From positions 21,472 through 85,471 of the forward strand of contig DFKE01000016.1 of assembly GCA_002373505.1 (NCBI GenBank): a DNA stretch of 64,000 bases, read 5' to 3'. The stretch is from Bacteroidales bacterium UBA3653. GTDB taxonomy: Bacteria; Bacteroidota; Bacteroidia; Bacteroidales; Paludibacteraceae. Shown one piece after another: positions 1 to 64,000 of this stretch; the first letter of the stretch is position 1, and each line of letters starts with the position of its first letter. The notes under the pieces are model-generated. The model worked only from the letters and a program-made list of their open reading frames with translations, was not told where the DNA came from and did not search any database. The translations under genes and the position numbers were made by a program.

Positions 1-510
1 TACGACGGCGAGAAGATTGCATGGGCGGTTCCATCGCTCGGATACATTCTCGGAGACGAAGGATCGGCGGCGGTACTGGGCAAGAGACTTGTAGGTGACC
101 TGTTGAAGAATCAGTTGGGCGACGACCTTAAGGAGGCTTTCTTCAAGGAATATGAGACCTCTATAGCGGATATCATCGAGAAAGTATATCGCCAACCCTT
201 CCCTAACCGCTTCCTGGCTAAGCTGTCCCGCTTCTGCGCCGATCACATAGACGACCCGCGCATCCGTGCACTCGTCTATGACCATTTTGTACAGTTCATC
301 CGGCGTAACCTGAAGCAGTATTTCGAGCCGTCAGCCATCAGCCATCAGCATTCAAAGGTGGGTTTTGTGGGGTCTATCGCCTACTACTACCGCCCGATTC
401 TGGAGGAAGCGATGGCGGCGGAAGGCATACAGGTCGGCACGATCCTGCAGGATCCTGTAGAGGGACTCAAAGAGTACCATAAATCCGCCGTCGTACCCAC
501 AACGGAATAA
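1..510 (+). CDS. BadF/BadG/BcrA/BcrD-type ATPase (N-acetylglucosamine-kinase-like), C-terminal part; 5' end lies outside the window
   Basis: Frame 1 is open from base 1 (YDGEKIAWAVPSLGYILGDEGSAAVLGKRL...) and joins track ORF 103..510. GDEGS motif of ASKHA sugar-kinase-like proteins. TAA at 508. Confidence 0.6.
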   Translation, partial: YDGEKIAWAVPSLGYILGDEGSAAVLGKRLVGDLLKNQLGDDLKEAFFKEYETSIADIIEKVYRQPFPNRFLAKLSRFCADHIDDPRIRALVYDHFVQFIRRNLKQYFEPSAISHQHSKVGFVGSIAYYYRPILEEAMAAEGIQVGTILQDPVEGLKEYHKSAVVPTTE

Positions 511-541
511 TTCGTAATTCGTAATTTTTAATTCGTAATTT
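509..541. repeat. heptamer word array, AATTCGT family, intergenic
   Basis: aattcgtaattcgtaatttttaattcgtaatt. TAA at 508/515/522 covers all three frames. The next ATG is at 545. Confidence 0.9.
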
Positions 542-544
542 GAA

Positions 545-1936
545 ATGATCGATACATTTTATCTGCCGGGCAGAGTCTGCTCAACCGCTGCTATCCGTGA
601 GATAGCACAAAAAACCGCTGCTCCATACACCATGATCTGTCTCAAACCCGAAATCGAATGGGTCTATCTGGGACAGGAGCGAATGATCCAGGTGCTCCAA
701 ATGACCGGTGCTACCATGGTCTATGCGGACCGGTTTAATAAATTCAAAATTCAAAATTCAAAATTCAAAATTACGGAAGCGCCCGTCATCGACTACCAGC
801 TTGGTGCACTGCGGGACGACTTTGATTTCGGAGCTGTGCTCCTTTGGGACACCGCCAAACTCAAAGCGTTCGTTGCCGAGATGGACACCGAGTATGAATA
901 CGCCGGACTGTATGACCTGCGACTCCGCGCCAGCCAACTCTCAATTCTCAATTCTCAATTCTCAATTCTCCACATTCCCGAATATCTCTATTACGAGGTG
1001 GAGACCGACACCCGCAAGTCCGGCGAGAAACTCTTCGACTATGTCGATCCGCGCAACAGAGCGGTACAGATAGAGATGGAGGCGTGCGTCACGGTTCATC
1101 TCAAGCGCATCGGGGCGTACTTGCAACCGGACGAATACCAGCCTCTGCCGGAGGCGGGTGAGTTCCCGGTGACTGCCTCGGTCATCATTCCTTGTAAGAA
1201 CCGCGCCCGCACGATTGCCGACGCCGTACGCTCCGCGCTCTCGCAGAAAGTGCGTGCTCCCTACTCGTTCAACGTCATCGTCGTCGATGACAACTCCACC
1301 GACGGCACCGCGGAGATCCTTAACGAAATGGTAAATGGTAAATGTCCAAATGGTAAATTGATTGTCATTTCCCAGGACAAGACCTGGCACGCTATCGGCG
1401 GCAACTGGAACGTAGCGATCCACGATCCGCGTTGCGGCAAGTACGCTATCCAGCTCGACTCCGACGACACCTATTTTGACGAACACACCGTCCAGAAATT
1501 CATCGATACTTTTGAGATGGTAAATGGTAAATGTCAAAATGGTAAATGCCTTTACGGCATGGTGATCGGTACTTACCAACTCACCAACATGGCGGGCGAG
1601 ATCCTGCCTCCGGGCGTGATCGACCACCGCGAGTGGACAGACGAGAACGGCCGCAACAACGCCCTCCGCATCAACGGTCTGGGTGCTCCGCGCGGTTTCT
1701 ACGTACCGCTGCTCCGGACGATCAACTACCCTACCACCAAGTACGGCGAGGACTACGCTGTCGGACTTCGTATCAGCCGCAACTGGCGCATAGGACGCAT
1801 CTACGACGTACTCTATAACTGCCGCCGGTGGGAAGACAACTCCGATGCCAACTGCGACATAGTAGCCATGAACCGCAACAACTGGTACAAAGACCGGCTC
1901 CGTACATTCGAACTTCTGGCACGACTCCATCAATAA
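545..1936 (+). CDS. glycosyltransferase family 2 protein with N-terminal extension
   Basis: 463-aa ORF with GT-A motifs [24 protein letters not shown] and QLDSDD. Carries four in-frame word arrays. Confidence 0.75.
740..772. repeat. heptamer array AAATTCA x4, in-frame in the GT2 gene
   Basis: aaattcaaaattcaaaattcaaaattcaaaatt encodes [11 protein letters not shown]. Confidence 0.9.
939..971. repeat. heptamer array CTCAATT x4 (reverse complement of the GAGAATT family), in-frame in GT2
   Basis: ctcaattctcaattctcaattctcaattctc encodes [10 protein letters not shown]. Confidence 0.9.
1326..1360 (+). repeat. AAATGGTAAATG family (A), in-frame in GT2
   Basis: aaatggtaaatggtaaatgtccaaatggtaaattg encodes [10 protein letters not shown]. 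Confidence 0.9.
1517..1548 (+). repeat. family A, in-frame in GT2
   Basis: atggtaaatggtaaatgtcaaaatggtaaatg encodes [10 protein letters not shown]. Confidence 0.9.
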
Positions 1937-1960
1937 TTCGTAATTCGTAATTTGTAATTC
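1935..1960. repeat. AATTCGT family array, intergenic
   Basis: aattcgtaattcgtaatttgtaattc. It starts inside the TAA stop of the GT2 gene. Confidence 0.9.
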
Positions 1961-1963
1961 ACA

Positions 1964-3121
1964 TTGAACATCCGCGTAGGAATATTAACGGCTCCGAAAA
2001 TTGAGTTCGAGCAGCGGGAACACACGTTCGTCTTAAAGAACGTGCGTATTGGCATCGGCTTCCATTGGGACCGCCACGAGGATCAGGAGTTCGCCGGCAC
2101 GCTGGAGATAAAGTCTGTTCCTAACCCCGTTATGCAAGGGGGAAAGCCGTGGCAGGTAGCCATCAACACCATTGATCTGGAAGACTACCTCTGTTCCGTC
2201 ATCTCATCCGAGATGAACGCCGACAGCCCCATGGAGCTGCTCAAGGCGCATGCCGTCATCAGCCGCAGCTGGGCAATACGGGCTATTGCCAATAAGCCGC
2301 ATGCCCAAATGGTAAATGGCAAAATGGTAAATGACTTTGACCTTTGTGCAGACGACCATTGCCAGCGTTACGAAGGACTGCGACGGATGAACGAACGCGC
2401 CGTAGAAGCCGTCCGCGCCACTGCCGGGCAAGTACTGACAAATGAACAAATGGTAAATGGCAAAATGGTAAATGAAATCTGTGATTGCCGTTATCACAAA
2501 TGCTGCGGAGGCAGGACGGAGATCTGGAGCACCTGCTGGGAAGACATCGACGTTCCTTATATTCAGTCCGTCGAGTGCCCGTACTGCAACCCTAAACACA
2601 TAAAGGCTTTGAGTTCACATGGTGAACGGTCTTTCGACTTTCTACTTTCGACTTGTCTCAACGACTACGACCGGGAGACCACGGATTTCCATGACTGGCA
2701 GGTGATCTACACCGCCGAAGAGTTGAGCGACATCATCCGCTCCAAATCCGGTATTGACTTCGGCGAGATCATCGACCTCATTCCTCTCAAACGCGGTCCG
2801 TCGGGACGCATCTGCGAACTGAAGATCGTCGGCACCAAGCATACGGAGATCATCGGCAAGGAGTTGAAGATCCGTCTATGGCTGAGCCGCACCTGCCTCT
2901 ATAGTTCCTGGTTTGACATAGAGAAAAACACACCTGCCCCTTCAGGGGAAGGTCGGGAAGGGGCTTCGTCCTTCGTCCTTCGCGGTCATGGCTGGGGACA
3001 CGGAGCCGGGCTTTGCCAGATAGGCGCGGCTGTCATGGCGGCGGAAGGAAAGACATACGAAGAGATTCTGACCTACTACTACCCCAGCACCACACTAAAT
3101 GACCAAATAGTAAATGACTAA
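1964..3121 (+). CDS. SpoIID/LytB domain-containing protein
   Basis: 385-aa ORF with TTG start. HAVISRSWA and CADDHCQRYEG motifs of the SpoIID amidase-enhancer domain. Follows a GT2 gene, a pairing I recall from Bacteroidales genomes. Confidence 0.75.
   Translation: MNIRVGILTAPKIEFEQREHTFVLKNVRIGIGFHWDRHEDQEFAGTLEIKSVPNPVMQGGKPWQVAINTIDLEDYLCSVISSEMNADSPMELLKAHAVISRSWAIRAIANKPHAQMVNGKMVNDFDLCADDHCQRYEGLRRMNERAVEAVRATAGQVLTNEQMVNGKMVNEICDCRYHKCCGGRTEIWSTCWEDIDVPYIQSVECPYCNPKHIKALSSHGERSFDFLLSTCLNDYDRETTDFHDWQVIYTAEELSDIIRSKSGIDFGEIIDLIPLKRGPSGRICELKIVGTKHTEIIGKELKIRLWLSRTCLYSSWFDIEKNTPAPSGEGREGASSFVLRGHGWGHGAGLCQIGAAVMAAEGKTYEEILTYYYPSTTLNDQIVND
2307..2333 (+). repeat. family A, in-frame in SpoIID gene
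   Basis: aaatggtaaatggcaaaatggtaaatg encodes QMVNGKMVN. Confidence 0.9.
2448..2474 (+). repeat. family A, in-frame in SpoIID gene
   Basis: An identical 27-mer, aaatggtaaatggcaaaatggtaaatg. Confidence 0.9.
2631..2657 (-). repeat. GTCGAAAG family in reverse orientation, in-frame in SpoIID gene
   Basis: ctttcgactttctactttcgacttgtc encodes SFDFLLSTC. Confidence 0.8.
2933..2982 (-). repeat. GC-hairpin element (family P, inverted) plus CTTCGTC x2.5, in-frame in SpoIID gene
   Basis: cctgcccc-ttca-ggggaaggtcgggaaggggc then ttcgtccttcgtccttcg. Encodes PAPSGEGREGASSFVLR. Confidence 0.8.
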
Positions 3122-3147
3122 ATGGTAAATGACTAAATGGTAAATGA
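3096..3147 (+). repeat. family A array (15-nt super-period) spanning the SpoIID stop and the methyltransferase start
   Basis: taaatgaccaaatagtaaatgactaaatggtaaatgactaaatggtaaatga. Stop TAA is at 3119 and ATG at 3137. Confidence 0.9.
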
Positions 3148-4393
3148 TTTAGCCTTGCAGCGCGATAAATACAAACACCTCTCTGACGAAGAATGGCGTT
3201 GGTTCTTGCAGCAGGTAGAGGGGCGCGAACGGACGGCGGACAAACTGCCCACTTTCGCTGCCATCGAGGACTGGTGGTATCCGGTACGCCTGTCTTGTGA
3301 ACAGTGCTCCTCGGAACTCACCGCGCGCTACAAAGCACAGATCGTACTTGGCACTTGGTCAAATGGTACTTGTCTTGACCTCACCGGAGGCTACGGGGTT
3401 GATACTTATTTCCTGTCCGAACACTTTGCCCGCACCGACTACGTAGAGCAGAACGCCGAGCTGTGCCGCATCGCCGAGCATAACTTCGCACTTAGTCCAA
3501 AGTCGAAAGTCGAAAGACAAAAACTCTCTATTGCCGTCCATAACACCATCGCCGAGGATTTCCTTCTCTCCTCCCCCTGTGGGGAGGCCGGGTGGGGTTT
3601 AATCTTCCTTGACCCTGCTCGCCGGGACAGCCACGGAGGCAAGGTTTTCAAGTTGGCCGACTGCACGCCGAATGTAGTGGAGTTGTTACCTGCTCTCTTG
3701 GACCACCTTGCGCCGGACGGACGGATCATGCTCAAACTCTCGCCCATGATCGACATCACCCAGGCGCTCAAAGAGTTGTCTGCCGTCAGCGGTCAGCCGT
3801 CAGACCTCACATGGGATGTGTACATAGTAGCCGTCAAGAACGAGGTCAAAGAGGTCTTATTGTTGTCCCAATGCCTCAAAGCCCCGATAAATGACCATAT
3901 AGTAAATGGTAAAATGGTAAATGACCAAATAATCAAATGCATTGATCTCTCCCGCCCCGAACAGGCGTTCACTTTCACCCGCGAGGAAGAGCAAGCGGCG
4001 CAGCCGCAAATTGTAAATGGTACTTGGTCAAATGGTACTTGGATCTACGAGCCTAATGCCGCTATCCTCAAAGCCGGAGCGTACAAGTTAGTCGGAGAGC
4101 GGTTCGGTTTGCAGAAACTCGACCCGAACACCCACCTCTATATCTCCGACCGGCTTGTGGAGCATTTCCCCGGACGCGTCTGGCGCATAAATGATAAAAT
4201 GGTAAATGCCAAAATGGTAAATGGACAAATGGCGAATGTCCTCTGCCGCAACTATCCGCTTACGCCGGAGCAGCTGAAGAAAAAACTGCACCTCCGGGAT
4301 GGAGGCACAGCCTATGTCATTGGTTGCAGGGTGGCAGGCAAGCCCGTTGTGCTTTTAGCCGAGCGGGTGGAAGATGTCCATGCCGAAGGCTGA
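3137..4393 (+). CDS. class I SAM-dependent methyltransferase (THUMP-like C-terminal region)
   Basis: 418-aa ORF with LDLTGGYGVD (SAM motif I-like) and IFLDPARR. The ATG lies inside a word array, so the exact start is uncertain. Confidence 0.6.
   Translation: MVNDLALQRDKYKHLSDEEWRWFLQQVEGRERTADKLPTFAAIEDWWYPVRLSCEQCSSELTARYKAQIVLGTWSNGTCLDLTGGYGVDTYFLSEHFARTDYVEQNAELCRIAEHNFALSPKSKVERQKLSIAVHNTIAEDFLLSSPCGEAGWGLIFLDPARRDSHGGKVFKLADCTPNVVELLPALLDHLAPDGRIMLKLSPMIDITQALKELSAVSGQPSDLTWDVYIVAVKNEVKEVLLLSQCLKAPINDHIVNGKMVNDQIIKCIDLSRPEQAFTFTREEEQAAQPQIVNGTWSNGTWIYEPNAAILKAGAYKLVGERFGLQKLDPNTHLYISDRLVEHFPGRVWRINDKMVNAKMVNGQMANVLCRNYPLTPEQLKKKLHLRDGGTAYVIGCRVAGKPVVLLAERVEDVHAEG
3344..3374. repeat. 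GGTACTTGG family, in-frame in methyltransferase
   Basis: gtacttggcacttggtcaaatggtacttgtc encodes VLGTWSNGTC. Confidence 0.8.
3495..3521 (+). repeat. GTCGAAAG family, in-frame in methyltransferase
   Basis: gtccaaagtcgaaagtcgaaagacaaa encodes PKSKVERQK. Confidence 0.85.
3571..3598 (-). repeat. GC-hairpin element (family P, inverted), in-frame in methyltransferase
   Basis: ctcccc-ctgt-ggggaggccgggtgggg encodes SPCGEAGWG. Confidence 0.75.
3887..3939 (+). repeat. family A array, in-frame in methyltransferase
   Basis: ataaatgaccatatagtaaatggtaaaatggtaaatgaccaaataatcaaatg encodes INDHIVNGKMVNDQIIK. Confidence 0.9.
4008..4042 (+). repeat. family A word fused to the GGTACTTGG family, in-frame in methyltransferase
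   Basis: aaattgtaaatggtacttggtcaaatggtacttgg encodes IVNGTWSNGTW. Confidence 0.85.
4187..4238 (+). repeat. family A array, in-frame in methyltransferase
   Basis: ataaatgataaaatggtaaatgccaaaatggtaaatggacaaatggcgaatg encodes INDKMVNAKMVNGQMAN. Confidence 0.9.
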
Positions 4394-5200
4394 GGTGAAC
4401 GCGTCCGCTTTTTTCAGAGTTTCTGGAGTGTCCAGTTGCACGCCGCCGCAATGAGGTGACATCAGCAGAATGCGGTCGGAGAGGGCGAGCGCCAGATCCA
4501 GTTCATGCGTAGAGATCAGGATAGTCTTTCCCTGTTCGTGAGCCAGTCTCCGCAAAAGTCTCAGTATCATAATCCGGTGTGGCAGGTCGAGATGAGCGGT
4601 TGGTTCGTCCAGAAGGATAACCGGTGTCCGCTGCGCCAAGGCTTTAGCTATCAGTATGCGCTGTTTCTCTCCGTCGGAATGGCTGTTAAAGAAAGACCGT
4701 CCTATGGACTGTAGGACCGCTCCGCTGTCGTTCACTATAGCATCTTCAAACCCCACTTCGCGCAGACTTTCTTCGATGATCCGTTCGTCCTCTTTCGACA
4801 GCCCGTCCAGAAAAGAGGTATACGGATACCGTCCCATCGCCACGACGTCATGCACCGTCGTGTTCTCCAGCGAGAGCCGCTCCGTCAGAACAAGAGAGAC
4901 CGCGTTGCTGTTAGCCCGCCGCGCTGTTAGACCGGTTCCGCCTGTAAGACTATAAGTGCCGGACAAGGGAGGTTGGAGTCCGGCGAGGGTGCGGATGAGT
5001 GTGGACTTGCCGCAGCCGTTTGGACCGAGCATGCAGACCAACTCACCCTCATAGAGCGAGAAAGTAAGGTCCCGCTGAATAGTCTTTCTGCTTTCGACAG
5101 GCTCTGTCCCGTCACCGGTAACCCGTAACCCGTCACCCGTAACCCCTCTATCGGCATACCCGATGGACAGTTTATTCGTAGAAATAGAGACGTTGTACAC
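4355..5200 (-). CDS. ABC transporter ATP-binding protein (iron-chelate/cobalamin-importer-like)
   Basis: 281-aa ORF with Walker A GPNGCGKST, signature SDGEKQR and Walker B ILLDEPTAHLD. Confidence 0.8.
   Translation of the reverse strand: MYNVSISTNKLSIGYADRGVTGDGLRVTGDGTEPVESRKTIQRDLTFSLYEGELVCMLGPNGCGKSTLIRTLAGLQPPLSGTYSLTGGTGLTARRANSNAVSLVLTERLSLENTTVHDVVAMGRYPYTSFLDGLSKEDERIIEESLREVGFEDAIVNDSGAVLQSIGRSFFNSHSDGEKQRILIAKALAQRTPVILLDEPTAHLDLPHRIMILRLLRRLAHEQGKTILISTHELDLALALSDRILLMSPHCGGVQLDTPETLKKADAFTSAFGMDIFHPLG
5108..5146. repeat. heptamer array CCCGT(C/A)A x5, in-frame in the ABC ATPase gene (minus strand)
   Basis: cccgtcaccggtaacccgtaacccgtcacccgtaacccc. The coding strand gives GVTGDGLRVTGDG. 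Confidence 0.9.
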
Positions 5201-7127
5201 GGCGTGAAACGGAGGTTAGTATTTCGTATGTTATTGTTCCGAGTTTGTCGGCGAGTTCCTGCAGCGTCACATGCTCGCCGAAGATCTCGACGGGGTCTCC
5301 CGGTCTGGCGTCGGTGCCGGTGACGTCTATCATTGCCTGGTCCATGCACACATTGCCTACCACGGGGCACCGTTTGCCCCGGATATAGACCTCTCCGCCG
5401 TAGTTGGAGAAGCGGCGGTCGAAGCCGTCGGCATAGCCGATAGGTATGACGGCTATCACGCGGTCCTCGTCCAGTTTCGTATGGCGTCCGTAGCCGATCG
5501 TCTCACCGGCTTTGACGGTCTTAACGGAGAGGATCGTGGTCTCCAGGGAGCACACATTGCGGAGGCGTGCGCCGGCGAAGGAGAAACCGTACAGACCTAT
5601 ACCCAGACGGCACATGTCGAACTGGTAGTCCGTGAAGCGCTCTATACCTGCAGAGTTGAGGATATGCTTTAAGATAGACCGCCCTTCGGGCTGACAGAAC
5701 ACAGACCGCTCTGCTGACAGACCGGCTACGCCTGACAGACCCTCCTTCAACTCCTCCGCGCAGTCGTCGAAATAGCGTATCTGTTGGAGGGTGAAGTCGT
5801 CGAACTGCGCCTCGTCGCTGCCGGCGAGATGGGAGAAGACAGACGCTACGCGGACGGCTTTGGTCTGCTGCAGTTTGCCGATGAGCCAGGGTATGTCTTC
5901 TTTGTAGAAACCGAGACGGTGCATGCCGGAGTCAATCTTGATATGTATCGGCACGTTCTCCAGCCCTTTGGCTTCCGCGGCGGCGATAACGGTCTTGAGC
6001 GACTGGTGGGAATAGACGTTCGGTTCCAGGTTGTTCTCCAGAATCAGGTCCATCGCCGCCACTTCGGGATCCATGATGATGATGGGCAGCGTGATACCCG
6101 CCTTGCGTAACTCGACACCTTCGTCCGCCACCGCTACTGCCAGGTAATCAACTAATGTACAATTTGACGATGTACGATGTACGAAGGAGTCATTTGCTTT
6201 TTGCAAGGCACGGCTGACCTCGACGCTGCCGGCTCCGTAGGCGAAGGCTTTGACCATACAGGTCAGCTTCGTCTCCGGTTTGAGGAGCGACCGGAAATAG
6301 CGCACGTTGTCCACCAGCGCACTCAGGTTCACCTTAAGAACCGTCTCGTGCGTCTGGCGCAGGATCCGTTCGGCGATGACCTCTTCGTCGTAACCCAGCG
6401 CTCTCATGACGGCGGCGCAGGTGCGCACGTTCTGGTGGGTTGGGTCCTCGATGACCTGCTCGGAGTGGATGAACAGTTTCATCTTCTCCTCCCGTTTCTG
6501 CTCCAGCGACGAGAAGTTCTCGTCGTGCTCGTGTCCGATATAGGTGATCACGCCAATGGTAGGACGGATCATGGGCTCCAGCTTCTCCATCTCTCCGGGC
6601 TGGGAGATGCCTGCTTCGAAGATAGCCAATACCCCTCTCCCTTCTGCACTTCTGCACTTCTGGCCCGTGGCCCGTAACCCGTCACCCGTCACCCGTAACC
6701 CCTCTAGCCCCCAAACGCTCAGCGGCACTCCTATCTGTGAGTTATAGGACTTAGGCGAACGGATGATGTCGTAGTCGTCTTTGAGGAGCTGGTATAGCCA
6801 TTCCTTGACCACCGTCTTGCCGTTGGACCCTGTGATACCGATGACGGTACCTTTGAACTGCGCACGGACATACGCCGCCAGAGCCTGCAAAGCCGCTATG
6901 CTGTCGCCGGTGACGAATGCTCGCACTCCTTTTTCCCGCAACTCAGGGATGTATTTCGCGCCGTCGTCTTTGTCCGTCTTGATAGCAAAGAAGAGCGTGT
7001 GCTCCGCCTTTTCCTTGTCCTGCGCGAGCGTCCTGCTGTCGGTGAGCAGATATCGGATCTCGAGGTCATCCTCTCCTGTAACATCGGCAATAGCCCCTAT
7101 TGCCTTCCTGATTTCAGATAATTTCAT
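5172..7127 (-). CDS. alr: bifunctional Mur-ligase-like (MurF-type) / alanine racemase fusion protein
   Basis: Track ORF 5172..7202 trimmed to Met26 (ATG 7127..7125), because 7149-7180 is a canonical promoter. GITGSNGKT P-loop in the N-terminal half and MVKAFAYGAG PLP-lysine motif in the C-terminal half. Confidence 0.75.
   Translation of the reverse strand: MKLSEIRKAIGAIADVTGEDDLEIRYLLTDSRTLAQDKEKAEHTLFFAIKTDKDDGAKYIPELREKGVRAFVTGDSIAALQALAAYVRAQFKGTVIGITGSNGKTVVKEWLYQLLKDDYDIIRSPKSYNSQIGVPLSVWGLEGLRVTGDGLRATGQKCRSAEGRGVLAIFEAGISQPGEMEKLEPMIRPTIGVITYIGHEHDENFSSLEQKREEKMKLFIHSEQVIEDPTHQNVRTCAAVMRALGYDEEVIAERILRQTHETVLKVNLSALVDNVRYFRSLLKPETKLTCMVKAFAYGAGSVEVSRALQKANDSFVHRTSSNCTLVDYLAVAVADEGVELRKAGITLPIIIMDPEVAAMDLILENNLEPNVYSHQSLKTVIAAAEAKGLENVPIHIKIDSGMHRLGFYKEDIPWLIGKLQQTKAVRVASVFSHLAGSDEAQFDDFTLQQIRYFDDCAEELKEGLSGVAGLSAERSVFCQPEGRSILKHILNSAGIERFTDYQFDMCRLGIGLYGFSFAGARLRNVCSLETTILSVKTVKAGETIGYGRHTKLDEDRVIAVIPIGYADGFDRRFSNYGGEVYIRGKRCPVVGNVCMDQAMIDVTGTDARPGDPVEIFGEHVTLQELADKLGTITYEILTSVSRRVQRLYFYE
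5676..5741 (-). repeat. GGTCTGTCAG composite element, in-frame in alr fusion
   Basis: The plus strand carries ctgacagaac, ctgacagacc and ctgacagacc at 16-20-nt spacing. The coding strand encodes GLSAERSVFCQPEGRS. Confidence 0.85.
6155..6188. repeat. ATGTACGAAGG family, in-frame (antisense orientation) in alr fusion
   Basis: atgtacaatttgacgatgtacgatgtacgaagga. Confidence 0.85.
6632..6704. repeat. composite of a partial GC-hairpin word, CTTCTGCA x2.5 and CCCGTNA x5, in-frame in alr fusion
   Basis: cccctctcccttctgcacttctgcacttctggcccgtggcccgtaacccgtcacccgtcacccgtaacccctc. The coding strand gives GLRVTGDGLRATGQKCRSAEGRG. Confidence 0.85.
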
Positions 7128-7148
7128 TGCTGATACAAAATTTGCATG

Positions 7149-7180
7149 CAAATTTACTGCTTTTTTTTGAGATATGCAAG
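7149..7180 (-). promoter_or_regulatory. Bacteroidota-type promoter for the alr fusion gene (CTTG -33 / TAAATTTG -7)
   Basis: The reverse complement reads cttgcatatctcaaaaaaaagcagTAAATTTGcatg, with a 20-nt spacer. Confidence 0.6.
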
Positions 7181-7387
7181 AAAAAATACACTTTTTTGCC
7201 ATATTTATGTCTTCCTATATTAGTTTGGAGATTTTGCACCCAGCGCGGCGCAACACCCGGCTAACACGAACCGGATCATCATCCGCCGCGGACGGCTTTA
7301 CATCCGGACAGAAAATGCCCTGTACGACATCCTCGGAAACAAACAAAGACCCCTCACCGACGATTACGACTCAAAATAGACTCCGCA

Positions 7388-7431
7388 CCAAAGGATAACC
7401 CAAGGATTCCCCAAGGATAACCCAAGGATAG
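7388..7431. repeat. 11-nt-period array (CCCAAGGATAA x4), intergenic
   Basis: ccaaaggataacccaaggattccccaaggataacccaaggatag. Confidence 0.9.
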
Positions 7432-7455
7432 AAGCCTTTTTCTGCACTTTGGGCG

Positions 7456-7488
7456 CTTTTACTATATATACGTAGTATATATACTTTT
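7456..7488. repeat. conserved AT-palindrome block, copy 1
   Basis: cttttactatatatacGtagtatatatactttt, with 9-bp arms at 7463..7471 and 7475..7483. It differs from 16523..16555 at one base. Confidence 0.9.
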
Positions 7489-7558
7489 TGTTGTATAAAT
7501 ACTGTTTGCACAAACCGGATTTACCATCCAACGCAAAGCACTAAAGTTCTTTGCACGG

Positions 7559-7597
7559 ACAAAAATCGTCTCTCGGGGCGATTTTTGTCTTTTTTAT
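7559..7597 (+). terminator. intrinsic terminator with no annotated gene upstream
   Basis: 10-bp stem acaaaaatcg/cgatttttgt, 10-nt loop, then cttttttat. Confidence 0.6.
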
Positions 7598-7628
7598 TTG
7601 CATATATGCAAAAAAAGCAGTACCTTTG
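7597..7628 (+). promoter_or_regulatory. Bacteroidota-type promoter for dxs (TTTG -33 / TACCTTTG -7)
   Basis: TTTGcatatatgcaaaaaaagcagTACCTTTG with a 20-nt spacer, about 45 nt upstream of ATG 7674. Confidence 0.7.
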
Positions 7629-7673
7629 CGGCGTAAATTGCGTGAGTATGCGCTCACGTGAACGAAAACAAAG

Positions 7674-9662
7674 ATGAATTATCAGTATATCAATAAGATT
7701 GATTCGCCGGCGGATTTGAAGAAGATACCGCTTGAGGAACTGCCGGCGGTGTGTGCGGAGTTGAGACAGTTTATCATTGAGGCACTCAGCAAAAACCCGG
7801 GACACCTTGCTTCGTCATTAGGCGCCATAGAGATCACCGTGGCGCTGCATTATGTGTTCGACACGCCGGACGACAAACTGGTTTGGGATGTAGGGCACCA
7901 GGCTTACGCACATAAGATCCTGACCGGACGGCGCGACCGCTTCCATACCAACCGCCAGTTCAAGGGACTATCCCCCTTTACCAACCCCGCCGAGAGCGAA
8001 TATGACGCCTTCATCGCAGGACATGCCTCTAATAGCATCTCTGCGGCGCTGGGAATTGATATAGGAACAAACCTCACCCCGACCCTCTCCCGAGGAGAGG
8101 GAGGAAAGAAGCGCAACGTAGTAGCTATTATAGGGGATGGAGCGATGACGGGCGGACTGGCGTTCGAGGGGCTCAACAACACCTCGATGGACAAAAACAA
8201 CCTGCTCATTGTGCTCAACGACAACCACATGGCAATCGACCCGCTGAAGGGCGGATTTACCCAGTACCTGGTGGACCTGACGACAAGCGCTACGTACAAC
8301 AAATGGCGCTGGCGGTTCTACCAACTGGCTTCCAGACTCCACCTCGTGGACGAACGTAAGAGACGCGCCATGCTGCGCCGGAACAACAGCCTAAAAGCAG
8401 TGCTCAGCAAACAGCCAAGCAATATCTTTACCGGACTCAACATCCGCTATTTCGGTCCCACAGACGGACATGACGTGGTAGGACTGGTGCGGATCCTGAG
8501 CGAGATAAAGAACCACCGCGGCCCCAAGGTGCTGCATATCATCACCAAGAAAGGCAAAGGCTACGCGCCGGCGGAGAACGACCAGACCGTTTGGCATGCG
8601 CCGGGAGAGTTCAATGTCACTACAGGCGAACGGCAGAGTGACAAACTACAAATCGCAAACGACAAATCACAAACTCCCCCTCTATGGCAGGAGGTGTTCG
8701 GAGAGACGCTTCTGGAACTGGCGAAAAAGAACGGCCGGATAGTAGGAATCACGCCCGCTATGCCCAGCGGTTGCTCGATGAGCATTATGCAGAAAGAGCT
8801 GCCGGAGAGGGTGTTTGACGTGGGTATAGCAGAAGGACATGCCGTCACCTTCAGCGCCGGACTGGCGAAAGCAGGCATGCTGCCGTACTGCAACATCTAC
8901 TCCACTTTCCTACAACGGGCATACGACAACATCGTCCATGACGTGGCGCTGCAGAACCTGCATGTGGTGCTGTGTATCGACCGCGCCGGAATAGTAGGCA
9001 ACGACGGAGCAACCCACCACGGTTTGCTCGATCTGGCATACCTGCGGCCTATTCCGAACATGCAGATCTGCGCCCCGCGTACGGCGGAGGACCTGAAAGA
9101 GATGCTGGCCCTCGCCGAGAACTTGGAAGGACCGGTGGCCATCCGCTATCCGAGAGGAAGGACAAACCCCGCCCCAGCCCTCCCCACAAGGGAGGGAGTA
9201 AAGTACGGCAAAGGCGTGAAGCTGCGAGACGGAGAAGATATTGCCGTCCTCACTATCGGGGCGATAGGAAACACCATGGCGGAAGCGATAGAGTCTGTCA
9301 GTCCGAAGGACGGTCTGTCAGCAAAGCGGTCTGTCAGTGAAACGGTCTGTCAGTCCGAAGGACGGTCCGTGAGCTTTGCGCACTACGATATGCGGTGGCT
9401 CAAGCCTCTGGACGAGGAGATACTGCACGAAGTGGGTAAGAAATACAAGACCATCGTTACTGCCGAAGACGGTATGATTGCCGGAGGACTGGGAAGCGCC
9501 GTATTGGAATGGATGGCTGACCACGGCTATACGCCACGGGTGATCCGGCTCGGAGTGAACGATCAATTTGTAGAACACGGCTCTACCAAAGAGCTCTATC
9601 ATATGTTAAAACTTGACAAAGAAGGACTATGCGAATCGTTATTGCAGGTGCCGGTGAAGTAG
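7674..9662 (+). CDS. dxs: 1-deoxy-D-xylulose-5-phosphate synthase
   Basis: 662-aa ORF with GHQAYAHKILTGRR, IIGDGAMTGG (TPP motif) and RYPRG. Confidence 0.95.
   Translation: MNYQYINKIDSPADLKKIPLEELPAVCAELRQFIIEALSKNPGHLASSLGAIEITVALHYVFDTPDDKLVWDVGHQAYAHKILTGRRDRFHTNRQFKGLSPFTNPAESEYDAFIAGHASNSISAALGIDIGTNLTPTLSRGEGGKKRNVVAIIGDGAMTGGLAFEGLNNTSMDKNNLLIVLNDNHMAIDPLKGGFTQYLVDLTTSATYNKWRWRFYQLASRLHLVDERKRRAMLRRNNSLKAVLSKQPSNIFTGLNIRYFGPTDGHDVVGLVRILSEIKNHRGPKVLHIITKKGKGYAPAENDQTVWHAPGEFNVTTGERQSDKLQIANDKSQTPPLWQEVFGETLLELAKKNGRIVGITPAMPSGCSMSIMQKELPERVFDVGIAEGHAVTFSAGLAKAGMLPYCNIYSTFLQRAYDNIVHDVALQNLHVVLCIDRAGIVGNDGATHHGLLDLAYLRPIPNMQICAPRTAEDLKEMLALAENLEGPVAIRYPRGRTNPAPALPTREGVKYGKGVKLRDGEDIAVLTIGAIGNTMAEAIESVSPKDGLSAKRSVSETVCQSEGRSVSFAHYDMRWLKPLDEEILHEVGKKYKTIVTAEDGMIAGGLGSAVLEWMADHGYTPRVIRLGVNDQFVEHGSTKELYHMLKLDKEGLCESLLQVPVK
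8072..8108 (+). repeat. GC-hairpin element (family P), in-frame in dxs
   Basis: cctcaccccgaccctctcc-cgag-gagagggaggaaag encodes LTPTLSRGEGGK. Confidence 0.85.
8641..8675. repeat. heptamer array ACAAA(C/T)(T/C) x5, in-frame in dxs
   Basis: acaaactacaaatcgcaaacgacaaatcacaaact encodes DKLQIANDKSQT. Confidence 0.85.
9165..9203 (+). repeat. GC-hairpin element (family P, 39 nt), in-frame in dxs
   Basis: aaccccgccccagccctcc-ccacaa-gggagggagtaaag encodes NPAPALPTREGVK. Confidence 0.9.
9293..9368 (+). repeat. GGTCTGTCAG composite element, in-frame in dxs
   Basis: gtctgtcag x4 with spacers tccgaaggacg / caaagcg / tgaaacg / tccgaaggacg. Encodes GLSAKRSVSETVCQSEGRS. Confidence 0.9.
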
Positions 9663-10963
9663 GCACGCACTTGGCAAAGTTGCTGAGCCGCGAAGACATG
9701 GAAATCAGTCTGCTGGACGAGAGCCAGGAGCGCTTGGGAGACCTCAGCGCCAACTACGACATGCTCACCAAAGTGGGCAACCCTACCTCTATTCACGACC
9801 TGCGTGAGATAGGCGTGAAGGACTGCGACCTCTTCATAGCCGTCACTCCCCATGAGACGGAGAACATGACGGCTTGTCTCATTGCCAACTCATTAGGTGC
9901 AAAGCGCACGCTGGCACGCATCGACAACTACGAATACCTGCTGCCCGAGAACCGGAAATTCTTTGAGAACATGGGTCTCAACCATCTCATCTATCCGGAA
10001 GTGCTCGCAGCCAACGAGATAGAAGAGAGCCTGCGGACCAACTGGATGCGATATCATCTTCATCTGGGACAAGGTGCGCTGGAGCTTTGCGTAGTTAAGG
10101 TGCGGGCTGGAGCCAAGGTAGTAGGTCAGCCCTTCTCGTCCGGCATCTACAACCACGGCAAATACCGCATCGTAGCTATCAAACGCGGACAAGAGACCAT
10201 CTTCCCGCGTGGTAACGACAGCGTGGAAGAGAACGACATGGTTTATTGCGTGTGCCCAAAAGAGAGCATGGAGTTCATGCGTGAAGAGTTGGGCAAGTCG
10301 AAACGCGAGATCAATAATGTGATTTTCTTCGGCGGCGGACGCGTCGCACGCAAAGCGGCTACCGAACTGACGGAAGAGATGAATATCAAGATCATCGAGA
10401 AAGACCGTGAGCTTTGCAACATCCTGAGCGAGAAAGTACCGAACGCACTGATCATCAATGCCGACGGAAGCGACATGGACGTACTCAAGGAAGAAGGTAT
10501 TCAGGACGCAGACGCTTTCGTAGCCGTAACCGACAGCAGCGAAGCTAACATCTTTGCCTGCCTTGCCGCACAGCGTTTCGGCGTACGCAAGACCATCGCA
10601 GAAGTAGAGAACCTCGACTACATTCCGATGGCGGAAGGGTTGGATATAGGAGCGGTGCTGAACAAAAAGACCATCGCTGCCAGTTATATCTACCAGATGC
10701 TGCTGGACGCATCCGTCCGCGGCGTACACAACCTGACGAGTGCGGATGCCGAGATTGTGGAGTTCTACGCCAAAGAAGGCAGTACGATCACCCGCCACAA
10801 GGTCAAGGACGTAAACCTGCCGGAGGAAGCCAACATCGGCGGCATCGTACGCGCAGGAGAAGGCATATTGGTTAACGGCGAGACGCAGATCATTGCAGGC
10901 GATTTGGTCGTTGTGTTCTGCAAAAGCCACGTGATCAGACATTTAGAGAGATTCTTCAAATGA
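9629..10963 (+). CDS. trkA: Trk system potassium transporter, NAD-binding subunit
   Basis: 444-aa ORF with two RCK/Rossmann halves (IAGAGEVG, FFGGGRVA). Precedes trkH. Confidence 0.9.
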   Translation: MRIVIAGAGEVGTHLAKLLSREDMEISLLDESQERLGDLSANYDMLTKVGNPTSIHDLREIGVKDCDLFIAVTPHETENMTACLIANSLGAKRTLARIDNYEYLLPENRKFFENMGLNHLIYPEVLAANEIEESLRTNWMRYHLHLGQGALELCVVKVRAGAKVVGQPFSSGIYNHGKYRIVAIKRGQETIFPRGNDSVEENDMVYCVCPKESMEFMREELGKSKREINNVIFFGGGRVARKAATELTEEMNIKIIEKDRELCNILSEKVPNALIINADGSDMDVLKEEGIQDADAFVAVTDSSEANIFACLAAQRFGVRKTIAEVENLDYIPMAEGLDIGAVLNKKTIAASYIYQMLLDASVRGVHNLTSADAEIVEFYAKEGSTITRHKVKDVNLPEEANIGGIVRAGEGILVNGETQIIAGDLVVVFCKSHVIRHLERFFK

Positions 10964-12408
10964 CCCGTACATTCAATTGGCGCATAGTATTCAAAACGAT
11001 GGGAGTGCTCACCACTCTCGAGGCGTTCTTTATGCTCATCCCTACCCTCACCGCCTGGTGGTACGACGAACCGAATCTGGGCACATGGGTTGTCTCCAGT
11101 GCTATCACTTGGCTCAGCAGCTGGTGGATGCTGCTGGCGGGACGGAGAGCTGAACGGCGTGTAGGCGAACGAGAGGGATACGTGATCGTAGCCACGGTGT
11201 GGGTCGTCTATTCGGTCTTCGGCCTGCTGCCTTTCTGGCTCAGCGGTGCGCTGCCGAGCCTCACCGACGCATGGTACGAGACCATGGCGGGATTCACTAC
11301 CACCGGCTCTACCGTCTTCACCGACGTAGCGGCGCAGAGCCATTCGATACTCCTCTGGCGCGCCCTGATGCAATGGATCGGCGGTATGGGAATTATCGTC
11401 CTTTCCGTAGCTATCCTGCCTATGTTCGGACTGGGCGGAATGCAGCTCTACAGCGCCGAAGTGACAGGCGTCAGTTACGAGAAACTGAGTCCGCGTATTG
11501 CCGACACTGCCAAACATATGTGGATCACGTATATCGGTCTGACGATCGCCGAAGGAGTGCTGCTATGGCTCTTCGGGATGGGTAAGTTCGACGCCGTATG
11601 CCATTCGCTGGCAACAATCTCTACCGGCGGTTTTGCCACCCACAACGACAGCGTGATCGGTTTCGGTCCGGCTATCCAGTGGATCATCATGATCTTCATG
11701 CTCCTCTCCGGAATCAATTTCACACAACTGATCTATCTCTTCCGCGGCAAACCGCAGCGCATCATGCATGATGAAGAGACGCGGTGGTACACCGGGGCAT
11801 GCGTGGCTGCCGGACTGGTACTGGCAACCGGGTTATTTATCTACACCGGTCAATGGAACAGTATCCGCTACGGTTTCTTCACCGCCGTCGCTACTATCAC
11901 CAGCACGGGTTTTGTTGCGGCCGACTACATGATCTGGCCGCCGGTGCTGTGGGTGATCGTCTTCTTCCTGATGTTCACAGGAGGTGCCAGCGGTTCGACT
12001 GCCGGAGGTATCAAATGGGTGCGGATAGGTATCTTCGCCAAATCCGCGCTGACAGAGATCAAACGGCGTATCCATCCCAATGCCGTCATTCCGGTACGGT
12101 TCAACGGCCGCACGATCAACGACTCTACGAAGATCAATATCATGGCATTCATGTTCTTCTATATCCTTATTATCGGTCTGGCAACGCTTTGGTTCTGCGG
12201 CTGCGGCATCGGTTTTGACGAAGCACTCGGTATAGCCGTGTCCATGATCGGCAATGTGGGTGTGTCTATCGGTCAATGGGGGTCAAGCGGATGCTATGCG
12301 GCGTTGCCTGTTGCCGCTAAATGGGTGGCTACGTTTGTAATGCTCATCGGACGTCTGGAGATATTCACTGTATTACTGCTCTTCAGCAGAGCTTTGTGGA
12401 AGAAATGA
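10960..12408 (+). CDS. trkH: Trk-type potassium uptake membrane protein
   Basis: 482-aa polytopic ORF with repeated pore-loop-like TTTG/STGG/SGSTAGGIK segments. Start overlaps the trkA stop. Confidence 0.85.
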   Translation: MTRTFNWRIVFKTMGVLTTLEAFFMLIPTLTAWWYDEPNLGTWVVSSAITWLSSWWMLLAGRRAERRVGEREGYVIVATVWVVYSVFGLLPFWLSGALPSLTDAWYETMAGFTTTGSTVFTDVAAQSHSILLWRALMQWIGGMGIIVLSVAILPMFGLGGMQLYSAEVTGVSYEKLSPRIADTAKHMWITYIGLTIAEGVLLWLFGMGKFDAVCHSLATISTGGFATHNDSVIGFGPAIQWIIMIFMLLSGINFTQLIYLFRGKPQRIMHDEETRWYTGACVAAGLVLATGLFIYTGQWNSIRYGFFTAVATITSTGFVAADYMIWPPVLWVIVFFLMFTGGASGSTAGGIKWVRIGIFAKSALTEIKRRIHPNAVIPVRFNGRTINDSTKINIMAFMFFYILIIGLATLWFCGCGIGFDEALGIAVSMIGNVGVSIGQWGSSGCYAALPVAAKWVATFVMLIGRLEIFTVLLLFSRALWKK

Positions 12409-12413
12409 AAAGA

Positions 12414-12440
12414 ATGTACGAAGGAACGATGTACGAAGGG
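12414..12440. repeat. ATGTACGAAGG family, intergenic (trkH / SGNH)
   Basis: atgtacgaaggaacgatgtacgaaggg. Confidence 0.9.
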
Positions 12441-12469
12441 ATGATTAAGAGGGAAAGGATGGAGATAAA

Positions 12470-13792
12470 GTGAAACCGTATAAGGTACTTATATTTATAG
12501 TCTGTTGTTTTGCGAGCCTGGCTGCGCTATGTGTAGTGCTGCCCGGACGGATTGCTATCGGAGACAAAGAACTTCGCTGGCCTACCTTGGCAGAGGTGTT
12601 TGAAGAGAAGGAGTCCGTAAAGTCCTTAGAGTCTTTAGAGACCTTAGAGGCCTTAGAAACCACAGAGCCCCAAGACACCGCTATTTCAGCAGGGCAAGAC
12701 ACTCTTGCCCCGAAACCCAAGCCTCCTATTCCCAAAGTGCCGGTTGATTCAGTGACGGACAGCCGTATGTTTCTCGCTGCTTTCTATGCTTCGCTGGCGG
12801 AGAGCAGCGACCGTGTAGTGCGCGTGGTGCATTACGGCGACAGCCAGATAGAGGAAGACCGGATGAGTCAGCAGATCCGCGAGAAACTGCAAACGCTGTA
12901 CGGCGGACAGGGTTGCGGACTGATGCCGCTGGCACAGACCATTCCTAACAAGACCGTACATCAGCAACTGCGCATGAACGGGCGGTTCGTCCAACCCGCA
13001 CAAGGTCCGAGGCGGTATCTGGTTTACGGACCTAAAAGAGACCAGCGGCAAGACGGTATGTACGGTGTGATGGGACAAGTGACGATGATGAACGACAGTC
13101 TCGTCAAAGGCAGCGAAGAGGTGACGGCGGTCTGCACACCGCTCATTCCCACCGCGCAATATACCCGGTGGAAAGTGTTTGCGGACACGTCCATCCACTA
13201 TACCTTCGCCGGAGACACGGTCTTCCTGTCCGGACGCGGAGCGGTCTATGGACTCTCGCAAGAGAGCGACAAAGGCGTCATCGTGGACAACATCCCTATG
13301 CGGGGCTGTCTGGGCTTGGTGTTTACCAAGATGGACGGGACGCAGCTGAGTTCTTTCTACCGGGACCAACATGTCAAACTCATCATCATGCAGTTCGGCG
13401 GCAATGCCATTCCATTCAATGAGAACCCCGGTACCATTTCCGGCATCGTGAAAGGTCTGCGCGAACAGGTGCAGTACGTACAGTCATGCGCCCCGGAGGC
13501 TTCGATACTGTTTATCGGTCCGAGCGATATGCTCACTCAGGAAGAAGGCGAATGGATCTCTTATCCGATGGTGCCTTACATGGACCGGCTGCTGCGCAAG
13601 ATGGCGCTGGAAGAAAACATAGCCTATTTCAGCCTCTTCCGGTGGATGGGCGGAGCAGGCAGTATGAAGAGATGGCAGGAGATAGGTCTGGCAGGTTCGG
13701 ACGGCGTACATTTCACAAGAGCCGGTGCACGCAAAGCCGGCAATGCCGTCGCTGACTGGATCATAGAAGGAATAGATAATTGTGCATTGTAA
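12470..13792 (+). CDS. SGNH/GDSL hydrolase-family protein (partner of the downstream MBOAT O-acyltransferase)
   Basis: 440-aa ORF with GTG start and an N-terminal membrane anchor. VVHYGDSQIEEDR resembles SGNH block I. Confidence 0.55.
   Translation: MKPYKVLIFIVCCFASLAALCVVLPGRIAIGDKELRWPTLAEVFEEKESVKSLESLETLEALETTEPQDTAISAGQDTLAPKPKPPIPKVPVDSVTDSRMFLAAFYASLAESSDRVVRVVHYGDSQIEEDRMSQQIREKLQTLYGGQGCGLMPLAQTIPNKTVHQQLRMNGRFVQPAQGPRRYLVYGPKRDQRQDGMYGVMGQVTMMNDSLVKGSEEVTAVCTPLIPTAQYTRWKVFADTSIHYTFAGDTVFLSGRGAVYGLSQESDKGVIVDNIPMRGCLGLVFTKMDGTQLSSFYRDQHVKLIIMQFGGNAIPFNENPGTISGIVKGLREQVQYVQSCAPEASILFIGPSDMLTQEEGEWISYPMVPYMDRLLRKMALEENIAYFSLFRWMGGAGSMKRWQEIGLAGSDGVHFTRAGARKAGNAVADWIIEGIDNCAL
12612..12661. 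repeat. 9-nt-period array, in-frame in the SGNH gene
   Basis: agtccgtaaagtccttagagtctttagagaccttagaggccttagaaacc encodes VKSLESLETLEALET. Confidence 0.85.
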
Positions 13793-13809
13793 ATTGTGAA
13801 TTGTGAATT
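13778..13809. repeat. heptamer array AATTGTG family spanning the SGNH stop and the MBOAT start
   Basis: aattgtgcattgtaaattgtgaattgtgaatt. TAA is at 13790 and GTG at 13803. Confidence 0.9.
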
Positions 13810-15764
13810 TCCTCCACCACATATTTGCCTTTGACGCGAACTCGCCGTTGCTGTTCACCCAGTTCTATTTCTGGGCGTTCTTTGCGCTGGTCTTCGCACT
13901 GTTTGCGCTGATCATGAGCGGTAAGACAGCAGAAGGAAAGAGCAGGCTTCACTTGCGCAACGTCTATCTGCTGTTCGTCAGCTGGTTCTTCTACTACAAG
14001 ACCAGCGGACTGTTTCTGCTTATTCTGGCTTTTGTCACCCTCTCCGACTGGATCATAGCCGGACGAATCCATAAACATCTTACAGGCAAAGCCGGTCCTA
14101 CAGCCAAAATCCTTTTGGCGCTCTCTGTGGTAATTGACCTCGGACTACTGGCTTATTTCAAATACGCCTATTTCTTCACGAACATGATCAATGACCTGTT
14201 CGGCACAGGTTTCCGGGTGTTTGACATCTTTGCTTATATCGGCAACGGTTTCAGCGAAGCGGGACGTTTCTCCGTGGACACAATCGTGCTGCCGGTGGGA
14301 ATCTCGTTCTATATCTTCCAGGTGATTTCCTATACCGCGGATGTCTATCGCAGAAGGATTCAGCCGGTGAAGAACATTCTGGACTTCGGGTTCTACGTAT
14401 CTTTCTTCCCGCAGTTGGTAGCAGGTCCTATCGTTCGTGCGGAGGAGTTCATTCCGCAACTGTACAAGCCTTACCGTCTGAGCCGCAGAGCGTTCGGCAT
14501 TGCAGTGTTCTGGATACTGAACGGTTTGGCGAAGAAGATCATTATGTCGGATTACTTAGCAGTAAACCTGATAGACCGTGTCTTTGACAACCCGCTGCTC
14601 TTCTCCGGCTTTGAGAACCTCTTTGCGCTCTTTGCCTACTCGCTGCAGGTGTATGCGGACTTCTCGGGCTACACGGATATAGCCATCGGAGTAGCGATGC
14701 TGATGGGTTTCTATCTGCCGATGAACTTCAACAGCCCTTATAAATCGCAGAGTCCGCAGGAGTTCTGGCGGCGGTGGCACATGTCGCTCGGACGGTGGCT
14801 GAAGACGTATCTCTATATCCCCTTGGGCGGCAACAGAAGAATCGGTTTCGGTACGTATTTCTGGCTCAGCCTCATTGCGTTTGTCTCTGCGGCGCTTACC
14901 GGCTGGTGGTGGCAGATACTCGTGCCGTTTGGGGTCTTTATGGCAGGCGTGGCTGTTGCAGACAAGGTCTTTAAGGGCACTAAGGACTCCCATAACGCCA
15001 TTAGCCCTCGCCGTAAACTTCTTTACGCGAATTTGAACTCATTCATCACACAGGTTCTGGGCGGTCTGTGGCACGGCGCGAGTTGGAACTTCATTATATG
15101 GGGCGGTATCAACGGTATCGGAATGATCGTAGAGAAGATATGGCGGGGCATGAACTGGCATGTACGGATGGCATGTATATCTCTGCTCACCGGCGGACTC
15201 TGGCTCGCGGTCTATTATACAAACCTGCCTGCATGGAGGCTCTTCGCCGTCTGGGCTTCTATCGTCGCTTCCGGCACCCTCATCCGGTATATCTATTGGC
15301 TTGCCTGCAAAGCAATAAACAGGCCGCAGGCCGCTAAACAGGACGATAGTCCGCTAAACAGCACCAACGATGCGCTCAACGCCCTAAGCAACGCGTGGGC
15401 GATCGCCCAGACTTTCACTTTTATCACTTTCACGCGTCTGTTCTTCCGTTCCTCCAGCAATCTGGACCCTGCTACTGCCAACGAGGTAGCATGGGCGACA
15501 GCGAAGAACATGGTAAACCAGATCGGCGGAGCGTGGAATAACGCTATCATTCCTGATTTCCTCTGGGAGTACCGATGGGTGGTGGCAATGTTCGTTGCCG
15601 GCATGGTCATTCACTGGCTTCCGACCAACTGGAAAAGGCGGTACCGTCTGGCGTTCAGCGCTATGCCGCTCTGGCTGATGGTGATAGCAGTTTGTGTTGC
15701 CATCGTCATAATATACCAGTTCGTCTCAGCAGAAATGCAACCGTTTATATATTTCCAATTTTAG
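13803..15764 (+). CDS. MBOAT family O-acyltransferase (AlgI/DltB-like)
   Basis: 653-aa polytopic ORF. FWRRWHMSLGRWLKTYLYIPLGGN is the conserved MBOAT histidine block. The GTG start lies in a word array. Confidence 0.8.
   Translation: MNFLHHIFAFDANSPLLFTQFYFWAFFALVFALFALIMSGKTAEGKSRLHLRNVYLLFVSWFFYYKTSGLFLLILAFVTLSDWIIAGRIHKHLTGKAGPTAKILLALSVVIDLGLLAYFKYAYFFTNMINDLFGTGFRVFDIFAYIGNGFSEAGRFSVDTIVLPVGISFYIFQVISYTADVYRRRIQPVKNILDFGFYVSFFPQLVAGPIVRAEEFIPQLYKPYRLSRRAFGIAVFWILNGLAKKIIMSDYLAVNLIDRVFDNPLLFSGFENLFALFAYSLQVYADFSGYTDIAIGVAMLMGFYLPMNFNSPYKSQSPQEFWRRWHMSLGRWLKTYLYIPLGGNRRIGFGTYFWLSLIAFVSAALTGWWWQILVPFGVFMAGVAVADKVFKGTKDSHNAISPRRKLLYANLNSFITQVLGGLWHGASWNFIIWGGINGIGMIVEKIWRGMNWHVRMACISLLTGGLWLAVYYTNLPAWRLFAVWASIVASGTLIRYIYWLACKAINRPQAAKQDDSPLNSTNDALNALSNAWAIAQTFTFITFTRLFFRSSSNLDPATANEVAWATAKNMVNQIGGAWNNAIIPDFLWEYRWVVAMFVAGMVIHWLPTNWKRRYRLAFSAMPLWLMVIAVCVAIVIIYQFVSAEMQPFIYFQF
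15316..15362. repeat. CCGCTAAACAG direct repeats, in-frame in MBOAT gene
   Basis: taaacaggccgcaggccgctaaacaggacgatagtccgctaaacagc. Confidence 0.7.
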
Positions 15765-15794
15765 ACCGCTGCGCTCAAAGACAAAAGACAGATT

Positions 15795-16424
15795 ATGCAG
15801 ATCATCGGAATAACAGGCGGCATCGGAAGTGGCAAGTCCACAATCGCGCGGGCGCTCGCAGCCCGCGGGTACGCGGTGTATGACTGCGACAAGGAAGCCA
15901 AACGCATCATCGCCGAGAATAAGGACGTCCAGCAACAGATCATCGAACTGTTAGGAAAAAAAGCATTTGAAGAAGTACCAAGTACCAAGGGACAAAGGAC
16001 CAAGGCTTATAATACCGCCTATGTCGCGCAGTGTGTTTTTGCGGAGCCACAACTCTTGAAGAAACTAAATGAGATCGTCCATCCGGCGGTAAGAGAAGAT
16101 ATAAAAAAAATACGAATTAAAAATAACGAATTAAAAATTATCTTCATCGAATCCGCTATTCTCCAGGAGGCGGGATTAGACACGCTTTGCGATAAGATTA
16201 TTGTGGTTGAAGCGCCGGAGGAAGTGCGGATAGAACGTACTATTGCGCGGGACTATAACGGCGAAGCGACAGAAGAGAATATCAATAAGGTACGCGCACG
16301 CATACAGGCGCAGAAAACATCATCCCCCCTCCATGGGGGGACCGAGAGGGGCTTCATTCTTATTAACGACGGCCGTAAAAGTATCGATGAATTAGCAGAA
16401 GAGATTATCACACTCCTAAGCTAA
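15795..16424 (+). CDS. coaE: dephospho-CoA kinase
   Basis: 209-aa ORF with IGITGGIGSGKST P-loop at the N-terminus. Three in-frame repeat elements. Confidence 0.9.
   Translation: MQIIGITGGIGSGKSTIARALAARGYAVYDCDKEAKRIIAENKDVQQQIIELLGKKAFEEVPSTKGQRTKAYNTAYVAQCVFAEPQLLKKLNEIVHPAVREDIKKIRIKNNELKIIFIESAILQEAGLDTLCDKIIVVEAPEEVRIERTIARDYNGEATEENINKVRARIQAQKTSSPLHGGTERGFILINDGRKSIDELAEEIITLLS
15974..16005 (-). repeat. GGTACTTGG family (reverse orientation), in-frame in coaE
   Basis: agtaccaagtaccaagggacaaaggaccaagg encodes VPSTKGQRTK. Confidence 0.8.
16108..16140. repeat. ACGAATTAAAAAT x2 (14-nt period), in-frame in coaE
   Basis: aaatacgaattaaaaataacgaattaaaaatta encodes IRIKNNELKI. Confidence 0.85.
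16323..16352 (-). repeat. GC-hairpin element (family P, inverted), in-frame in coaE
   Basis: tccccc-ctccat-ggggggaccgagaggggc encodes SPLHGGTERG. Confidence 0.75.
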
Positions 16425-16452
16425 TATAAATACAGCCTCAAATAAGTATCTC

Positions 16453-16497
16453 GCCATAGGATCACCATAGGATGACCATAGGATCACCATAGGATGA
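16453..16497. repeat. 11-nt-period array (CCATAGGAT(C/G)A x4), intergenic
   Basis: gccataggatcaccataggatgaccataggatcaccataggatga. Confidence 0.9.
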
Positions 16498-16522
16498 ATC
16501 GCCCATTTTGTCATTTTAGCTT

Positions 16523-16555
16523 CTTTTACTATATATACATAGTATATATACTTTT
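16523..16555. repeat. conserved AT-palindrome block, copy 2
   Basis: cttttactatatatacAtagtatatatactttt, with arms at 16530..16538 and 16542..16550. Confidence 0.9.
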
Positions 16556-16570
16556 GATTAGTTATTTTTA

Positions 16571-16601
16571 TTTGCATATATCAAAAAAAATAGTACCTTT
16601 G
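16571..16601 (+). promoter_or_regulatory. Bacteroidota-type promoter for the lipoprotein genes (TTTG / TACCTTTG)
   Basis: TTTGcatatatcaaaaaaaatagTACCTTTG with a 19-nt spacer. Nearly identical to the dxs promoter block. Confidence 0.7.
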
Positions 16602-16645
16602 CGGCCGAAATTGTGTAAAAGCAATAATAGATAAACAACTTATTT

Positions 16646-17161
16646 ATGAAAAAGTTTTTTTATGTAGCACTCATGTGCATGGTAAGCGCAGTATTTTTTA
16701 GTGCTTGCAACAAGAATGAGCCGGAAGATGGCGGAAACAAAGTGAATTACGACCAGATGATCGGTTCATGGAAGTTAACCTCTTACTCCGTTCTTTGGAA
16801 AAATCTCGATGACAACACCACCGAGAAAGAGCTGAACTACACCGACGGTTATCTCGTTATTGAAAAGAAGAAAACCGACGACGGCGATGCGTATTTCTAC
16901 AAAGAGAATTTCGCTGACGAGAGCCGCGAAGAGTACGAGGGAATGTTGGAAATCGACTCCAAAAACAACCAAGTTTATTTCCGCGCAGAGGATGGTTTTC
17001 AGCGTAGAGACAATGCAGAAATCTATGATTTCAAGGTTTCGTTCCCTGAGAACGGCAAGATGGAGTGGGACTATCACACCACAGCGACCCACAGCCAAAA
17101 CGGCGTTTCCCATCAATGCAAACGCGATGTAAAAGCAGTATTCGTAAAACAACTACAATAA
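16646..17161 (+). CDS. hypothetical lipoprotein
   Basis: 171-aa ORF with a signal peptide and lipobox-like FFSAC. Preceded by a canonical promoter. Confidence 0.6.
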   Translation: MKKFFYVALMCMVSAVFFSACNKNEPEDGGNKVNYDQMIGSWKLTSYSVLWKNLDDNTTEKELNYTDGYLVIEKKKTDDGDAYFYKENFADESREEYEGMLEIDSKNNQVYFRAEDGFQRRDNAEIYDFKVSFPENGKMEWDYHTTATHSQNGVSHQCKRDVKAVFVKQLQ

Positions 17162-17174
17162 TTTATTTACAGCA

Positions 17175-17549
17175 ATGAAAAAGATTTTTTCTTTGGCAGT
17201 AGTATTCTGCCTCGCCCTCGTGGGCGCAATGTTCGTTTCTTGCGAGAACGAGCAGAAGAGTAGTTATCCGTATGAAGTAAAGTTGGCTCCGGTGGAGCAG
17301 GACCCGGCATTGTGCATGCAGTTTGAGCTGAATGGTCTGCCTATTATCAACGAGGAGATGGAGAAAGCAGCAGATCAGAAGGGCATCATCTTCAAAGACA
17401 CCCGTGCTAACGCCGACAAACGCGCGAAAGAGGCTTTTGCTAAAGGTGTTGATCGCGTACGCGAAGAGACCAACAACTCGTACGAAGGTCTGATCATCGT
17501 TCTCAACCTTGCTGACCCGGTCACCGAGCTCCAAAGAGTGACACTTTAA
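17175..17549 (+). CDS. hypothetical lipoprotein
   Basis: 124-aa ORF with a signal peptide ending MFVSC. Followed by a hairpin/T-run terminator. Confidence 0.55.
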   Translation: MKKIFSLAVVFCLALVGAMFVSCENEQKSSYPYEVKLAPVEQDPALCMQFELNGLPIINEEMEKAADQKGIIFKDTRANADKRAKEAFAKGVDRVREETNNSYEGLIIVLNLADPVTELQRVTL

Positions 17550-17588
17550 GCCGTCTTAATGTAGAAAAATTGACGGAATTAGTATAAA

Positions 17589-17611
17589 AGGAGTGCTTCG
17601 GCACTCTTTTT
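17589..17611 (+). terminator. intrinsic terminator after the lipoprotein genes
   Basis: gagtgc-ttcg-gcactc followed by ttttt. Confidence 0.6.
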
Positions 17612-17621
17612 GCGTTAATAG

Positions 17622-17653
17622 TTTGCGTATTTCAGAAAAAAGCAGTAAATTTG
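17622..17653 (+). promoter_or_regulatory. Bacteroidota-type promoter for dapB (TTTG / TAAATTTG)
   Basis: TTTGcgtatttcagaaaaaagcagTAAATTTG with a 20-nt spacer. Confidence 0.65.
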
Positions 17654-17708
17654 TAGCCGATTTTGTGCGCACGTGTGAATATGCGCACGTATATACGAAA
17701 TAAGGAAG

Positions 17709-18410
17709 ATGAAAATAGCAATTATCGGATATGGCAAGATGGGCCACATGATTGAGGAAGTGGCTCGGAGCAGAGGACACCAAATAGTCGGGGTCATTGA
17801 CCCGCGACTAAATGAAGAATTAAAAATTAAAAATGAAGAATTAAGCTTGCCTCTGATTGATTTTGAGAGTGAGGAGTTTCGGAGTGCAGATGTGGCGATT
17901 GAGTTCACTACGCCGGCTACGGCGAAGGACAATATTTTGCGCGCGTGGGCGCAAGGAGTGCCGGTAGTGTGCGGGACGACAGGGTGGGATGCCGCGGCAC
18001 TAATGGACGAAGACCGACGGACACATGACAAACAAATGCTCGTGTGGAGTAGTAATTACTCCGTGGGCGTGAACATATTCTTTGAACTGAACAAGTTCCT
18101 GGCTCAGAAGATGGCGGAACAACCGCAATATACGCCTTCTATCAAAGAGATTCACCATATTCACAAGCTGGACAAGCCGAGCGGCACGGCAAAGACGCTT
18201 GCGGAGCAAATCTCCGCTATGTACGAAGGAAGGATGTACGATGTACGAAGGGAAGTGCCGATTGAATCCATCCGCGAGGGCGAAGTGCCGGGGACGCATG
18301 AGGTGACATGGGACAGTGAGGAGGATACGATCGTCATCACACACATCGCCAAAGGCCGGCGTGGTTTTGCCTTAGGAGCCGTACTGGCGGCAGAGGAGGT
18401 TACACGTTGA
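17709..18410 (+). CDS. dapB: 4-hydroxy-tetrahydrodipicolinate reductase
   Basis: 233-aa ORF with KIAIIGYGKMG NAD(P)-binding start and EIHHIHKLDKPSGTA active-site block. Confidence 0.85.
   Translation: MKIAIIGYGKMGHMIEEVARSRGHQIVGVIDPRLNEELKIKNEELSLPLIDFESEEFRSADVAIEFTTPATAKDNILRAWAQGVPVVCGTTGWDAAALMDEDRRTHDKQMLVWSSNYSVGVNIFFELNKFLAQKMAEQPQYTPSIKEIHHIHKLDKPSGTAKTLAEQISAMYEGRMYDVRREVPIESIREGEVPGTHEVTWDSEEDTIVITHIAKGRRGFALGAVLAAEEVTR
17810..17846. repeat. AATGAAGAATTAA x2 (21-nt spacing), in-frame in dapB
   Basis: aaatgaagaattaaaaattaaaaatgaagaattaagc encodes NEELKIKNEELS. Confidence 0.85.
18219..18252. repeat. ATGTACGAAGG family, in-frame in dapB
   Basis: atgtacgaaggaaggatgtacgatgtacgaaggg encodes MYEGRMYDVRR. 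Confidence 0.9.
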
Positions 18411-18460
18411 TTACCCGAAGCAAAGGAGATTGCCCGCAGAAAGTAAGGACACACTATCGA

Positions 18461-18502
18461 CAACCACTAAATATCACTAAGAATCACTAAGAACAACTAA
18501 CG
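18461..18502. repeat. 10-nt-period array (NNNNCACTAA x4), upstream of lepB
   Basis: caaccactaaatatcactaagaatcactaagaacaactaacg. Confidence 0.85.
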
Positions 18503-18547
18503 ATTATTTTTTGAACAATGCGTTCGAAAAATCACTGAAAAAGGGAA

Positions 18548-19903
18548 ATGAAAAGTTTTCAAGAAAGAATAAATGAGACTACGCGCGGTGGCTGGATCCG
18601 CGCAGGAATATGGGGAACGCTGTATGTGGCGTTCGTTATTTGGGTTGCATGGGGCGACTGGAAAAGCCTGGGATGGCTGGCGCTGCTGCCGCTCGTCATT
18701 GACATGTTCACCACCAAGTATATTAACTACAGCTGGTGGCGCAAATACAAAGACACCAAGCCGGCACTATATACTCTGTTCAGTTGGATAGACGCGATTG
18801 TGTTTGCGCTGGTGGCGGTGTATTTCATCAACCTGTATATCTTCCAGAACTACCAGATTCCGAGTTCGAGTCTGGAGAAGAGTCTGCGTGTGGGCGATTT
18901 TCTGTACGTCAGCAAGATGGCTTACGGTGCACGCGTACCGCAGACTCCGTTGAGCATGCCGCTGGTGCAACACACTATGCCGGAATGGTTAGGCGGCGGA
19001 AAGAGTTATCTGGATTGGCCTCATTGGGAGTACAAGCGTCTCGCAGGCTGGACGAGTCCAAAGAAAGGCGATATCGTGGTGTTCAATTTCCCTGCCGGCG
19101 ACACGGTATGCACGAAGATGCAGAACCCCGATTACTACACGCTCAAATATTACTACGGCGAAGGGTTGATCAAGTCGCGCAAGGATGTGTTCGGCGAGAT
19201 CGTGACGCGTCCTGTGGATAGAAGGGAAAATTATGTGAAACGCTGTGTGGGCGAGCCGGGAGACAGTCTGCGTATAATTAACAATGTTGTTTATACGAAA
19301 TTAAAAATAAGCGATGCCGAATGGCAGCGTGAACCGGAGAGAGAGGGGTTGCAACTCAATTACCTTGTTCGGACGGACGGACATGTGTTTGGTGCGAAAT
19401 ACCTGGAGAAGATCGGTATCAGCATAGCTGACCGCGTGCAGGTAGATCCGCAGACATGGCATTTCCCGCTGACGCAAGAGATGAAAGCAGAGCTGGAGAA
19501 GAATCCGCATGTGCTCGCTGTAGAAATAGAGCCGGAGACACAAGGCGGAGCCGTTTATCCGCTGGGGCACAACGAGTGGACACGGGACAACTACGGACCT
19601 ATTTATATTCCGCGGAAAGGCGATAAGATCTTGATTACCGAGGAGAACTACTGGGTCTATAAGCGTATTGCGGAGGCGTATGAGTTCCGACCGATGTGCA
19701 TCGGCGAGGAATATACGTTCAGCATGGATTACTACTGGATGCAAGGCGACAACCGACACAACAGCGCGGACAGCCGTTACTGGGGTTTCGTGCCGGAGGA
19801 CCATATCGTCGGACGACCTGTGTTCATTTGGCTGAGTATCGACAAAGACAACCATTCTATTCGTTGGAACCGACTGGGACGTAAAGCAACCGGCAGAGAA
19901 TGA
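18548..19903 (+). CDS. lepB: signal peptidase I
   Basis: 451-aa ORF with N-terminal TM segments, IPSSSLEKSLRVGDFL (catalytic Ser box) and GDNRHNSADSRYWGFVP. Confidence 0.85.
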   Translation: MKSFQERINETTRGGWIRAGIWGTLYVAFVIWVAWGDWKSLGWLALLPLVIDMFTTKYINYSWWRKYKDTKPALYTLFSWIDAIVFALVAVYFINLYIFQNYQIPSSSLEKSLRVGDFLYVSKMAYGARVPQTPLSMPLVQHTMPEWLGGGKSYLDWPHWEYKRLAGWTSPKKGDIVVFNFPAGDTVCTKMQNPDYYTLKYYYGEGLIKSRKDVFGEIVTRPVDRRENYVKRCVGEPGDSLRIINNVVYTKLKISDAEWQREPEREGLQLNYLVRTDGHVFGAKYLEKIGISIADRVQVDPQTWHFPLTQEMKAELEKNPHVLAVEIEPETQGGAVYPLGHNEWTRDNYGPIYIPRKGDKILITEENYWVYKRIAEAYEFRPMCIGEEYTFSMDYYWMQGDNRHNSADSRYWGFVPEDHIVGRPVFIWLSIDKDNHSIRWNRLGRKATGRE

Positions 19904-20421
19904 TGGTACTCCCTACTGCATATTTGCCTCCAAGGTCGTATATGGAGGCGCTGATGAGCGGAACCTGTATGATCGAACAGATGGAGACGTTCGAGAAACA
20001 GACGTTCCGTAACCGGGCACTCATCCGCGACGCCAAAGGCGAGTTGGTGCGGCTGACCGTACCGGTGAAGAAAGTGGAGCACAAACAGTTGACGCGGGAT
20101 ATAGAGATCAGTTACCAGACACGATGGCAACACCAACACTGGATTACGCTCGTAAGTGCCTACCAACACACACCGTATTTCATGTATTTCGCCGACTATC
20201 TCAAGCCGTTCTATGAACGGGAGTACAGATGGCTGATTGACCTGAACGACGAGATGAATGCGACACTCGCGGCGCTGCTGAAACGGGAAAGACCGACGTT
20301 AGTCGAAAGTCAGAAGTCAAAACTCAAAAGCCGCACAGAGGACTGGAGCGGACAGATTTGGACAGATAAACATCCGTGGCAAACGGAATTGAGCGTGTTA
20401 GACACGCTATTTGATGATTGA
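19900..20421 (+). CDS. WbqC family protein
   Basis: 173-aa ORF. FEKQTFRNRALI...LTVPV resembles the WbqC-like family N-terminus. Confidence 0.65.
   Translation: MMVLPTAYLPPRSYMEALMSGTCMIEQMETFEKQTFRNRALIRDAKGELVRLTVPVKKVEHKQLTRDIEISYQTRWQHQHWITLVSAYQHTPYFMYFADYLKPFYEREYRWLIDLNDEMNATLAALLKRERPTLVESQKSKLKSRTEDWSGQIWTDKHPWQTELSVLDTLFDD
20301..20332 (+). repeat. GTCGAAAG family (degenerate), in-frame in WbqC gene
   Basis: agtcgaaagtcagaagtcaaaactcaaaagcc encodes VESQKSKLKS. Confidence 0.8.
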
Positions 20422-20424
20422 GAA

Positions 20425-21447
20425 ATGAAAGATATTGACTGGAGTAAATTAGGATTTCATTATACCGAACCGGACTATATTGTCCGCTCGGCATATCATG
20501 ACGGCAAATGGGAAGAACCGTACGCGACCCAAGACAAGTTCTTGCATTTGCATGTATCCGCCACTTGTCTGCAATACGGACAGGAGGCATTCGAAGGACT
20601 GAAAGCGTTCCGCGGAGTGGACGGTAAGATCCGTATCTTCCGCTGGAGGGAGAATGCGCGCCGGATGGCGAAGAGCGCAGAGGGGCTGTATATGGCTCCT
20701 GTGCCGGAGGAGATCTTCGGCAAAGCGATTCACTTGGCATTGGAGAAGAACATGGATTTTGTACCGCCATACGGAACCGGTGCAACATTGTATTTCCGGC
20801 CGCTGCTGATAGGTACGACCCCGCGTCTGGGTGTAGGTCCGGGACGGGATTTCGAGTTCATCGTCATCCCTTCGCCTATCGGACCTTACTATCCCGGTAA
20901 GTTCCATTGCACGACGTTTGTAGTGAACCGGCATGTGGACAGGGCGGCACCGTTTGGAACGGGCACCTTCAAGGTAGGCGGCAACTATGCTTCGTCTTTC
21001 CGCGCTACCGAACCGGCGCATGCGCAAGGAATGGACTGTCTGTTCCTAGACGCGCGCTACCACAGGTATATCGATGAGTGTAGTGCGGCGAATTTTATTG
21101 GGATAAAGTCGAAAGACCAGATTGAGTATCTGACCCCGCGGAGCAGTGCTATTCTGCCAAGTATCACGAACGACAGTCTGATGACTCTGGCACGCGAGAA
21201 AGGCTACAAAGTGACACGCCGGCATATCCGTCTGGAGGAGTTGGCTCAGATGCAGGAAGCCGCAGCGTGCGGCACTGCGTGCGTCATCAGCCCGATAGAC
21301 AAAGTGATTGACCCTGAGAACAACAAAGTTTATTCGTTCGGAGCCGAACCGGGTCCTATACTGACGGACCTTTACCGCTCACTGAAAGATATACAGTACG
21401 GACGGGCGGAAGACAAACACGGGTGGTGCGAGGTAATTGAGAATTGA
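20425..21447 (+). CDS. ilvE: branched-chain amino acid aminotransferase
   Basis: 340-aa ORF with fold-type IV aminotransferase features (QEAFEGLKAFR, FKVGGNYA). The stop lies inside a GAGAATT array. Confidence 0.85.
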   Translation: MKDIDWSKLGFHYTEPDYIVRSAYHDGKWEEPYATQDKFLHLHVSATCLQYGQEAFEGLKAFRGVDGKIRIFRWRENARRMAKSAEGLYMAPVPEEIFGKAIHLALEKNMDFVPPYGTGATLYFRPLLIGTTPRLGVGPGRDFEFIVIPSPIGPYYPGKFHCTTFVVNRHVDRAAPFGTGTFKVGGNYASSFRATEPAHAQGMDCLFLDARYHRYIDECSAANFIGIKSKDQIEYLTPRSSAILPSITNDSLMTLAREKGYKVTRRHIRLEELAQMQEAAACGTACVISPIDKVIDPENNKVYSFGAEPGPILTDLYRSLKDIQYGRAEDKHGWCEVIEN

Positions 21448-21474
21448 GAATTGAAAATTCAAATTAAAAATTAT
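21433..21474. repeat. GAGAATT family array containing the ilvE stop codon
   Basis: gtaattgagaattgagaattgaaaattcaaattaaaaattat. TGA at 21438/21445/21452 covers all three frames. Confidence 0.9.
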
Positions 21475-21479
21475 ATATT

Positions 21480-23018
21480 ATGTTTAAGAATCAACCCAAA
21501 GGATTGTTCGCGTTGGCTTTAGCCAACACAGGCGAGCGTTTCGGCTACTACACGATGTTAGCCGTATTCGCGCTTTTCTTGCGCGCTAATTTCGGTCTGT
21601 CGGCTTCGGCAGCCGGTGCTATTTACTCCACGTTCCTTGCGTTCGTTTATTTCCTGCCGCTGATCGGTGGTATAGTAGCTGACAAAATCGGTTACGGCAA
21701 ATGCGTGACGATAGGTATTATTATCATGTTTCTGGGCTATGTGCTGCTCGCTATCCCGATGGGAGGCGTGGAATACGGCAGTACGGCAGTAGCGATGGCA
21801 GGCATGATAGGTGCGTTGGTACTCATCAGTTTCGGAACAGGTCTTTTCAAAGGTAACCTGCAAGTGATGGTAGGTAATCTGTATGACGATCCGCAGTACG
21901 CAGACCGTCGCGACGCCGCTTTCTCGCTGTTCTATATGGCAATCAACATCGGCGCTATGTTTGCTCCTACGGCGGCCGTGAAAATCATGGACTGGGCACA
22001 GAGTTCGCTGGGCGTGAGCGTCAATGACAGTTACCATTTCGCGTTCGCAGTAGCGTGCGCTTCGCTTATTCTTAGTATCGCTATCTACTACGCTTGCCGT
22101 CCTTGGTTCAAGCATGTAGAGAACACCGCCAAACAGGCAGCAGCAAGCGGTCAGAAGGTAGAGGAACTGACACCGGAGCAGACCAAGAAACGTATTGTGG
22201 CGCTGTGTCTGGTGTTCGCGGTAGTGCTGTTCTTCTGGATGGCGTTCCACCAGAACGGTCTGACGCTGACCTATTTCGCCAATGAGTTTGTGAACCCTGT
22301 AGTGACCGGCGTTCAGACGATGGCATTCGACATCATCAATCTGGTATTGGTAGCAATCCTCGTGTATGCGCTGTTCGGTATCTTCGGCGAAGGGACGAAG
22401 AAAGCAAAGATGATCTGGAGCTGCGTAGGAATCGCTGTATTGGGTGCGCTGGCATACAAGTATATCAGCCATCCGGCAGAGATCGGTATCTCCGCTCCTA
22501 TCTTCCAGCAGTTCAACCCGTTCTACGTAGTAGCCCTGACGCCGGTAAGCATGGCCATCTTCGGCGCGCTGGCAAAGAAAGGCAAAGAGCCTTCTGCACC
22601 GCGTAAGATCGCTTACGGTATGTTAGTCGCAGCCGCAGCATACGCCGTGATGGCGTTCTGCTCAATCGGTCTGCTGACTCCGGCAGAGCAAGAACTGGCA
22701 CGCGTGACAGGAAACGGCACGTTCGTTAATTCCAATGTGCTGATCCTTACCTATCTGGTACTTACTTTCGGCGAGTTGCTGCTCAGCCCGATGGGTATCT
22801 CGTTTGTGAGCAAGGTTGCTCCTCCTCAATACAAAGGAATGATGATGGGCGGCTGGTTCGTAGCTACCGCATTAGGCAATTTCCTGGTTTCCGTAGGCGG
22901 TTTCCTCTGGGGCAGTCTGCCGCTGTGGCTCGTATGGAGCGTGTTTATCGGTGTATGTCTGATTGCAGCGATCTTTATGTTCGCTATGATGGGCAAACTG
23001 GAAGACGCAACGAAGTAA
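21480..23018 (+). CDS. proton-dependent oligopeptide transporter (POT/PTR2 family MFS)
   Basis: 512-aa polytopic ORF with GERFGYYTM (ExxERFxYY) signature. Confidence 0.85.
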   Translation: MFKNQPKGLFALALANTGERFGYYTMLAVFALFLRANFGLSASAAGAIYSTFLAFVYFLPLIGGIVADKIGYGKCVTIGIIIMFLGYVLLAIPMGGVEYGSTAVAMAGMIGALVLISFGTGLFKGNLQVMVGNLYDDPQYADRRDAAFSLFYMAINIGAMFAPTAAVKIMDWAQSSLGVSVNDSYHFAFAVACASLILSIAIYYACRPWFKHVENTAKQAAASGQKVEELTPEQTKKRIVALCLVFAVVLFFWMAFHQNGLTLTYFANEFVNPVVTGVQTMAFDIINLVLVAILVYALFGIFGEGTKKAKMIWSCVGIAVLGALAYKYISHPAEIGISAPIFQQFNPFYVVALTPVSMAIFGALAKKGKEPSAPRKIAYGMLVAAAAYAVMAFCSIGLLTPAEQELARVTGNGTFVNSNVLILTYLVLTFGELLLSPMGISFVSKVAPPQYKGMMMGGWFVATALGNFLVSVGGFLWGSLPLWLVWSVFIGVCLIAAIFMFAMMGKLEDATK

Positions 23019-23057
23019 TGTACGAAGGACAAATGTCGAAAGTCGAAAGTCGAAAGC
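23017..23057. repeat. two families juxtaposed: ATGTACGAAGG then GTCGAAA x3, intergenic
   Basis: aatgtacgaaggacaaatgtcgaaagtcgaaagtcgaaagc. It starts inside the TAA stop of the POT gene. Confidence 0.9.
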
Positions 23058-23058
23058 A

Positions 23059-23640
23059 ATGGAAGAAGTAATCAAATATTTTGAAGGACTTGAGGAACGT
23101 ATAGCCACTCTGGAAGCAGAGTTGGCTTCCCTCGAGGCTGAAATAGACGAACTCAAGAGTCGTCCTGCTCCCGAACCTCAAGTAGTGGAGAAGGTGGTAG
23201 AGAAAATCGTAGAGAAACCGGTAGAGGTGATCAAAGAGGTGGTAGTAGAAAAGCCGGTTGTAGTAGCTGCTCCCGTCGTTCCGGAGAAACCGGAAGAGCC
23301 GGAAACCATCCAGGAAGAACCCGTAGCAGAAGAGCCGGTAAAGGAAGAACCGGTGAAGGAAGATCCTGTACCTGCGAAAGAAGAGGTGGCATCACCGAAG
23401 GCGGCTGTCTATGGCAAAGCCGTAGATGATATCCGTCAGGCTATATCGCTGGGTGACCGGTTCCTATATCAACGCGAACTCTTCAACCAGAATGCCGAGC
23501 TGATGCAAAAGACGCTGACGGAGTTGAATGAACTGGGTTCGTTCGACGAGGCCATCCAATACATCAGCCGCTTCGGTTGGGACACAGAGAGTAACAGTTA
23601 CCAGCAGTTCATCGTAGCGCTGCATCGCAGGTTCGGCTAA
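23059..23640 (+). CDS. hypothetical protein (coiled-coil N-terminus, Pro/Glu/Val-rich linker, conserved-looking C-terminal domain)
   Basis: 193-aa ORF with LEAELASLEAEIDELK, then (E/K)PV repeats. Confidence 0.6.
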   Translation: MEEVIKYFEGLEERIATLEAELASLEAEIDELKSRPAPEPQVVEKVVEKIVEKPVEVIKEVVVEKPVVVAAPVVPEKPEEPETIQEEPVAEEPVKEEPVKEDPVPAKEEVASPKAAVYGKAVDDIRQAISLGDRFLYQRELFNQNAELMQKTLTELNELGSFDEAIQYISRFGWDTESNSYQQFIVALHRRFG

Positions 23641-23642
23641 AC

Positions 23643-23672
23643 CGTTAAGATGTTAAGTTGTTAAGATGTTAT
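23643..23672. repeat. 8-nt-period array GTTAAGNT x3 containing the rsmI start codon
   Basis: cgttaagatgttaagttgttaagatgttat, with ATG at 23666. Confidence 0.85.
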
Positions 23673-24331
23673 ACATCGTTCCTACACCGGTTGGTAATCT
23701 GCAGGACATTACGTTCCGCGCCATCGAGGTGCTGAAATCAGTTGATCTGATTCTTGCAGAAGACACACGCACCAGCGGCGTGCTGCTGCAGCATTATGAC
23801 ATTCATACGCCGCTCAAGAGCCACCATAAGTTCAACGAGCATGAGACCTCGGCGGATATTGTAGAGCGGCTGAAGGCGGGTGCTAACATTGCCTTGATCA
23901 GCGATGCCGGAACACCGGCTATCAGCGATCCGGGATTCTTTCTGGTGCGCGCTGCCGCCGAAGCGGATATTGAGATCCAGACCCTCCCCGGTGCAACGGC
24001 TTTCGTACCTGCATTAGTGGACAGCGGGCTGCCGAACAACCATTTCTATTTCGAGGGATTCCTGCCGCAGAAGAAAGGCCGGCAGACGAGGTTGCAGTAC
24101 CTCGCGGCACTGGACCAGACATTCATCGTCTACGAGTCGCCGTTCCGGCTGGTGAAGACGCTGGAACAGCTGGCAGCCGTGTGCGGCGAGGAACGCAAAG
24201 CGAGTGTGACGCGCGAGATCAGCAAGATCCACGAAGAGACCATAAGAGGTTCGCTGGCGGAACTGATTGCCCGTTTCACCGCCACACCGCCGAAAGGTGA
24301 GATTGTCATCTGTGTTGCCGGCAAGGATTGA
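23666..24331 (+). CDS. rsmI: 16S rRNA (cytidine1402-2'-O)-methyltransferase
   Basis: 221-aa ORF with LYIVPTPVGNLQDITFRAIEVLKSVDLILAEDTR. Confidence 0.9.
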   Translation: MLYIVPTPVGNLQDITFRAIEVLKSVDLILAEDTRTSGVLLQHYDIHTPLKSHHKFNEHETSADIVERLKAGANIALISDAGTPAISDPGFFLVRAAAEADIEIQTLPGATAFVPALVDSGLPNNHFYFEGFLPQKKGRQTRLQYLAALDQTFIVYESPFRLVKTLEQLAAVCGEERKASVTREISKIHEETIRGSLAELIARFTATPPKGEIVICVAGKD

Positions 24332-24366
24332 AATGAACAAATGGTAAATGATAAAATGGCAAATAG
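24331..24366 (+). repeat. family A array spanning the rsmI stop and the flippase start
   Basis: aaatgaacaaatggtaaatgataaaatggcaaatag. TGA is at 24329 and ATG at 24341. Confidence 0.9.
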
Positions 24367-25813
24367 CTCGATGAAATCATTGGCGAAGGACACCGTCATC
24401 TACGGTGCCAGTTCGATAATAGGTAAGTTTCTGAACTACCTGTTAGTGCCGCTGTACACCTACGCGCTCGCTCGCACATCGGATTATGGTATTGTGACCA
24501 ATATCTATGCCTGGACGGCATTGCTGCTGGTCATCCTGACCTATGGCATGGAGACGGGCTTCTTCCGTTTCGTCAATAGAGAGGATTACGACCCAAAGAG
24601 CGTCTATAAGACCGCTTTCATGACCCTGCTGTGCTCCAGCGCGGTGTTCACCATGCTGGTCGTCGTTTTCCATCAGCCCATAGCGAATGTGCTGGGGTAT
24701 GCCGATCATTCGGAGTTTGTAGAGATGATGTTTGCCACGGTAGCGGTGGATGCTTTTGCGAGCATTCCGTTTGCCTATCTGCGATACCAGAAAAAGCCGA
24801 TACGTTTTGCGGCATTAAAACTGCTGTTCGTCATTCTGAATATCGGTTTCAACTTGCTTTTCCTGGTCGTGCTCGGCAAGAATGACGTATTCTATATCTT
24901 CCTCAGCAATATCTTAGCAACCCTGATTCAGACCGTCTGTCTGTTACCGATGACATTACCGAGAGGCGGACAATTCAGCGTGCCGGTACTAAAAGAAATG
25001 CTCCGCTATTCGCTGCCGCTATTGGTTTTAGGCGTAGCGGGGATCATGAACCAGACTCTGGACCGCATTCTTTTCCCCTATTTATATACAGGGTCCGATG
25101 CACAGGCGCAGTTGGGTATTTACGGTGCATGCTTCAAGGTGGCGATGGTGATGATGATGTTCACCCAGGCTTTCCGCTATGCGTACGAACCGTTTGTGTT
25201 CGCCAAGCATAAGGACCGTCAATCCGTAGAGGCGTATGCCGACGCAATGAAATACTATATCATCTTCTCGTATCTCATTCTGTTAGGCGTGGTCTTCTAT
25301 CTGGATATCTTCCGGTATATTGTATCCCCGGCCTATTGGGAGGGTCTGAAGATCGTGCCGGTTGTGCTATGGACGTATGTTTTCCAAGGGATTTATTTCA
25401 ACCTCAGTTTCTGGTACAAGCTGACGGACGAGACCAAATGGGGAGCCTATTTCTCGCTCATCGGTCTGGCTATCACTCTGGTCATACAGATCGTAGGTGT
25501 GCCGGTCATCGGATATTGGGCAAGTTGCGGAAGCAGTCTGATATGCTATTTCGTAATCATGCTGCTGTCCTATTTCATCGGTCAGAAGAAAGCGCCTGTA
25601 CCTTACGACATGAAACGTATCGGCGGCTATACGGCACTGACGATCGGTCTGCTGGCTGTTTATTATGCATTACGGCTCTATTATATCAGCAATATGTGGG
25701 TAATGATGGGAATAGGGACACTCCTCATTGCCTTGTATCTCTTCGTAATGACCCGGCAGGATTTTCCGCTCTCCGGACTACCGGTAGTGGGAAAATATTT
25801 CAAGAGAAATTAA
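24341..25813 (+). CDS. oligosaccharide flippase / polysaccharide biosynthesis protein (MOP superfamily)
   Basis: 490-aa ORF with about 12-14 TM segments. The first 5 codons are a word array; alternative starts at 24356 and 24371. Confidence 0.7.
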   Translation: MVNDKMANSSMKSLAKDTVIYGASSIIGKFLNYLLVPLYTYALARTSDYGIVTNIYAWTALLLVILTYGMETGFFRFVNREDYDPKSVYKTAFMTLLCSSAVFTMLVVVFHQPIANVLGYADHSEFVEMMFATVAVDAFASIPFAYLRYQKKPIRFAALKLLFVILNIGFNLLFLVVLGKNDVFYIFLSNILATLIQTVCLLPMTLPRGGQFSVPVLKEMLRYSLPLLVLGVAGIMNQTLDRILFPYLYTGSDAQAQLGIYGACFKVAMVMMMFTQAFRYAYEPFVFAKHKDRQSVEAYADAMKYYIIFSYLILLGVVFYLDIFRYIVSPAYWEGLKIVPVVLWTYVFQGIYFNLSFWYKLTDETKWGAYFSLIGLAITLVIQIVGVPVIGYWASCGSSLICYFVIMLLSYFIGQKKAPVPYDMKRIGGYTALTIGLLAVYYALRLYYISNMWVMMGIGTLLIALYLFVMTRQDFPLSGLPVVGKYFKRN

Positions 25814-25845
25814 AAATTAGAAATTAAAAATTATAAATTATAAAG
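25806..25845. repeat. heptamer array AAATTA(A/G/T) x5 containing the flippase stop
   Basis: gaaattaaaaattagaaattaaaaattataaattataaag, with TAA at 25811. The ribE ATG is at 25846. Confidence 0.9.
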
Positions 25846-26490
25846 ATGTTTTCAGGAATAGTAGAAACCATGGCTCAGGTCGTAAAGGTAGAGACCGAGC
25901 AAACGAATAAACATTTCACGCTCCGCAATCCTTTCGGCGAAGCGCTCAGTATTGACCAGTCCATCGCCCATAACGGCGTGTGCCTCACGGTCGTAAAGAC
26001 AAATGACCAAATGGTAAATGGCGAAATGGTAAATGTCTATACCGTTACCGCCATGCAGGAGACACTCCGGCTGACTAATCTGGATCTGCTCAAAGAGGGC
26101 GACTGGGTGAACGTAGAGCGGTCGATGATGATGGGCGGACGTCTGGACGGGCATATCGTACAGGGCCACGTGGACCAGAAAGCCGTTTGTATAGAAGCGA
26201 AAGAGACCGACGGCAGCTGGTATTACCGATTTGAGTACGACTCGAACAAAGAGATGGTAGAGCGCGGTTATTTCTGCGTGGACAAGGGATCGGTTTGTAT
26301 CAACGGTGTCAGTCTGACCGTCTGTGAACCGGATGTGAAGGGCGACAAAGGGTACGTGTCTGTTTGTATCATTCCTTACACCCACGAGGAAACGAACTTC
26401 AAATATATCAAGGTAGGAACGGTAGTGAATATCGAGTTTGACATCCTTGGCAAATACATCTCCCGCTATGCGGCGATACTGAATAAATGA
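25846..26490 (+). CDS. ribE: riboflavin synthase
   Basis: 214-aa ORF with MFSGIVE start and duplicated barrel halves (NGVCLTV / NGVSLTV). Confidence 0.85.
   Translation: MFSGIVETMAQVVKVETEQTNKHFTLRNPFGEALSIDQSIAHNGVCLTVVKTNDQMVNGEMVNVYTVTAMQETLRLTNLDLLKEGDWVNVERSMMMGGRLDGHIVQGHVDQKAVCIEAKETDGSWYYRFEYDSNKEMVERGYFCVDKGSVCINGVSLTVCEPDVKGDKGYVSVCIIPYTHEETNFKYIKVGTVVNIEFDILGKYISRYAAILNK
26000..26035 (+). repeat. family A, in-frame in ribE
   Basis: caaatgaccaaatggtaaatggcgaaatggtaaatg encodes NDQMVNGEMVN. Confidence 0.9.
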
Positions 26491-26519
26491 ACAAATTGTA
26501 AATGATTAAATAGTAAATG
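26482..26519 (+). repeat. family A array containing the ribE stop
   Basis: aataaatgaacaaattgtaaatgattaaatagtaaatg, with TGA at 26488. Confidence 0.9.
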
Positions 26520-26524
26520 TTTTT

Positions 26525-27109
26525 ATGGACAAAATCAGTTATGCATTAGGCCTTTCAATGGGTCAGAATCTGATGAGCAGCGGCGTAGAGAGCCTGAATT
26601 ATCAAGACTTGGCAGCCGGTATCGAAGACGTGCTCACCAAACAGCAGCCGAAGATCAGTTATCAAGAGGCTCAACAAGTATTAAACCAGTTCTTCCAGGA
26701 GTTGGAAGCCAAAGTAGCCGGCGCTGCGAAGGCTGAGGGCGAGAAATTCCTTGCCGAGAACGCCAAGCGCGAAGGTGTCAAAGTGACCGCCAGCGGTTTG
26801 CAGTACGAGATATTGGAGCCGTCGCTGGGTCAGAAGCCTAAAGCGACCGACACCGTGCGTGTTCATTATGAAGGAACACTGATTGACGGTACGGTCTTCG
26901 ATAGTTCCTATCGCCGCGGCGAGTCGATCACCTTCCCGCTGAACGGTGTGATCGCCGGATGGACGGAAGGACTACAGTTGATGTCTATCGGTTCGAAATA
27001 CAAATTCTTCATTCCGTACAATCTGGCATACGGCGAGCGCGGTGCAGGCCAGTCTATACCGCCATACGCAGCGCTGATCTTCACGGTAGAGTTACTGGGT
27101 ATCGAATAA
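26525..27109 (+). CDS. FKBP-type peptidyl-prolyl cis-trans isomerase
   Basis: 194-aa ORF with VHYEGTLIDGTVFDSS...FPLNGVIAGWTEGLQLM...LIFTVELL. Confidence 0.85.
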   Translation: MDKISYALGLSMGQNLMSSGVESLNYQDLAAGIEDVLTKQQPKISYQEAQQVLNQFFQELEAKVAGAAKAEGEKFLAENAKREGVKVTASGLQYEILEPSLGQKPKATDTVRVHYEGTLIDGTVFDSSYRRGESITFPLNGVIAGWTEGLQLMSIGSKYKFFIPYNLAYGERGAGQSIPPYAALIFTVELLGIE

Positions 27110-27131
27110 ACCGTTTCCCGTACTAGCAACT

Positions 27132-27160
27132 TACGAGACACATACGAGACACATACGGGA
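27132..27160. repeat. 11-nt-period array TACGAGACACA x2.5, upstream of the FKBP lipoprotein gene
   Basis: tacgagacacatacgagacacatacggga. Confidence 0.85.
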
Positions 27161-27223
27161 CGATAGATCCGACGGGATACCGTAATTTTTTAAAGTACAT
27201 AACACATAATAAAAAGACTACAA

Positions 27224-28471
27224 ATGAAAAAATTAAGTATTGTTTTGCTTGCCGCATTGGCAATGATCTCATGCGGCAACAGTTACAAGGCTCAAGACGC
27301 CGTACTGACCAACGAGACCGACTCTGTAAACCACGCATTGGGTGTATTGAACGGTCTGCAAATCAAGATGTACTACCTCGCTAACGACAGTAGCGACGAG
27401 GCAGTGGCAGAGTTTATCGACGCGCTCGAAAAAGCTTATTTGGACAAGGAAGAGAAGCTGAGTGATATCGAGAAGAATGCCCGTCAATTCGGTTCCTCTG
27501 TTAAATCATTCGAGAAAAAAGGTCTGGCAGAGAATGCGGCATGGACGCTGAATGAGAAGATATTCTTCCAGGGTCTGGTAAACGCCCTGTATGAAGACAC
27601 CACCGTTATGAAGATTAAGGATGCGGAGACCTTCCTGATGACGAAATATCAAGGCAAGCCGAGCACAGAAGAAGCCGGCAAAGCCATCCTCGGCAAATGC
27701 CCGAAGAGCAAGAAGGTCATTGAGTTGGAGAGCGAAATGGACTCGATCAACTATGCTTTCGGCTTGCTGAACGGAAATCAGATCCGCCCGTATATCCTTC
27801 AGGAGGATTCAACGGGCGAGGCGATTGATGAGTTTATCGACAATATCAACATCGGTCTGAAAGAGAAGGTCCGCAACCCGCAGGTGGTATCGGCAGCAAA
27901 GAATATCGGTACGGCTATTCGCGAGCAAGAGCCGGTAGGATTGCTGGGTATTGCCGGTCTGGAGACCAACTACGACCTGATCAAGCAAGGTTTCATCAAC
28001 GGTCTGTACAACTACACCGAGCAGTTTGACATGCAGACGGCTAATCATTATGTTGACTCCGTGATCTCCTCCAAGAAATACGGAGAGACGAAAGCCGAGG
28101 GCGAGAAATTCCTGCAGGAGAACGCCTTGCGCGAAGAAGTCAAAGTGACGGAAAGCGGATTGCAATACGAGGTGCTTGTACAAGGCAAAGGTCCTAAACC
28201 GACTGCAGAACAGACTGTCAAGGTACATTACGAAGGTACATTGGTTGACGGTACCGTTTTCGACAGCAGCTACCAGCGCGGCGAACCGATCGAGTTCCCG
28301 CTGAACGGCGTGATCAAAGGCTGGACGGAAGGATTGCAGTTGATGCCGAAGGGTTCCAAGTACAAACTGTACATCCCTTATGAGTTAGGCTACGGCGAGC
28401 GCGGTGCAGGTCAGTCTATACCGCCCTACTCTACCTTGATCTTCACGGTTGAGTTGCTGGACATCAAATGA
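27224..28471 (+). CDS. FKBP-type peptidyl-prolyl isomerase lipoprotein with duplicated N-terminal domain
   Basis: 415-aa ORF with lipobox MISCG. Two FKBP_N-like halves, then VHYEGTLVDGTVFDSS...LIFTVELL. Confidence 0.8.
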   Translation: MKKLSIVLLAALAMISCGNSYKAQDAVLTNETDSVNHALGVLNGLQIKMYYLANDSSDEAVAEFIDALEKAYLDKEEKLSDIEKNARQFGSSVKSFEKKGLAENAAWTLNEKIFFQGLVNALYEDTTVMKIKDAETFLMTKYQGKPSTEEAGKAILGKCPKSKKVIELESEMDSINYAFGLLNGNQIRPYILQEDSTGEAIDEFIDNINIGLKEKVRNPQVVSAAKNIGTAIREQEPVGLLGIAGLETNYDLIKQGFINGLYNYTEQFDMQTANHYVDSVISSKKYGETKAEGEKFLQENALREEVKVTESGLQYEVLVQGKGPKPTAEQTVKVHYEGTLVDGTVFDSSYQRGEPIEFPLNGVIKGWTEGLQLMPKGSKYKLYIPYELGYGERGAGQSIPPYSTLIFTVELLDIK

Positions 28472-28500
28472 TCAAATGGTAAATGACTAAATTGTAAATT
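28463..28500 (+). repeat. family A array containing the FKBP stop
   Basis: atcaaatgatcaaatggtaaatgactaaattgtaaatt, with TGA at 28469. Confidence 0.9.
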
Positions 28501-28503
28501 ACC

Positions 28504-30003
28504 TTGGGCGTCATCGCTAAACAATCTATCCGTGGCACGATAGTGACCTATCTGGGCATTGCCGTAGGCATCGTCACCACGTTCTTCGTGTTAACCCGTT
28601 TCCTCACGACCGAGGAAATCGGGTTAGCGCGGGTGCTTATTGATGCCGCTACATTGTTTATCGGTCTGGCGCAGTTGGGCACTAACGCCAGCATCATCCG
28701 TTTCTACCCGTATTTCAAAGAGAAAGAGAGCGACGAGGACCACGGTTTCTTCTTCTGGGCCCTCGTTGTTCCGTTTATCGGATTTGTGCTTTTCGCTGCT
28801 CTGTACTGGGCATGCCGTGTGCCGATAGAGACGTGGTTTGGAGACAAATCGCCGATGTTTGTGGACTACTATTATTTCGTGCTGCCGCTGGCTTTCTTTA
28901 TGCTCTATCAGACGATATGCGAGAGTACATGCAATGTGCTGATGCATATTGTGGTACCGAGGGCGGTGCGCGAGCTGGTGGTACGGGTAGGGATGTTAGC
29001 CATCTATCTGCTATACGCTTTCCGGGTTGTATCCATGGACGGGTTGGTGATCGGGATATGTCTCAACTACGCGATAGCGGCCATGATCAATTTATGTTAT
29101 TTTATCTCGCTCCGACATATCCGTCTTCGTCCGGACCGGCAATTCCTCCGCGCGAACGGGGGCCTCGTACGCCGCTATCTGACATACACAGGGTTCTTGA
29201 TCCTGTCCGCTATCACTTCGGTTCTGGCACCTACCCTCTCTTCTTTCTTCGTGACCGCCAAGATGGGTCTGGACAGCACGGGTATATTTGCGATAGCCAC
29301 GTATATGGCGGTAATGGTAAGCGTTCCCAACCGTTCTGTCTCGGCTATCGCCTCACCTCAGTTGTCGCGCGCGATCAAAGAACAGAATAGGGAGGAATGC
29401 TCGTTCCTTATCCGCCAGGTGACGAGAAACATGTTGCTCATCGGCGGATTTATCCTGCTCGCCATATGGGTGAATATAGATCTTATCTTCCATATTCTGC
29501 CTAACGGTGCCACTTTCGCTACGGCGAAGAACGTGGTGCTTATCTTAGGCGTAAGCCAATTGGTTTTGGCTACGTTTACTATCTGTCTGACGGCGCTGAA
29601 CTATAGCCGTTATTACGCTCTCAGTCTGGTATTGTCGCTTATCCTGACGGTCAGCGCCATATTCCTGAATAATTACCTTGTACCACTCTACGGCATGGAG
29701 GGCGCAGCGCTCAGCAACCTGTTGTCTTACGGTCTGTATTATATACTGATTATTGCTACGGTCGTGCCGTTGGGACATTTCCACGTAGTGGACCGCAAGT
29801 GGTGGTATATCCTGCTGTTGCTGATTGTTATTTTTGCGCTCAATGTGTTGTGGCAGTATTGTTTGCCGGAAATGAATATATGGGCGGACAGTATTCTCCG
29901 CAGCGCGGTGCTTCTGGGCAGCGGAGTATGGATAGCCTACAAGGCTGAGTTGTCGCCGGAGATAAACCAGCAAATAGCAAACACATTACACATTAAACAT
30001 TAA
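28504..30003 (+). CDS. oligosaccharide flippase family protein (MOP superfamily)
   Basis: 499-aa polytopic ORF with TTG start. Confidence 0.65.
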   Translation: MGVIAKQSIRGTIVTYLGIAVGIVTTFFVLTRFLTTEEIGLARVLIDAATLFIGLAQLGTNASIIRFYPYFKEKESDEDHGFFFWALVVPFIGFVLFAALYWACRVPIETWFGDKSPMFVDYYYFVLPLAFFMLYQTICESTCNVLMHIVVPRAVRELVVRVGMLAIYLLYAFRVVSMDGLVIGICLNYAIAAMINLCYFISLRHIRLRPDRQFLRANGGLVRRYLTYTGFLILSAITSVLAPTLSSFFVTAKMGLDSTGIFAIATYMAVMVSVPNRSVSAIASPQLSRAIKEQNREECSFLIRQVTRNMLLIGGFILLAIWVNIDLIFHILPNGATFATAKNVVLILGVSQLVLATFTICLTALNYSRYYALSLVLSLILTVSAIFLNNYLVPLYGMEGAALSNLLSYGLYYILIIATVVPLGHFHVVDRKWWYILLLLIVIFALNVLWQYCLPEMNIWADSILRSAVLLGSGVWIAYKAELSPEINQQIANTLHIKH

Positions 30004-30007
30004 TCAT
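29979..30007. repeat. heptamer array ACATTA(C/A) x3-4 containing the flippase stop
   Basis: aaacacattacacattaaacattaatcat, with TAA at 30001. The truA ATG is at 30011. Confidence 0.85.
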
Positions 30008-30010
30008 CCA

Positions 30011-30808
30011 ATGCGCTATTTTATAGAGTTTGCATATGACGGCACGGATTTCCACGGATCGCAGACGCAGCCGAATGGAAACACGGTACAGGCGGAGATG
30101 GAAGCTGCTTTCGCTACTATCCTGCGCGAGCCGGTGGCGTTGACTTTTGCCGGCAGGACCGATGCAGGAGTGCATGCAGAGAAGATGGTGGCGCATTTTG
30201 ACGTAGCGAAAGCATTGCCGGTTAATTTTGCCGGACGGCTGAATAACCTGCTGCCCCGCTCCATTGCCATCAGCGGTTTACAGCGCGTTCAGGACGATGC
30301 GCATGCCCGTTTTGACGCGCAGGAGCGCAGCTATTATTACCGTATCACAACCCGCAAGGACCCCTTCCTGCATGTCAACCATACCCGTGTAGCCGCCGGT
30401 CTGGATTTTGAGGCGATGAACAAAGCGGCAAAGAGGATGATCGGGAAGCAGGATTTTGCTTCTTTCTGCCGCACTCACACGGATGTAAAGACCACTATCT
30501 GCGATGTACGCCAAGCAGAATGGGTTCAAGAGAGCGGGACGGAATGGAGGTTTGTCATTACCGCCGACCGGTTCTTGCGGAACATGGTCCGCGCGGTGGT
30601 AGGTACTCTCTTTGAAGTAGGCAAAGGCAAGATGACGGAAGAACAATTCGCCCAAGTCATTGCCGCTCACGACCGATGCAAAGCCGGTCATTCGGCACCC
30701 GCCGAGGGATTGACATTAGTAGAAATCATTTATCCACACAATATATATATCTATGAAACACCTATTGTCTCTTTTGCTGCTTGCCGCAGCAGTTTTAGGC
30801 GCATGTAG
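30011..30808 (+). CDS. truA: tRNA pseudouridine(38-40) synthase
   Basis: 265-aa ORF with RYFIEFAYDGTDFHGSQTQPN and GRTDAGVHA catalytic Asp motif. The 3' end overlaps the next gene. Confidence 0.9.
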   Translation: MRYFIEFAYDGTDFHGSQTQPNGNTVQAEMEAAFATILREPVALTFAGRTDAGVHAEKMVAHFDVAKALPVNFAGRLNNLLPRSIAISGLQRVQDDAHARFDAQERSYYYRITTRKDPFLHVNHTRVAAGLDFEAMNKAAKRMIGKQDFASFCRTHTDVKTTICDVRQAEWVQESGTEWRFVITADRFLRNMVRAVVGTLFEVGKGKMTEEQFAQVIAAHDRCKAGHSAPAEGLTLVEIIYPHNIYIYETPIVSFAACRSSFRRM

Positions 30809-32306
30809 TTCTGCGCCGCAGTATCAAACAACCAGGCAGCGCGACATTGACGCTTTAACCAAAGCGGCATCATTCGAGATGCCGAAAGTGAAAGTACCTT
30901 CTTTCCCGGACAGGACATATAATGTACTGGACTACGGAGCAGATCCTACGGGCGCAGCTTTAGCCACCGAGGCGATCCAGAAAGCCATCGACGAATGTAC
31001 GGAGGCAGGAGGCGGTACGGTAATTATCCCAGCAGGTATCTACACGACGGCACCGCTCACGCTCAAATCCAATGTACGTCTGTACACGGAGAAGAATAGT
31101 TTTATCATCTTCAGCCACGATCTGGACCTGTATGATATCTATGACGAGTGGTTCGAGGGCATTCCCACCAAGCGCTGCACCAGTCCGCTTAATGCACGCG
31201 GCGCGGAAAATATCGCCATCACCGGTCATGGTACCTTCAACGGAAACGGCGACTGGTGGCGTCCGCTGAAGAAGAGCAAGATGGCTCCCGGACAATGGAA
31301 GAAACACCTGCAGGAGAAAGGCGGCGTAGTGACCGAGAAAGATATCTGGTATCCGGACAGCGCTTCTATCCTGGCGCAGAGTTACTGCGTGGACCAGAAC
31401 GTGCCTGTCATCACCGACGACAGCCTCTGGCAGGTAGTCAAATCGTTCCTCCGTCCGGTAATGCTGCATTTCGTAGATTGCAAAGGCATCCTGCTGGAAG
31501 GCGTTACGTTTGAGAACAGCCCGGCATGGAACCTCCACCCGATGTGCTGCGAGAACCTGATTCTGCGCGATCTCAATGTCCGCAACCCGTGGTACAGCCA
31601 GAACGGCGATGGCGTGGATGTAGAGAGTTGCAAGAATGTTGTTATTTCTCATTGCTCGTTCGACGTAGGCGACGATGCTATCTGCATGAAGTCCGGTAAG
31701 GACAAACCCGGCCGCGACAGAGGTATCCCGACGGAGAATGTAGTAGTGGACGACTGTGTCGTTTACCACGGTCACGGCGGTTTCGTATGCGGCAGTGAGA
31801 TGTCCGGAGGCATCAAGAATGTACAGGTAAGCAACAACCTCTATATCGGTACCGATGTAGGTCTGCGTTTCAAGAGCACCCGCGGCCGCGGCGGCGTGGT
31901 AGAGAATATCTATATCCGCGACGTCAATATGGCAAATATCCCGAACGAAGGTCTTCTGTTTGACCTCTTCTACGGCGGCAAAGGAGCCGGAGAAGAGACC
32001 GAAGAGGAACTGGCAGCCCGCATGAATGCAGAGGCTCCGGAAGCAAGCGAAGAGACACCTGCGTTCAAGAATATCGTGATTGAGAACGTAACGGGTAAAA
32101 ACATCAAACGCGCCATTTATTTCAACGGTCTGCCGGAGATGAAGATCCAGAATGTAACGCTGCGCAATATCACGATGAGCGCCACCGAGGGTGCACTCTT
32201 CCGCCAGACGAACGGACTGGTCATCGACAATGTGAATATCCAAGCTCAGAAAGGCGAAGCGTTCTCGCTTGCACCGACAGTAGAGAATGTCACGATTAAC
32301 AAATAA
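30753..32306 (+). CDS. glycoside hydrolase family 28 (polygalacturonase-like)
   Basis: 517-aa ORF with a signal peptide and GH28 blocks NGDGVD, GDDAICMKSG, GHGG, RFKS. Confidence 0.85.
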   Translation: MKHLLSLLLLAAAVLGACSSAPQYQTTRQRDIDALTKAASFEMPKVKVPSFPDRTYNVLDYGADPTGAALATEAIQKAIDECTEAGGGTVIIPAGIYTTAPLTLKSNVRLYTEKNSFIIFSHDLDLYDIYDEWFEGIPTKRCTSPLNARGAENIAITGHGTFNGNGDWWRPLKKSKMAPGQWKKHLQEKGGVVTEKDIWYPDSASILAQSYCVDQNVPVITDDSLWQVVKSFLRPVMLHFVDCKGILLEGVTFENSPAWNLHPMCCENLILRDLNVRNPWYSQNGDGVDVESCKNVVISHCSFDVGDDAICMKSGKDKPGRDRGIPTENVVVDDCVVYHGHGGFVCGSEMSGGIKNVQVSNNLYIGTDVGLRFKSTRGRGGVVENIYIRDVNMANIPNEGLLFDLFYGGKGAGEETEEELAARMNAEAPEASEETPAFKNIVIENVTGKNIKRAIYFNGLPEMKIQNVTLRNITMSATEGALFRQTNGLVIDNVNIQAQKGEAFSLAPTVENVTINK

Positions 32307-33381
32307 TAGTCAAAAGTCAAAAGTCGAAAGCCGAAAGACTCTTTCTTCTTTGAGCGTTAGCGGTCTTTTTACTTTGAACGTAGTGGTCTTACTACTCGCG
32401 GGGTGCGCCCCGCGGGTAGCTACTTCTTTTTGGAAGATCGGCACACCCGCCGACTCCGTCAAGGAAGGGTATAAAGTTATTTATGCCGAAGGCAAGACGC
32501 GCCATTGCTATCCTATTACGGAATGGGTCTCTACCGATGAGAAGGAAGACGTCTATCATTCGCTGCACCATCACGGCGTGGCGGCAGAAAGCGAGCAGAT
32601 GGCGTACCGCATCTATTTTGATAAGAAACAAACTATTGATCCGTATTGCAAACGCACGCCGCAGTTGGAATTGGCGCAGAGTTACTGGTACCCCAATGAC
32701 AGTCTTTTGGAGGCGGGCTACGGCGATGACATTCTTCGCGTGAGCGGAACAGTAGGCGTAGGTTCTGTCAAGTATTGGAACGGCAAGAAACAGGTTCATA
32801 TCGAGCCTGTAGCCGAGCGCAGCGAACGGATTGTGAGCTCCCAAAAGGAGAAGGCTGCCGTTGAGATAGCCGTTAAAGGATGGCAAGTGCCAACAGCAAA
32901 GCGGTCTTACAGCGACAGCGGTCAGTGTATTGACCTTAATGTCCGCTATACGATGAAAGCCGGTCACCGCGATATGCGGTGCGATGTAGTCTGTTCCGAG
33001 CCGATAGAAGGACTCTGTACCGGCGTGCAGACCATTCCGGCCAAAGGAGGCAAAGATACGGTATCTATTATTCTTCCGAACGGCGTTCTGCTGGCTTCAT
33101 GGGGCACGGACTGGCCGGTCAACGACAGCGCCAAGTACGCCAAAGAGACCGTCGGTCTGGGTGTCTTTATTCCCAAAGAGTTCGCAGGAGATTTGGTTCA
33201 CGACAAGCAGAATAACTTGTGCATATTAAATTCACAAATCACAAATCACAAATCACAAATGTGCGCGACCGCACACTTCTACCTTACCTGCTGCGGAGCC
33301 ACAAAAGAAAACCACCCCGTGGCAAAGACTGCCGAAGAGTGGATTGCTTATTTAAAGAAGTGGGTAAAAGGGCTCAAATAG
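32287..33381 (+). CDS. DUF4861-like lipoprotein (pectin-utilisation context)
   Basis: 364-aa ORF with lipobox LLLAGC. The family call is from memory of DUF4861 neighbours of GH28 genes and is weak. The n-region is encoded by a word array. Confidence 0.55.
   Translation: MSRLTNNSQKSKVESRKTLSSLSVSGLFTLNVVVLLLAGCAPRVATSFWKIGTPADSVKEGYKVIYAEGKTRHCYPITEWVSTDEKEDVYHSLHHHGVAAESEQMAYRIYFDKKQTIDPYCKRTPQLELAQSYWYPNDSLLEAGYGDDILRVSGTVGVGSVKYWNGKKQVHIEPVAERSERIVSSQKEKAAVEIAVKGWQVPTAKRSYSDSGQCIDLNVRYTMKAGHRDMRCDVVCSEPIEGLCTGVQTIPAKGGKDTVSIILPNGVLLASWGTDWPVNDSAKYAKETVGLGVFIPKEFAGDLVHDKQNNLCILNSQITNHKSQMCATAHFYLTCCGATKENHPVAKTAEEWIAYLKKWVKGLK
32308..32339 (+). repeat. GTC(A/G)AAAG family array after the GH28 stop; encodes the n-region of the next gene's signal peptide
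   Basis: agtcaaaagtcaaaagtcgaaagccgaaagac encodes SQKSKVESRK in the DUF4861-like ORF. Confidence 0.9.
33225..33263. repeat. heptamer array CACAAAT x4, in-frame in the DUF4861-like gene
   Basis: attaaattcacaaatcacaaatcacaaatcacaaatgtg encodes LNSQITNHKSQM. Confidence 0.9.
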
Positions 33382-33389
33382 CACTCATT

Positions 33390-33416
33390 CTCGTTACCAT
33401 CTCGTTACCATTACGG
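33390..33416. repeat. 11-nt-period repeat CTCGTTACCAT x2.5, between convergent genes
   Basis: ctcgttaccatctcgttaccattacgg. Confidence 0.85.
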
Positions 33417-33419
33417 ACG

Positions 33420-34022
33420 TCACTGTACAGTTGATGTCCGTTTTTTGTATGCCCCGTACGCCACAGCCAAAGCGGTCATGAAGAGCGCAGCCGCCCAGTT
33501 AAAATCAAGAGGACACCAGCAATAGCCGGATTCTTCTTCACACGTACAATCGTTATCTCTCAATGTTGCTCCGCAGCTGGAGCAAACCCACTCATGCATA
33601 CCCGGACCATAATAATTCTCTATGTATTCCCAATGGCAATGCTCGCATACTTCCGGATGTCCGGGTATAGTATTTTTCCGCCTTCCGGAAACTTTATTTG
33701 ATGAGTGTGTTTCGCAAGTTGTTATTCCTCCCTGAACAGCAGAAGCGGCAGTATAGATACCTCTTACCTGCGTGTTATTAGAAGAGGTTTCTATAGTTCC
33801 TGCGTAGGAAGGCATATACTGCGTTCCATAGGAACTGGTAGAACTCATCGCAGCTACCGGTGCTTGCGCCATGACAGCACGAGTTCCCATAGAAGAACGC
33901 ATCGGGGCAGAGGTATGGATATACCCGTTGCGCCCTGCGCCTTTATAAGGAGAAGCATAACTTAGCGCGGAAGCACTAAGGGTGCATACTATTCCTACTA
34001 ATATCAATAATACCTTTTTCAA
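33420..34022 (-). CDS. hypothetical Cys-rich protein with signal peptide and C-terminal TM anchor
   Basis: 200-aa ORF lying 41 nt downstream of the 1788-aa gene. CEHCH...CSSCG...CTC...CWC cluster. C-terminal AAALFMTALAVAYGAY-KKR. Confidence 0.5.
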   Translation of the reverse strand: MKKVLLILVGIVCTLSASALSYASPYKGAGRNGYIHTSAPMRSSMGTRAVMAQAPVAAMSSTSSYGTQYMPSYAGTIETSSNNTQVRGIYTAASAVQGGITTCETHSSNKVSGRRKNTIPGHPEVCEHCHWEYIENYYGPGMHEWVCSSCGATLRDNDCTCEEESGYCWCPLDFNWAAALFMTALAVAYGAYKKRTSTVQ

Positions 34023-34062
34023 AACTAATACCCAATTTGTATGCCCTTGTCACAAGGGGAAA

Positions 34063-37000
34063 TTATTTGCGCACTACTGCGCCGGATGCATTATACAGCA
34101 CGCCGTCCTTGAGGATATATAGTTGGTTATCCTTGATAAACTTCTGTACATGTACTTCGCTTTCCACTTCATCCACCCCGGTTGCAATCGCCGGAATATC
34201 CGCTGCAATAATCTGGAAGCGTTCGGTTATTTCGCTGTTCGGCGCGGCGTTGAAGGTATATTCCACATCCTCGCTGAGAAGCATTTTGAAACCTGCTTCT
34301 TTATCCCACAGCATCCAGTTCTCCTCACTGTTAATATGGCTGAATGTCATCGTATAGGTCATTTCCTCGCCTGTGCGTACGCCTATGTGCGTTCCGTCTA
34401 TACTATTGGTAGCATTGACTGCCAAATAATCTTCATCTTCAACGGCAAAGACATTGAGCATGCCGTTCATCACCTTGTGTGCATCGAAACCGTCTTCATA
34501 TACATAATCGAAATTCTCCGACTCCATCATATACATATGATCACTCCATTCACCGGTTCGCAATGTCACTTGCAATGCGCCAGTCAGTTCCGTCTCCGCA
34601 GCTCTCACGCGCAAAGGAGTATTACTATTTACCGCATATTTTCCTTCCCAAACAAGTTTATTATAATCCAGTTTTATCTTGGCATCTTCGCCCGTAGCAC
34701 GCACACAGAATCCTTGCATAGACGGAATAACAGTAGGCAATGTCTCTTCTCCGAACGCACTCTTCATCAGTTTAGTTGCACCTATAGGAATAGAGATATA
34801 TTGTCCGGGAGCGTTATTGCCGGCTGCTCTACGGGCAGTGACGGCTTCTGCGTCTTCGCGCGAACCGGTATTGAAGAGATAAATTGTCTTCTCCATATTC
34901 TGGAAGTCCGCGTCCTCAAAACGGGTAATGTCTATCGGAGCAGTGAAACTGTTGGCTATCACATTAAATCCGGCTTCTTCGGATGTAGAAGTGTATGCCA
35001 GCGGAATCTGTACCGTTTCGTTTGATACTAACTGTCCGGCTTGCGAGATTAACAATCCGTCCTCGAAGAAGTCTTGGGTAGTGGCATAGCCTTTGAAGGG
35101 TTCCAAGATAAGATTCTTACGGTTGTTTTTCCATTCTCCAGTAGTTTCCTTCCAGTCATATATCCATCCGAAGAACACGGATTTTGCCTTAGTTCCTGCT
35201 ACTACAGGAGATCCCACATATTGCCAAGCAGCAGGGTTCGTCAAACCTAATTGATAATCACAATATCCTATGCTAAACAACTGTACGGTAGCTTCGGGCA
35301 TCGGCTCGCGGGTGTAGGGCGATATGCGGAGGTAGCCCGTCTGGCCTTTGGTAGCTCCAGTAGTACCGGCTTGGAGAATGAAATTGTCTTTGGTCGCATT
35401 TTTCACACCTCCGGCACCTACGGTCAGTCCTCCTGTCGGAGCGATAGTGACGGTAACAGGGTTGCCGGATTTATCATTCTCGATAACCAGACTATAGACG
35501 GATACTTCCTCGTCGATAACCAAGTCATGCTGCACAGAAACGACATGGCGATAATCCGGCTGCGTGTTGCGGTTCCAGTTGCCGCCCATTTGCCAGTCGG
35601 TGGTCTCGCCTGTTGTGCTTTCGCCATTGAAGATATATTCCTTACGGGCGAAGCGTGTGAGTGTTATCTCCTCGAATGCAAGCCATGCGCCGGGCACATA
35701 GGACGGGTTCTTGATTCCATAGCGGAGCGTTCCTGTGGTCTTACCTGGATCCGCCTCTATATAGACATATACATCGTTCAGATAGCGTTTGGCATCGTCA
35801 AAAGCATCTCCTGCGGAAGTCAGGTCCGTAGAGTAGTAATATCCGTCTCGCAACTCATCCGTCGGCTCCAACGGACTTACTTGGTAGGAATGATACAGGG
35901 ACTGGATCGGATATCTCACATCGTTGGCATAGATATAAGCCAACACGCTCTCCATTCCAGCTCCTGCGGTATGGCAAGCCCATGCCACATCGGCAGACGA
36001 GATACGGGAGAAAGCTTTTACTGTCAGGCGGTAGAATCCCGGCTGGAGACCGGAAATTTCGTTGTCATAGATAGCATTGGTTCCTGCTACACCGCTACGG
36101 TACTCTCCGCTTTGCTCTCCCAGTGTCAAAGCAGGGATAGTTATATCTGTCCGCTCAAAATCATTCTCTTCTACGCGGCTGCGCACTTTCTCCAGTGTCG
36201 TCACGTCTGTAGCGAAGTCATGCGAAGCCGCCTCAGCCGCTTCGCGGTTAAGAATTTCAAGGATGTGTGCCGGGTGTTCTGTATAATCTTCCATCTTCCA
36301 CCGGGTGGCAGCTGCTGCATCCGCCGTCAAGGCTAATGCATCGCCGTCCAGCGTGATATATTGTCCTTTGCGGCTGTCTCCCGGATACTCATTTCCGCTC
36401 TGGAAAGTAAGGATTGTACCATCTATCACATTCTGCTTCCAGAGATTATAGTTGTTAGCCGCTGTGCCGTCGTCAGTGTACATCTCATGGTTGTCCGCCT
36501 CGTAGAGATATTGCTGGTTATCGACGAAGAGGAAGCGGGTGTAGAAATTAGTATTATCATTGGTATAATTACTAATACGACATGCCATACCAAAATCATC
36601 CACTATCGCCTGCGTACCCCACTTGGCTCCGCGGCTCAGATAACGGCCGTCCGCCTCTGCACGGAGGTATTTGTATCCAACCAACTCCGAGATATTGATA
36701 TTACGGAAGTACCCCCAATAGTTACCGCTGAACGAGAAACGGATATAACGCGTTGTGGGAGACAATGGAATCTCATTGACAGATGTCCATTCTTTCTGTG
36801 CTTCTTCTGCCGTCCAGACAGATTTCCACGTGCTACCATCCGAAGATTCTTTCACTTCCCACATATGGAAGCCGAATGTATCTCCACCGGTAACAACCCA
36901 AATGCCTCCTGCACTCTTATACTCGAATGACAATCTCCCCGGCTGACCGTCAAAAGCGATGGTGAAATTCTTCTCAGCATGTTCCCAAATAAGGTCATCT

Positions 37001-39429
37001 ACCACGACATTAGTATTTCCGACGCGGACTCCGTTTTCGGAATCTTCCCATGCGCATTTATTTCCTGCCTCAACGGTTCCCTCATTGTAGATAGTTTTGA
37101 CTAACTGCATCGGGACAGAACGATCCGGGCGTTCACGCGGAGTGAAGGTGAATGTGGCAGATCCTGCTGCATAGTCTTCATTTTCTCCCTGACGGACAGT
37201 AATAGTGACAGGCTGCTTCTTGTTATATATATGCAAAGTTCCGTCTATTACTTGGGCCACAGAGGCGTCGTTGGTCTCAAACGTCAACGGGCAGTTAGCA
37301 TAGTCCGTATTGGTAGAAGAAGCCACATTAGCGATGTTGGTTCCTACAAAATAAGGCAAGTGGTTGGGGTTAAAAGAGAACTCCGGCGATGTCTTTCCGT
37401 TTCGGATACCGGTAAGAGGTATATTCAACTCATGTCCGGCGTTATCCACAATATGCAGTACTGCATTATAGGGGGCTTCTCCACGCACCTCGCCTTTATT
37501 GTCAAAGCGCACGGCAATCGTGAATGTACCATACAGATCGCGCCCCGTACCGGGAATAGATGAGCGCTCGATAGAGAAGAACTCCGCATCATCGCCTACA
37601 ATCTCCATAGTAGTCACACGGCCTGCGTTAGCATGGTTAAAAGTGACATTCTCTTCCTGCGTACCATAGTTGGCACCTTTTGTACCAAAGTCCACGCGAA
37701 CCGGGGATGCAGAGAACTGATTCAGTTCGGTGACATGGATATTTTTGAAATAGCCACCAAAATTGCCAGAATAACACAGACGCAAGTAACGAGTGGTTGG
37801 TAATAATTGTATATTTGTAGCACTTCCAGAGCCTGATGTTTGCTTTCCCCACTTTGAATCAATCCAATTGCTTCCATCTGAACTTTCTTTTACCCACCAT
37901 TCAACGCCCGTGGCACCACTTGCTTGTTTCTCATAATCAAAGGACAACTTATCCGGTATTCCTGAGAAGACTATATCGTAGTATTTGTCATCCCAATTAA
38001 GTCCACCGCCTCCATCTCCAAGTTTTATTCCACCATCCCATGAGAAGGAACCTTCAGAGCCATACTTGAATGGAATAGAATAGTTAGAAGAGGTAATTGT
38101 AAACGGTACATGGTTATTGAGTTCAACAGGGGTAACGACATATTTTGCCATTTTGCCTGCCCAGAGGTAGTTTTCCTCTTGGGTTACGGTAATATTTGCC
38201 GTTTCCTCTACATTGTAAATATGCAAAGTGTTATCAACTACTTTTGCCGATGCCTCATTATCGGATACAATCGTATAAGCGTTCGGACCGGTAGTAGAGA
38301 AGATGCTTGGGATTGTGGACTGGTAGTAATAAGTCTTGCCCGCCGAGTTCCATGTAAAGGTCGGAGTGTATTTTTTGATGGTAATTGTATGAGACTCTTC
38401 GTGTTCATTATAGCCGGTTGATGCATTTTGGTGCATTTTTACGACAACCTTTCCTGCCTTACCAAGAGACAACCATCTGTTATCTGTTATAGCAGGAGTG
38501 GTTCCATCTTCATTATTTTCTCCTTCTTCTTCATATGAGAAGAAAGAATAAGTAATTGCACCCGTTTTGTTATTACTAGTCCATAGTGCCTGCAAATCCA
38601 ACACCGCATCATCCACCATATATGAAGAAGCAATCTCATTCGTAAATGTCGGATCTACAACAGCAAAAGACGTACCTGTTACAGTTACATCCTTCGTTGC
38701 TCCATTTCCTGAAATCCTATATGTTGCAGTTGCATTGGTTACAGCAGAAGTCGGAGCGAATTTCACTGTAAACGTTGTTGTGTTGCTACAGTCTGTTATA
38801 CTTTGAGACGTAGGAGAAATAGTAAAGAAATTATTTGCGTCTGATTGTTCTGTCGCAGACAGAGTTACATTATCGGTTGAGTTTTGATAACTAACTACTA
38901 TCGTTTTCGTTGTATTTCCGCCAACAGGGGTATTGTCCATGGTTATATCTGATGCAGAAAGCGAAGCTGCATACTGGTAAGTTACTTTAATGTCTGTAAT
39001 ATTTACTTTCCTGTTTCCTCCAAAATTACGACTTGTCTGATCCAAAGAAAAGGAAGTTATGTTTTTTGTAGTAGAAAACGAGATACTTGGGGTTTGACTG
39101 CCACCATTGTCAACTTTTAGATTACTTTTAATTTTAATCGAAGTACCATCACTCGCATTTGCATATACATCGCAAGTAAGACTCTTACCTAAGAAGGTGG
39201 ATTCCAACTCAATTTTAAAAGAGATTTTGACTGCCAGATTGGGACTTTGAGACGCAATTGTACAAAATGTAACATCAAAGTTCTTGCGTTCATTGGAATA
39301 ATTACTGCAAGAGACATTATATGTGCAATCCGCAGTCCATGCCTTGGTATTGATGCCAAGGAGAGCAACTATAAGCAATAAAACATTAAGAAAATGCTTG
39401 GAATTATGACAAATATTCATCTTTTTCAT
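34063..39429 (-). CDS. very large secreted surface protein (Ig-like + discoidin-like modules, T9SS-like C-terminal tail)
   Basis: 1788-aa ORF with a signal peptide. Contains an internal duplicated supermodule and ESSDGS(N/T)W...TTRY(L/I)R discoidin-like signatures. C-terminus is LKDGVLYNASGAVVRK. Confidence 0.85.
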   Translation of the reverse strand: MKKMNICHNSKHFLNVLLLIVALLGINTKAWTADCTYNVSCSNYSNERKNFDVTFCTIASQSPNLAVKISFKIELESTFLGKSLTCDVYANASDGTSIKIKSNLKVDNGGSQTPSISFSTTKNITSFSLDQTSRNFGGNRKVNITDIKVTYQYAASLSASDITMDNTPVGGNTTKTIVVSYQNSTDNVTLSATEQSDANNFFTISPTSQSITDCSNTTTFTVKFAPTSAVTNATATYRISGNGATKDVTVTGTSFAVVDPTFTNEIASSYMVDDAVLDLQALWTSNNKTGAITYSFFSYEEEGENNEDGTTPAITDNRWLSLGKAGKVVVKMHQNASTGYNEHEESHTITIKKYTPTFTWNSAGKTYYYQSTIPSIFSTTGPNAYTIVSDNEASAKVVDNTLHIYNVEETANITVTQEENYLWAGKMAKYVVTPVELNNHVPFTITSSNYSIPFKYGSEGSFSWDGGIKLGDGGGGLNWDDKYYDIVFSGIPDKLSFDYEKQASGATGVEWWVKESSDGSNWIDSKWGKQTSGSGSATNIQLLPTTRYLRLCYSGNFGGYFKNIHVTELNQFSASPVRVDFGTKGANYGTQEENVTFNHANAGRVTTMEIVGDDAEFFSIERSSIPGTGRDLYGTFTIAVRFDNKGEVRGEAPYNAVLHIVDNAGHELNIPLTGIRNGKTSPEFSFNPNHLPYFVGTNIANVASSTNTDYANCPLTFETNDASVAQVIDGTLHIYNKKQPVTITVRQGENEDYAAGSATFTFTPRERPDRSVPMQLVKTIYNEGTVEAGNKCAWEDSENGVRVGNTNVVVDDLIWEHAEKNFTIAFDGQPGRLSFEYKSAGGIWVVTGGDTFGFHMWEVKESSDGSTWKSVWTAEEAQKEWTSVNEIPLSPTTRYIRFSFSGNYWGYFRNINISELVGYKYLRAEADGRYLSRGAKWGTQAIVDDFGMACRISNYTNDNTNFYTRFLFVDNQQYLYEADNHEMYTDDGTAANNYNLWKQNVIDGTILTFQSGNEYPGDSRKGQYITLDGDALALTADAAAATRWKMEDYTEHPAHILEILNREAAEAASHDFATDVTTLEKVRSRVEENDFERTDITIPALTLGEQSGEYRSGVAGTNAIYDNEISGLQPGFYRLTVKAFSRISSADVAWACHTAGAGMESVLAYIYANDVRYPIQSLYHSYQVSPLEPTDELRDGYYYSTDLTSAGDAFDDAKRYLNDVYVYIEADPGKTTGTLRYGIKNPSYVPGAWLAFEEITLTRFARKEYIFNGESTTGETTDWQMGGNWNRNTQPDYRHVVSVQHDLVIDEEVSVYSLVIENDKSGNPVTVTIAPTGGLTVGAGGVKNATKDNFILQAGTTGATKGQTGYLRISPYTREPMPEATVQLFSIGYCDYQLGLTNPAAWQYVGSPVVAGTKAKSVFFGWIYDWKETTGEWKNNRKNLILEPFKGYATTQDFFEDGLLISQAGQLVSNETVQIPLAYTSTSEEAGFNVIANSFTAPIDITRFEDADFQNMEKTIYLFNTGSREDAEAVTARRAAGNNAPGQYISIPIGATKLMKSAFGEETLPTVIPSMQGFCVRATGEDAKIKLDYNKLVWEGKYAVNSNTPLRVRAAETELTGALQVTLRTGEWSDHMYMMESENFDYVYEDGFDAHKVMNGMLNVFAVEDEDYLAVNATNSIDGTHIGVRTGEEMTYTMTFSHINSEENWMLWDKEAGFKMLLSEDVEYTFNAAPNSEITERFQIIAADIPAIATGVDEVESEVHVQKFIKDNQLYILKDGVLYNASGAVVRK

Positions 39430-39534
39430 ACCTTTTCTAATTTAAAACCCTGTTTTTGCCAAGTAGATTTATCAAATTGCCGATTTTTAATTTTTTATGG
39501 GGCATTTCGTAACAATCTACCGCAAAAAAGTGTG

Positions 39535-39566
39535 CAAAATTAAGATTTTTCTTTGAAACACGCAAA
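39535..39566 (-). promoter_or_regulatory. Bacteroidota-type promoter for the 1788-aa gene (TTTG / TAATTTTG)
   Basis: The reverse complement reads TTTGcgtgtttcaaagaaaaatctTAATTTTG with a 20-nt spacer, about 105 nt upstream of ATG 39429. Confidence 0.6.
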
Positions 39567-39732
39567 TTTATACACACTTTTCTCGCGCGAATAATAAGGA
39601 TATATAGCCGTTTCTTAAAAAGCGACACTTTTGTATGTTGTAAAACATGTATTTTGTTCCGTTTTTCGCAATTGTGCATTTATTATCGAAATATGCGACA
39701 TATTTATGCAACATTATGGTTCCGAAAGACAC

Positions 39733-39760
39733 AAAAAAAAGAAGGCGTTTTAACCTTCTT
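39733..39760 (-). terminator. intrinsic terminator ending the M6/179-aa/S24/PqqD transcription unit
   Basis: The minus strand reads aagaagg-ttaaaacg-ccttctt followed by a T-run. Confidence 0.55.
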
Positions 39761-39770
39761 TAAAGCCGAG

Positions 39771-39895
39771 GAGTCGTAATGACTCTTAATTGACTCTTAT
39801 TTGACTCTTATTTGCCCCTTACTTGCTGTCTTATTCTGTGTCTAATTTTGAGTCTTGTTTTGAGTCTTATTTGAGTCGTAAATGAGTCGTAAATG
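39771..39895. repeat. degenerate 11-nt-period array, about 11 units (GAGTCTTATTT-like)
   Basis: gagtcgtaat gactcttaatt gactcttattt gactcttattt gccccttactt gctgtcttatt ... gagtcttattt gagtcgtaaat gagtcgtaaat. It lies between the PqqD stop and the terminator. Confidence 0.85.
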
Positions 39896-39919
39896 TCCCC
39901 TGAGTAAATAACAGAGAAT

Positions 39920-40204
39920 TTACGCTTCAATGATTCCTGCTTCGCGCCATGAGTCGATAGTAGCAGATATATCGGTCATGGCTTGTTGCGGCGCGACGTC
40001 GAACTCTGCGCAGAGAGCCTTGCAGAGCGCCTGAGCATCAAAACAGCCTTTCTCACGGGTTAGTTCTTCCGCTTTCTCCCAAAGGAAAGCGGCGGTCTCG
40101 TTGAGGGTGATCATCTTGTTGAAATTGATGAGTGCCATCGACTCGCCTACCAAGATATACTCGTTGCCCAGTTTGCGGAGTTTAAATCCTTCTATTGTTT
40201 TCAT
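39920..40204 (-). CDS. PqqD family (RiPP-recognition-element-like) protein
   Basis: 94-aa ORF. KLRKLGNEYILVG...LNETAAFLWEKA...WREAGIIE matches my memory of the Bacteroidales PqqD-family pattern. Confidence 0.65.
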   Translation of the reverse strand: MKTIEGFKLRKLGNEYILVGESMALINFNKMITLNETAAFLWEKAEELTREKGCFDAQALCKALCAEFDVAPQQAMTDISATIDSWREAGIIEA

Positions 40205-40208
40205 AAAG

Positions 40209-40256
40209 CCATTTACAATTTAATCATTTACCATTTACAATTTATTTGTTCATTTA
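40209..40256 (-). repeat. family A array (reverse complement on the plus strand, so sense to the minus-strand genes) between S24 and PqqD genes
   Basis: ccatttacaatttaatcatttaccatttacaatttatttgttcattta. It contains the S24 stop (TAA, 40256..40254). Confidence 0.9.
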
Positions 40257-40718
40257 ACTATACAGCCATTTGAGGATGGTGTGGCGGTAGAGTTTGAGGA
40301 GGAAGGAGCGGTGGGGTTTGAGGCGCAGCCACAGTTTGCCACGCGTGAGGGGTTTGGTGCGACCGGAAGAGGTCTCGATGCGCGTTACGCGTCCGATGAT
40401 GCCAGTACGGGTACATGACTCCGTGCCGGAGAGGTTTCCATCTCCCATGAGGATATATAACGGTTCGCTTGTCTCTACTCCTTCTATGTCAATCAGCCGG
40501 TGCAGAACATATTTCTTCTGTCCATCCGAGGCATTTGCCTCCGCGAGAAGGAGATCTCCTTTCTTAGGCGAGCTATCCAGCGGCGAGAGAACGACAGAGT
40601 CTTTGTCTCCTTCGATAAACGGCCGCATGCTGACGCCGGAAGGCGTGAAACGCACTTCTTTTCCTTCAGCGAGCAGCCGTGCCAGTTCGGGGATCAATAT
40701 ATCGTTTTCTATTCGCAT
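40254..40718 (-). CDS. S24/S26 family peptidase (Ser/His, SipW/Sec11-like motifs, no TM segment)
   Basis: 154-aa ORF with SGVSMRPF (nucleophile box), VLHRLI and MGDGN. No N-terminal hydrophobic anchor. Confidence 0.65.
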   Translation of the reverse strand: MRIENDILIPELARLLAEGKEVRFTPSGVSMRPFIEGDKDSVVLSPLDSSPKKGDLLLAEANASDGQKKYVLHRLIDIEGVETSEPLYILMGDGNLSGTESCTRTGIIGRVTRIETSSGRTKPLTRGKLWLRLKPHRSFLLKLYRHTILKWLYS

Positions 40719-40725
40719 TTATTTG

Positions 40726-41265
40726 TTATTCGGGTTTGTAGATAAAGCATCCGGGACAGCCGGAGAGGTCAACATAAATATAATCTATCTGCTTGATATA
40801 CACTTTGTCCGAACTATAAGCTATACGAACATAGTAATCCCCTGCGCGCGGCATTTTAACGGTAGTCAAACTGCTGGAAACTTGTCTTGTTGCTATATCG
40901 TGCCATTCGCTTCCGTCTGTGGAAATAGAAACCGTCATAGCTCTTTTCGCATAAGGAGAGTACACGATGCGTAAACTATCCAAGTTTTGAATTTTAGACG
41001 TTTCCACTTTCTCCCCAGAGTTCTCCAGAAAGATAGCCGTTTTATATTCTGTTGTCTCACTTGCAGAAAACTCTGCTCCACCGGAACAAGTATAAGTAAC
41101 CAAGTCGGTTATACCTGTTTGGTTGGTGTTTTCTACCTTCAGTTTCTTCGGTGATGCATTGAACATGGCATCAAAGTCATGCGGAAGAGTTCTCGTCTCA
41201 GCTCCGGAGATGATGGGGCTGAGAGAGAACAAGCAGATGAGGACATAACGAATGTGGGTTTTCAT
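40726..41265 (-). CDS. hypothetical secreted protein (single discoidin-like module)
   Basis: 179-aa ORF with a signal peptide and STDGSEWHDI...GDYYVRIAY. Its ATG abuts the stop codon of the upstream M6 protease gene. Confidence 0.6.
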   Translation of the reverse strand: MKTHIRYVLICLFSLSPIISGAETRTLPHDFDAMFNASPKKLKVENTNQTGITDLVTYTCSGGAEFSASETTEYKTAIFLENSGEKVETSKIQNLDSLRIVYSPYAKRAMTVSISTDGSEWHDIATRQVSSSLTTVKMPRAGDYYVRIAYSSDKVYIKQIDYIYVDLSGCPGCFIYKPE

Positions 41266-43611
41266 TTATTCGAGGCGTGCACCGGTAAGAGAGTAAACTT
41301 CGTTTCCAACGAGGATGACCATTTGTCCGTTTCGGATTGCCTTGACGGCAGTCGGTTGTTCCGCCTCGGTGTGTTCAATCGCCGTTTGACCACCGTTGCA
41401 GGAAGTGGTGTAGTTGCTGTATCCTACTCCCGAGCCTTCCCAGACGAAGGTAATCTTGTCCATATACAGCGCCCCATTGTTCGAGCGGACACCCACGAAG
41501 GTGTAGTCCCCCGTGATTGCCAGTTCGGTAGCCGTGCCGCTTGCGATAGAGCCTAATTTGGTTCCTCTTCCCGAAGCGTCATAGAGGTCGGAAGGATCGG
41601 TATAAGCACTGTTCTTGCCGTATATATCCAGCGAGCGGTCGGAAGTGTTGCTATTCCATACCACTTGCACTTTCGCCAGTTTGCCGCCGGAAGCGGTAGT
41701 GACGATACCTGAATTGCTATTCTTGGAGCGTAGCTGTATGGCGTCATTGCCTCCTGCGCTCTGTCCGGCATAGACGGCATCCGATGTGGCTGTTACACCG
41801 CTCCACGAAGCATAGTTCGTTCCTGAAACGCCTGTGGACGAAAGCGTCAGTTCGTCGCTTATTTCCACCGTTGCTTCGCCGGTTTGGGTTGCAAAGACTG
41901 CGTAGAAAGTAGCAGGTTCAGCGATAGCGTCTCCGGCATTGACGAGCGTCGGAGCGGTAGTAGCGGAGCTGTAGTTCTCCGCGGCAGTCCAGCCGACGAA
42001 GACCGTTCCTTCGCATGCCTCGGGTTCGTTAGTCGGCAGTACTATTTTTCCTGTGCTTGTCGTCGTAGCGAAATCCGCTCCGTTGGCCATGAAGGTGAGC
42101 GTGAACGGATCTACGACAGGCGTGGGTTCCTCGATATAGGTGAGGGTCACGATCTGATTACTCTCCTTGATATTCAAGAGCGGTTTGCCGCTAACGCCCG
42201 TCCAAGAAGTCTTCTTACCGGTTCCAGGGAAGGGATTCTTCGGGCAGTTGTCGGTCGAGCCATCCCAACCAATAGCTGTTCCGGTAGCGGAAACAACGGT
42301 ATAGAGTGGAGCTCCGCTGGTTTCTGAGTTATTCGGCGCGTTATTTTCCCAAGCGGATTCATTGAAATTGATTTTCCAGATGAGCATGCCGTGTCCCGTG
42401 AGCGGTGCATCCCAACCCACAGCCTGACGGTTTTCGATATAATAGCGCAGACCGGAAGTGGTCGGACTAACATACGTGCCGGAAGCATTGATCTGATAAG
42501 TCTGATAGTTCTCCGTGCCGTTGGCATAGAGCGTTACATTCTGCCCTTCATTACCCAAGTTAATCGGTGTTAACCAACCGAAGAAATCTTTCTCCCACGG
42601 ATCGTAGTTAGGCGGGCAGTGACCATCGGCATTGTAGGAACCGCCATCCATGATATTCCAGTCGTTCGGCGTAAGACAATTATCATAAACCGTTCCATAA
42701 TCTGTATCGTACAGATCCGGCAGACCCATTACGTGACCGAACTCATGGCAAAGCGTTCCGATACCACCGAGCGAACTACCGGATATCTCACCGGACATAG
42801 CATAGTTATCGAGTTTTTTACCGCCTACTTTGCACTGTGCTTCGGTATAGGTGCAATTTCCGTAATAACGCGCGGATTCAACAGACCAGTTGTGGGGCCA
42901 GATGGTCTCTGACGAGCCACCATCCGCTTGTCCTTTACCGGCATAGATGACATAGACGAAATCGACATAGCCATCTGAATCGGAGTCATAGTCCGCCCAG
43001 TTGATGGTAAACTGCTCGTTAGCGAGGATACAAGCCTCTACGACAGCGTCGGTAGCATGTTGGTCATCACCCTCTTTAGCGCCGTCCGTTCCATAATAGG
43101 CCACGTTGCGGCTAAGGGTCACTGGTCCGAAGACATCAAACTGCGGACGATAGCTACCATTGGACTGATCCGCAAAATACTGACCTGCAGAAGGATAACC
43201 GCTATTCACGGTACAATTGGTCGAGTTACAAAGCTCATCAAAGGTAGCTTGCGTATGACCGGATTGCATCGATTTATTGGAGAAATTTGCCAGAATGACA
43301 ACTCCTTTCGGAGCAAGGTTCGGCGTAACGCCTACTTCTTTGCGTTGACGTCGAGCAACGGCTTTTGCTCGACGTGCTTTGGCAACTGCCTCTGTCGGTG
43401 CTTCTCCTACCTCCACATACATGCCGTTGACCTCGCGGACCTGTTTGCCCTCGCGATTAATCATGTAATGGTAGAACTCGTCTCCAAATTGTTGAATCTC
43501 GATGGTCGTACCATCTGCTTGTGTGCGCGTTTGCCATCCTCGGCGCGCGGGTACTGCGCTTGCTGTCACAGCAAGAACGCATAAGAAAAGAAATGATAAA
43601 ATCTTCTTCAT
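41266..43611 (-). CDS. M6-family (immune-inhibitor-A-like) zinc metalloprotease with T9SS-like C-terminal tail
   Basis: 781-aa ORF with a signal peptide. HEFGH at 42733..42747 followed by GLPDLYD. C-terminus is RNGQMVILVGNEVYSLTGARLE. Confidence 0.8.
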   Translation of the reverse strand: MKKILSFLFLCVLAVTASAVPARRGWQTRTQADGTTIEIQQFGDEFYHYMINREGKQVREVNGMYVEVGEAPTEAVAKARRAKAVARRQRKEVGVTPNLAPKGVVILANFSNKSMQSGHTQATFDELCNSTNCTVNSGYPSAGQYFADQSNGSYRPQFDVFGPVTLSRNVAYYGTDGAKEGDDQHATDAVVEACILANEQFTINWADYDSDSDGYVDFVYVIYAGKGQADGGSSETIWPHNWSVESARYYGNCTYTEAQCKVGGKKLDNYAMSGEISGSSLGGIGTLCHEFGHVMGLPDLYDTDYGTVYDNCLTPNDWNIMDGGSYNADGHCPPNYDPWEKDFFGWLTPINLGNEGQNVTLYANGTENYQTYQINASGTYVSPTTSGLRYYIENRQAVGWDAPLTGHGMLIWKINFNESAWENNAPNNSETSGAPLYTVVSATGTAIGWDGSTDNCPKNPFPGTGKKTSWTGVSGKPLLNIKESNQIVTLTYIEEPTPVVDPFTLTFMANGADFATTTSTGKIVLPTNEPEACEGTVFVGWTAAENYSSATTAPTLVNAGDAIAEPATFYAVFATQTGEATVEISDELTLSSTGVSGTNYASWSGVTATSDAVYAGQSAGGNDAIQLRSKNSNSGIVTTASGGKLAKVQVVWNSNTSDRSLDIYGKNSAYTDPSDLYDASGRGTKLGSIASGTATELAITGDYTFVGVRSNNGALYMDKITFVWEGSGVGYSNYTTSCNGGQTAIEHTEAEQPTAVKAIRNGQMVILVGNEVYSLTGARLE

Positions 43612-43650
43612 GATATGAATATATAATGTTTTATTTTACGAATTAGCGTG

Positions 43651-43682
43651 CAAAGGTACGGCTTTTTTTTCAGATACACAAA
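43651..43682 (-). promoter_or_regulatory. Bacteroidota-type promoter for the M6-protease/PqqD operon (TTTG / TACCTTTG)
   Basis: The reverse complement reads TTTGtgtatctgaaaaaaaagccgTACCTTTG with a 20-nt spacer. Confidence 0.65.
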
Positions 43683-43721
43683 TAAAATTGCAATTTTTAA
43701 GAAAATAAACATAGATAAACC

Positions 43722-43843
43722 CTTTTAAATGCTTTAAAGCTGCGCTTTCTGTGTACTTTGGAGCTATAAACTCCTTGTAAGCAAGTTTCCAGAGAGTTTC
43801 TATCTCCAAAGCCCACGCCCTAGGGGGTTAAAGCATTTAAAAG
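43722..43843. repeat. 122-nt rod-like inverted-repeat element (MITE-like candidate)
   Basis: A perfect 16-bp terminal IR pairs cttttaaatgctttaa (43722..43737) with ttaaagcatttaaaag (43828..43843). Nested pairs are ctttggag/ctccaaag (43756..63 / 43804..11) and aaactc/gagttt (43768..73 / 43794..99). Confidence 0.75.
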
Positions 43844-43949
43844 CAATAAACATAAATAAAATTTCTTGTCCTATTTATTGGATTTAGCGGAGTATATATG
43901 TGTAAAAATTGACAGATTTTGCAGAAAAAGTCGTTTTATACCTATTTTA

Positions 43950-43981
43950 TTTGCGTATATGCGCGAAAAGTGTTATTTTTG
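43950..43981 (+). promoter_or_regulatory. Bacteroidota-type promoter for the 815-aa gene (TTTG / TATTTTTG)
   Basis: TTTGcgtatatgcgcgaaaagtgtTATTTTTG with a 20-nt spacer. Confidence 0.6.
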
Positions 43982-44061
43982 CAGTCGATTTTGTAAGATA
44001 TAGTTGTCAAAACACTATAAAAACCCAATTATTCATTTAACTTAAAAACATTAAAACACAA

Positions 44062-46509
44062 ATGAAAAAACTTTTCACATTAGCCGCTGCCGTATTGGCA
44101 AGCATGGCAATGAATGCGGATGTAATTTTTGGTCCGTTTACCTTGACGGCAGACAACAATGTCAAGGACCAAGTAACTACTGTGGATGGCGGTAACGTCA
44201 CAGTTACGACTGCTTTCGCAACCAGTGGCAGTAACGAAGTAACCGTCAATGAGCAGACATTCTACAAGTTCAACTCATCTTCTGCAATCACATGTGCACT
44301 TGCCGATGCAGCCACTTTTGAGGAAGGAGATTCCATCGTAATTTTGACAGCATCTCATGCTAGCAGCAAAAAGACCACCGGTGTCAAGCTGAACAACTCT
44401 ATTGAAGTTACCGGTGAGATTCCGGGCGGCGAAGCGATTGAAGTCTATTACATTGTACAAGCCGAAGACGGCATTGCAGGTACAAATAGTTTTACCGTAA
44501 ACCGTTATAACAGCGACTCGAAATTCGGTACGATTACCGTTTATCGTCCAGGCGAAGTAATTCCTTCGACCGATCCTGTAGCATCTGTTACAGTTGACGG
44601 TCCGGCAAACGGCGCTATCGGTTTCGAGGCTACCTTCACCGCTAATACGGATGTAAAGGCCGATGCATACAAATGGTATGTAGATGGTGCAGAACAAGAG
44701 GGTGCTACCGCAAAGACGTTTGCTTTCACTCCGACCGCAGAGCGCACTTATCGCATCATGGCAGCAGCCAAGAATGAGTACAATGCTGATTTCGTACAGA
44801 GTGCAGGTGTTGATTTCGTAGTAACCAAACTCTGCGGCGAGTTAATCAAGGCTACCCACGTCAACAAGAACACAGCAACCGTTACCGGCGTAGTAGGCGG
44901 TACGGCAGACAAGAACACGCAGGACGGCGGTAAATTAGGTTCCAACGGTCACTATTTCGGTGTCAAGTTGGCTTCGGGTTCGTTCATGGCAGGCGATGTA
45001 GTAACTATCGTTGCTTCCTTACTCAACGGCGGTAATACCGCTACTATCTATTCCGACAAGGGCGAGAACCTGTTGGGTAGTGTAGATTTTGACGCAGAGA
45101 CCCTGACCGCCACCTATACACTGACCACTTCGGCCGAAGCAATCTATGTATATCGTACTTCTTCTGCTTGCAATCCGAATATCGAGAGCATTTCCGTTAC
45201 CCGTTCTTGCGAAGCAAGCAGCAATGCGGAGCTGGCAAAACTGACCGTTAACGGTGTTGAGGTAGAGCCGGAAGAAGGTGGTCTGCTGTATGTTTATACC
45301 TTGAGCGCTTCCTATACAGAGCCGACCGTAACTATCGCACTCACCTTAGCTCATCCGTTGGCTACCATCAAATATGATTTGAGCAACCCGTATGAGATGG
45401 AGACTCCCGAGGCGGGCAGCAACAAAGGACAAGCTTTCACTATTATCGCTGAGGATGGCACAGAGAAGACCTATACCGTTCGGATTTACAAATCCAATAC
45501 GCTGAACGATGACTGGACTTTAAGTGCTCTGTCCGTTGATGGTTTTGAGTTGAGTCCGGCATTTGAGAATCCGTACGTTGTGATGTACACGATTACCAAG
45601 CCATACGGAACTCCGGATCCGGAATTGAGTGCTCTTCATTACACGTTGAATGACCCGAACGCTACCGCAGAGGCTTCTATGCCTGATGGGCAACATCAGT
45701 ACTTGATTGCTTGTACCGCAGAGAATGGCACCAGCACGAACAATTATGTGATTGACATCATTGAAGCTCCTGCAAAGAAAGACTTGTTAGAGGTTAGCTT
45801 CAGCAACGGTGTTAATGGTTATATTGCAGCCGGTGAGATCAATGTTCCTTACTTGGCAGGCAAAACAGAGCCGAGTTTCGTAGAGGCTAAGTTCTGGAAT
45901 GCAGACGGCGAGCCGAGTGCAGAGATCGTTGAGGGCAAACTCGTTGTAACCGGAGCAGACAGTCAAACGGCTGAATATACCATCAACTATATTCCTGTTA
46001 CCCCGATGGCGGTAGATAACCAAGAAGTTACGTTCGATGCAGTTCCTTCGTACATCTACTCTGTTTACGGATGGGATGCAAGCAAGGGTGTCAAGTTTAG
46101 CAAAGATGTAGAAGAAGCGGGCAACCATCGTATCTCCGAGGGTAAGGATCGTATCTATATCGCTCTGCCGGGTGCTAGAGAAGTTATTCTGACCAGCGGT
46201 AGCGGCGGCAAACGTCCTATCAAGGTGACCGTAAACGGTGTTGTGGACGAGTCCATTACCCAGACCGCGGCAAGTGGCGAGAGCATCACTATCGCCCTCT
46301 CCGAGGCTGTTGAAGGTAACTTCATCGGTATTGAGAGCAATGGTAACAACGGCGACGGAGGTTTCACTAACATCAAAGTGAACGGCTGGCCGACCGCTAT
46401 CGACAACACCGACGCAGCGGTTAAGGCTACCAAGCGCGTGATCAACGGCGTTCTCTTCATCGAGAAGAACGGCGTGCTCTACAACGCACAGGGCGCTATT
46501 GTTAAGTAA
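44062..46509 (+). CDS. secreted surface protein with Ig/cadherin-like beta-sandwich repeats and T9SS-like C-terminal tail
   Basis: 815-aa ORF with a signal peptide. NAELAKLTVNGVEV... cadherin-like segments. C-terminus is INGVLFIEKNGVLYNAQGAIVK. Confidence 0.75.
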   Translation: MKKLFTLAAAVLASMAMNADVIFGPFTLTADNNVKDQVTTVDGGNVTVTTAFATSGSNEVTVNEQTFYKFNSSSAITCALADAATFEEGDSIVILTASHASSKKTTGVKLNNSIEVTGEIPGGEAIEVYYIVQAEDGIAGTNSFTVNRYNSDSKFGTITVYRPGEVIPSTDPVASVTVDGPANGAIGFEATFTANTDVKADAYKWYVDGAEQEGATAKTFAFTPTAERTYRIMAAAKNEYNADFVQSAGVDFVVTKLCGELIKATHVNKNTATVTGVVGGTADKNTQDGGKLGSNGHYFGVKLASGSFMAGDVVTIVASLLNGGNTATIYSDKGENLLGSVDFDAETLTATYTLTTSAEAIYVYRTSSACNPNIESISVTRSCEASSNAELAKLTVNGVEVEPEEGGLLYVYTLSASYTEPTVTIALTLAHPLATIKYDLSNPYEMETPEAGSNKGQAFTIIAEDGTEKTYTVRIYKSNTLNDDWTLSALSVDGFELSPAFENPYVVMYTITKPYGTPDPELSALHYTLNDPNATAEASMPDGQHQYLIACTAENGTSTNNYVIDIIEAPAKKDLLEVSFSNGVNGYIAAGEINVPYLAGKTEPSFVEAKFWNADGEPSAEIVEGKLVVTGADSQTAEYTINYIPVTPMAVDNQEVTFDAVPSYIYSVYGWDASKGVKFSKDVEEAGNHRISEGKDRIYIALPGAREVILTSGSGGKRPIKVTVNGVVDESITQTAASGESITIALSEAVEGNFIGIESNGNNGDGGFTNIKVNGWPTAIDNTDAAVKATKRVINGVLFIEKNGVLYNAQGAIVK

Positions 46510-46511
46510 GA

Positions 46512-46549
46512 AAAACCACCCGACCCGACCCTTTAGGGAGGGAGGAATG
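46512..46549 (+). repeat. GC-hairpin element (family P), intergenic
   Basis: aaaccacccgacccgaccct-tta-gggagggaggaat. It sits directly upstream of the terminator. Confidence 0.8.
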
Positions 46550-46550
46550 A

Positions 46551-46580
46551 CAGCTCCGCACAATGCGGGGCTGTTTTTTT
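46551..46580 (+). terminator. intrinsic terminator after the 815-aa gene
   Basis: cagctccgca-caa-tgcggggctg (10-bp stem with one G-U pair) followed by ttttttt. Confidence 0.75.
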
Positions 46581-46630
46581 GTGCGGAACGCTCCCAAAAA
46601 AGACTCTATAGCCGTTCACCGGACACTCAA

Positions 46631-46664
46631 CCGTGCCCCCCCCTCGAAGGAGGGAGAAAAGGGG
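46631..46664 (+). repeat. GC-hairpin element (family P variant), intergenic
   Basis: ccgtgcccccccctc-gaa-ggagggagaaaagggg. Confidence 0.7.
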
Positions 46665-46701
46665 ATATCGTACCGCTGTGGTGCCGGTTTCGTTCCGGAC
46701 A

Positions 46702-46735
46702 TCCTGTGTTAATCCTGTGTTAATGCTGTGTTGGG
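46702..46735. repeat. 11-nt-period array CCTGTGTTAAT x3, about 65 nt upstream of a promoter
   Basis: tcctgtgttaatcctgtgttaatgctgtgttggg. Confidence 0.85.
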
Positions 46736-46802
46736 ATATTGAGAGAGGAGGACAGAGGAAAAGCAGGAAAAGGGCAAGGGAGGGACGAAAAAAGCACAAA
46801 GA

Positions 46803-46834
46803 TTTGCGTATATCAAAAAAAAGTTGTAAATTTG
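46803..46834 (+). promoter_or_regulatory. Bacteroidota-type promoter for the CE12-like gene (TTTG / TAAATTTG)
   Basis: TTTGcgtatatcaaaaaaaagttgTAAATTTG with a 20-nt spacer. Confidence 0.6.
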
Positions 46835-46933
46835 CACGCTTTTTGTATTCCAATACAAAATACGAGACCGGAACAGGATATAACAAAACATAAATAAAAT
46901 TATTCACAAAACCATTAAAAAACACAAGTCAAG

Positions 46934-48823
46934 GTGAAGAAAATTATATCTATTCTGATGACGGCGATGATCGGGCTGCCACTGGCGAACGGAGCCGTAA
47001 AAGTACACACTATCGGTGACAGTACGATGGCCGAGTACGACGAGAACACCACCGACAAGCGCGGCTGGGGAATGTATCTGGGTTCGTTCTTCGACCCGGC
47101 TTTTGTGACCGTGAACAACCGCGGCAAATCAGGCGCAGACACCCGCAGTTTCTACACCGGAGCCGCTTATTGGCCGAGCATGAAGAGCCAGATGAGCGCA
47201 GGGGATTACCTCATTATTCAGTTTGCACACAACGACGAGGGTACCGTTACCAACGGAATGGATAATTTAGAGTACGCTGAATATTGTCAGGCGAAGGGTT
47301 TGCCGGCTCCTACGGACACGCGCGGGACGAACCCGCAGACCACTTACCGTGATTTTCTGCGCCTGTTCATTGACGAGGCACGTGAGTTGGGCGTCAACCC
47401 GATTCTGGTAGGTCCGATATGCCGCAAGTATTTCAGCAACGGCAATATCCGGCGCAACGGTCAGCACGACTTGGGTGACAAATTCAGCAAAATAGAGAAC
47501 GGCGTTCTCTATGAGAACCAGAGCCTTCCTGCCAATGACTCGTCCATGAGTTACGTACATGCCATGCGCGAGGTGGCGAAAGAGAAGAACGTGCCGTTCC
47601 TGAACCTGACGGAAGCAACCCGTCAGATGTATCTAGAGTACGGCGAGGCACAATGCACGCAGCTGCTGTTCTGCAACGGCGACAACACGCACACGAATGC
47701 CATGGGCGGCAACCTGATTGCCCGCCAGGCAGCGCAGATGATGAAAGACGCAGGTATATTGGCTGAACATATCAATATTCCGACATCCATCACTGCCAAC
47801 CCGACATCGATAGAGATCGGCGAGACGTACAGCGGCGTAGCGCAGAACAAAGAGTTTTTGCTGACGGGATTCGGTCTGGAGCCCGCGAGCGGCACGGTAT
47901 CGCTTCATGCGACAGGCGCGCTGACGATCTCGACAGACAAAGAGAACTATGACAAGACCGCTTCCGTGGATTACGCCGGAAGCACCTTGTTCCAAAAGAT
48001 CTACGTGCGCGCTATCTATGAGAACGCAGGCGAGAACAAAGACTCTGTCGTAGTTACTTTCGGCGAGAACAGTGTGTCCGTCCCCGTGACAGCAAGCGTC
48101 ATCTCTCTGGAAGGCGGCAGCGCCGTAAGCGCAACCTGGACGGTGAACGCCAAACCGATGCCGGAACCGGAAATAACAGGCCCGATCAGCGCAGCGTTCA
48201 CGATGAACAACATGGCGTATATCGATTATAACAGCAGTAGCAAGAATTATTTCACCGACGGCGAGGAGACCGGTCTGACCTTGGGACGTTTCCATAACTC
48301 CGCAGACGGGAGTAGCCGCACTCCTTGGCCCGCAGGCGAGATAGACGAGAACGCGAGCCGCTATCTGGATTTCGCCATCACCGCTCCTGCTGCCATGGAG
48401 GTCCGTATCACCAAAATCTCGATGGCTATTGGAGCCGACGGCACATCCACCATGTGTTACCATATCAACACCGGATTCGGCGACGGTTTCACCGGTGTGA
48501 AGACCATTGCCGAGAGACAACACATGGCCAACCGTGTAGTGGAGCACGCTGATATTACTCCCACCCTGACTATCCCCGCCGGGGAGACGCTGCACGTACG
48601 GATCCTGCCGTGGCATGACCTCGGAGAAGAGAAGGACAGCAAGTACATCTGTCTGCGCAGCGTGAAGATAGAGGGTCAGGCTTTCGAGCCGGGCGAAGAG
48701 GGAAACCTCTCCCCGACCCTCCCTTCAAGGGAGGGAGTAAAGATACTCCGGGACGGTGTGCTGCTGATTGAGCAGAACGGCGTGGTTTACAATGCGCAGG
48801 GCATGGTTTTAATACGAAAATAA
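46934..48823 (+). CDS. SGNH/CE12-like (rhamnogalacturonan acetylesterase-like) protein with C-terminal extension and T9SS-like tail
   Basis: 629-aa ORF with GTG start. KVHTIGDSTM (GDS block), GKSGADTRSF, DNTHTN. C-terminus is LRDGVLLIEQNGVVYNAQGMVLIRK. Confidence 0.7.
   Translation: MKKIISILMTAMIGLPLANGAVKVHTIGDSTMAEYDENTTDKRGWGMYLGSFFDPAFVTVNNRGKSGADTRSFYTGAAYWPSMKSQMSAGDYLIIQFAHNDEGTVTNGMDNLEYAEYCQAKGLPAPTDTRGTNPQTTYRDFLRLFIDEARELGVNPILVGPICRKYFSNGNIRRNGQHDLGDKFSKIENGVLYENQSLPANDSSMSYVHAMREVAKEKNVPFLNLTEATRQMYLEYGEAQCTQLLFCNGDNTHTNAMGGNLIARQAAQMMKDAGILAEHINIPTSITANPTSIEIGETYSGVAQNKEFLLTGFGLEPASGTVSLHATGALTISTDKENYDKTASVDYAGSTLFQKIYVRAIYENAGENKDSVVVTFGENSVSVPVTASVISLEGGSAVSATWTVNAKPMPEPEITGPISAAFTMNNMAYIDYNSSSKNYFTDGEETGLTLGRFHNSADGSSRTPWPAGEIDENASRYLDFAITAPAAMEVRITKISMAIGADGTSTMCYHINTGFGDGFTGVKTIAERQHMANRVVEHADITPTLTIPAGETLHVRILPWHDLGEEKDSKYICLRSVKIEGQAFEPGEEGNLSPTLPSREGVKILRDGVLLIEQNGVVYNAQGMVLIRK
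48704..48742 (+). repeat. GC-hairpin element (family P, 39 nt), in-frame in the CE12-like gene
   Basis: aacctctccccgaccctccc-ttcaa-gggagggagtaaag encodes NLSPTLPSREGVK, immediately before the C-terminal tail. Confidence 0.9.
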
Positions 48824-48876
48824 ACATAGATAAACAAAAATAAAATTTATCGCCGGGAGTGGAAAGACATTAAACG

Positions 48877-49614
48877 ATGCGAATATTACAACATATAGGA
48901 GAGTATTTTCTGCTGATGGGTCGGGTATTGCGAATGCCCGACCGCCAGCGGATGTTCTGGCGTCAATACAGCAGAGAACTGGAGAAACAAGGTCTCCAGT
49001 CCCTGCCGATCGTGCTGATCATTTCCGTATTTATCGGAGCCATCCTGACTATTCAGGCGAAGACGAACACGGAGAACCCGCTTCTGCCGACCTATACGGT
49101 AGGTCTGCTAACGAGGGAGACGCTGCTGCTGGAGTTCTCAAGCACGATCCTGTGTCTCATTCTGGCAGGCAAAGTGGGGTCCAACATCGCTTCGGAGATA
49201 GGCACGATGCGTATCACGGAACAGATTGACGCAATGGAGATTATGGGTGTGAACAGCGCCAACTATCTGATTCTGCCGAAGATCCTGGCGTTCGTGACGA
49301 TGATGCCGATGCTGGTGATCATCTCGACGGCTGTCGGTCTGGTAGGAGGCTGGGCGGTAGGTGCATTCACGGACATCATCACCGTACACGACTACCTCAT
49401 CGGCGTGCAGTACGCGTTCAATCCATACTACGTATGGTACGGCATCATCAAGAGTCTGGTGTTCGCGTTCGTGATCACGAGCATGAGCAGTTATTACGGA
49501 TACAACGTACGCGGCGGCGCGCTGGATGTAGGACGCGCAAGCACGAATGCCGTTGTGAACAGCAATATAATGATCCTTTTCCTCGACCTCGTTTTAAGTA
49601 AATTGCTGCTATGA
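48877..49614 (+). CDS. mlaE: MlaE-family ABC transporter permease
   Basis: 245-aa polytopic ORF with MRITEQIDAMEIMGVN conserved block. Confidence 0.8.
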   Translation: MRILQHIGEYFLLMGRVLRMPDRQRMFWRQYSRELEKQGLQSLPIVLIISVFIGAILTIQAKTNTENPLLPTYTVGLLTRETLLLEFSSTILCLILAGKVGSNIASEIGTMRITEQIDAMEIMGVNSANYLILPKILAFVTMMPMLVIISTAVGLVGGWAVGAFTDIITVHDYLIGVQYAFNPYYVWYGIIKSLVFAFVITSMSSYYGYNVRGGALDVGRASTNAVVNSNIMILFLDLVLSKLLL

Positions 49615-50363
49615 TTGAAGTAAAAGATGTAGTCAAGAGTTTTGACGGGAATGTGGTGCTGAACCACGTGAGTACCGAGATGCGGGACGGCGAGGTGAAC
49701 ATGATCATCGGCCAGTCCGGTTCCGGCAAGACCGTGCTGATGAAAAGCATGATCGGTCTGCATGCCGTGGACAGCGGACAGATATTGTATGACGGCCGCG
49801 ATCTGGCGGAGATGCGGAGCAAAGATATCCGGATGCTTCACCGCGAGGTAGGAATGCTGTTCCAAGGCAGCGCGCTGTTCGACTCCATGACGGTGATGGA
49901 GAATGTGCTGTTTCCGATGGAGATGTTCTCTCATAAGAGCCGCGAAGAGATGCGTGAACGTGCAGAGTTCTGTTTGCGGCGTGTAGAGATGCCGGAACGG
50001 GTATGGAACTTAATGCCGAGCGAGATCAGTGGCGGTCAGCAGAAACGTGTAGCTATTGCCCGCGCGATCGTTTTGGAGCCGAAATATCTGTTCTGCGACG
50101 AGCCGAACTCGGGTTTGGATCCGAAGACGAGTCTGGTGATTGATGCCTTGATTCAGGATATCACGCGGGAATATAATATCTGCACGATCGTCAACAGCCA
50201 TGACATGAACTCGATTATGGAGATAGGCGACAATATCGTGTTCCTCAAAGGCGGCAAGAAAGAATGGCAGGGCAGCCGACATGAGATCATGAATAGCAAC
50301 AACGAAGCGCTGAATGATTTCGTTTTTGCAAGCGAGTTGTTTAAGAAGATAAAAAACAAATAA
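49611..50363 (+). CDS. mlaF: MlaF-type ABC transporter ATP-binding protein
   Basis: 250-aa ORF with GQSGSGKT, ISGGQQKRVAIARA and LFCDEPNSGLDP. Confidence 0.85.
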   Translation: MIEVKDVVKSFDGNVVLNHVSTEMRDGEVNMIIGQSGSGKTVLMKSMIGLHAVDSGQILYDGRDLAEMRSKDIRMLHREVGMLFQGSALFDSMTVMENVLFPMEMFSHKSREEMRERAEFCLRRVEMPERVWNLMPSEISGGQQKRVAIARAIVLEPKYLFCDEPNSGLDPKTSLVIDALIQDITREYNICTIVNSHDMNSIMEIGDNIVFLKGGKKEWQGSRHEIMNSNNEALNDFVFASELFKKIKNK

Positions 50364-50401
50364 CCCCTCCCCGACCCTCCCCTCAAGGGAGGGAGATAAA
50401 G
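50363..50401 (+). repeat. GC-hairpin element (family P, 39 nt), intergenic after mlaF
   Basis: acccctccccgaccctccc-ctcaa-gggagggagataaag. It starts on the last base of the TAA stop. Confidence 0.9.
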
Positions 50402-50423
50402 AGATAAATAAAACAATTATATT

Positions 50424-50759
50424 ATGAGAAAAGTATTATTGATGGCTTTTATAGCCATATTGGGAATGGGCGTCTATGCCCAGCAGCCGGCTAAAGTACC
50501 GGCTTACCGCGGCATGATCGAGCGCGTGCAGCCGAACGGGTACACGCTGCGCACCTTCCTGCGCGGAGACGAACACAAACACTGGATGATGACCGAAGAC
50601 GGATGGTTGATCCGCGAGAACAAAAAAGGATGGCTGAAATACGCCAAGGTGAACCGCAAAGGCGAGATTGTAACCAGTTGCCGAAAAGCCAAAAACGTAG
50701 AGGACCGGACCAAATGCCAGAAGAAATGGCTGGAGAAGCACGGAGTGAAGAGGAATTGA
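50424..50759 (+). CDS. small secreted protein homologous to the N-terminal pro-region of the two M6 proteases
   Basis: 111-aa ORF with a signal peptide. VPAYRGMIERVQPNGYTLRTFLRGDEHKHW aligns by eye with VPARRG...GDE(F/H)(Y/F)H of both proteases. Confidence 0.55.
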   Translation: MRKVLLMAFIAILGMGVYAQQPAKVPAYRGMIERVQPNGYTLRTFLRGDEHKHWMMTEDGWLIRENKKGWLKYAKVNRKGEIVTSCRKAKNVEDRTKCQKKWLEKHGVKRN

Positions 50760-50787
50760 TAATTGAGAATTGAGAATTGAGAATTGG
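50752..50787. repeat. GAGAATT family array containing the stop of the 111-aa gene
   Basis: ggaattgataattgagaattgagaattgagaattgg. TGA at 50757/50764/50771 covers all three frames. The next ATG is at 50789. Confidence 0.9.
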
Positions 50788-50788
50788 T

Positions 50789-52330
50789 ATGAAGAAAATT
50801 TTGAGCATAGTGATGCTATGCGCTGTCGCAGTGAGTGCGACGGCAGTGCCGGCACGCCGTGAGGGTATGATCCGGACTGATGCGAACGGAACAGAAAAAA
50901 TGGTGTTCCTTAACGGAGACGAGCATTTTCATTTTATCACGGATGCAGAAGGACGCTGGCTTGACGAAGAGACCTTGCTGCCGATAGCAGAAGAAGAGAA
51001 AACTGCGCGTATGGCGAAAGGACAACAGCGCGCCAAAGCCCGCCGTGCAAGGCAGGAAACGGGAGTGGACCGTCTGCTGGCACCGAAAGGGGCTGTTATT
51101 CTGGTCAGTTTCAAGGACCTGGATTTCAGCCAGTCCAATGAGGATATGACCCAATGGGCGATGGGAGAGACATACACCTATAACGGTGCTACGGGATCCA
51201 TCCACCAGTATTTCAACGACCAGAGTTGGGGAGAGTACGACATGGATATTGATGTCATTGGCCCTGTGACGGTTAGCAGGAACTACTCCTATTACGGTAG
51301 CAACGACTGGGGAGGGAATGACAACCACCCGGACGAACTGGTCAAAGAGGCGTGCCAGTTAGCCGCAAAACAAGGAGCCGATTTCAGCCAATACGACAAC
51401 AATGATGACGGAGAAGTGGACTGGGTGGTTATTCTCTATGCGGGTAAAGGCGAAGCGGACGGAGGAGCAAGCAACACGATATGGCCTCACCAATACGATC
51501 TGAGTTATACCGATATGTCCTTCAAGTTGGATGGCAAGACGATAGATCACTACTGCTGTCTCAACGAGATTGACGGACAAACAGGCGAACGGTGCGGTAT
51601 CGGTACTTTCTGCCATGAGTTCAGCCATGTGATGGGGTTGCCGGATTTCTATGCCACCGTAGAAGGCGCCACGCACCGCACGATGGTAGATTGGGACATC
51701 ATGGACTACGGGCCTTATAATAACGATGGTAACACGCCTCCCAACTATTCCGCCTACGAGCGGTGGTTCATGGGATGGATCACTCCGCGCGTGCTGACAG
51801 AGCCGGAAAACACCTTGTTAGGTCCGCTTCAAGAGACCAAACAATCCTTGCTGATGTGCAACGGAAACGCACATAATTTAGACGGCCTGAACCCGTTACC
51901 CAGAACATTCTATTTACTGGAAACCCGCGCACAGGAAGGATGGGACAAGTACCTCGCCGGCAAAGGGCTGATGATCACCAAGATCCAATATGATTCCGAT
52001 AAATGGTACAGCAACACTGTCAATAACACGTCCAGCAAATTAGGCGTGGACCTGATAGAAGCCAAAAAGAACACGTCGGCTTACTACAGCCGAGCCACCG
52101 ATCTTTTCCCTGCCGGAGCGAATTCATTCACCGGTTTTGCAGATCACGAGATTACGGACATCGAACTCTATGCGGATGGCTACATCGGATTCAAATACAA
52201 CGGCGGATGGCCGGAAGGGATTGAAGACGTACAAGGGAACGATGTACAATGTACAAAGGTATTGCGTGGCGGCAAGGTAGTTATTATCCGCGAGGGAAAG
52301 GAATACGATATTTTAGGTAATCGTTTATGA
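50789..52330 (+). CDS. M6-family zinc metalloprotease with T9SS-like C-terminal tail
   Basis: Track ORF 50777..52330 trimmed to ATG 50789 ([10 protein letters not shown]), because the TTG at 50777 lies inside a GAGAATT array. HEFSH at 51614..51628. C-terminus is [22 protein letters not shown]. Confidence 0.8.
52229..52259. repeat. ATGTAC(G/A)AAGG family variant, in-frame in the second M6 protease gene
   Basis: gtacaagggaacgatgtacaatgtacaaagg encodes [10 protein letters not shown], just before the C-terminal tail. Confidence 0.8.
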
Positions 52331-53088
52331 AAATAATCAGTTATAATCTCAACGGCATCCGTTCGGCAATCGGGAAAGGGTTGCTGGAATGGCTTCAGAC
52401 AGAGAATCCGGATGTGTTCTGCATCCAGGAGAGCAAGGCGCAGCCGGAACAGATAGACGTCATGGCGTTTCAGGAACTGGGATACCATAGTTACATCCAT
52501 TCGGCGGAGAAGAAAGGCTATTCGGGCGTGTGTATCTTCTCCAAGCAGGAGCCGGACCGCGTAGTTGTAGGTATGGGCATTCCCAAATACGACCGCGAGG
52601 GGCGCGTGCTGAGAGCCGATTTCGGCGATATAACTGTTGTGGACGCATATATCCCGAGCGGCACGACGGGAGACGTACGACAGGATTTCAAAATGGAGTT
52701 TCTGGAGGATTTTCTGCCGTGGGTGACAGAGTTGCGCAAAGAGCGTCCGAACCTGGTGATCTGCGGAGATTATAACATATGCCACAAGCCCATCGACATC
52801 AACCATCCGGAGCGGCAGATCGGCGTGTCCGGTTTCCTGCCCGAAGAGCGCGAATGGATGGATCGGTGGGAAGCAAGCGGCTTGGTAGATTCTTTCCGTG
52901 TGTTCGACCAGAGCGCAGAGCGGTACAGCTGGTGGAGCTGGCGTGCCGGTGCCAGAGCCCGTAACGTGGGCTGGCGGATTGACTACCTGTGGGTCAGCGA
53001 GAGCCTGAGACCAAGACTGAGAGACGGCAAAATTTTAACAGAGGCGGTACACTCCGACCATTGCCCGGTGATGGTTGAGATAGACTAA
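52327..53088 (+). CDS. xth: exodeoxyribonuclease III
   Basis: 253-aa ORF with [20 protein letters not shown] and HSDHCPV. Confidence 0.9.
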
Positions 53089-53106
53089 TTTAAAAATCAC
53101 GGGATA

Positions 53107-53121
53107 ATATACATAGTATAT
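53107..53121. repeat. short copy of the AT palindrome (ATATAC-ATA-GTATAT)
   Basis: atatacatagtatat, flanked by a 7-bp IR aatcacg/cgtgatt. Lies between xth and lptB. Confidence 0.6.
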
Positions 53122-53175
53122 TATAGGTATAGGTGGGATACGTGATTACCAGCTAACGATCAGGTAACTAACATT

Positions 53176-53916
53176 ATGGACAAGCTAAGGACAGAGCATT
53201 TAGTAAAGAAATACGGCAAACGGACCGTGGTAGATGATGTGTCAATCGAGTTGACCCAAGGAGAGATTGTAGGTCTGCTGGGCCCGAACGGTGCAGGCAA
53301 GACGACCACTTTCTATATGACAACCGGTCTGGTCTCTGCCAACAACGGTCGTATCTTTCTCAACGACCAGGACATCACCTCTTTTCCTATGTACCGACGT
53401 GCGAAGATGGGTATCGGCTATCTGCCGCAGGAAGCAAGCGTGTTCCGCAAGATGACGGTAGAAGACAATATCCGCTCCGTGCTCGAACTGACCGATTTCA
53501 CGCCGGAGTACCAGGCACAGAAGCTGGAGCAACTGATTAAGGAGTTCAACCTCGAGCACGTACGTACAAACCTTGGCGACCGCCTCAGCGGCGGAGAAAG
53601 GCGTCGTACGGAGATAGCGCGGTGTTTGGCGATAGAACCCAAGTTCGTGATGCTGGACGAACCTTTTGCCGGTGTCGATCCGATTGCTGTGCAAGAAATA
53701 CAGGATGTCGTATGGCGGCTGAAAGACAAGAATATAGGTATTCTGATAACCGACCACAACGTAGATGAAACGCTGATGATCACGGACCGCGCATACCTGC
53801 TGTTTGAAGGCAAGATCCTCTTCCACGGTACGCCGGAAGAGTTAGCCTCCAACCCCGTTGTGCGGCAGAACTACCTCGGTCGCGATTTTGAACTCAAACG
53901 CAAAACGAGAGTTTAG
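53176..53916 (+). CDS. lptB: LPS export ABC transporter ATP-binding protein
   Basis: 246-aa ORF with [34 protein letters not shown] and [11 protein letters not shown]. Confidence 0.9.
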
Positions 53917-53937
53917 GAACAAGAGAAGAGAGGTAAG

Positions 53938-54915
53938 GTGAGAAGCAAGAATTACATCATCTTGATACTTGCAGCAGTGCTATGCATTGCCTGTGCGAGC
54001 GAACCGGATCTCGGTATCGCTTTGCACGAATGCGCTCCGATGCCGTCTCCCCGTGCTTCTGCCACTGCGTTTGTGATAGGAGAGAAAGCCTATCTGTTCG
54101 CCGGAAGAGACAGCACCGGAAATTCGCACAACGACCTATGGCGTTATTCTCCGGAAACAGACAGCTGGGAAGACATGGGTCCCACTCCACTTGCTCCGCG
54201 CGTGAATGCCACCGCCTGTGTGTGCGACGGGAAAGTGTATATCGGGTTAGGATTTCTGGGCAGATACAGCAATGATAGCTCCTACATGCAAGACTGGTGG
54301 GAATATACGCCCGCTACGGACTCTTGGAAACGATTAGCCGACTATCCGAACAGCTATACCGACTGCGCCACTGCGTTTACCAGCGACGGGGAGTTATATG
54401 TCGGTTATGGTTTTTGCTGGAACTACCGACGCGATTTTTTCCGATATGACATAGCTTCCGACCGGTGGGACAGTATTGATGTGAACGTCTCTTTCCACGG
54501 CTACCCCACCCGTTCCTTCGGAGGGACAGGATGCACCTGCCAAAGCCGGCATTTCATGGGAACAGGCTTCTACAAGGGGAGCCTGAACTGGTGGGCGGAA
54601 CTGGTGGACGGCACGCATTGGGAGAAACGGGCTGCTGTGCCCGGAAAGACACGTACCCTTGCTGCCTCTACCGCTACGGACCAATATATCTACCTCTCAG
54701 GCGGCATACATTACGGCGGAGTAAACACCACCGGCCAAGTGCTGCAGGACATTCACCGCTACGACCCGCTGAACGACTCCTGGAGCCATGTTGCCGTACT
54801 GCCGGAAGGATTGATGAACCATCTCTCTTTTGCGATAGGCAGAAGGGTGTATATCGGTCTTGGCGAGGACAAGGAATGGAAGGTAAAAAACAAACTGTAT
54901 TATTTTGAGGAATAA
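53938..54915 (+). CDS. Kelch-repeat (beta-propeller) lipoprotein
   Basis: 325-aa ORF with GTG start and lipobox LCIAC. Repeated units of the form Y.F.G(R/G)D......DLW.Y.P..D.W. Confidence 0.65.
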   Translation: MRSKNYIILILAAVLCIACASEPDLGIALHECAPMPSPRASATAFVIGEKAYLFAGRDSTGNSHNDLWRYSPETDSWEDMGPTPLAPRVNATACVCDGKVYIGLGFLGRYSNDSSYMQDWWEYTPATDSWKRLADYPNSYTDCATAFTSDGELYVGYGFCWNYRRDFFRYDIASDRWDSIDVNVSFHGYPTRSFGGTGCTCQSRHFMGTGFYKGSLNWWAELVDGTHWEKRAAVPGKTRTLAASTATDQYIYLSGGIHYGGVNTTGQVLQDIHRYDPLNDSWSHVAVLPEGLMNHLSFAIGRRVYIGLGEDKEWKVKNKLYYFEE

Positions 54916-56386
54916 ACTGCTCGTCATATTATTGCTGCTTTGCACAGGTATGTCCGCCCGGCAGTTGAGCTGGCGCTTCTGGCCCACCGGGATCACAGAC
55001 AGCGTTCCGGCAGGCGGGGACACTCTACGCTGGACAGCCGGAGTAAGCGGCATAGCATCCAGCGGCAAATATGCACCGTTCTGGCTGCAAAGCAACACGC
55101 ACGGCGATATCAGTTCTTCGCCTTTCTCCGGCAACTTGACTGCCGGCATTTACAAGGAAGCCGTTCACCCCGAGCGATGGTGGGATTATGATTTTGCGGT
55201 ACAGCTGACCGGCCGTGTCCAGTCGCCTATACCGGGTAGCGCTTTTGCGCAGCAACGGACGTACGGAACGGGCTATTTCAACCTTCTATACGCACATGTC
55301 CGCCTCTATATCTTTGACATCACAGCCGGTATCAAGCCTCTTGTCTATGAGACCCAAGACACCGCTTTGAGTATGGGAAGCATGATTTTCTCCGGCAACA
55401 GCCAACCGCTTCCGCGTATCACGGTTGGGATAGACCGGTATGTGCCATTCCCCGGATGCTATGGGTATTTTGAGATCAAAGGAGGTCTGACCCACATATG
55501 GCAGGCGGATAACATATACATGCGAGGCAGTTATATCCATCATAAGTTCGCAGCTCTCCGCTTCGGTGGACGGCTTCCTGTGAACGTCAGTTATGAGTTC
55601 CACCATGCCGCACAATGGGGAGGTATCAGCCCTGTCTGGGGGGATATAGGCAGCGGATGGTCTGATTTCCTGCACGTCCTTACCGCACGGGCTGGAGGAG
55701 TGATGAATAATGACCTGCGGAATGCACAGGGGAACCACGTAGGAAGCCAGCAGCTGATGGTCACCGGCAAAGGTACAGGATGGGAGATCAGTGCTTACTG
55801 GCAGAATTTCTTCGAAGACAATTTTGCTTTTATCGGCATGGGGCAGAACCTGTCCGACGGTCTATGGGGTATCAGTCTCAAACAGACCCGATGGCCGTTT
55901 ATCCAAGGTGTGACATATGAGTTTCTCAACACGACCGACCAGTCCGGACCGTGGCACGACCGCGACGGACTTTGCTACGCCGGCAATGACCAGTATTATC
56001 AGAACAGCGTGTTCCAAAACGGATGGAATTATTTCTATCGCTCTATAGGTACACCTTTTATCACTTCGCCGCTATACAACGAGGATGGTTCCATTCATAC
56101 CCTCAACAGCCGCGTGAGAGTGCATCATCTAGGAATAAGAGGCGATATATACGGCTTTATATACCGTCTCAAGGCTTCCTATGCCCGCAATTACGGCAAT
56201 GAAAACACCTCCCGCGAGATTCTGAGCACCAACACCGCCCTGCTGCTGGATATTCACAAGCATGTAGAGAAAGCCTGGGGGCTCGATTTCGGCGTACGTC
56301 TGGCTGCTGATCTGGGGTCGCAATGGGGAAACCAGTTCGGAGCACAGCTAACAATTACTAAACGAGGAATAATCACCCGATGGTAA
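54905..56386 (+). CDS. putative outer-membrane protein (possibly Wzi-like capsule-assembly family; weak)
   Basis: 493-aa ORF with TTG start and a signal peptide. Aromatic-rich beta-strand-like composition. Sits in a surface-glycan gene context. Confidence 0.45.
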   Translation: MRNKLLVILLLLCTGMSARQLSWRFWPTGITDSVPAGGDTLRWTAGVSGIASSGKYAPFWLQSNTHGDISSSPFSGNLTAGIYKEAVHPERWWDYDFAVQLTGRVQSPIPGSAFAQQRTYGTGYFNLLYAHVRLYIFDITAGIKPLVYETQDTALSMGSMIFSGNSQPLPRITVGIDRYVPFPGCYGYFEIKGGLTHIWQADNIYMRGSYIHHKFAALRFGGRLPVNVSYEFHHAAQWGGISPVWGDIGSGWSDFLHVLTARAGGVMNNDLRNAQGNHVGSQQLMVTGKGTGWEISAYWQNFFEDNFAFIGMGQNLSDGLWGISLKQTRWPFIQGVTYEFLNTTDQSGPWHDRDGLCYAGNDQYYQNSVFQNGWNYFYRSIGTPFITSPLYNEDGSIHTLNSRVRVHHLGIRGDIYGFIYRLKASYARNYGNENTSREILSTNTALLLDIHKHVEKAWGLDFGVRLAADLGSQWGNQFGAQLTITKRGIITRW

Positions 56387-57084
56387 ATGACTCCATGATA
56401 CATATCATCATGCCCGTCAAGGACTCCATCGAGACGGCAGAGAAAGCGATCCGCGCTATCCTACAGAGCGGTTATACGCTGACCGTTTATGATGACTATT
56501 CGTCTAAGGAGACAGCATCGAGACTCAAAGAGCTGAGCGACGAGACGGGCATCGAGATTGTATCTATCAGTGAACATACCGTCCACCCGTCACCTAACTA
56601 CCGCTGGGTGTTGATTGATGCCCAACGAAAAGCGCTGGAGCAAGGAGTCTCACTGGTGATTGTGGAAAGCGACGTGATGGTGAGACAAGAGACTATTGGA
56701 CGCATGGCTGATGCTGTTTGTCCGGGTGTAGGAATGGTGGCAGCCGTGACGCACGATGAGGAAGGGAATGTGAATTTCCCCTATGAATACGCGCGGCACA
56801 TAAACCAAGACGGACCATGCAAGAAGAGGCTCTCTTTCTGCTGCACGCTGCTTTCCAACGAATTCCTGCGCGCCTATGACTTCGGGCGGTTGGATCCGGA
56901 TAAGAACTGGTATGACGTACATATCAGCCACACATCCGTCCAATTGGGATTTACGAACATCCTGCAACTATCCAACCCCGTAGTCCACATGCCACACTCT
57001 AGCCGTCCGTGGAAACAACTCAAATATACAAACCCTATACTCTATTATTGGCGGAAGTTGATTCTTCGCCGCGATAAGATATGA
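56380..57084 (+). CDS. glycosyltransferase-like protein (GT-A fold candidate)
   Basis: 234-aa ORF with IIMPVKDS...VYDDYSS. The true start may be ATG 56395, since the first 5 codons are a family-A word. Confidence 0.5.
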   Translation: MVNDSMIHIIMPVKDSIETAEKAIRAILQSGYTLTVYDDYSSKETASRLKELSDETGIEIVSISEHTVHPSPNYRWVLIDAQRKALEQGVSLVIVESDVMVRQETIGRMADAVCPGVGMVAAVTHDEEGNVNFPYEYARHINQDGPCKKRLSFCCTLLSNEFLRAYDFGRLDPDKNWYDVHISHTSVQLGFTNILQLSNPVVHMPHSSRPWKQLKYTNPILYYWRKLILRRDKI

Positions 57085-58487
57085 AACAACCCTTAGTTTC
57101 CGTTATAGTGCCCCTGTATAACGCTGCGCCGTATATCGGCGAAGCGTTGGATAGTATCGTTGCGTCCACTTACCGTCCGATCGAAGTGATTGTGATGGAC
57201 GACGGCTCGACCGATGAGAGCCTCAGCGTGGCGCAGGCTTTTGCCACCAGTCATCCGGAGGTAAAAGTGTTTCATCAATCCAACGAAGGCGTCAGTTCCG
57301 CCCGCAATCACGCTATCCGTGAAAGCGCGGGCGAATGGATCTTGCCGGTGGATGCGGACGACAAGATCAGCCCGACCTATATCGAGCATGCCATGGAGCA
57401 GGTAGCGGATGATGTGCGCGTGATCGGGTGCAAGGCTGAGTTTTTCGGTGCCAAGAGCGGCGAATGGAAACTGCCGGATTTTTCGTTGGATCTGCTGGCG
57501 AGAAAGAACATGATCCATATCTCGTCCCTTTTCCGCAGGATAGACTGGACAGTAGTCGGCGGTTTCTGCCAGGAAGATATCTACCGCGAAGACTGGGATT
57601 TCTGGATCAGTATGTTCGAGACCGGCGGACGGTATGTGCGGCTGGACGAGGTGGGTTTATATTACCGTGTGCTGCCGGGTTCGCGGCGGCATACCGCCAA
57701 GGCTCAGAAACGCGCAATCGTGGATGCGATGAATGAGCGCCATCTGTTGTTTATGGAGAAGCATTTAGGCGGTCCGCTGCACTATATGCGCTCCTGGAGC
57801 AAGTTTCTGAACCGGTTCAGGCGCTACCGGCAAGTCGGCGATTTTGCATTCTGGGATTTAGGATGGATCGTCTCGCGCCACCGGAACATCATCCGCCTGA
57901 GCGAAGAGTACGCGATCAAGCAGTTTGCCAAGCCGGATCTCTTGCGCGGCATCTGGTACGGCTGGTTCGCCAAGAGCAAAGCACGGCGGAGCTATGAATA
58001 TGCGCTGCGGTTAGGAGAAAAAATCACACCGCGTCCGATTGCTTACCGCGAAGTGCGCGTGTTCGGTATTTTGCGCGAGAGCTGGTACGTATGCGAGAGC
58101 CGCAGAGCCTTCAGTTGCTTCAACGACCTCATCGGATCGCCGGATTTTCCGTACCGCGAAGCGATTCTTTGGAAGATCGGCGAGTTTACTGCGAAGCTGC
58201 ATAAGCAGGGTATATTGCATCGCGACTATTCCGGCGGTAACATTCTTTTCAACCGGGATGGCACCTGGATACAAATCATCGATCTGAACCGTATAAAGTT
58301 CTGCAAGCACCTCAGCCGCGAACAGAGACTGCGCAATTTCGAGCGGCTCAATATCGACAGGGAGGCACTGGTTATTATGGCGCAAGCGTACGCCCAAGCA
58401 ATGGGGGAAGACGCCATAGAGGACGCCGGATATATCATCGCTCACCGGTGGCATAAACATGTAAAACAAGGAATTACCAATTTATGA
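57081..58487 (+). CDS. glycosyltransferase family 2 fused to lipopolysaccharide-kinase (Kdo/WaaP-like) domain
   Basis: 468-aa ORF. N-terminal half has VSVIVPLYNAAPYI, VMDDGSTDES, PVDADD and REDWDFW. C-terminal half has HRDYSGGNILF...IIDLNRI kinase catalytic-loop motifs. Confidence 0.7.
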   Translation: MKQPLVSVIVPLYNAAPYIGEALDSIVASTYRPIEVIVMDDGSTDESLSVAQAFATSHPEVKVFHQSNEGVSSARNHAIRESAGEWILPVDADDKISPTYIEHAMEQVADDVRVIGCKAEFFGAKSGEWKLPDFSLDLLARKNMIHISSLFRRIDWTVVGGFCQEDIYREDWDFWISMFETGGRYVRLDEVGLYYRVLPGSRRHTAKAQKRAIVDAMNERHLLFMEKHLGGPLHYMRSWSKFLNRFRRYRQVGDFAFWDLGWIVSRHRNIIRLSEEYAIKQFAKPDLLRGIWYGWFAKSKARRSYEYALRLGEKITPRPIAYREVRVFGILRESWYVCESRRAFSCFNDLIGSPDFPYREAILWKIGEFTAKLHKQGILHRDYSGGNILFNRDGTWIQIIDLNRIKFCKHLSREQRLRNFERLNIDREALVIMAQAYAQAMGEDAIEDAGYIIAHRWHKHVKQGITNL

Positions 58488-59752
58488 ACCGATACCGGCA
58501 AATCATAGGAAGGATCAATTACTGGCTGTTTCTGACGGTCATTGCCCTGCTTCCGGCGCCGCAACTGGTGCTCCGCTATGCGTGCGTGGCATGGATCATT
58601 ATGTGGTTCCTGGAGGGACGATGGCTGAACATTTCATATCTCAGATCGCAACTTTCAAATCGCACCTTCGCTCTCCCGTTCCTGCTTTTCGGGGCTTGGT
58701 TTGCATGGAAACTGCTGTCGGGCTTATGGGCGGCGGATCCGGTAGCCTGGAAATGGCAGATGGAGCGGTATCTGACCTTCATCCTGCTGGTGCCGGTCGG
58801 TTTATGGGGAGTGAATGAATGCTATGACTGGCGGACAGCCGGCAAGGTTCTCGTGGCGGCATGCGTGATTGCTCTGCCGGCTTACGTGGGCTGCATGACC
58901 GTTTTGTTCTATCACCCGGAATGGGTACCGACGTCATTCCATGAAAACGGATGGATACAATATCAAGAGTGGTGGATTTTCTTCTCTGAGAACATATCCC
59001 ATCTCAAGCACCGCCTCTTCCTTTGCTCGGTCGAACTGTTCGGTGCTATCATCGCTTTCCTGCTCTATCGGAAACGTCCTCGAATCCTCCTTCCGCTTTG
59101 GGCTGTGATGTTATCATCTATTCCATTGACGACTTCCAGACAAGCTATTCTTACTGCTGTCGGATTGTTTTTCATAGGGATTATTTGTATTATTCCGTCT
59201 GTCAAACGATGGCGGTATAGCGGTATTATTGTATTGGTGGGAGTGGCAGTAGGGACAGGTTTGCTGTATCTCCATCCCAGGATGCAGGAGGTAGAGTTAT
59301 CCAATATCAAAGAGATGCGGGAGTTGAGTTATTACCACGATGTGCGGTTCAACATATGGGGTGCGGCATTGCAACATCCGCAGGACTACATAGCGCATGG
59401 TTTAGGAGCCGGACAGAGCTGCAATTATCTGATAGAGAAATACAAAGCAGTCCGATTTGACGGCTATGTAGCGCAGCAATACCATGCACATTGCCAATAT
59501 CTCGAAGAACTGATGGAAATAGGTATTCCCGGACTGCTTTTGTTCCTGCTTGCCTGGATATCTATTCCGCTTTATGCCTCCAAAAAAGGACGACTCACAG
59601 CCATCCTCTTTACTACACTTTTCGCCCTTAATATGTTTACCGACTGCATGTTCGGCAGATTCGACGGTATTGCCCTTTGGGCGGTAGGCCTACTGTTTAT
59701 CCTTCTCCAGTCCGACCCGCAACGTGACGAGCAGACCGCGGGGGATGCATAG
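58484..59752 (+). CDS. O-antigen ligase family (Wzy_C-like) membrane protein
   Basis: 422-aa polytopic ORF in a GT/LPS-kinase context. The assignment rests on topology and context. Confidence 0.55.
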   Translation: MNRYRQIIGRINYWLFLTVIALLPAPQLVLRYACVAWIIMWFLEGRWLNISYLRSQLSNRTFALPFLLFGAWFAWKLLSGLWAADPVAWKWQMERYLTFILLVPVGLWGVNECYDWRTAGKVLVAACVIALPAYVGCMTVLFYHPEWVPTSFHENGWIQYQEWWIFFSENISHLKHRLFLCSVELFGAIIAFLLYRKRPRILLPLWAVMLSSIPLTTSRQAILTAVGLFFIGIICIIPSVKRWRYSGIIVLVGVAVGTGLLYLHPRMQEVELSNIKEMRELSYYHDVRFNIWGAALQHPQDYIAHGLGAGQSCNYLIEKYKAVRFDGYVAQQYHAHCQYLEELMEIGIPGLLLFLLAWISIPLYASKKGRLTAILFTTLFALNMFTDCMFGRFDGIALWAVGLLFILLQSDPQRDEQTAGDA

Positions 59753-62140
59753 ACTCATCGAGGTGCGGCTGTCTTTCATCGTGGCTATTCCGCGATCGTT
59801 TGTCCAATGCGGATAAGTAGGATGGACATAGTCGTCGAAGGTATATTCGGTCAACGCCGTACCAAAATCGTAGATGTTATAACACATCACCTCCAGACTC
59901 ATCGGTATATCCCGAACCCACCATCGTCCTGTAGCGCGTAACTCGAAATTGAAGAACGCGTCTTCCCTCTTTCCGAAAGCATTATTCGCCATATTGATTC
60001 CCTTTGCATCTGAATGCAAGAGCGCAACCTGTTCATAGCCGTTAATGAGTCGTGATCGAGCCGTAAAAGTGGAGAACGGCTGACCGTCCTTGAACTTGCC
60101 GTTCAGGCCTATTGAGAAATATCGGCAGGCGTTGTAGGTCACCTGCAGGCGGAGGATGAACGATTTGTCCTGGTCAAGCCGGCTGTTGCCCTGATAGGGC
60201 TTGTCGCCCTCGCTCAATGCCATATACGTGTTCGGATTCGCCGTGCTCTCGCTCAGCGCGCCGATGTTGTTATGCAGCGGACCGTTTCCCAGGGTACTCA
60301 GTCCCGCCATCAGATAACTCTGCCAACTCGCCATCACATGCCATTTCTTGCCCCGATAGGTGTATTTCACTATATTGGACATATAGTAAGGAGTGCGTCC
60401 GCCTGCGCGCGAGGACATCAGGTCCAAGGGCTGGGTCGTCACGGTATATTGTTTCTCTCCCTCACGCAAGTAATAGACTCCGTCCTGCGAGACCAGGTTC
60501 GCCTCTGCGCCGTCGGTATAGACCGTGTGCCACTGGTTATAGTACTTCCGGATGGTACTCAGGATTGCTATCTCATGCCTCCGACTTTTACCGAAAGTGA
60601 AAAATATCGGCAGATCCAGAACAGCATAGGAAGGCTGTTTTATCCATAGTCCTTTCTCCGGCGTATGGTACGCGCCGCCGGTGGTAGCCAGCAGCGTATT
60701 GTCCGCATACCGTATCTCGCCGGACATATACTTGCCGCTCAGATACCGTACCTCATTCCACCCGTAACTCATCCTATGATGGCTGACGGACAGACCGAAC
60801 CGGAACCACCATGCCGGCGAATAGTCTATCGCTACCTTCGCTAACCAGTCGGGAGACACAACACTCTTGCCTTCTCCTAAGACAACACCGTCCAACGAGA
60901 CACCCAGATGGGCATAGAAATCCAAACCTTTCGCCCATCCTTTCTTCTCTGCCACCACCATCGCTTCGTTCTCCAGAATACCCGATGTAAAGGACTCCGA
61001 ATGCCAATAAGCGGTATAAAGCGGCGTAGGAGCAGCATCGGCGATGGACTGCGAATAGACCGCATTGCTCCATTGACCGGCGCCGGGACGGAAATGCAGC
61101 AGCGAGTTGTAGCCCTCGGCATGCACGCGCAGCCACGGCAAGAGAGGCTGGTCGTACCGGACGGACAGATTCACGCTGTGCAGCCTGCCGTCCGCATACC
61201 AAGGCTCAAAAGCCTCGCCGTCCTGATCCAGAATATTACGGGAGAAAGACAGACTGTCATGACGGATCGTCTGCAGCTCGTAGCTCACGCCGGCTACTAA
61301 CTCACCCGTATTGTCGAACCTTGACGTATGGTATATTCCCGCCATATAAGCGCGTTGCTGCGCCTGTTCGTTGCTGTTGAGATAGAACTCCGATCCGTAG
61401 TCTGACCTGCCTTTGGCTATGAGGAAATAATGTATATTCATCGGCACCTCGCCGTCCAACTGCACCTTGTAGTTGTCTCCGGGCCTCATGCCGCTGATAC
61501 CCGTATGGTCGAAAGCGGTTATCGCCCGGCGGTCATAATGCGCATATACATGCTGATAGTACCGTCTGCCGGAAGCCGGAATAGCAAACGTCCCTTCTAC
61601 CGTTCCGCCTCCGAGTATATAGTTGCGCATCGATACAGGCCTGCCGTCCATCGTGCGCTCTTCGCCCGATGAATGGAACAGGTTGATCAACTGCCTGGTA
61701 CCCGGAGAGATACCGCCTAAGCCGCCTATGTTGCCCGTCAGACGGAGTCTCTGCGGCTGAACAGACTCATCCCGGAAATCCAACTCGCCGTCATGATAAT
61801 CGATCGCCATGGAGAGACGGTCCGGCTGCGCATGAAAGAGCGTACTGCCTTCCTCAAACCGGCTGTCAAGACGCATTCCGTTCAGATGATATTTGTTCTG
61901 CCGGAACGAATTGCCGGCGATGGAGAAGACATACTGGTTGCCGAGATTCCATTCGCCCGTCGTCTCGGTCTCATATACGGCATAGTCGTAATAGTTGTCC
62001 AAGAAATGTCCTAAATCCGCTGTCTGATACCATTCCCGGAAGAAAGAACCGCCTACCGTGTCTGTGCCGATAAACGCAAATGTCTTGGCATGAAAAATCA
62101 CCCCAAGACATACCAGCGCTATTACTTTCTTCCTGATCAC
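59690..62140 (-). CDS. hypothetical large outer-membrane beta-barrel-like protein
   Basis: 816-aa ORF with a signal peptide and alternating aromatic/polar strand-like composition. The family was not recognised. Confidence 0.5.
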   Translation of the reverse strand: MIRKKVIALVCLGVIFHAKTFAFIGTDTVGGSFFREWYQTADLGHFLDNYYDYAVYETETTGEWNLGNQYVFSIAGNSFRQNKYHLNGMRLDSRFEEGSTLFHAQPDRLSMAIDYHDGELDFRDESVQPQRLRLTGNIGGLGGISPGTRQLINLFHSSGEERTMDGRPVSMRNYILGGGTVEGTFAIPASGRRYYQHVYAHYDRRAITAFDHTGISGMRPGDNYKVQLDGEVPMNIHYFLIAKGRSDYGSEFYLNSNEQAQQRAYMAGIYHTSRFDNTGELVAGVSYELQTIRHDSLSFSRNILDQDGEAFEPWYADGRLHSVNLSVRYDQPLLPWLRVHAEGYNSLLHFRPGAGQWSNAVYSQSIADAAPTPLYTAYWHSESFTSGILENEAMVVAEKKGWAKGLDFYAHLGVSLDGVVLGEGKSVVSPDWLAKVAIDYSPAWWFRFGLSVSHHRMSYGWNEVRYLSGKYMSGEIRYADNTLLATTGGAYHTPEKGLWIKQPSYAVLDLPIFFTFGKSRRHEIAILSTIRKYYNQWHTVYTDGAEANLVSQDGVYYLREGEKQYTVTTQPLDLMSSRAGGRTPYYMSNIVKYTYRGKKWHVMASWQSYLMAGLSTLGNGPLHNNIGALSESTANPNTYMALSEGDKPYQGNSRLDQDKSFILRLQVTYNACRYFSIGLNGKFKDGQPFSTFTARSRLINGYEQVALLHSDAKGINMANNAFGKREDAFFNFELRATGRWWVRDIPMSLEVMCYNIYDFGTALTEYTFDDYVHPTYPHWTNDRGIATMKDSRTSMSLCIPRGLLVTLRVGLEKDKQ

Positions 62141-62161
62141 GGATAACTAAATACTGACGGC

Positions 62162-63325
62162 TTATATCCCAAACAGATTATGGAAGAAACTCTTTTTCTC
62201 TCCTGCTCCCGGAGCTATGTTCGGGCTGTTCTGGAGTTGTTCGATCAGCTTGCGTTCCTCTTTGCTCAGTTTCTCGGGGATATAAACGCCTACGTTGATT
62301 AGCAGGTCGCCCTGACCGTAACTGCGGCCGTATTGGTCGATGCGCGGCAGTCCTTTGCCCCTCATCCGCAGCACCTTGCCCGGCTGCGTACCGGGGGTGA
62401 TGGTTATCTTCACATCGCCTGTGAGCGTAGGAATCTGCACCTGGCCGCCCAATACCGCTGTAGGCATGTCCAGCAACAGGTTATATACCAAATCGCTCTC
62501 CTGACGGATGAAGTCCTTGTGCTCCTCTTCCTCTATCATCACTATCAGGTCGCCGGGAACACCACCTCTTGGCGCAGCGTTTCCTTTGCCCGGAACGGTC
62601 AGCTGCATACCTCCCATCACGCCGGCTGGGATGTTTACCGTGATGATATCTTCGTCGCGTACTACTCCCTGACCGCCGCATTTGGGGCATTTGTTCTTGA
62701 TGATCCGTCCCTCGCCGCCACAGGTGTCACAAACGCTCTGGACCTGCATCATGCCGAAGATACCGCGTTGGGCACGGGTCACACGGCCGCTGCCGTGACA
62801 GGTCGGACAGGTCTCTGTCTTACCGTCCGCACTACCGGTACCATGACATTCCTTGCATTCCACAAGCCGCTTTACCTTGATCTTCTTCTCGCATCCGGTA
62901 GCTATCTCTTCCAACGTCAGCGATACGCGTCCCCGCAGGTCACTTCCTTTGCGCACACGCTGGCCGCGACTCCTGCCGCCGCCCATAAACATCTCGCCTA
63001 TGTCGCCTATATCGAATCCTGCGCCTTGGAAGATATCCCCGAAGTGGCTGAATATATCTTCCATAGACATTCCTCCGCCGCTGTATCCGCCTGCGCCGCC
63101 CATGCCGGCAAAGCCGTACTGGTCATAACGGGCACGTTTCTGCGGATCGGACAGCACCTCGTAAGCCTCGGCGGCTTCTTTGAATTTCTCTTCCGCCTCC
63201 TTGTCACCGGGGTTCTTGTCCGGATGGTATTGGATAGCTTTCTTGCGGTAAGCTTTCTTTATCTCTTCTGCGCTCGCGGTCTTTTCCACGCCGAGCACTT
63301 CATAATAATCTCTTTTTTCAGCCAT
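62162..63325 (-). CDS. dnaJ: molecular chaperone DnaJ
   Basis: 387-aa ORF with a J-domain (HPDKNPGD), a G/F-rich region and four CxxCxGxG zinc motifs. Confidence 0.95.
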
Positions 63326-63330
63326 AAACC

Positions 63331-63360
63331 AACGATTTAACGGTTTAACAATTTAACGCG
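63331..63360. repeat. 8-nt-period array (CGATTTAA / CGGTTTAA / CAATTTAA), dnaJ-grpE spacer
   Basis: aacgatttaacggtttaacaatttaacgcg. Confidence 0.85.
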
Positions 63361-63363
63361 AAC

Positions 63364-63885
63364 TTATTCGCCAACCACTACTTTGGCAAAACGGATCACT
63401 TTCTCACCCATCTTGTAGCCTTTCTGGGTGCAGTCGATCACTTTGCCTTTCTTGTCCTCGCCGGCGGCAAAGGTAGTCACGGCTTCGTGTTCGTCGGTAT
63501 TGAAATCCGCGTTCTCCGTCTCCACGGCGTGGACGTCATGTTTGTCGAGGAAAGAGAGGAACTTCTGATAAATCAGTCGTACTCCCTCGTCGTCAGTAGC
63601 GGCTATCGCTCTTTCGAAATCGTCGATGAGCGGCAGCATTTCCGTGAATATCTTCTCTCCGGCTCTTTCTGTCAGTTCTATTTTCTCTTTGTTGGTACGC
63701 TTGCGGTAGTTGTCGAACTCTGCCATCATGCGCAGGTTCTTGTCCTCCATCTCTGCCAGTTGGCTTTCGGCCTTCGCTTTTTGGCTCTCGGCTTCTGCCA
63801 CTTGCTCCTCCAACTCATGCAGGCGCGCCTGCAACTTTTCTTGCTGTTCTTGCTGTTCTTCTTGTCTCTTGTCTTTTTTTGCCAT
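63364..63885 (-). CDS. grpE: nucleotide exchange factor GrpE
   Basis: Track ORF 63364..63984 trimmed to Met34 (ATG 63885..63883; MAKKDKRQEE...), because the upstream 33 codons translate a repeat element. Coiled-coil followed by the GrpE C-terminal domain. Confidence 0.85.
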   Translation of the reverse strand: MAKKDKRQEEQQEQQEKLQARLHELEEQVAEAESQKAKAESQLAEMEDKNLRMMAEFDNYRKRTNKEKIELTERAGEKIFTEMLPLIDDFERAIAATDDEGVRLIYQKFLSFLDKHDVHAVETENADFNTDEHEAVTTFAAGEDKKGKVIDCTQKGYKMGEKVIRFAKVVVGE

Positions 63886-63887
63886 AT

Positions 63888-63943
63888 CTTTGTACTTTAA
63901 TTTGTCCTTCGTACATCGTACATCGTTCCTTTGTACTTTAATT
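63888..63943. repeat. ATGTACGAAGG-family core flanked by a perfect 15-bp direct repeat
   Basis: ctttgtactttaatt [tgtccttcgtacatcgtacatcgttc] ctttgtactttaatt. The direct repeats are at 63888..63902 and 63929..63943. Confidence 0.9.
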
Positions 63944-64000
63944 CGTTCTTTCAAATCCCATGCCACAGCCTCTTTCCCTGCCAATTTGTCAGTCGCAGCA

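Follow-up and report, generated by a model that had tools for sequence, protein, structure and literature searches.

The window analysed here, a 64,000-nt stretch of contig DFKE01000016.1 from Bacteroidales bacterium UBA3653 (Paludibacteraceae), carries a class IV aminotransferase gene at 20425-21447 and, after a spacer of 32 nt, the start of a POT transporter gene at 21480. Most of the spacer is filled by a plus-strand heptamer array (21435-21474), which begins within the last codons of the aminotransferase gene and reads AATTGAG AATTGAG AATTGAA before decaying into AATTCAA ATTAAAA ATT... The in-frame TGA stop of the gene (21445-21447, plus strand) lies inside the array, whose other two TGAs, at 21438 and 21452, are not in the gene's reading frame. 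The original prediction had drawn attention to such triplets as three-frame stop cassettes, and those that it quoted are indeed present in three frames each: TGA at 21438/21445/21452, TAA at 508/515/522, and TGA at 50757/50764/50771.

The 120 homologues of the aminotransferase, 83-94% identical, end at the same position or a few residues from it, mostly with the motif ...W[CT][ED][VI][IF][ED][NK]*. The native 3' end, ...ATT GAG AAT TGA, already spells AATTGAG-AATTGA. Among relatives the array varies between 2 and 5 copies, while the flanks and the end of the protein (EVIEN*) stay the same: L092 and L083 (88% identity) carry just the two units of the native sequence, compared with 3-4 units in the window, 4 in L091 and 5 in L090 (94% identity). 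By the homologous C-termini and the syntenic loci, the stop at 21445 is native, not imported, and the array is an in-place copy-number expansion, in the downstream direction, of the native last codons and stop (GAG AAT TGA). The proposal that an inserted cassette rewrote this terminus does not fit a junction where the array expands sequence already in place.

Arrays at other gene junctions

Arrays occupy many other junctions in the window, on the plus strand unless stated otherwise. A TAATTCG array at 508-540 lies between gene 103-510 and a GT2 glycosyltransferase gene, and its first TAA is the functional stop; species without this array have an ATGA overlap instead. The same word makes up the array at 1934-1960, at the junction of a glycosyltransferase gene and a SpoIID-like gene, where it also supplies the TAA stop. 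A 15-nt (8+7) array, TAAATGAC TAAATGG, at 3094-3147 holds both the stop of the SpoIID-like gene (3119) and the ATG of the next gene (3137, MVND...), and in species that lack it the two genes overlap. The AATTGTG array at 13778-13809 combines a TAA stop (13790) with a candidate GTG start (13803). Three GTCGAAA units at 23035-23056 lie 19 nt downstream of a native TAA stop (23016), and an 8-nt array, GTTAAGAT, at 23644-23671 surrounds the native ATG start (23666) of an RsmI-like gene, being built on the native ATG TTA.

A 15-nt AAATGAAC/AAATGGT array (24331-24364) directly follows the TGA stop at 24329 and contains an ATG at 24341 (MVNDK...). The TAA stop at 25811 is contained in an AAATTAA/AGAAATT array (25805-25844), and the gene that ends there has a C-terminus unlike those of its array-less orthologues, which overlap ribE. 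The TGA stop of ribE itself (26488) falls in a TAAATGA-type 15-nt array at 26480-26519, and the native TGA stop of an FKBP gene (28469) in an AAATGGT/AAATGAC array at 28463-28503. An ACACATT/ACATTAA array (29981-30007) encodes the last residues of a gene together with its TAA stop (30001), an AGTCAAA array (32308-32337) begins 1 nt past the TAA stop at 32304, and a GAATTGA array (50753-50786) includes the TGA at 50757 that serves as stop (...AAT TGA) and extends as far as the start region of the next gene. On the minus strand, a TAAATGG-type array at 40205-40256 is located between the stop (40254-40256) of ORF 40254-40718 and the start (40204) of ORF 39920-40204; it reads in the sense of these genes, and array orientation therefore follows gene direction.

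The stops and starts first attributed to arrays mostly are where they were said to be. Among the 14 stops placed within an array or at its edge, 12 lie within 1 nt of an array detected by TRF, and the minus-strand stop at 40254 can be added if degenerate units are counted, whereas that at 23016 is too far upstream of its array. The starts at 3137, 13803, 23666 and 24341 are in arrays; at 56380 only a two-unit word (ATGGTAAATGAC) is found. MVND is the N-terminus of three unrelated genes, and automated start calls such as 'MVND...' need care.

The claim that gene termini are rewritten holds for some genes and fails for others when the C-termini of orthologues are compared. The aminotransferase ends as its homologues do, and the FKBP terminus, ...LLDIK*, is conserved among orthologues. 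By contrast, the last 1-12 residues of the flippase (24341-25813), of the product of gene 28504-30003 and of RibE (a few residues) are encoded by arrays, unlike those of array-less orthologues. Native codons likewise form part of arrays at junctions in relatives: L088 has ...GTT GAC TAG and then CCGACTAG TTGACTAG, and in L026 and L056 the start region is (ATGAATA)n.

Abundance, placement and orientation

Short tandem arrays are about 8-fold, and heptamers about 32-fold, more abundant than in shuffled sequence. Merged TRF arrays number 69 in the window against 8.05 expected (mean of 20 dinucleotide shuffles); 32 of the 69 have a best period of 7 (1.0 in shuffles), and 46 score at least 40 (1.2 in shuffles). 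Exact period-7 runs are found 12 times in the window, with 0.0 expected. Units are mostly 7 nt long, but units of 8, 11 and 7+8 = 15 nt also occur, and the period spectrum of 81 related genomes peaks at 7 (453 arrays, compared with 118 for 9 and 93 for 8). Arrays are unusually plentiful in the rumen Paludibacteraceae lineage, where their density is about 1 per kb, and that of heptamer arrays about 0.5 per kb.

Arrays are concentrated at gene ends, as originally proposed. In the window, 12 of the 49 stops lie in or adjoin an array; random placement yields 1.9, and 5.1 are expected with arrays confined to non-coding DNA and 15-nt margins (P ~5e-4). In the 81 related genomes (1.43 Mb), 150 of 1110 stops do so against 35 expected, and the association of stops with arrays is about 4-6 times that under random placement. 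The gap between an array's end and the next start has a median of -1 nt, as has that between an array's start and the stop. Arrays are present at 28% of co-directional, 25% of convergent and 34% of divergent junctions.

None of the structured elements considered matches these sequences. A REP- or MITE-like palindromic element, a structured RNA and a terminator were all rejected: an Rfam search of the window returned no matches, and eight junction arrays fold no better than their shuffled versions (z-scores of -1.4 to +1.6).

The placement raises the question of whether junction arrays are selected, either as three-frame stop insulators, which in very short spacers would intercept ribosomes that have read through or shifted frame, or as unstructured A/U-rich spacers, which would uncouple neighbouring genes and serve as a leader for Shine-Dalgarno-free initiation in Bacteroidota. 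All three sense frames are closed in 67% of array-bearing co-directional spacers (15-60 nt) as compared to 27% of array-free ones, yet closure is automatic once a 7-nt unit is present in at least three copies. Three-frame closure is found in the sense direction in 36 cases and in antisense only in 6 (32 and 2 for period 7), a difference that carries residual ascertainment bias because of the behaviour of the ORF caller and that is also expected from seeding by native stops combined with the loss of arrays that abolish termination. The caller takes the longest possible start, so stop-free arrays are absorbed into ORFs; at 40294-40974 it picked a spurious plus-strand ORF, where the real genes, 40254-40718 and 40726-41265, are on the minus strand. 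TGA in junction arrays exceeds its complement TCA 6-fold, where base skew alone predicts about 2-fold. Part of the sense-stop orientation bias could reflect selection for stops, confounded as it is by the ORF caller and by native-stop seeding.

The mRNA strand of the arrays is A-rich and unstructured, consistent with a spacer function, and for TAACTGA repeats located upstream of starts a role in translation was suggested by MacGregor (PMC4679880). However, orthologous junctions carry arrays in only 29-54% of species and with many different words, many sister species make do with 4-nt overlaps, and array copy number differs between strains. The similar frequency of arrays at divergent and convergent junctions likewise argues against a conserved insulator. 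Taken with the arithmetic of closure, these observations speak against the original suggestion that arrays are retained to guard against read-through and frameshifting. Nothing here shows a selected insulator role of three-frame stops, and we regard selection for junction arrays, as insulators or as spacers, as rather improbable; a weak generic benefit may exist. The three-frame property of heptamer repeats has already been published for TAACTGA (PMC4679880), and the insulator idea adds little to it.

Variation, in-frame arrays and origin

Indels between near-identical strains lie inside arrays, and nearly all of them equal one unit (7 or 11 nt). Strain X11 has lost 7 nt at 23035 and 7 nt at 1947; strain X12 has lost 11 nt at 27132, in an 11-mer array, and gained 7 nt at 29997; strain X6 has gained 7 nt at 30001. 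The exceptions that do not match a unit are also located in arrays: several gaps of 1-3 nt at 23036-23056 in X12, and five deletions of 1-2 nt at 29973-29989, summing to 6 nt, in X11. Larger changes are seen between species. The share of species with an array is 36%, 54% and 29% at three orthologous junctions, where 10, 25 and 11 different words, respectively, are used; in array-less species the genes overlap (ATGA/TAATG type) or are a few nt apart, and nine further syntenic loci follow the same pattern of arrays that are absent or differ between species. The junction array at 25805 has even been replaced by a different word family, AAATGGT-type in place of AAATTAA/AGAAATT, between strains about 2% apart.

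Most heptamer arrays of the 81 related genomes, 306 of 453, lie inside ORFs. In the window, a 33-nt AAATTCA array (740-772, plus strand) encodes 10 translated residues in a glycosyltransferase loop, and a CAATTCT array (935-970, plus strand) differs by exactly 21 nt (3 units, 7 aa) from that of the 92%-identical relative L002. The 27-mer AAATGGTAAATGGCAAAATGGTAAATG (2307-2333, plus strand; MVNGKMVN), an identical copy of which is found at 2448-2474, is in an ORF on its TAA-containing strand and is kept open through 7+8 phasing. The claim that copies inside ORFs use the stop-free strand is borne out by AAATTCA and CTCAATT, but not by AAATGGT, the commonest word, which appears in ORFs 40 times on its TAA-containing sense strand and 4 times in antisense, and stays open via 7+8 = 15-nt phasing. 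Sense-strand stop triplets are present in non-reading frames in 119 of the 306 in-ORF heptamer arrays. One protein has four loop sites at which the arrays differ from species to species. RNA contigs are colinear across junction arrays and in-ORF arrays alike; removal of in-ORF arrays at the RNA level was rejected on this colinearity and on the maintained frames, in a library that may contain DNA carry-over.

Since every copy of a 7-nt unit gained or lost changes the frame, and copy number differs between strains, these arrays might be contingency (phase-variation) repeats which toggle genes by frameshift. Yet the hosts are housekeeping genes (dxs, murF-alr, ilvE, ribE, transporters) and belong to neither the surface nor the restriction class; differences inside ORFs preserve the frame (21 nt or 15-nt units); and the 7-nt indels seen between strains affect junction arrays in intergenic DNA, or else the extreme 3' end of a gene. 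Phase variation is a very remote prospect on these grounds.

The arrays are probably slippage-prone simple-sequence tandem repeats, which have three-frame stops as a by-product and are sorted by purifying selection. The repeats themselves, their unit-sized variation, the native focal terminus and the turnover between species are direct observations, whereas we infer that slippage is the enzymatic cause and that selection does the sorting. Strand slippage would create arrays and change their length; at co-directional junctions, arrays would grow from chance near-repeats, formed either by the last codons and the stop or by the start and the first codons. Each 7-nt copy shifts the frame by one. 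A stop triplet in all three frames is not a designed property, but arises because the unit is 7 nt long and present at least three times. Between ORFs, the arrays that persist would be those with which the upstream gene still has a stop close by and the downstream gene keeps a start; inside ORFs, they would be those that keep the reading frame open and change in multiples of 3 nt (21-nt steps, 15-nt units).

Local slippage alone leaves unexplained why a restricted vocabulary is common to non-orthologous sites and to different species. The swap of word families at 25805, the excess of TGA over TCA and the preponderance of sense closure also weigh against it as the sole process. Origin from local proto-repeats is evident for the focal array and several others, but not for the recurrent AAATGGT/TAATTCG words or for identical imperfect arrays. 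The 453 heptamer arrays represent 149 word classes, and the top three words make up 68 arrays; in the window, AAATGGTAAATG occurs 18 times (0.01 expected), always in gene sense. Identical imperfect arrays are found at separate sites (a 29-mer at 2307 and 2448; 22 nt at 508 and 1934), and flanks are shared as well, ATGTACGAAGGA by six sites and CCCGTAACCCCTCTA by 5136 and 6692.

Such sharing would be explained by a copying process, be it ectopic gene conversion or a dedicated templated or mobile mechanism, which spreads a limited set of transcription-oriented words to gene ends and protein loops, so that new stops, starts and loop peptides are imported and not grown in place. The same words are found at many non-orthologous sites in many species; the exact 27-mer AAATGGTAAATGGCAAAATGGTAAATG recurs in unrelated ORFs and at gene starts on other metagenome contigs; metagenome depth spikes 16-43x at arrays, which is read as many more copies elsewhere; and the species-specific arrays at four loop sites of one protein, the whole-array swap at 25805 and the MVND start of three unrelated genes point the same way. 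The swap, however, could be ordinary homologous recombination between strains, and the vocabulary bias could stem from selection on encoded peptides or A-rich leaders. Furthermore, the focal array and several others are plainly made from native flanking codons, the changes between close relatives are unit-sized, and no target-site duplications, terminal structures, associated genes or dedicated enzyme were seen in the window, where all genes are housekeeping. Copying is an unlikely origin for the arrays as a whole. It is doubtful, too, that a lineage-specific, transcription-oriented copying process, acting beyond replication slippage, deposits A-rich words of 7, 8 or 15 nt (AAATGGT/TAAATGAC, AGTCGAA, TTACGGG, ATGTACG, TAATTCG and others) at the gene junctions and protein loops of rumen Paludibacteraceae. 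Under such a process, stops, starts (the MVND... N-termini) and loop peptides would keep arriving from elsewhere and moving from one locus to another.

The arrays also matter for annotation. In this clade, hypermutable repeats contain the stops and starts of many genes, and strains therefore differ in where genes end, in spacer length and in a few terminal residues. As a natural setting in which essential genes and operon junctions tolerate heptamer repeats, the clade is unusually rich; it could help to test why 7 nt is a favoured slippage unit in prokaryotes and how fast heptamer repeats remodel protein loops.

Comparison with known repeat systems

A literature search found no paper on these repeats in Paludibacteraceae, but several known systems resemble them in part. 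The STRR heptamers of cyanobacteria (CCCCAGT and similar), reportedly described by Mazel and colleagues in 1990, comprise several heptamer words per genome, tandem and dispersed over many loci, as here; the words are CCCCAGT-type there and A-rich here. The repeats of contingency loci in host-adapted pathogens are similarly slippage-prone and have units not divisible by three, whereas the arrays studied here reside in housekeeping genes and their in-ORF changes preserve the frame. The tandem repeats of Borg elements, by their abstract-level description (PMC9879509), are pervasive, fast-evolving and independently arising, lie both between genes and in ORFs as low-complexity peptide, and create disordered protein regions; their host, unlike ours, is an archaeal extrachromosomal element.

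The long simple sequence repeats surveyed by Mrazek et al. (2007), with units of 5-11 nt, are a closer match. As summarised in PMC4679880, heptanucleotides are the commonest class of long SSR in prokaryotes; the dominant 7-nt period, slippage as the proposed origin, and a sporadic phylogenetic distribution with a few very rich genomes are shared with the arrays described here. The head-to-tail units above chance and the whole-unit length polymorphism between close relatives seen in our data are those of long SSRs. In that summary, coding regions tolerate those units whose length is a multiple of three; by contrast, the 306 of 453 heptamer arrays that lie within ORFs here are held open by stop-free words, 21-nt steps and 7+8 phasing.

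The TAACTGA system (MacGregor, 2015) provides the nearest precedent for the placement of the arrays. Forward TAACTGA repeats have stops in all three frames and hence occur at ORF ends; 169 sets were found in one draft genome, some of which overlap stop codons or lie in ORFs (PMC4679880). Both systems consist of heptamer arrays of two to several copies, mostly intergenic in the TAACTGA case, which adjoin starts and stops and are oriented with the genes; here too, arrays lie a few nt from starts, follow gene direction and hold three-frame stops. Membership of the TAACTGA system is nevertheless rejected, the word being absent from the window as a tandem repeat; two matches with two mismatches were found (0.28 expected; 3 of 100 shuffles reach this number), neither of which is a TAACTGA array. 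While one word dominates in the TAACTGA system and related heptamers are rarely repeated, the arrays described here belong to 149 word classes, are also frequent in ORFs as translated loop insertions, and reach a far higher density, at about 0.5 heptamer arrays per kb.

Heptanucleotide arrays and the aminotransferase-transporter junction

The window is gene-dense (GC ~51%) and comes from a rumen or gut Paludibacteraceae genome: protein identity to it is 62-95% across 80 syntenic loci from MAGs that carry a Paludibacteraceae or Bacteroidales label, and its sequence is present almost letter-perfect in rumen and gut metagenome runs. Its tandem arrays are genuine, not chance. TRF finds 69 merged arrays per 64 kb, 32 with a best period of 7, against 8.05 and 1.0, respectively, in 20 dinucleotide shuffles; exact period-7 self-matches number 12 vs 0.0 expected. 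Among 81 related sequences (1.43 Mb, 1,230 arrays), period 7 is on top (n = 453), followed by 9 (118), 11 (97), 8 (93) and 14/15 (74/73). A second class, with 11-nt units (ACCCAAGGATA, CCATAGGATCA, TACGAGACACA, TGAGTCTTATT and others), occupies mostly longer intergenic regions (7387-7430, 16454-16497, 27132-27161, 33389-33411, 39780-39895 and 46701-46732); its CACCCAAGGAT word is present in another species too (locus L014).

The array at 21433-21474 reads ...GAG GTA ATT GAG AAT TGA GAATTGAAAATTCAAATTAAAAATT..., then ATG at 21480, and ends gene 20425-21447, a class IV (branched-chain) aminotransferase whose downstream neighbour is a POT-family peptide transporter. As the original prediction stated, TGA triplets at 21438, 21445 and 21452 lie in three different frames, the in-frame stop being 21445. 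In 120 homologues (83-94% identity) the end position is shared, exactly or within a few residues, mostly as ...W(C/T)(E/D)(V/I)(I/F)(E/D)(N/K); this identifies EVIEN as the native terminus, and TGA 21445 as the native stop. Two units already exist in native DNA, ...AATTGA(A/G)AATTGA, and relatives with the same flanks carry two (L092/L083, 88% identity), four (L091) or five copies (L090, 94% identity), with 3-4 in the window. Orthologues that end alike, with the native two units in L092/L083, contradict an inserted cassette rewriting this terminus; judging from these alignments, the focal array appears to be an in-place slippage expansion of the native gene end.

Stop codons and turnover at gene junctions

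All triplets quoted in the original prediction exist in the window. Twelve of the 14 stops it assigned to arrays lie no more than 1 nt from a TRF array and 40254 (minus strand) sits at the edge of degenerate units, but 23016 fails as an array-borne case because 19 nt separate it from the array downstream; starts at 3137, 13803, 23666 and 24341 are inside arrays, whereas 56380 is merely a two-unit word. Near 40254, the real genes look to be the minus-strand ORFs 40254-40718 and 40726-41265; the long ORF opposite them, 40294-40974 (+), is probably spurious. The expected enrichment at stops is found both in the window, where 12/49 stops are in or adjoin arrays vs 1.9 under random placement and 5.1 when only non-coding DNA and its margins are open to arrays (P ~5e-4), and in 81 genomes (150/1110 vs 35 expected). 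Co-directional spacers of 15-60 nt have all three sense frames closed in 67% of cases with an array vs 27% without. With these figures, "three-frame stop cassettes" is correct as a description. Arrays are not stop-specific: per-junction frequencies are about equal at divergent (34%), convergent (25%) and co-directional (28%) junctions. The stop association mostly reflects tolerance of arrays in non-coding DNA, which in this compact genome is mostly tiny post-stop spacers.

Arrays are not conserved at orthologous junctions. Across 36-70 species, three such junctions carry arrays in 36%, 54% and 29% of species, built from 10, 25 and 11 different words; array-less species have ATGA/TTGA/TAATG-type overlaps or few-nt spacers, and at ten more junctions in nine further syntenic loci arrays likewise come and go. 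This patchy presence, the differing words and the similar frequencies at divergent and convergent junctions argue against a conserved insulator role. Other junction arrays, like the focal one, incorporate native codons: ...GTT GAC TAG, then CCGACTAG TTGACTAG, at a junction in the related locus L088; the downstream start in (ATGAATA)n arrays of several species; and ATG TTA at 23644 in the window. Native stops are retained in the aminotransferase, POT, 23059-23640 and FKBP genes. Rewriting of termini, absent from the focal gene, does occur elsewhere: the last 1-12 residues are remodelled in the flippase 24341-25813 and gene 28504-30003, and RibE is slightly altered.

Two further observations concern junctions. 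At 25805-25844, the AAATTAA array is replaced in strains from sequencing runs X11 and X12 by one of AAATGGT/TAAATGAC type, resembling 28466-28499, within ~98% identical flanks. A conserved ~60-90-nt element with ...CCCTATATATAC(T/A)..GTATATAT(C/T)CCGTGATTTT(G/T)A... is inserted at differing junctions across species: between gene 103-510 and the GT2 glycosyltransferase (L006, L015, L035, L049, L066), aminotransferase and POT (L081/L082), and glycosyltransferase and SpoIID-like gene (L014). Possibly mobile or promoter-like, this small element is separate from the tandem arrays.

Contigs of near-identical strains, in the regions examined, contain five unit-sized indels, every one within an array: -7 nt at 23035 and 1947 (X11), -11 nt at 27132 in an 11-mer array (X12), and +7 nt at 29997 (X12) and 30001 (run X6). 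Smaller indels are likewise in arrays: X12 has several gaps of 1-3 nt at 23036-23056, and X11 has five deletions of 1-2 nt at 29973-29989, 6 nt in total. In one in-ORF array, the length difference to a 92%-identical relative is exactly 21 nt, i.e., three units or 7 aa. Arrays thus seem hypermutable in unit steps. No RNA family matches the junction arrays, whose folding is no stronger than that of shuffled sequences. A 3.8-kb metatranscriptome contig is colinear across junction and in-ORF arrays, so these are transcribed and not removed, with the caveat that DNA carry-over in the RNA library is possible.

Arrays in reading frames and their shared vocabulary

In-ORF copies had been predicted to use the stop-free strand. 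AAATTCA and CTCAATT do so, but of the in-ORF arrays of the commonest word, AAATGGT, 40 have the TAA-containing strand as sense and 4 are antisense; alternation of 7- and 8-nt units keeps this word open, as a 15-nt, five-codon repeat encoding MVNGK. In metagenome contig L094 (~1988-2290, minus), an ORF holds >10 tandem copies of 15-nt AAATGGTAAATGGCA, encoding (MVNGK)n. The GT2 glycosyltransferase has four loop sites (740-772, 935-970, 1326-1358 and 1517-1548; around 10001-11400 in L001-L080) at which repeat-derived peptides, e.g., GAPSPVTRNPLPL, differ by species or are lacking; such sites resemble hot spots of hypervariable insertion within a conserved enzyme. At site 4, many species (L011, L026, L027, L039, L042, L047, L051, L052, L054) have in common a non-tandem insertion, encoding AGLEPEQDSHAAP(R/K/Q), in place of the heptamer arrays of other species.

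Slippage with selective filtering is probably the mechanism. Simple-sequence repeats that are prone to slippage, and that strongly favour a 7-nt unit, would start from chance near-repeats and grow and shrink one or more entire units at a time. Since 7 = 1 mod 3, an array of three or more units that includes a stop triplet closes all frames automatically. Between ORFs, selection would keep arrays that leave a nearby stop and start; within ORFs, those open in frame and changing in multiples of 3. Slippage does not explain the restricted shared vocabulary or the orientation and TGA biases. The 453 period-7 arrays fall into 149 word classes, led by AAATGGT (26), AGTCGAA-type (24) and CCCGTAA-type (18). 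The 12-mer AAATGGTAAATG occurs 18 times in the window (1326...28474 (+), 40225 (-)) vs 0.01 expected, always in the local-gene sense orientation; different sites carry identical imperfect arrays; other metagenome contigs carry an exact AAATGGT-type 27-mer, both within unrelated ORFs and where genes start; one junction array is swapped for another word family between strains ~2% apart; and the mRNA strand is A-rich in both array classes, with TGA 6-fold over TCA at junctions where base skew predicts ~2-fold. These features keep alive two rivals: spread by copying or gene conversion, which we consider unlikely, and a selected leader or insulator role, which is quite doubtful. Part of the bias can be accounted for by selection acting on the encoded peptides for hydrophilic loops, and by arrays being seeded at native stops.

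Other shared words were seen. ATGGTAAATGA(C/T), read MVND, opens three unrelated genes (3137, 24341, 56380), and the composite ATGTACGAAGGA (ATGTACG unit plus AAGGA) occupies six sites at junctions and in ORFs (6179, 12416, 18221, 23020 (+); 63914, 46053 (-)). The 3' flank CCCCTCTA is common to the CCCGTAA arrays at 5108-5145 and 6671-6701; such sharing of flanks is a hint that arrays were copied and did not grow independently.

Relation to known heptanucleotide repeats

Overall, the evidence supports enrichment at gene ends and occasional terminus remodelling, but neither insertion of a cassette into the focal site nor conservation of an insulator role; the unexplained vocabulary and loop hot spots hold more interest than the stop-cassette idea. 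The array type itself is already known: heptanucleotides are described as the commonest long SSR class in prokaryotes, with slippage the proposed cause (Mrazek 2007, as summarized in PMC4679880). MacGregor (2015) reported gene-oriented TAACTGA arrays adjoining starts and stops; repeats in the forward orientation put a stop in each of the three frames, which necessarily confines them to ORF ends (PMC4679880). Since that word is absent from the window, this genome falls outside the TAACTGA system. Within the broader heptamer SSR class, it is very repeat-rich and multi-word, with many translated in-ORF arrays, which recall Borg tandem repeats as outlined in PMC9879509.

Follow-up and report, generated by a model that had tools for sequence, protein, structure and literature searches.

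Known systems and the locus studied

Leaders of lasso peptides carry the established motif YxxPxL (PMC10368454), the B1 protein hands the leader to the B2 protease (PMC5067487), and lasso peptides are tailored by HPr-kinase homologues and nucleotidyltransferases (PMC8498205). An arrangement similar to the one analyzed here has already been noted in a 2025 preprint (bioRxiv 10.1101/2025.01.13.632881). In the part of that text which deals with it, AMP_c423 from AMP-SEMiner is an uncharacterized, mostly signal-peptide-bearing protein, consistently flanked in gut MAGs by PqqD and a cytoplasmic Peptidase_S24; its locus is flagged as RRE-containing by antiSMASH, and the authors propose that Peptidase_S24/PqqD processing removes the signal peptide and so frees an antimicrobial fragment. 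We found no experimental study in the literature of a cassette combining kinase, S24 peptidase, PqqD, NTP_transf_5 and ABC exporter, nor any report of proteolytic activity, peptide binding or a substrate for a member of the peptidase family described below.

The window, i.e. the whole stretch of DNA that was analyzed, comprises 64 kb of Bacteroidales bacterium UBA3653 (Paludibacteraceae; assembly GCA_002373505.1, contig DFKE01000016.1, positions 21,472-85,471). If our interpretation is correct, a PqqD/peptidase pair encoded in it is the remnant of a lasso-peptide-like pathway that is here tied to a secreted Cys-tailed protein and not to the neighboring metalloprotease.

Organization of the locus

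The pair belongs to a minus-strand transcription unit (39738-43682) in which the ORF map places four ORFs, in transcription order the M6 protease, the 179-aa protein, the peptidase and the PqqD protein, with intergenic gaps of 0, 7 and 49 nt respectively. The unit and its surroundings contain the following features:

43651..43682, minus strand: presumed Bacteroidetes-type -33/-7 promoter, read directly from the sequence, 5' of the M6 gene
41266..43611, minus strand: secreted metalloprotease of the M6 (InhA-like) family, 781 aa, bearing the shared C-terminal tag (PF05547, TIGR03296)
40726..41265, minus strand: secreted protein of 179 aa; signal peptide, CBM/galactose-binding-like beta-sandwich, Cys tail at the C-terminus (model and Foldseek)
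40729..40764, minus strand: tail codons SGCPGCFIYKPE, family motif C-x(1,2)-C-[FL]-x-[YVF]...end
40254..40718, minus strand: predicted soluble peptidase of LexA/signal-peptidase (S24/S26) fold, 154 aa (fold model, family profiles, invariant residues)
40631-40629, 40502-40500 and 40442-40440, minus strand: codons of the predicted catalytic center, Ser30, His73 and Asp93 respectively
39920..40204, minus strand: stand-alone PqqD-family protein/RiPP recognition element (RRE), 94 aa (PF05402)
39780..39895, no strand assigned: tandem array of 11-nt period, ~9.5 copies, plus-strand consensus TGAGTCTTATT, in the 3' untranslated region
39738..39761, minus strand: intrinsic-terminator-like hairpin (9 pairs) with a T-run behind it, closing the unit
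34063..39429, minus strand: giant secreted protein, 1788 aa, with the shared C-terminal tag and its own promoter region; associated with the module, membership putative
33420..34022, minus strand: Cys-rich protein, 200 aa, with a signal peptide and a membrane anchor at the C-terminus; follows the giant protein immediately and is linked to the module by association only

The promoter is made up of TTTG (43682-43679), a spacer of 20 nt and TAccTTTG (43658-43651), which we take to be an instance of the Bacteroidetes -33/-7 consensus; a sigma-70 scan is unable to detect a promoter of this type at 43651..43682. The four ORFs, the promoter and the terminator all lie where the first-pass annotation had placed them. 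Its statement that there was no modifying enzyme and no obvious precursor ORF also held: a scan of the main ORFs from 28 to 58 kb turned up no radical-SAM, cyclase, YcaO, transglutaminase or Asn-synthase gene, and no conserved small precursor ORF was found in the window or in the loci of its clade. Neither of the two elements by which a RiPP cluster is generally recognized, a precursor and a modifying enzyme, is therefore found among the window genes scanned, where an RRE and a peptidase alone remain. Homologues of the kinase, NTP_transf_5 and ABC exporter of related cassettes were absent from the 64 kb, and the PADLOC defense models gave zero matches for the three window proteins, the kinase and the nucleotidyltransferase. 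The 11-nt tandem array was otherwise present only in the closest relatives (loci L007 and L009). A family search with the 200-aa Cys-rich protein gave zero matches. In 36 of the 57 clade loci the pair is followed on its own strand by a homologue of the giant protein, and in four rearranged loci distant relatives of the giant are encoded upstream of it.

The PqqD-family protein

The assignment of the 94-aa protein to the PqqD family was confirmed by PF05402 (E 1.3e-14; 54.7 bits against a cut-off of 23.4), with TIGR04353 and the lasso PqqD model NF033530 giving NCBIfam matches below threshold. The best PDB match of the family profile was the lasso B1 protein TfuB1 (6jx3_B; E 4.2e-6), with weak matches to other lasso B1 chaperones; through TfuB1, the family is related to RREs for which leader binding has been demonstrated experimentally. 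By analogy with its family, the protein would be a lasso-B1-type RRE that binds a short linear segment of its substrate as an added beta-strand, and it would then be expected to present the bound substrate to the 154-aa peptidase. The beta-sheet half of the protein is strongly conserved across cassette types, which suggests that they recognize a similar ligand.

The 154-aa peptidase

The 154-aa protein contains the SGVSMRPF, LHRL and GDGN motifs, and had been placed among the S24/S26 peptidases with a Ser/His arrangement. With respect to profile searches this placement stood for the family and not for the window protein itself: homologues at E ~1e-21 pass PF00717 (34.6 against 23.3 bits), whereas the window protein matched no Pfam model and scored below every curated HMM threshold, including that of the archaeal-type signal peptidase model TIGR02228 (E 0.0045; 16.9 against 51.85 bits). 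Precomputed PF00717 matches exist for many members of the family, which numbers at least 1385 representative clusters, and PF10502 for one. The structural model (pLDDT 94.3) has the LexA/signal-peptidase beta-fold and ends C-terminally in a basic helix. Its top Foldseek matches were SEC11A/C (best), SpsB, lambda cI, LexA and UmuD, each with a probability of 1.00, E ~3e-3 and TM ~0.4-0.5, and the family profile puts the SM-P, HR and GDGN motifs onto SEC11A. S30, H73, R74 and D93 were invariant in all 115 alignment rows (the query plus 114 representatives of at most 50% mutual identity) and again in 87/87 locus sequences, including those of the kinase-less clade. The proposed Ser/His arrangement is borne out by these motifs and invariant residues, with a nucleophilic Ser and a general base, which in such enzymes is Lys, or His in S26B. 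We infer that the 154-aa protein is probably a peptidase with an ER-type Ser30/His73/Asp93 center.

As the first-pass annotation had claimed, the protein lacks a membrane anchor (maximum Kyte-Doolittle value over 19 residues, 0.46), and it also lacks a signal peptide, so the label signal peptidase should be avoided. Identity as a signal peptidase proper (S26A/S26B) was rejected because of the missing anchor. Identity as a self-cleaving protein of the LexA/UmuD/cI type was rejected because the protein is a single 154-aa domain with zero HTH matches and has His, not Lys, as its base.

Related cassettes and the clade of the window

PqqD adjoins the peptidase in 80 of 81 species-level sequences, so the pair is not a chance co-location. 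Outside the clade of the window, kinase, S24 peptidase and PqqD were found together in all eight independent lineages sampled, followed by NTP_transf_5 in five and with an ABC exporter in five. The kinase is HprK-like (ScmC), and kinase::peptidase fusion proteins exist. Precursor-like ORFs, with YEKPQI and YEAPRM, were found only in two sister cassettes of the eight (L089 and L091). In others of the kinase type (L087, L093, L096 and L103) the vicinity holds no precursor, and some cassettes are embedded among housekeeping genes with no precursor visible, which indicates that a distant substrate is common in the family. The first-pass annotation had suggested a recognition-plus-cleavage module; since the two families hold, the pair is linked and its relatives sit in RiPP-type cassettes, this is the right kind of explanation.

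In a neighbor-joining tree, the clade with the tail gene described below is nested within the kinase-bearing lineages, and kinase and tail gene never co-occurred in the loci compared. The pair of this clade is accompanied by neither NTP_transf_5 nor an adjacent same-strand ABC exporter; in a few clade loci an ABC match lies at a distance of 4-7 kb, in most cases on the other strand. Neither the 64 kb of the window nor the 57 clade loci yielded a YxxPxL precursor. Because the clade is monophyletic, its conserved neighborhood represents one maintained evolutionary event and not many independent associations.

The secreted Cys-tailed partner

The 179-aa protein had been called secreted and discoidin-like, which is roughly right, as it has a signal peptide and was modeled (pLDDT 84) as a galactose-binding-domain/CBM32-like beta-sandwich, with Foldseek matches to CBM32, CBM6 and GH84-associated domains. 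Its homologues are all unnamed or annotated 'hypothetical protein'. A gene of this type occupies position -1 relative to the peptidase in 42 of the 72 loci in which the ORF caller detected the peptidase. The CBM-like protein of the clade ends in a near-invariant C-terminal tail, C-x(1,2)-C-F-x-Y-x-P-E (D166, L167, S168, C170, C173, F174, Y176 and P178 are invariant in alignment A3). Among 3753 ORFs of at least 100 aa the tail motif occurred in 54, and 53 of these were the gene immediately upstream of the peptidase. Furthermore, the stop of the tail gene overlaps the start of the peptidase gene by 1 or 4 nt in 27 of 40 scored loci. The upstream proteins fall into two families (~180 aa and ~275 aa) that have the signal peptide, the tail and the position alone in common and are otherwise unrelated. 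The conserved third partner of the pair, which the first-pass annotation had proposed to seek by neighborhood analysis, is thus the 179-aa protein, as defined by its Cys tail and the stop/start overlap.

Within the tail, residues 174-179 were modeled with a pLDDT below 50, and the strand just N-terminal to it is, in the model, part of the folded beta-sandwich. The tail contains no YxxPxL motif. The tail gene is absent beside an apparently intact pair in four clade loci (L019, L025, L037 and L048).

Proposed function and alternative explanations

On balance we lean towards the interpretation that 40254-40718 and 39920-40204 encode a cytoplasmic processing module which comes from a lasso-like cassette and is coupled to a Cys-tailed secreted protein. 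The module would descend from a widespread Bacteroidales cassette in which ScmC, S24 peptidase and PqqD are frequently joined by NTP_transf_5 and an ABC exporter, and this ancestral cassette would resemble a lasso cluster with a Ser/His peptidase in the place of the B2 cysteine protease and with the cyclase absent. In the clade of the window the kinase would have been lost, and translation of the module would have become coupled to that of a CBM-like protein which is exported by Sec and has a near-invariant tail. Tentatively, the likeliest substrate may be the co-encoded 179-aa protein, most plausibly its tail. Given its Sec signal peptide and the cytoplasmic location of the module, this protein would need to be processed in the cytoplasm, ahead of export. 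Several observations were counted against this main explanation, i.e. the Sec signal peptide of the proposed substrate of a cytoplasmic module, the sub-threshold HMM scores of the window peptidase, the origin of the conserved neighborhood in a single event, the position of the tail-adjacent strand inside the beta-sandwich, the four tail-less clade loci, the lack of YxxPxL in the tail and the frequency of distant substrates in the family.

As its alternative, the first-pass annotation had named an unrelated RiPP-like system with its substrate elsewhere, which may still apply. We regard it as rather unlikely that the pair is an orphan RiPP remnant still acting on a small precursor of the YxxPxL type, whose gene would lie elsewhere in the genome, and that co-expression alone links the pair to the 179-aa gene. 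The four kinase-type cassettes without a nearby precursor, the similar ligand suggested by the conserved PqqD beta-sheet half and the four clade loci without the tail gene would all agree with such a remnant. However, its precursor was found neither in the window nor in the 57 clade loci, the window lacks the kinase, NTP_transf_5 and ABC-exporter homologues, and a tail exclusive to the upstream gene together with a stop that overlaps the peptidase start goes beyond what mere co-expression explains. It seems very improbable that PqqD serves as an adaptor and that the 154-aa protein, instead of cleaving substrates, is a regulator that cleaves itself as LexA does or an inactive chaperone like SipA. 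The fold is indeed common to LexA, UmuD, lambda cI and the non-catalytic pilus chaperone SipA, and the literature reports no activity for the family, but the protein is a single domain of 154 aa in which neither a DNA-binding domain nor an internal Ala-Gly-type self-cleavage segment is evident, and its general base is His, as opposed to Lys in the LexA family. An invariant Ser/His/Asp center in so large a family also argues for catalysis.

The secreted neighbors could be substrates as well. A C-terminal tag of ~25 aa is carried by surrounding secreted proteins, among them the M6 protease, the giant protein and a GDSL esterase, and the module might act on it within a sorting or assembly system, which we consider improbable. 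Five tag-bearing proteins cluster at 34-52 kb with zero elsewhere in the window, tagged ORFs number 15.4 per 100 kb in clade loci (56/56 with at least one) against 1.1 in kinase-type loci, and in four loci the gene immediately preceding the peptidase is M6-like and carries the tag, with an overlap of 4 nt in L019. The tag is nevertheless a signal of the lineage as a whole, kinase-type loci included, its carriers are Sec substrates whereas the module is cytoplasmic, its profile is dissimilar to the precursors of kinase-type cassettes, and its enrichment may simply mirror conserved synteny in one clade. The first-pass annotation had itself named as candidates the N-terminal pro-regions of the M6 proteases and of a 111-aa homologue. 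The similarity that it saw, VPA.R...GDE..H in both M6 N-termini and in the 111-aa ORF, was reproduced by sequence comparison, the M6 identity is clear (PF05547, E 3e-22; TIGR03296, E 5e-54), and no nucleotide separates the M6 gene of the window from the 179-aa gene, an M6-like gene being directly upstream in 33/57 clade loci. The proposal that the pair cleaves these pro-regions was not supported, however, and we give it hardly any credence: M6 is missing in the other 24 clade loci and from the 7 kb around the pair in other architectures, the 111-aa homologue lies 10 kb away beside a different M6 gene, and the pro-regions, being preceded by Sec signal peptides, are exported away from a cytoplasmic pair. 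M6 is a frequent, co-transcribed but dispensable neighbor of the pair and not a required partner.

Comparison with known systems

AMP_c423 can be likened to the 179-aa family by the description of its arrangement, not by sequence; in the part of the preprint that describes it, the peptidase family, the kinase-type cassette and the Cys tail fall outside the analysis. The best fold and profile matches of the peptidase are the ER and archaeal signal peptidases (SEC11A/C, SipW; MEROPS S26B), with which it shares Ser-His(-Asp) in place of Ser-Lys and aligned SM-P, HR and GD-N motifs. It differs from them in its extra N- and C-terminal helices and its RRE partner, and since it has neither a signal peptide nor a transmembrane anchor, the outer face of the membrane is out of its reach.

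The pair resembles the split lasso B1/B2 proteins (PadeB1/PadeB2 of paeninodin; TfuB1) in that a stand-alone PqqD-type RRE stands beside a small cytoplasmic protease, and TfuB1 is the closest solved relative of the PqqD family of the window. The sister cassettes carry the same HPr-kinase homologue, NTP_transf_5 and ABC exporter as phosphorylated or glycosylated lasso clusters, and in two of them the precursors have a YxxPxL leader. However, lasso B2 is a transglutaminase-like Cys protease whereas the window protease has a Ser/His S24/S26 fold, lasso clusters contain a cyclase whereas no examined locus of the pair does, and the window lacks the kinase, nucleotidyltransferase, exporter and small precursor. 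Identity as a lasso cluster was rejected because the Asn-synthetase-like cyclase and transglutaminase-like B2 are absent from the window scan and the Pfam-annotated related loci, and, for the window, because the YxxPxL precursor is absent from it and from all clade loci.

A further counterpart is the kinase-type Bacteroidales cassette, in which the orthologous peptidase (~38-57% identical to that of the window) and PqqD are adjacent in the same order and the catalytic residues are identical; the clade of the window differs in lacking the kinase and has the secreted Cys-tailed protein upstream instead.

Organisation of the locus

The pair, i.e. a 154-aa peptidase and a 94-aa PqqD protein, lies in a four-ORF minus-strand unit whose coordinates and lengths are exactly those of the first-pass annotation, with intergenic gaps of 49, 7 and 0 nt in the order PqqD to M6:

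39920-40204, minus strand, PqqD protein (94 aa)
40254-40718, minus strand, S24/S26-type peptidase (154 aa)
40726-41265, minus strand, secreted Cys-tailed protein (179 aa)
41266-43611, minus strand, M6 protease (781 aa)

The terminator and promoter proposed for this unit were both recovered: a 9-pair hairpin followed by a T-run at 39761-39738, and a Bacteroidetes-type promoter at 43651-43682, read from the sequence as TTTG, a 20-nt spacer and TAccTTTG (a match to the Bacteroidetes consensus), a type that a sigma-70 scan is unable to detect. A tandem array (39780-39895; 11-nt period, ~9.5 copies, consensus TGAGTCTTATT) separates the PqqD stop from the terminator; it was also found in the related loci L007 and L009 and was absent from eight more distant relatives checked. 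The terminator scan flagged a short GC hairpin at 40750-40764 (minus strand) within the SGCPGC tail codons of the 179-aa gene, which is probably a coincidence of Gly/Cys/Pro codons.

The 33-53 kb region has a slightly lower GC content (0.43-0.49) than the rest of the window (0.51-0.55) and contains no Rfam families. The main ORFs of 28-58 kb encode glycoside hydrolases, MlaE/ABC proteins, a second M6 protease, a GDSL esterase and polysaccharide genes; in agreement with the reported absence of modifying enzymes, the scan of these ORFs returned no radical-SAM enzyme, YcaO protein, cyclase or transglutaminase. The window has no homologues of the kinase, NTP_transf_5 nucleotidyltransferase or ABC exporter described below, and a defence-system reading was dropped when PADLOC gave no matches.

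The peptidase and the PqqD protein

The 94-aa protein matches PF05402 far over threshold, as expected from its assignment to PqqD, and the best solved relative of its family profile is TfuB1, a lasso-peptide B1 protein (E 4.2e-6). For the 154-aa protein the S24/S26 assignment stood at family level, where relatives pass Peptidase_S24 and one member passes Peptidase_S26; the protein itself has no Pfam match and matches an archaeal-type signal peptidase model below threshold. 'S24/S26 family peptidase' is already the NCBI name of some close homologues, and the family comprises at least 1385 representative clusters at 50% identity. Direct sequence searches of the PDB with the peptidase and PqqD gave nothing meaningful; the structural relatives of both came from profiles and fold comparison.

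The AlphaFold model of the peptidase (pLDDT 94.3, from a 64-sequence alignment) came closest in structure to SEC11A and SEC11C, the two catalytic subunits of human ER signal peptidase, followed by SpsB, lambda cI, LexA and UmuD. Alignment of the family profile to SEC11A paired SM-P with GSMEP, HR with HRV and GDGN with GDNN. In an alignment of 115 rows, made up of the query and 114 representatives of at most 50% mutual identity, G28, S30, M31, P33, H73, R74, G92 and D93 were invariant, G94 was conserved in 114, and E100 and W130 were almost invariant. The protein contains no membrane-spanning segment and ends in a basic helix of net charge +7. The suggestion of an ER-type Ser/His arrangement lacking an anchor is therefore borne out by the SEC11A alignment and the absence of a membrane span, and the enzyme should be classed by clan, as neither a signal peptidase nor a LexA-like repressor.

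S24-like domains also occur in fusion proteins. Six kinase::peptidase fusions carry an N-terminal HprK/ScmC-like kinase (P0140, P0162, P0165, P0175, P0180 and P0264), and single cases join the domain to a CPBP/Rce1 intramembrane protease, an M50 fragment, NlpC/P60 with SH3 domains, or CBM9 (listed as P0253, P0184, P0160 and P0247).

Linkage of the pair and grouping of loci

We searched one genome per species with a 12-sequence alignment, a 64-sequence profile having proved too diverse; 184 loci were returned and 80 kept, all from Paludibacteraceae or other Bacteroidales and chiefly from rumen and gut. The nearest relative was a Paludibacteraceae MAG from roe-deer rumen (97% identity). A PqqD homologue lay immediately 3' of the peptidase in 80 of 81 species-level sequences; the neighbourhood analysis thus upholds the pair as linked genes, and the linkage between peptidase and RRE (RiPP recognition element) is tight and ancient. 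The loci fell into three groups:

Window's clade, 57 loci: secreted Cys-tailed protein immediately upstream, no kinase
Kinase type, 16 loci: ~290-aa P-loop protein adjoining the pair
Other, 8 loci: neither Cys-tailed gene nor kinase; 4 with a giant T9SS cargo arrangement

In the T9SS cargo arrangement (L068, L070, L073 and L082) the genes lie on a single strand, at ~3.5-10.9 kb in L068, in the order giant T9SS cargo, 250-aa membrane protein (membrane segments at both ends), 61-aa membrane protein, peptidase, PqqD. These giants carry a T9SS type A sorting domain (TIGR04183) and share a ~400-aa region with the window-type giants at 22-26% identity.

The kinase-type cassette

All eight further lineages sampled from the protein collection contained an ScmC-like kinase (PF27840 by precomputed annotation, HprK-related by NCBIfam), an S24 peptidase and PqqD, with NTP_transf_5 downstream in five of the eight and an ABC exporter likewise in five. 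Small ORFs reading '...IYEKPQIEVIEMEMEDGVLLSASSGG...GAW' and '...QYEAPRMEVIEMEIEGPILQMSGEDSSTRPW' adjoin two cassettes, and their common motif, which includes Y-x-x-P-x-[I/M], occurred nowhere else in all of the fetched DNA. In lasso clusters a YxxPxL-type motif is the conserved leader motif (PMC10368454), the B1 RRE passes the leader to the B2 protease (PMC5067487), and the precursor is phosphorylated by HPr-kinase homologues and given hexoses by a nucleotidyltransferase (PMC8498205). On the strength of the accessory set, the YxxPx[I/M] ORFs and these roles, the Bacteroidales cassette looks like a lasso-derived cluster that has no cyclase and in which a Ser/His peptidase takes the place of B2.

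The two candidate precursors (L089, 5914-6081, 55 aa; L091, 10277-10417, 46 aa) end in Trp, adjoin kinase-S24-PqqD-NTP_transf_5-ABC cassettes and matched no curated family. A lipoprotein gene lies directly 3' of each, that of L091 having weak Mfa_like_1 and Fib_succ_major matches.

The partner of the pair in the window's clade

In a distance tree all loci with an upstream Cys-tailed gene formed one clade nested among the kinase-bearing lineages, the catalytic residues were still invariant within it, and kinase and tail gene were mutually exclusive among loci. The pair in the window's clade descends from a RiPP-type cassette.

The 179-aa protein has a signal peptide, a galactose-binding-domain/CBM-like beta-sandwich and poorly modelled last residues. 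In a set of 3753 ORFs with a length of 100 aa or more, 54 had a near-C-terminal C-x(1,2)-C-[FL]-x-[YVF], and 53 of these adjoined the peptidase gene on its upstream side. The pair is exclusively coupled to the Cys-tailed gene. The strict tail pattern was present in 47 of the 57 clade loci, with variant tails in four more and an extension in one. Of 40 loci that could be scored cleanly, 27 showed an overlap of 1 or 4 nt between the tail-gene stop and the start of the peptidase gene. Two upstream families (~180 and ~275 aa) have bodies without detectable similarity and are alike only in position, signal peptide and tail; within the fast-evolving 179-aa type the tail is the best-conserved segment. 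The conserved third partner for which the first-pass annotation had proposed a neighbourhood search is this upstream Cys-tailed gene.

The natural reading, with the M6 protease as the client of the pair, is corrected by the same analysis: an M6-like gene is immediately upstream in 33 of the 57 clade loci and is demoted from partner to neighbour. The giant protein is downstream in 36 of the 57. No conserved small precursor ORF was found in the clade, where the recurring small ORFs were PqqD, alternative frames of known genes and spurious ORFs upstream of the giant gene, nor was a YxxPxL/EVIEME-type leader motif found in the window or the clade loci, including the interiors of large proteins.

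Tagged proteins and other neighbours

Five large secreted proteins, all within 34-52 kb, have a common ~25-aa C-terminal tag (consensus ...VKVLRNGQLYIIRNGVVYNATGARVK):

34063-39429, minus strand (giant protein, 1788 aa)
41266-43611, minus strand (M6 protease)
44062-46509, plus strand
46934-48823, plus strand
50777-52330, plus strand

There were 15.4 tagged ORFs per 100 kb around clade loci versus 1.1 around kinase-type loci. NCBIfam did not recognise the tag as a T9SS sorting domain; its role may be in sorting or docking, as a signal not described before. A resemblance by eye to the post-leader region of the kinase-type precursors was rejected, as a tag HMM matched no precursor.

Ahead of the giant gene lies a conserved promoter region (39437-39700, minus strand, with equivalents in related loci). 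Spurious ORFs of 53-80 aa arise from it and group together between loci, and in the window similar sequence precedes the GDSL gene (~46650-46900). Downstream of the giant gene, 33420-34022 (minus strand) encodes a 200-aa protein with a signal peptide, a Ser/Thr/Ala-rich linker containing conserved 'MAQAPVA.M.STS' and 'VRGIYTSASAIQGG', a Cys-rich region, and a 'CWCPL...W' motif ahead of a C-terminal membrane anchor and 'YKKR'. No family matched it, and homology to the 250-aa proteins of the T9SS cargo arrangement was discarded (hhalign 27% probability, membrane segment only). The free-standing 111-aa ORF (50424-50759, plus strand), which immediately precedes the gene of the second M6 protease, is made up of a signal peptide followed by what had been noted as a homologue of the pro-region at the M6 N-terminus (VPA.R...GDE..H).

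A possible mechanism

The sequences predict a cytoplasmic location for the pair. PqqD would bind a linear substrate segment and hand it to the peptidase; in the window's clade the substrate would be the co-encoded secreted protein, the part acted on would probably be the tail, and processing would precede Sec export. The full proposal, which we offer tentatively and consider somewhat improbable, is that a Ser/His peptidase guided by an RRE acts in the cytoplasm, trimming or releasing a C-x(1,2)-C-F-x-Y-x-P-E 'follower' tail ahead of export. It would represent a new RRE-dependent peptidase class that took over from the lasso B2 protease throughout Bacteroidales, and its product would function in an island of surface proteins with a common tag not described before. 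If true, this would extend RiPP-style maturation to a folded, Sec-exported lectin-like protein; the bufferin family is reportedly a precedent for cytoplasmic modification of Sec-exported RiPP-like proteins. The mechanism is weak in its topology, which sets a cytoplasmic pair against a Sec-exported substrate, in the lack of the tail gene from four clade loci and in the lack of a YxxPxL motif from the tail. A further weak point is that the clade neighbourhood is one inherited arrangement and counts once.

Comparison with known systems

A preprint on gut MAGs (bioRxiv 10.1101/2025.01.13.632881) describes an uncharacterised protein, mostly with a signal peptide, constantly flanked by PqqD and a cytoplasmic Peptidase_S24, and proposes Peptidase_S24/PqqD processing. 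In the arrangement described, its AMP_c423 locus resembles that of the 179-aa protein. Given the prior names and this preprint, the gene-level annotations were known and the arrangement had already been noticed; what appears to be new is the analysis at family level, the connection with a lasso-like cassette of the kinase type, the Cys tail and the demotion of M6. We found no publication characterising the Bacteroidales kinase-type cassette; literature searches with S24 plus RRE, ScmC and the Pfam accessions gave nothing clear, and RRE-Finder makes no mention of the peptidase-PqqD family.

In its mode of working the pair is likened to the split B1/B2 leader peptidase of lasso clusters (RRE and leader protease), although the window's locus fails as a lasso cluster, having no B2, cyclase or precursor. 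The 154-aa peptidase is closest to the ER-type signal peptidases, but their defining membrane anchor is absent. If the family is active, it would bring a new fold, that of a soluble ER-type Ser/His signal-peptidase-like enzyme, into the RRE-dependent leader peptidases, and would define a large, unstudied lasso-derived cassette, with at least 1385 clusters at 50% identity, among Bacteroidales of the gut and rumen. The window's clade illustrates how such a module can lose the genes for tailoring and export and be joined anew to a secreted protein, so that RRE-guided cleavage of a protein rather than a small peptide could be tested with three small genes.

Follow-up and report, generated by a model that had tools for sequence, protein, structure and literature searches.

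The grpE leader and its paired 15-mer

Does the sequence immediately upstream of grpE in the uncultured rumen Paludibacteraceae lineage analyzed here carry the footprint of an insertion? The question is raised by a 56-nt feature at positions 63888 to 63943 of the window, that is, of the whole stretch of 64,000 nucleotides under analysis. As the first-pass annotation had reported, a perfect 15-bp direct duplication is present: CTTTGTACTTTAATT occurs without mismatch at 63888-63902 and 63929-63943 of the plus strand, and these are its only two copies in the window. A 26-nt spacer, tgtccttcgtacatcgtacatcgttc (63903-63928), separates them, and the plus strand reads ...catat CTTTGTACTTTAATT tgtccttcgtacatcgtacatcgttc CTTTGTACTTTAATT cgttctttcaaatcccatgcca... 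in that order. Since order-2 Markov shuffles predict 0.02 exact direct repeats of at least 15 nt within 100 nt per window, the pair is not a chance occurrence. The repeat extends to 22 nt with 20/22 identities (63888-63909 versus 63929-63950) as GAAGGACNAATTAAAGTACAAAG, whose general form is GAAGGAC-N-AATTAAA-GTACAAAG. On the sense (minus) strand the upstream 22-nt copy (63929-63950) consists of AAGAACG followed by AATTAAAGTACAAAG, its last 15 nt being the upstream 15-mer. Besides the composite array at 9293-9367, the pair is the window's only direct repeat that reaches 12 nt with its copies 10 nt or more apart; the sequence between them is made of other words than the repeated unit. No inverted repeats were found in or around 63888-63943, so the feature has no terminal inverted repeats. 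A CRISPR-like unit has at least three repeats of 23-47 nt with unique spacers; here there are two repeats of 15-22 nt and the spacer is itself a dispersed repeat, which argues against a repeat-spacer unit of that kind.

The feature is placed upstream of grpE, only 2 nt from the start codon (ATG at 63885-63883, minus strand). The gene, at 63364-63885 (minus strand), encodes 173 aa, with a Pfam GrpE match and a coding sequence covered by RNA contigs; dnaJ (62162-63325, minus strand; Pfam DnaJ match) follows downstream. The layout of the sense strand is CTGACAAATTGGCAG-N12-TGGCATGGGATTTGA-AAGAACG-AATTAAAGTACAAAG-GAACGATGTACGATGTACGAAGGACA-AATTAAAGTACAAAG-AT-ATG. The element TGGCATGGGATTTGA (63951-63965, minus strand) has the TGGCAY-N5-TTGA geometry of a sigma-54 -24/-12 promoter, with TTGA instead of the canonical TTGC as its -12 box, and both motif and spacing are kept in 62/62 relatives. 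The palindrome CTGACAAATTGGCAG (63978-63992, minus strand), located about 12 nt upstream of the -24 box, is a candidate regulator site and is invariant among the close alleles. Its consensus in relatives is CTGCCAnnnTGGCAG and its position is kept across the 62 grpE upstream regions (L004-L130), where CTGCCAnnnTGGCAG, a spacer of about 10-12 nt and TGGCAY-N5-TTGA form a module. The palindrome is too near the promoter for a typical enhancer site. Sigma-54 promoters are enriched at Bacteroidota chaperone genes according to a 2025 survey, and transcription of grpE is sigma-54-dependent in B. thetaiotaomicron and F. psychrophilum (PMC12316311). The promoter seen here resembles these chaperone promoters in its TGGCAY-N5-TTGA motif at a fixed distance upstream of grpE, a likeness that concerns the setting and not the repeat.

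The feature is thus part of the 5' leader of grpE, between the conserved sigma-54-type promoter and the ATG. From promoter to ATG this leader measures 65 nt, against the usual 27-28 nt among the 62 relatives, and subtracting 41 nt from it leaves 24 nt. Downstream of the promoter, most relatives have a TTGAC-N3-5-GTCAA hairpin and a leader of 27-28 nt, whose consensus is cgatgtcaaagtgtaaaaytatgcaatt. Other lineages have unlike word arrays in the same leader: GATAATT in L012, TAGATGA in L014/15/17, GATTTTA-type words in L084/92/97, 91 nt of GAATTAR in L101, and a further array in L087. Repeats are also found elsewhere around the gene. The grpE-dnaJ spacer (63331-63358) is an 8-nt array, AACGATTT x3.5, and relatives have other arrays there, such as GTACCATTTGGTCATGTACCATGTACCATTT in L005, L015, L017 and L114 with the same 15+7 spacing as the leader units described below. 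Within the gene, a 9-nt repeat, TTCTTGCTG x2.6 (63838-63860), encodes the GrpE stretch QEEQQEQQE, and allele L083 has one 9-nt unit fewer as an in-frame deletion.

A dispersed element that extends into the supposed flank

The 26-nt spacer had been described as the core of an element with copies elsewhere in the window. ATGTACGAAGG is indeed enriched, with 8 exact and 2 one-mismatch matches against 0.93 expected, and it was found at the sites listed for the family in the first pass (6155/6157, 12414, 18219, 23017/23018 and 52229). The edge of the core, on the other hand, had been misplaced. The family element at grpE, GTACAAAGGAACGATGTACGATGTACGAAGGACA (63903-63936, minus strand), has at least 34 nt and takes in, besides the 26 nt of 63903-63928, the 8 nt of the upstream 15-mer that correspond to GTACAAAG. 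This whole segment was matched with 0 mismatches at another locus (X19 record 25, on a 10.2-kb contig). When Logan contigs from 16 rumen and gut DNA runs were aligned to 63700-64000, each run gave one contig spanning the locus and dozens from other loci that matched only about 63905-63940; contig depth climbed from about 7 to 200-3500 over the family element, and the edges of the partial matches fell at about 63905 and at 63936-63943. RNA contigs of other loci match L001 152/156-187/189, the same pattern as in DNA. The dispersed element therefore takes in 8-12 nt of the supposed flank.

A spaced motif, GTAC-N11-GTAC-N3-GTAC followed by RAAGG, was found at four sites in the window and at none in shuffled sequences. 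Its copies are GTACAAAGGAACGATGTACGATGTACGAAGG at grpE, where the 3' half of the upstream 15-mer supplies the first GTACAAAG, GTACGAAGGAAGGATGTACGATGTACGAAGG in dapB, GTACAATTTGACGATGTACGATGTACGAAGG in alr and GTACAAGGGAACGATGTACAATGTACAAAGG in an M6-like peptidase gene. The family member at 18219-18251 (plus strand) lies in frame inside dapB, where it encodes the loop SAMYEGRMYDVRR, and is conserved across species at the nucleotide level; that at 6157-6187 (plus strand) is antisense to a gene for a Mur ligase-Alr fusion (5172-7202, minus strand), within its alanine-racemase domain. A third member, at 12414-12439 (plus strand), occupies an intergenic spacer and has one extra heptamer (ATAATGT) in close strains, and a fourth, at 52229-52259 (plus strand), with the variant words GTACAAGGG..GTACAAT GTACAAAGG, lies towards the 3' end of the M6-like peptidase gene. 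A further copy of GTACGAAGGACAAAT is found at 23020-23034. The antisense copy in the N-terminal domain of the racemase indicates that the words are not confined to the coding strand, and the arrays of a given word mostly follow the orientation of the local genes. A search of viral contigs with AACGATGTACGATGTACGAAGG gave 0 matches and no sign of phage carriage.

The flanks as array words

An insertion footprint calls for flanks that are arbitrary target DNA, and here they are not, because the 15-mer recurs in a GTAC array of another species. The exact 15-mer AATTAAAGTACAAAG was found at L011:2662 within CAATGTACAAAGGGACAAATAAGGTACGAAGGAACAATTAAAGTACAAAGAAC, an array of GTAC words, and a 14/15 version was located in another GTAC array at L011:901, while exact matches expected by chance amounted to about 0.0014 in the 756 kb searched. 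L011 is from a different species, with a GrpE 77% identical, and the exact site is about 340 nt upstream of its grpE, outside the leader. Even the junction between the supposed core and flank is present there: L011:2650-2676 (GTACGAAGGAACAATTAAAGTACAAAG) and window positions 63914 to 63888 (GTACGAAGGACAAATTAAAGTACAAAG) agree at 25/27 bases. Shorter pieces of the flanks recur in the window as well. ACGAATTAAA, which takes in the base pair that precedes the upstream 15-mer, has 4 copies where 0.07 are expected, the other three being in arrays at 536, 16112 and 16126, and AATTAAA occurs 13 times against 3.7 expected.

Read in the sense direction, the leader can be parsed as TTTGAAAGAACGAATTAAA - GTACAAAGGAACGAT - GTACGAT - GTACGAAGGACAAATTAAA - GTACAAAG - AT - ATG, with units of about 19, 15, 7 and 19 nt and then a truncated one. 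The first unit (u0, TTTGAAAGAACGAATTAAA) is degenerate and fused to the -12 box. The second (u1, GTACAAAGGAACGAT; 63922-63936, minus strand) has 15 nt and equals GTACAAAG plus GAACGAT; the 15+7 spacing that it forms with the next unit is also seen at 6157, 18221 and 52229. That next unit (u2, GTACGAT; 63915-63921, minus strand) has 7 nt and falls in a tract for which TRF gives period 7, TCGTACA x2.6 at 63909-63926. The fourth (u3, GTACGAAGGACAAATTAAA; 63896-63914, minus strand) has 19 nt, equals GTACGAAG GACA AATTAAA, and crosses the supposed core/flank junction. The truncated unit u4, GTACAAAG, is followed by AT and the ATG, and the ATG-proximal 15-mer AATTAAAGTACAAAG (63888-63902, minus strand) is formed by the end of u3 together with u4. 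Each 15-mer is accordingly the joint of a 19-nt-type unit with the next GTACAAAG word, a joint that is present twice. The degenerate u0 agrees with u3, the later unit of 19 nt, at only 13/19 positions. Identical units in non-adjacent positions are usual in these arrays, as at 9293/9345 (23 nt, with a 29-nt gap), 17810/17831 and 40209/40231, and relatives show the same A-x-A pattern (L097 793/847, L101 298/346). The grpE leader is an extreme case of this array grammar because its long-gap repeat is nearly unique and the gap is built of different words.

The leader has therefore been expanded by repeat material composed of family words, and the 56-nt feature is probably the visible part of a GTAC-anchored composite tandem array that fills the grpE leader and was built by unit-wise copying. 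It is best read as a four-unit array, with units of 7, 15 and 19 nt, that runs from the -12 box to the ATG. We infer a course of events in which an ancestral leader of 27-28 nt would have been replaced and lengthened by the array, through slipped-strand or template-switch copying between similar words, either within the array or from another one, with the rebuilding by word copying adding 41 nt. The same copying processes may build the word arrays that occur in this lineage at roughly one per kb. Several points count against the array reading: no ancestral allele was recovered, the path of events being reconstructed rather than observed; the long-gap repeat is almost alone of its kind in the window; the first unit resembles the later 19-nt one at 13/19 positions only; and the exact 41-nt difference fits a single insertion with duplication equally well. 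Concerning the insertion footprint of the first-pass annotation, what stands is that a duplicative event lengthened the leader (65 versus 27-28 nt); what does not stand is the target-site duplication, as the flanks are array words.

The templated gap repair or duplication that the first pass had offered as an option is still a live, if doubtful, rival. In this scenario, replication or gap repair would insert templated sequence and duplicate 15 nt in a single step: a nascent strand ending in ...AATTAAAGTACAAAG would pair through GTACAAAG with a family element elsewhere, copy GAACGATGTACGATGTACGAAGGACAAAT, and rejoin its own template by AAT/ACNAAT microhomology at a point 15 nt upstream of its departure, so that 15 nt would be copied again. 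The 34-mer copy at another locus would be a suitable donor, the occurrence of GTACGAAGGACAAAT at 23020-23034 means that ACAAAT can belong to the donor, the leader is longer than its reconstructed 24-nt form by exactly 41 nt, and the phase of the array breaks between GACAAAT and TAAAG. However, the junction GAAGGA(C/A)...AATTAAAGTACAAAG is contiguous in another species and need not be a repair junction, and no second example was found among the 650 arrays or the about 20 strain differences described below.

Alleles of the leader and possible functions

GrpE scans of genome and metagenome contigs yielded four distinct close alleles. At 96.5-98% nucleotide identity, all four assembled alleles have both 15-mers intact while 5 nearby positions vary. 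At least six haplotypes were distinguished in 16 rumen and gut metagenomes, all of them with the full arrangement. The variants in these 16 runs include 63904 G>T, 63944 C>G and 63947 T>C, the last giving AAGGACC+... and bringing the context of the upstream copy nearer to that of the other copy. Two more, 63938 T>C and 63941 A>T, fall in the upstream 15-mer; none was reported in the ATG-proximal 15-mer in any haplotype seen. An empty site in related strains, which the first-pass annotation had suggested looking for, would be an ancestral leader ...GAACGAATTAAAGTACAAAGATATG with a single 15-mer. It was not found in the four alleles or the 16 runs, all of which are filled, nor was a joint or a 41-nt deletion seen at the locus in the contigs of the 16 DNA runs, which drop rare variants. 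The leaders of relatives with at most 85% GrpE identity are not alignable. Gain or loss of units, which occurs at nine other arrays including the family member at 12426, was not seen at the grpE leader in the at least six haplotypes. The full arrangement is fixed in the clade, and since all haplotypes share it, it is old relative to the clade and not hypervariable. Point changes in the array of allele L003/L082 (GTACGAAGGACA to GTATGAAGAAAA) create an in-frame ATG with a predicted GrpE extension, MKKKLKYKD, a case in which array sequence can become coding.

The persistence of the two copies might also reflect selection on two functional 15-mers, one for the sigma-54 transcript start and the other for translation initiation, or on two protein or RNA binding sites, possibly together with a short upstream ORF or a weak RNA thermometer. 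We regard this as improbable. It would account for the two perfect copies in the four alleles and for the lack of reported variants in the ATG-proximal one, and in the filled leader GUAC pairing can give rise to a weak structure (-6.8 kcal/mol, z = -2.5). Against it, the upstream copy varies in two haplotypes, zero changes in about 30 nt at about 3% divergence is not significant, and relatives manage with a different leader of 27-28 nt. The upstream ORF of 8 codons (63897-63923, minus strand; ATG TAC GAT GTA CGA AGG ACA AAT TAA) is incidental, being created by the array, and its length is not conserved: it has 8 codons in L002, and in L003/L082 there are 4 codons and then the in-frame ATG. The structure is both weak and allele-dependent: over 92 nt the minimum free energy lies between -4.6 and -6.8 kcal/mol, and for the reconstructed short leader it is 0. 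A search of the leader against Rfam at E<=1 returned nothing relevant, with one chance miRNA match elsewhere. An RNA thermometer or riboswitch was rejected on these grounds.

Metatranscriptome contigs over grpE begin inside the coding sequence (L001 232-293), so no transcription start was placed. As to the consequence for the gene, the array likely makes the 5' UTR longer, rich in purines and nearly free of structure, with the sequence next to the ATG still native-looking. For an organism whose translation initiation does not use a Shine-Dalgarno sequence, the expansion is probably close to neutral, and its tolerance would follow from the preserved context at the ATG.

The 41-nt period of the repeat, which extends to 22 nt, suggests as well a simple tandem duplication of the promoter-proximal leader whose non-matching 19 nt were later overwritten by words, and word cassettes do overwrite sequence in this lineage; but these 19 positions match at only 3/19 (L001 123-163 versus 164-204), and two events would be needed, one of them landing exactly between the copies. 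We rejected the simple 41-nt duplication on the 3/19 match, and even with later overwriting it is very improbable.

Flanking duplications and changes at other arrays

In the window as in its relatives, TRF detects arrays at a density of about one per kb. We tested 650 arrays for direct repeats in flanks taken strictly outside the arrays and compared them with matched control positions. Flanking direct repeats of at least 8 nt were present at 1.1% of the arrays and 1.3% of the controls, with no excess, and the grpE site was the only one of the 650 to reach a flanking repeat of 12 nt. The family members within the window at 6157, 12414, 18219, 23018 and 52229 have no flanking duplication. An excess of 7-11-nt brackets seen when flanks were allowed 8 nt into the arrays consisted of array words and was gone in the strict test. 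The target-site duplication thus fails by the second refuting condition of the first pass, namely that flanking duplications are absent from the other elements.

Four close strains, collinear with the window over 6.4-28.4 kb at 86-98% nucleotide identity, showed about ten cassette replacements and nine unit gains or losses at arrays. The gains and losses include +7 (ATAATGT) at 12426, inside an ATGTACG array, +7 each at 23032, 17701 and 21449, +10 at 18476, -15 at 23341 and -11 at 27132. Sharp-edged replacements by unrelated cassettes were seen at 9290 (84 versus 33 nt), 18113 (16 versus 43 nt), 18740 (27 versus 63 nt) and 21099 (11 versus 61 nt), and further cases are alike. None of these about 20 differences is accompanied by a flanking duplication. 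Among DapB homologues of 70-100% identity, lengths vary between 204 and 285 aa because 4-5 loops hold differing word-encoded peptides in a mosaic. The observed modes of array change are thus unit slippage and cassette replacement, and target-site duplications take no part in them. The duplication at grpE had been held to be a clue to how these elements arise, and neither the 650 arrays nor the strain comparisons bear this out, as flanking repeats are not general.

Classical transposition, with a 26-nt mobile element and a 15-bp target-site duplication, has in its favor the A-B-A appearance only and is hardly credible: there are no terminal inverted repeats, the homology ends fall inside the upstream duplication, the duplicated sequence recurs at a non-orthologous locus of another species, no such duplication was found at any other array, no presence/absence polymorphism was seen, and 26 nt is, to our knowledge, far below the size of any known autonomous or non-autonomous element. 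A mobile element that makes target-site duplications was rejected on every defining test, that is, ends, constant duplications, arbitrary flank and empty sites.

Comparison with known repeats

The composite array that we favor for the grpE leader was compared with several kinds of short repeats. The leader has head-to-tail 7-nt copies, the array ends just before the grpE ATG, and the ACATCGT class to which its heptamer belongs has three period-7 TRF rows in the window and six when near relatives are included. Heptamer repeat arrays are a known kind of sequence, and the feature is one variant of them.

Period-7 long simple sequence repeats have been described in prokaryotic genomes (Mrazek, Guo & Shah 2007, via PMC4679880). 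As far as they are characterized in that secondary account, the arrays of this lineage resemble them in that period 7 is the dominant class (41 of the 91 TRF rows in the window) and in the gain or loss of single units between strains, which fits polymerase slippage. They differ, on the same account, in their mixed units of 7, 8, 15 and 19 nt, in the words of 17-34 nt common to non-orthologous loci and to different species, and in being often in frame inside genes. Direct repeats of TAACTGA and other heptamers are located shortly before start codons in Beggiatoaceae, in cyanobacteria and in some of the Bacteroidetes, Paludibacter propionicigenes among them (MacGregor 2015, PMC4679880), and "larger assemblages of heptamer repeats" were noted in intergenic regions of other Bacteroidetes (PMC4679880). 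The grpE leader shares with them the location of the repeats between promoter and start codon, the lack of a Shine-Dalgarno sequence, and the shorter and repeat-free spacers of relatives. Those repeats are runs of one heptamer, and the cases within ORFs are mostly at protein ends (PMC4679880). In contrast, the arrays of the present lineage have many words and composite units, and they often lie in frame in internal protein loops.

The STRR sequences of cyanobacteria, attributed to Mazel et al. in 1990, are reportedly a small vocabulary of heptamers, tandemly amplified, dispersed in the genome and described as non-coding. In all but the last respect the arrays of this lineage are like them. We know of no function or origin for the STRR heptamers, nor of any description of higher-order A-x-A units among them. 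They belong to a different phylum and consist of different words from those seen here. The likeness to the target-site duplications of IS elements and MITEs lies in the direct repeat that brackets a repeated sequence, whereas here there are no inverted ends, no constant duplication and no empty sites, and the flanks are family words. The literature on heptamer repeats and sigma-54 gave no description of the arrays of this lineage.

Arrays across the lineage

Many of the 91 TRF rows of the window correspond to arrays in frame inside genes. The ORF of a GT2 glycosyltransferase (545-1936), for example, contains four of them (740-772, 935-970, 1326-1358 and 1517-1548). Recurring words are AAATGGT, AGTCGAA, AATTGAG, TAATTCG, CCCGTAA and AAATTAA. 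Hairpins rich in GC and about 35 nt long, CCCCACCCCGACCCTCCCCTCAAGGGAGGGAG being one, make up a second dispersed family, found at L165-L168 (for L166 at about 13478-13515 and 13831-13873, for L167 at 10405-10447) and in the window at about 16318-16352. These hairpins are present in frame in genes, as in the DapB loops SPQPSPEGKGG and PLPSREG, and after stop codons, and they alternate with word arrays as alleles of one site. Long promoter-like motifs, ATTTGCATATATCAAAAAAAA and CAAAAAAAGCAGTACCTTTGCG, are common to non-orthologous loci of other species (sites at 7592-7630, 16570-16590, 17636-17653, 46802-46824 and 7147-7180); CAAAAAAAGCAGTACCTTTGCG ends in the Bacteroidetes -7 box TAnnTTTG. The AT-palindromic TACTATATATACATAGTATATATACTTTT at 16527-16555 is also common to loci of other species.

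A further observation concerns the dapB member of the ATGTACG family. A 57-nt block (18198-18254), made of CTTGCGGAGCAAATCTCCGCT and the in-frame element, differs by one base in three lineages (L162-L164) whose DapB is only 71-76% identical to that of the window. Within the block, 16/17 codons for identical residues are the same, versus 79/149 elsewhere in the gene (p = 0.001). The 21 nt before the element contain a hairpin, GCGGAG-caaat-CTCCGC. Possible explanations of the synonymous conservation are a function at the nucleotide level, templated re-copying or short-patch recombination. With this in-frame element, whose codons are identical between species at 16 of 17 positions when about half are so elsewhere, as its basis, we put forward a broader reading, tentatively and as a possibility rather than an expectation: in rumen Paludibacteraceae an active copy-and-paste process, lineage-wide and neither transposase-driven nor simple slippage, may write a common stock of modular 7/8-nt words and GC-rich hairpins into all permissive sequence (leaders, spacers and protein loops), with sharp-edged replacement without target duplication and with words whose nucleotides are identical across species, and it would also have produced the grpE leader.

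Taken alone, the grpE feature is a minor event, the lengthening of a leader by repeat copying, and ruling out the insertion footprint averts a wrong model of mobile 26-nt elements with 15-bp duplications. The wider context, which matters more, is that of about one short word array per kb, of long words common to different loci and species, of cassette swaps between close strains, and of in-frame arrays in genes for housekeeping enzymes (DapB, alanine racemase and the GT2 glycosyltransferase, for instance). There are practical effects on gene calling, on alignments of protein families and on short-read assembly, as word positions are where Logan contigs break off. How heptamer arrays (STRR, TAACTGA) originate is a question of decades' standing, and this lineage offers many pairs of filled, empty and replaced sites in public metagenomes on which slippage, templated conversion and selection on a DNA motif are testable as models.
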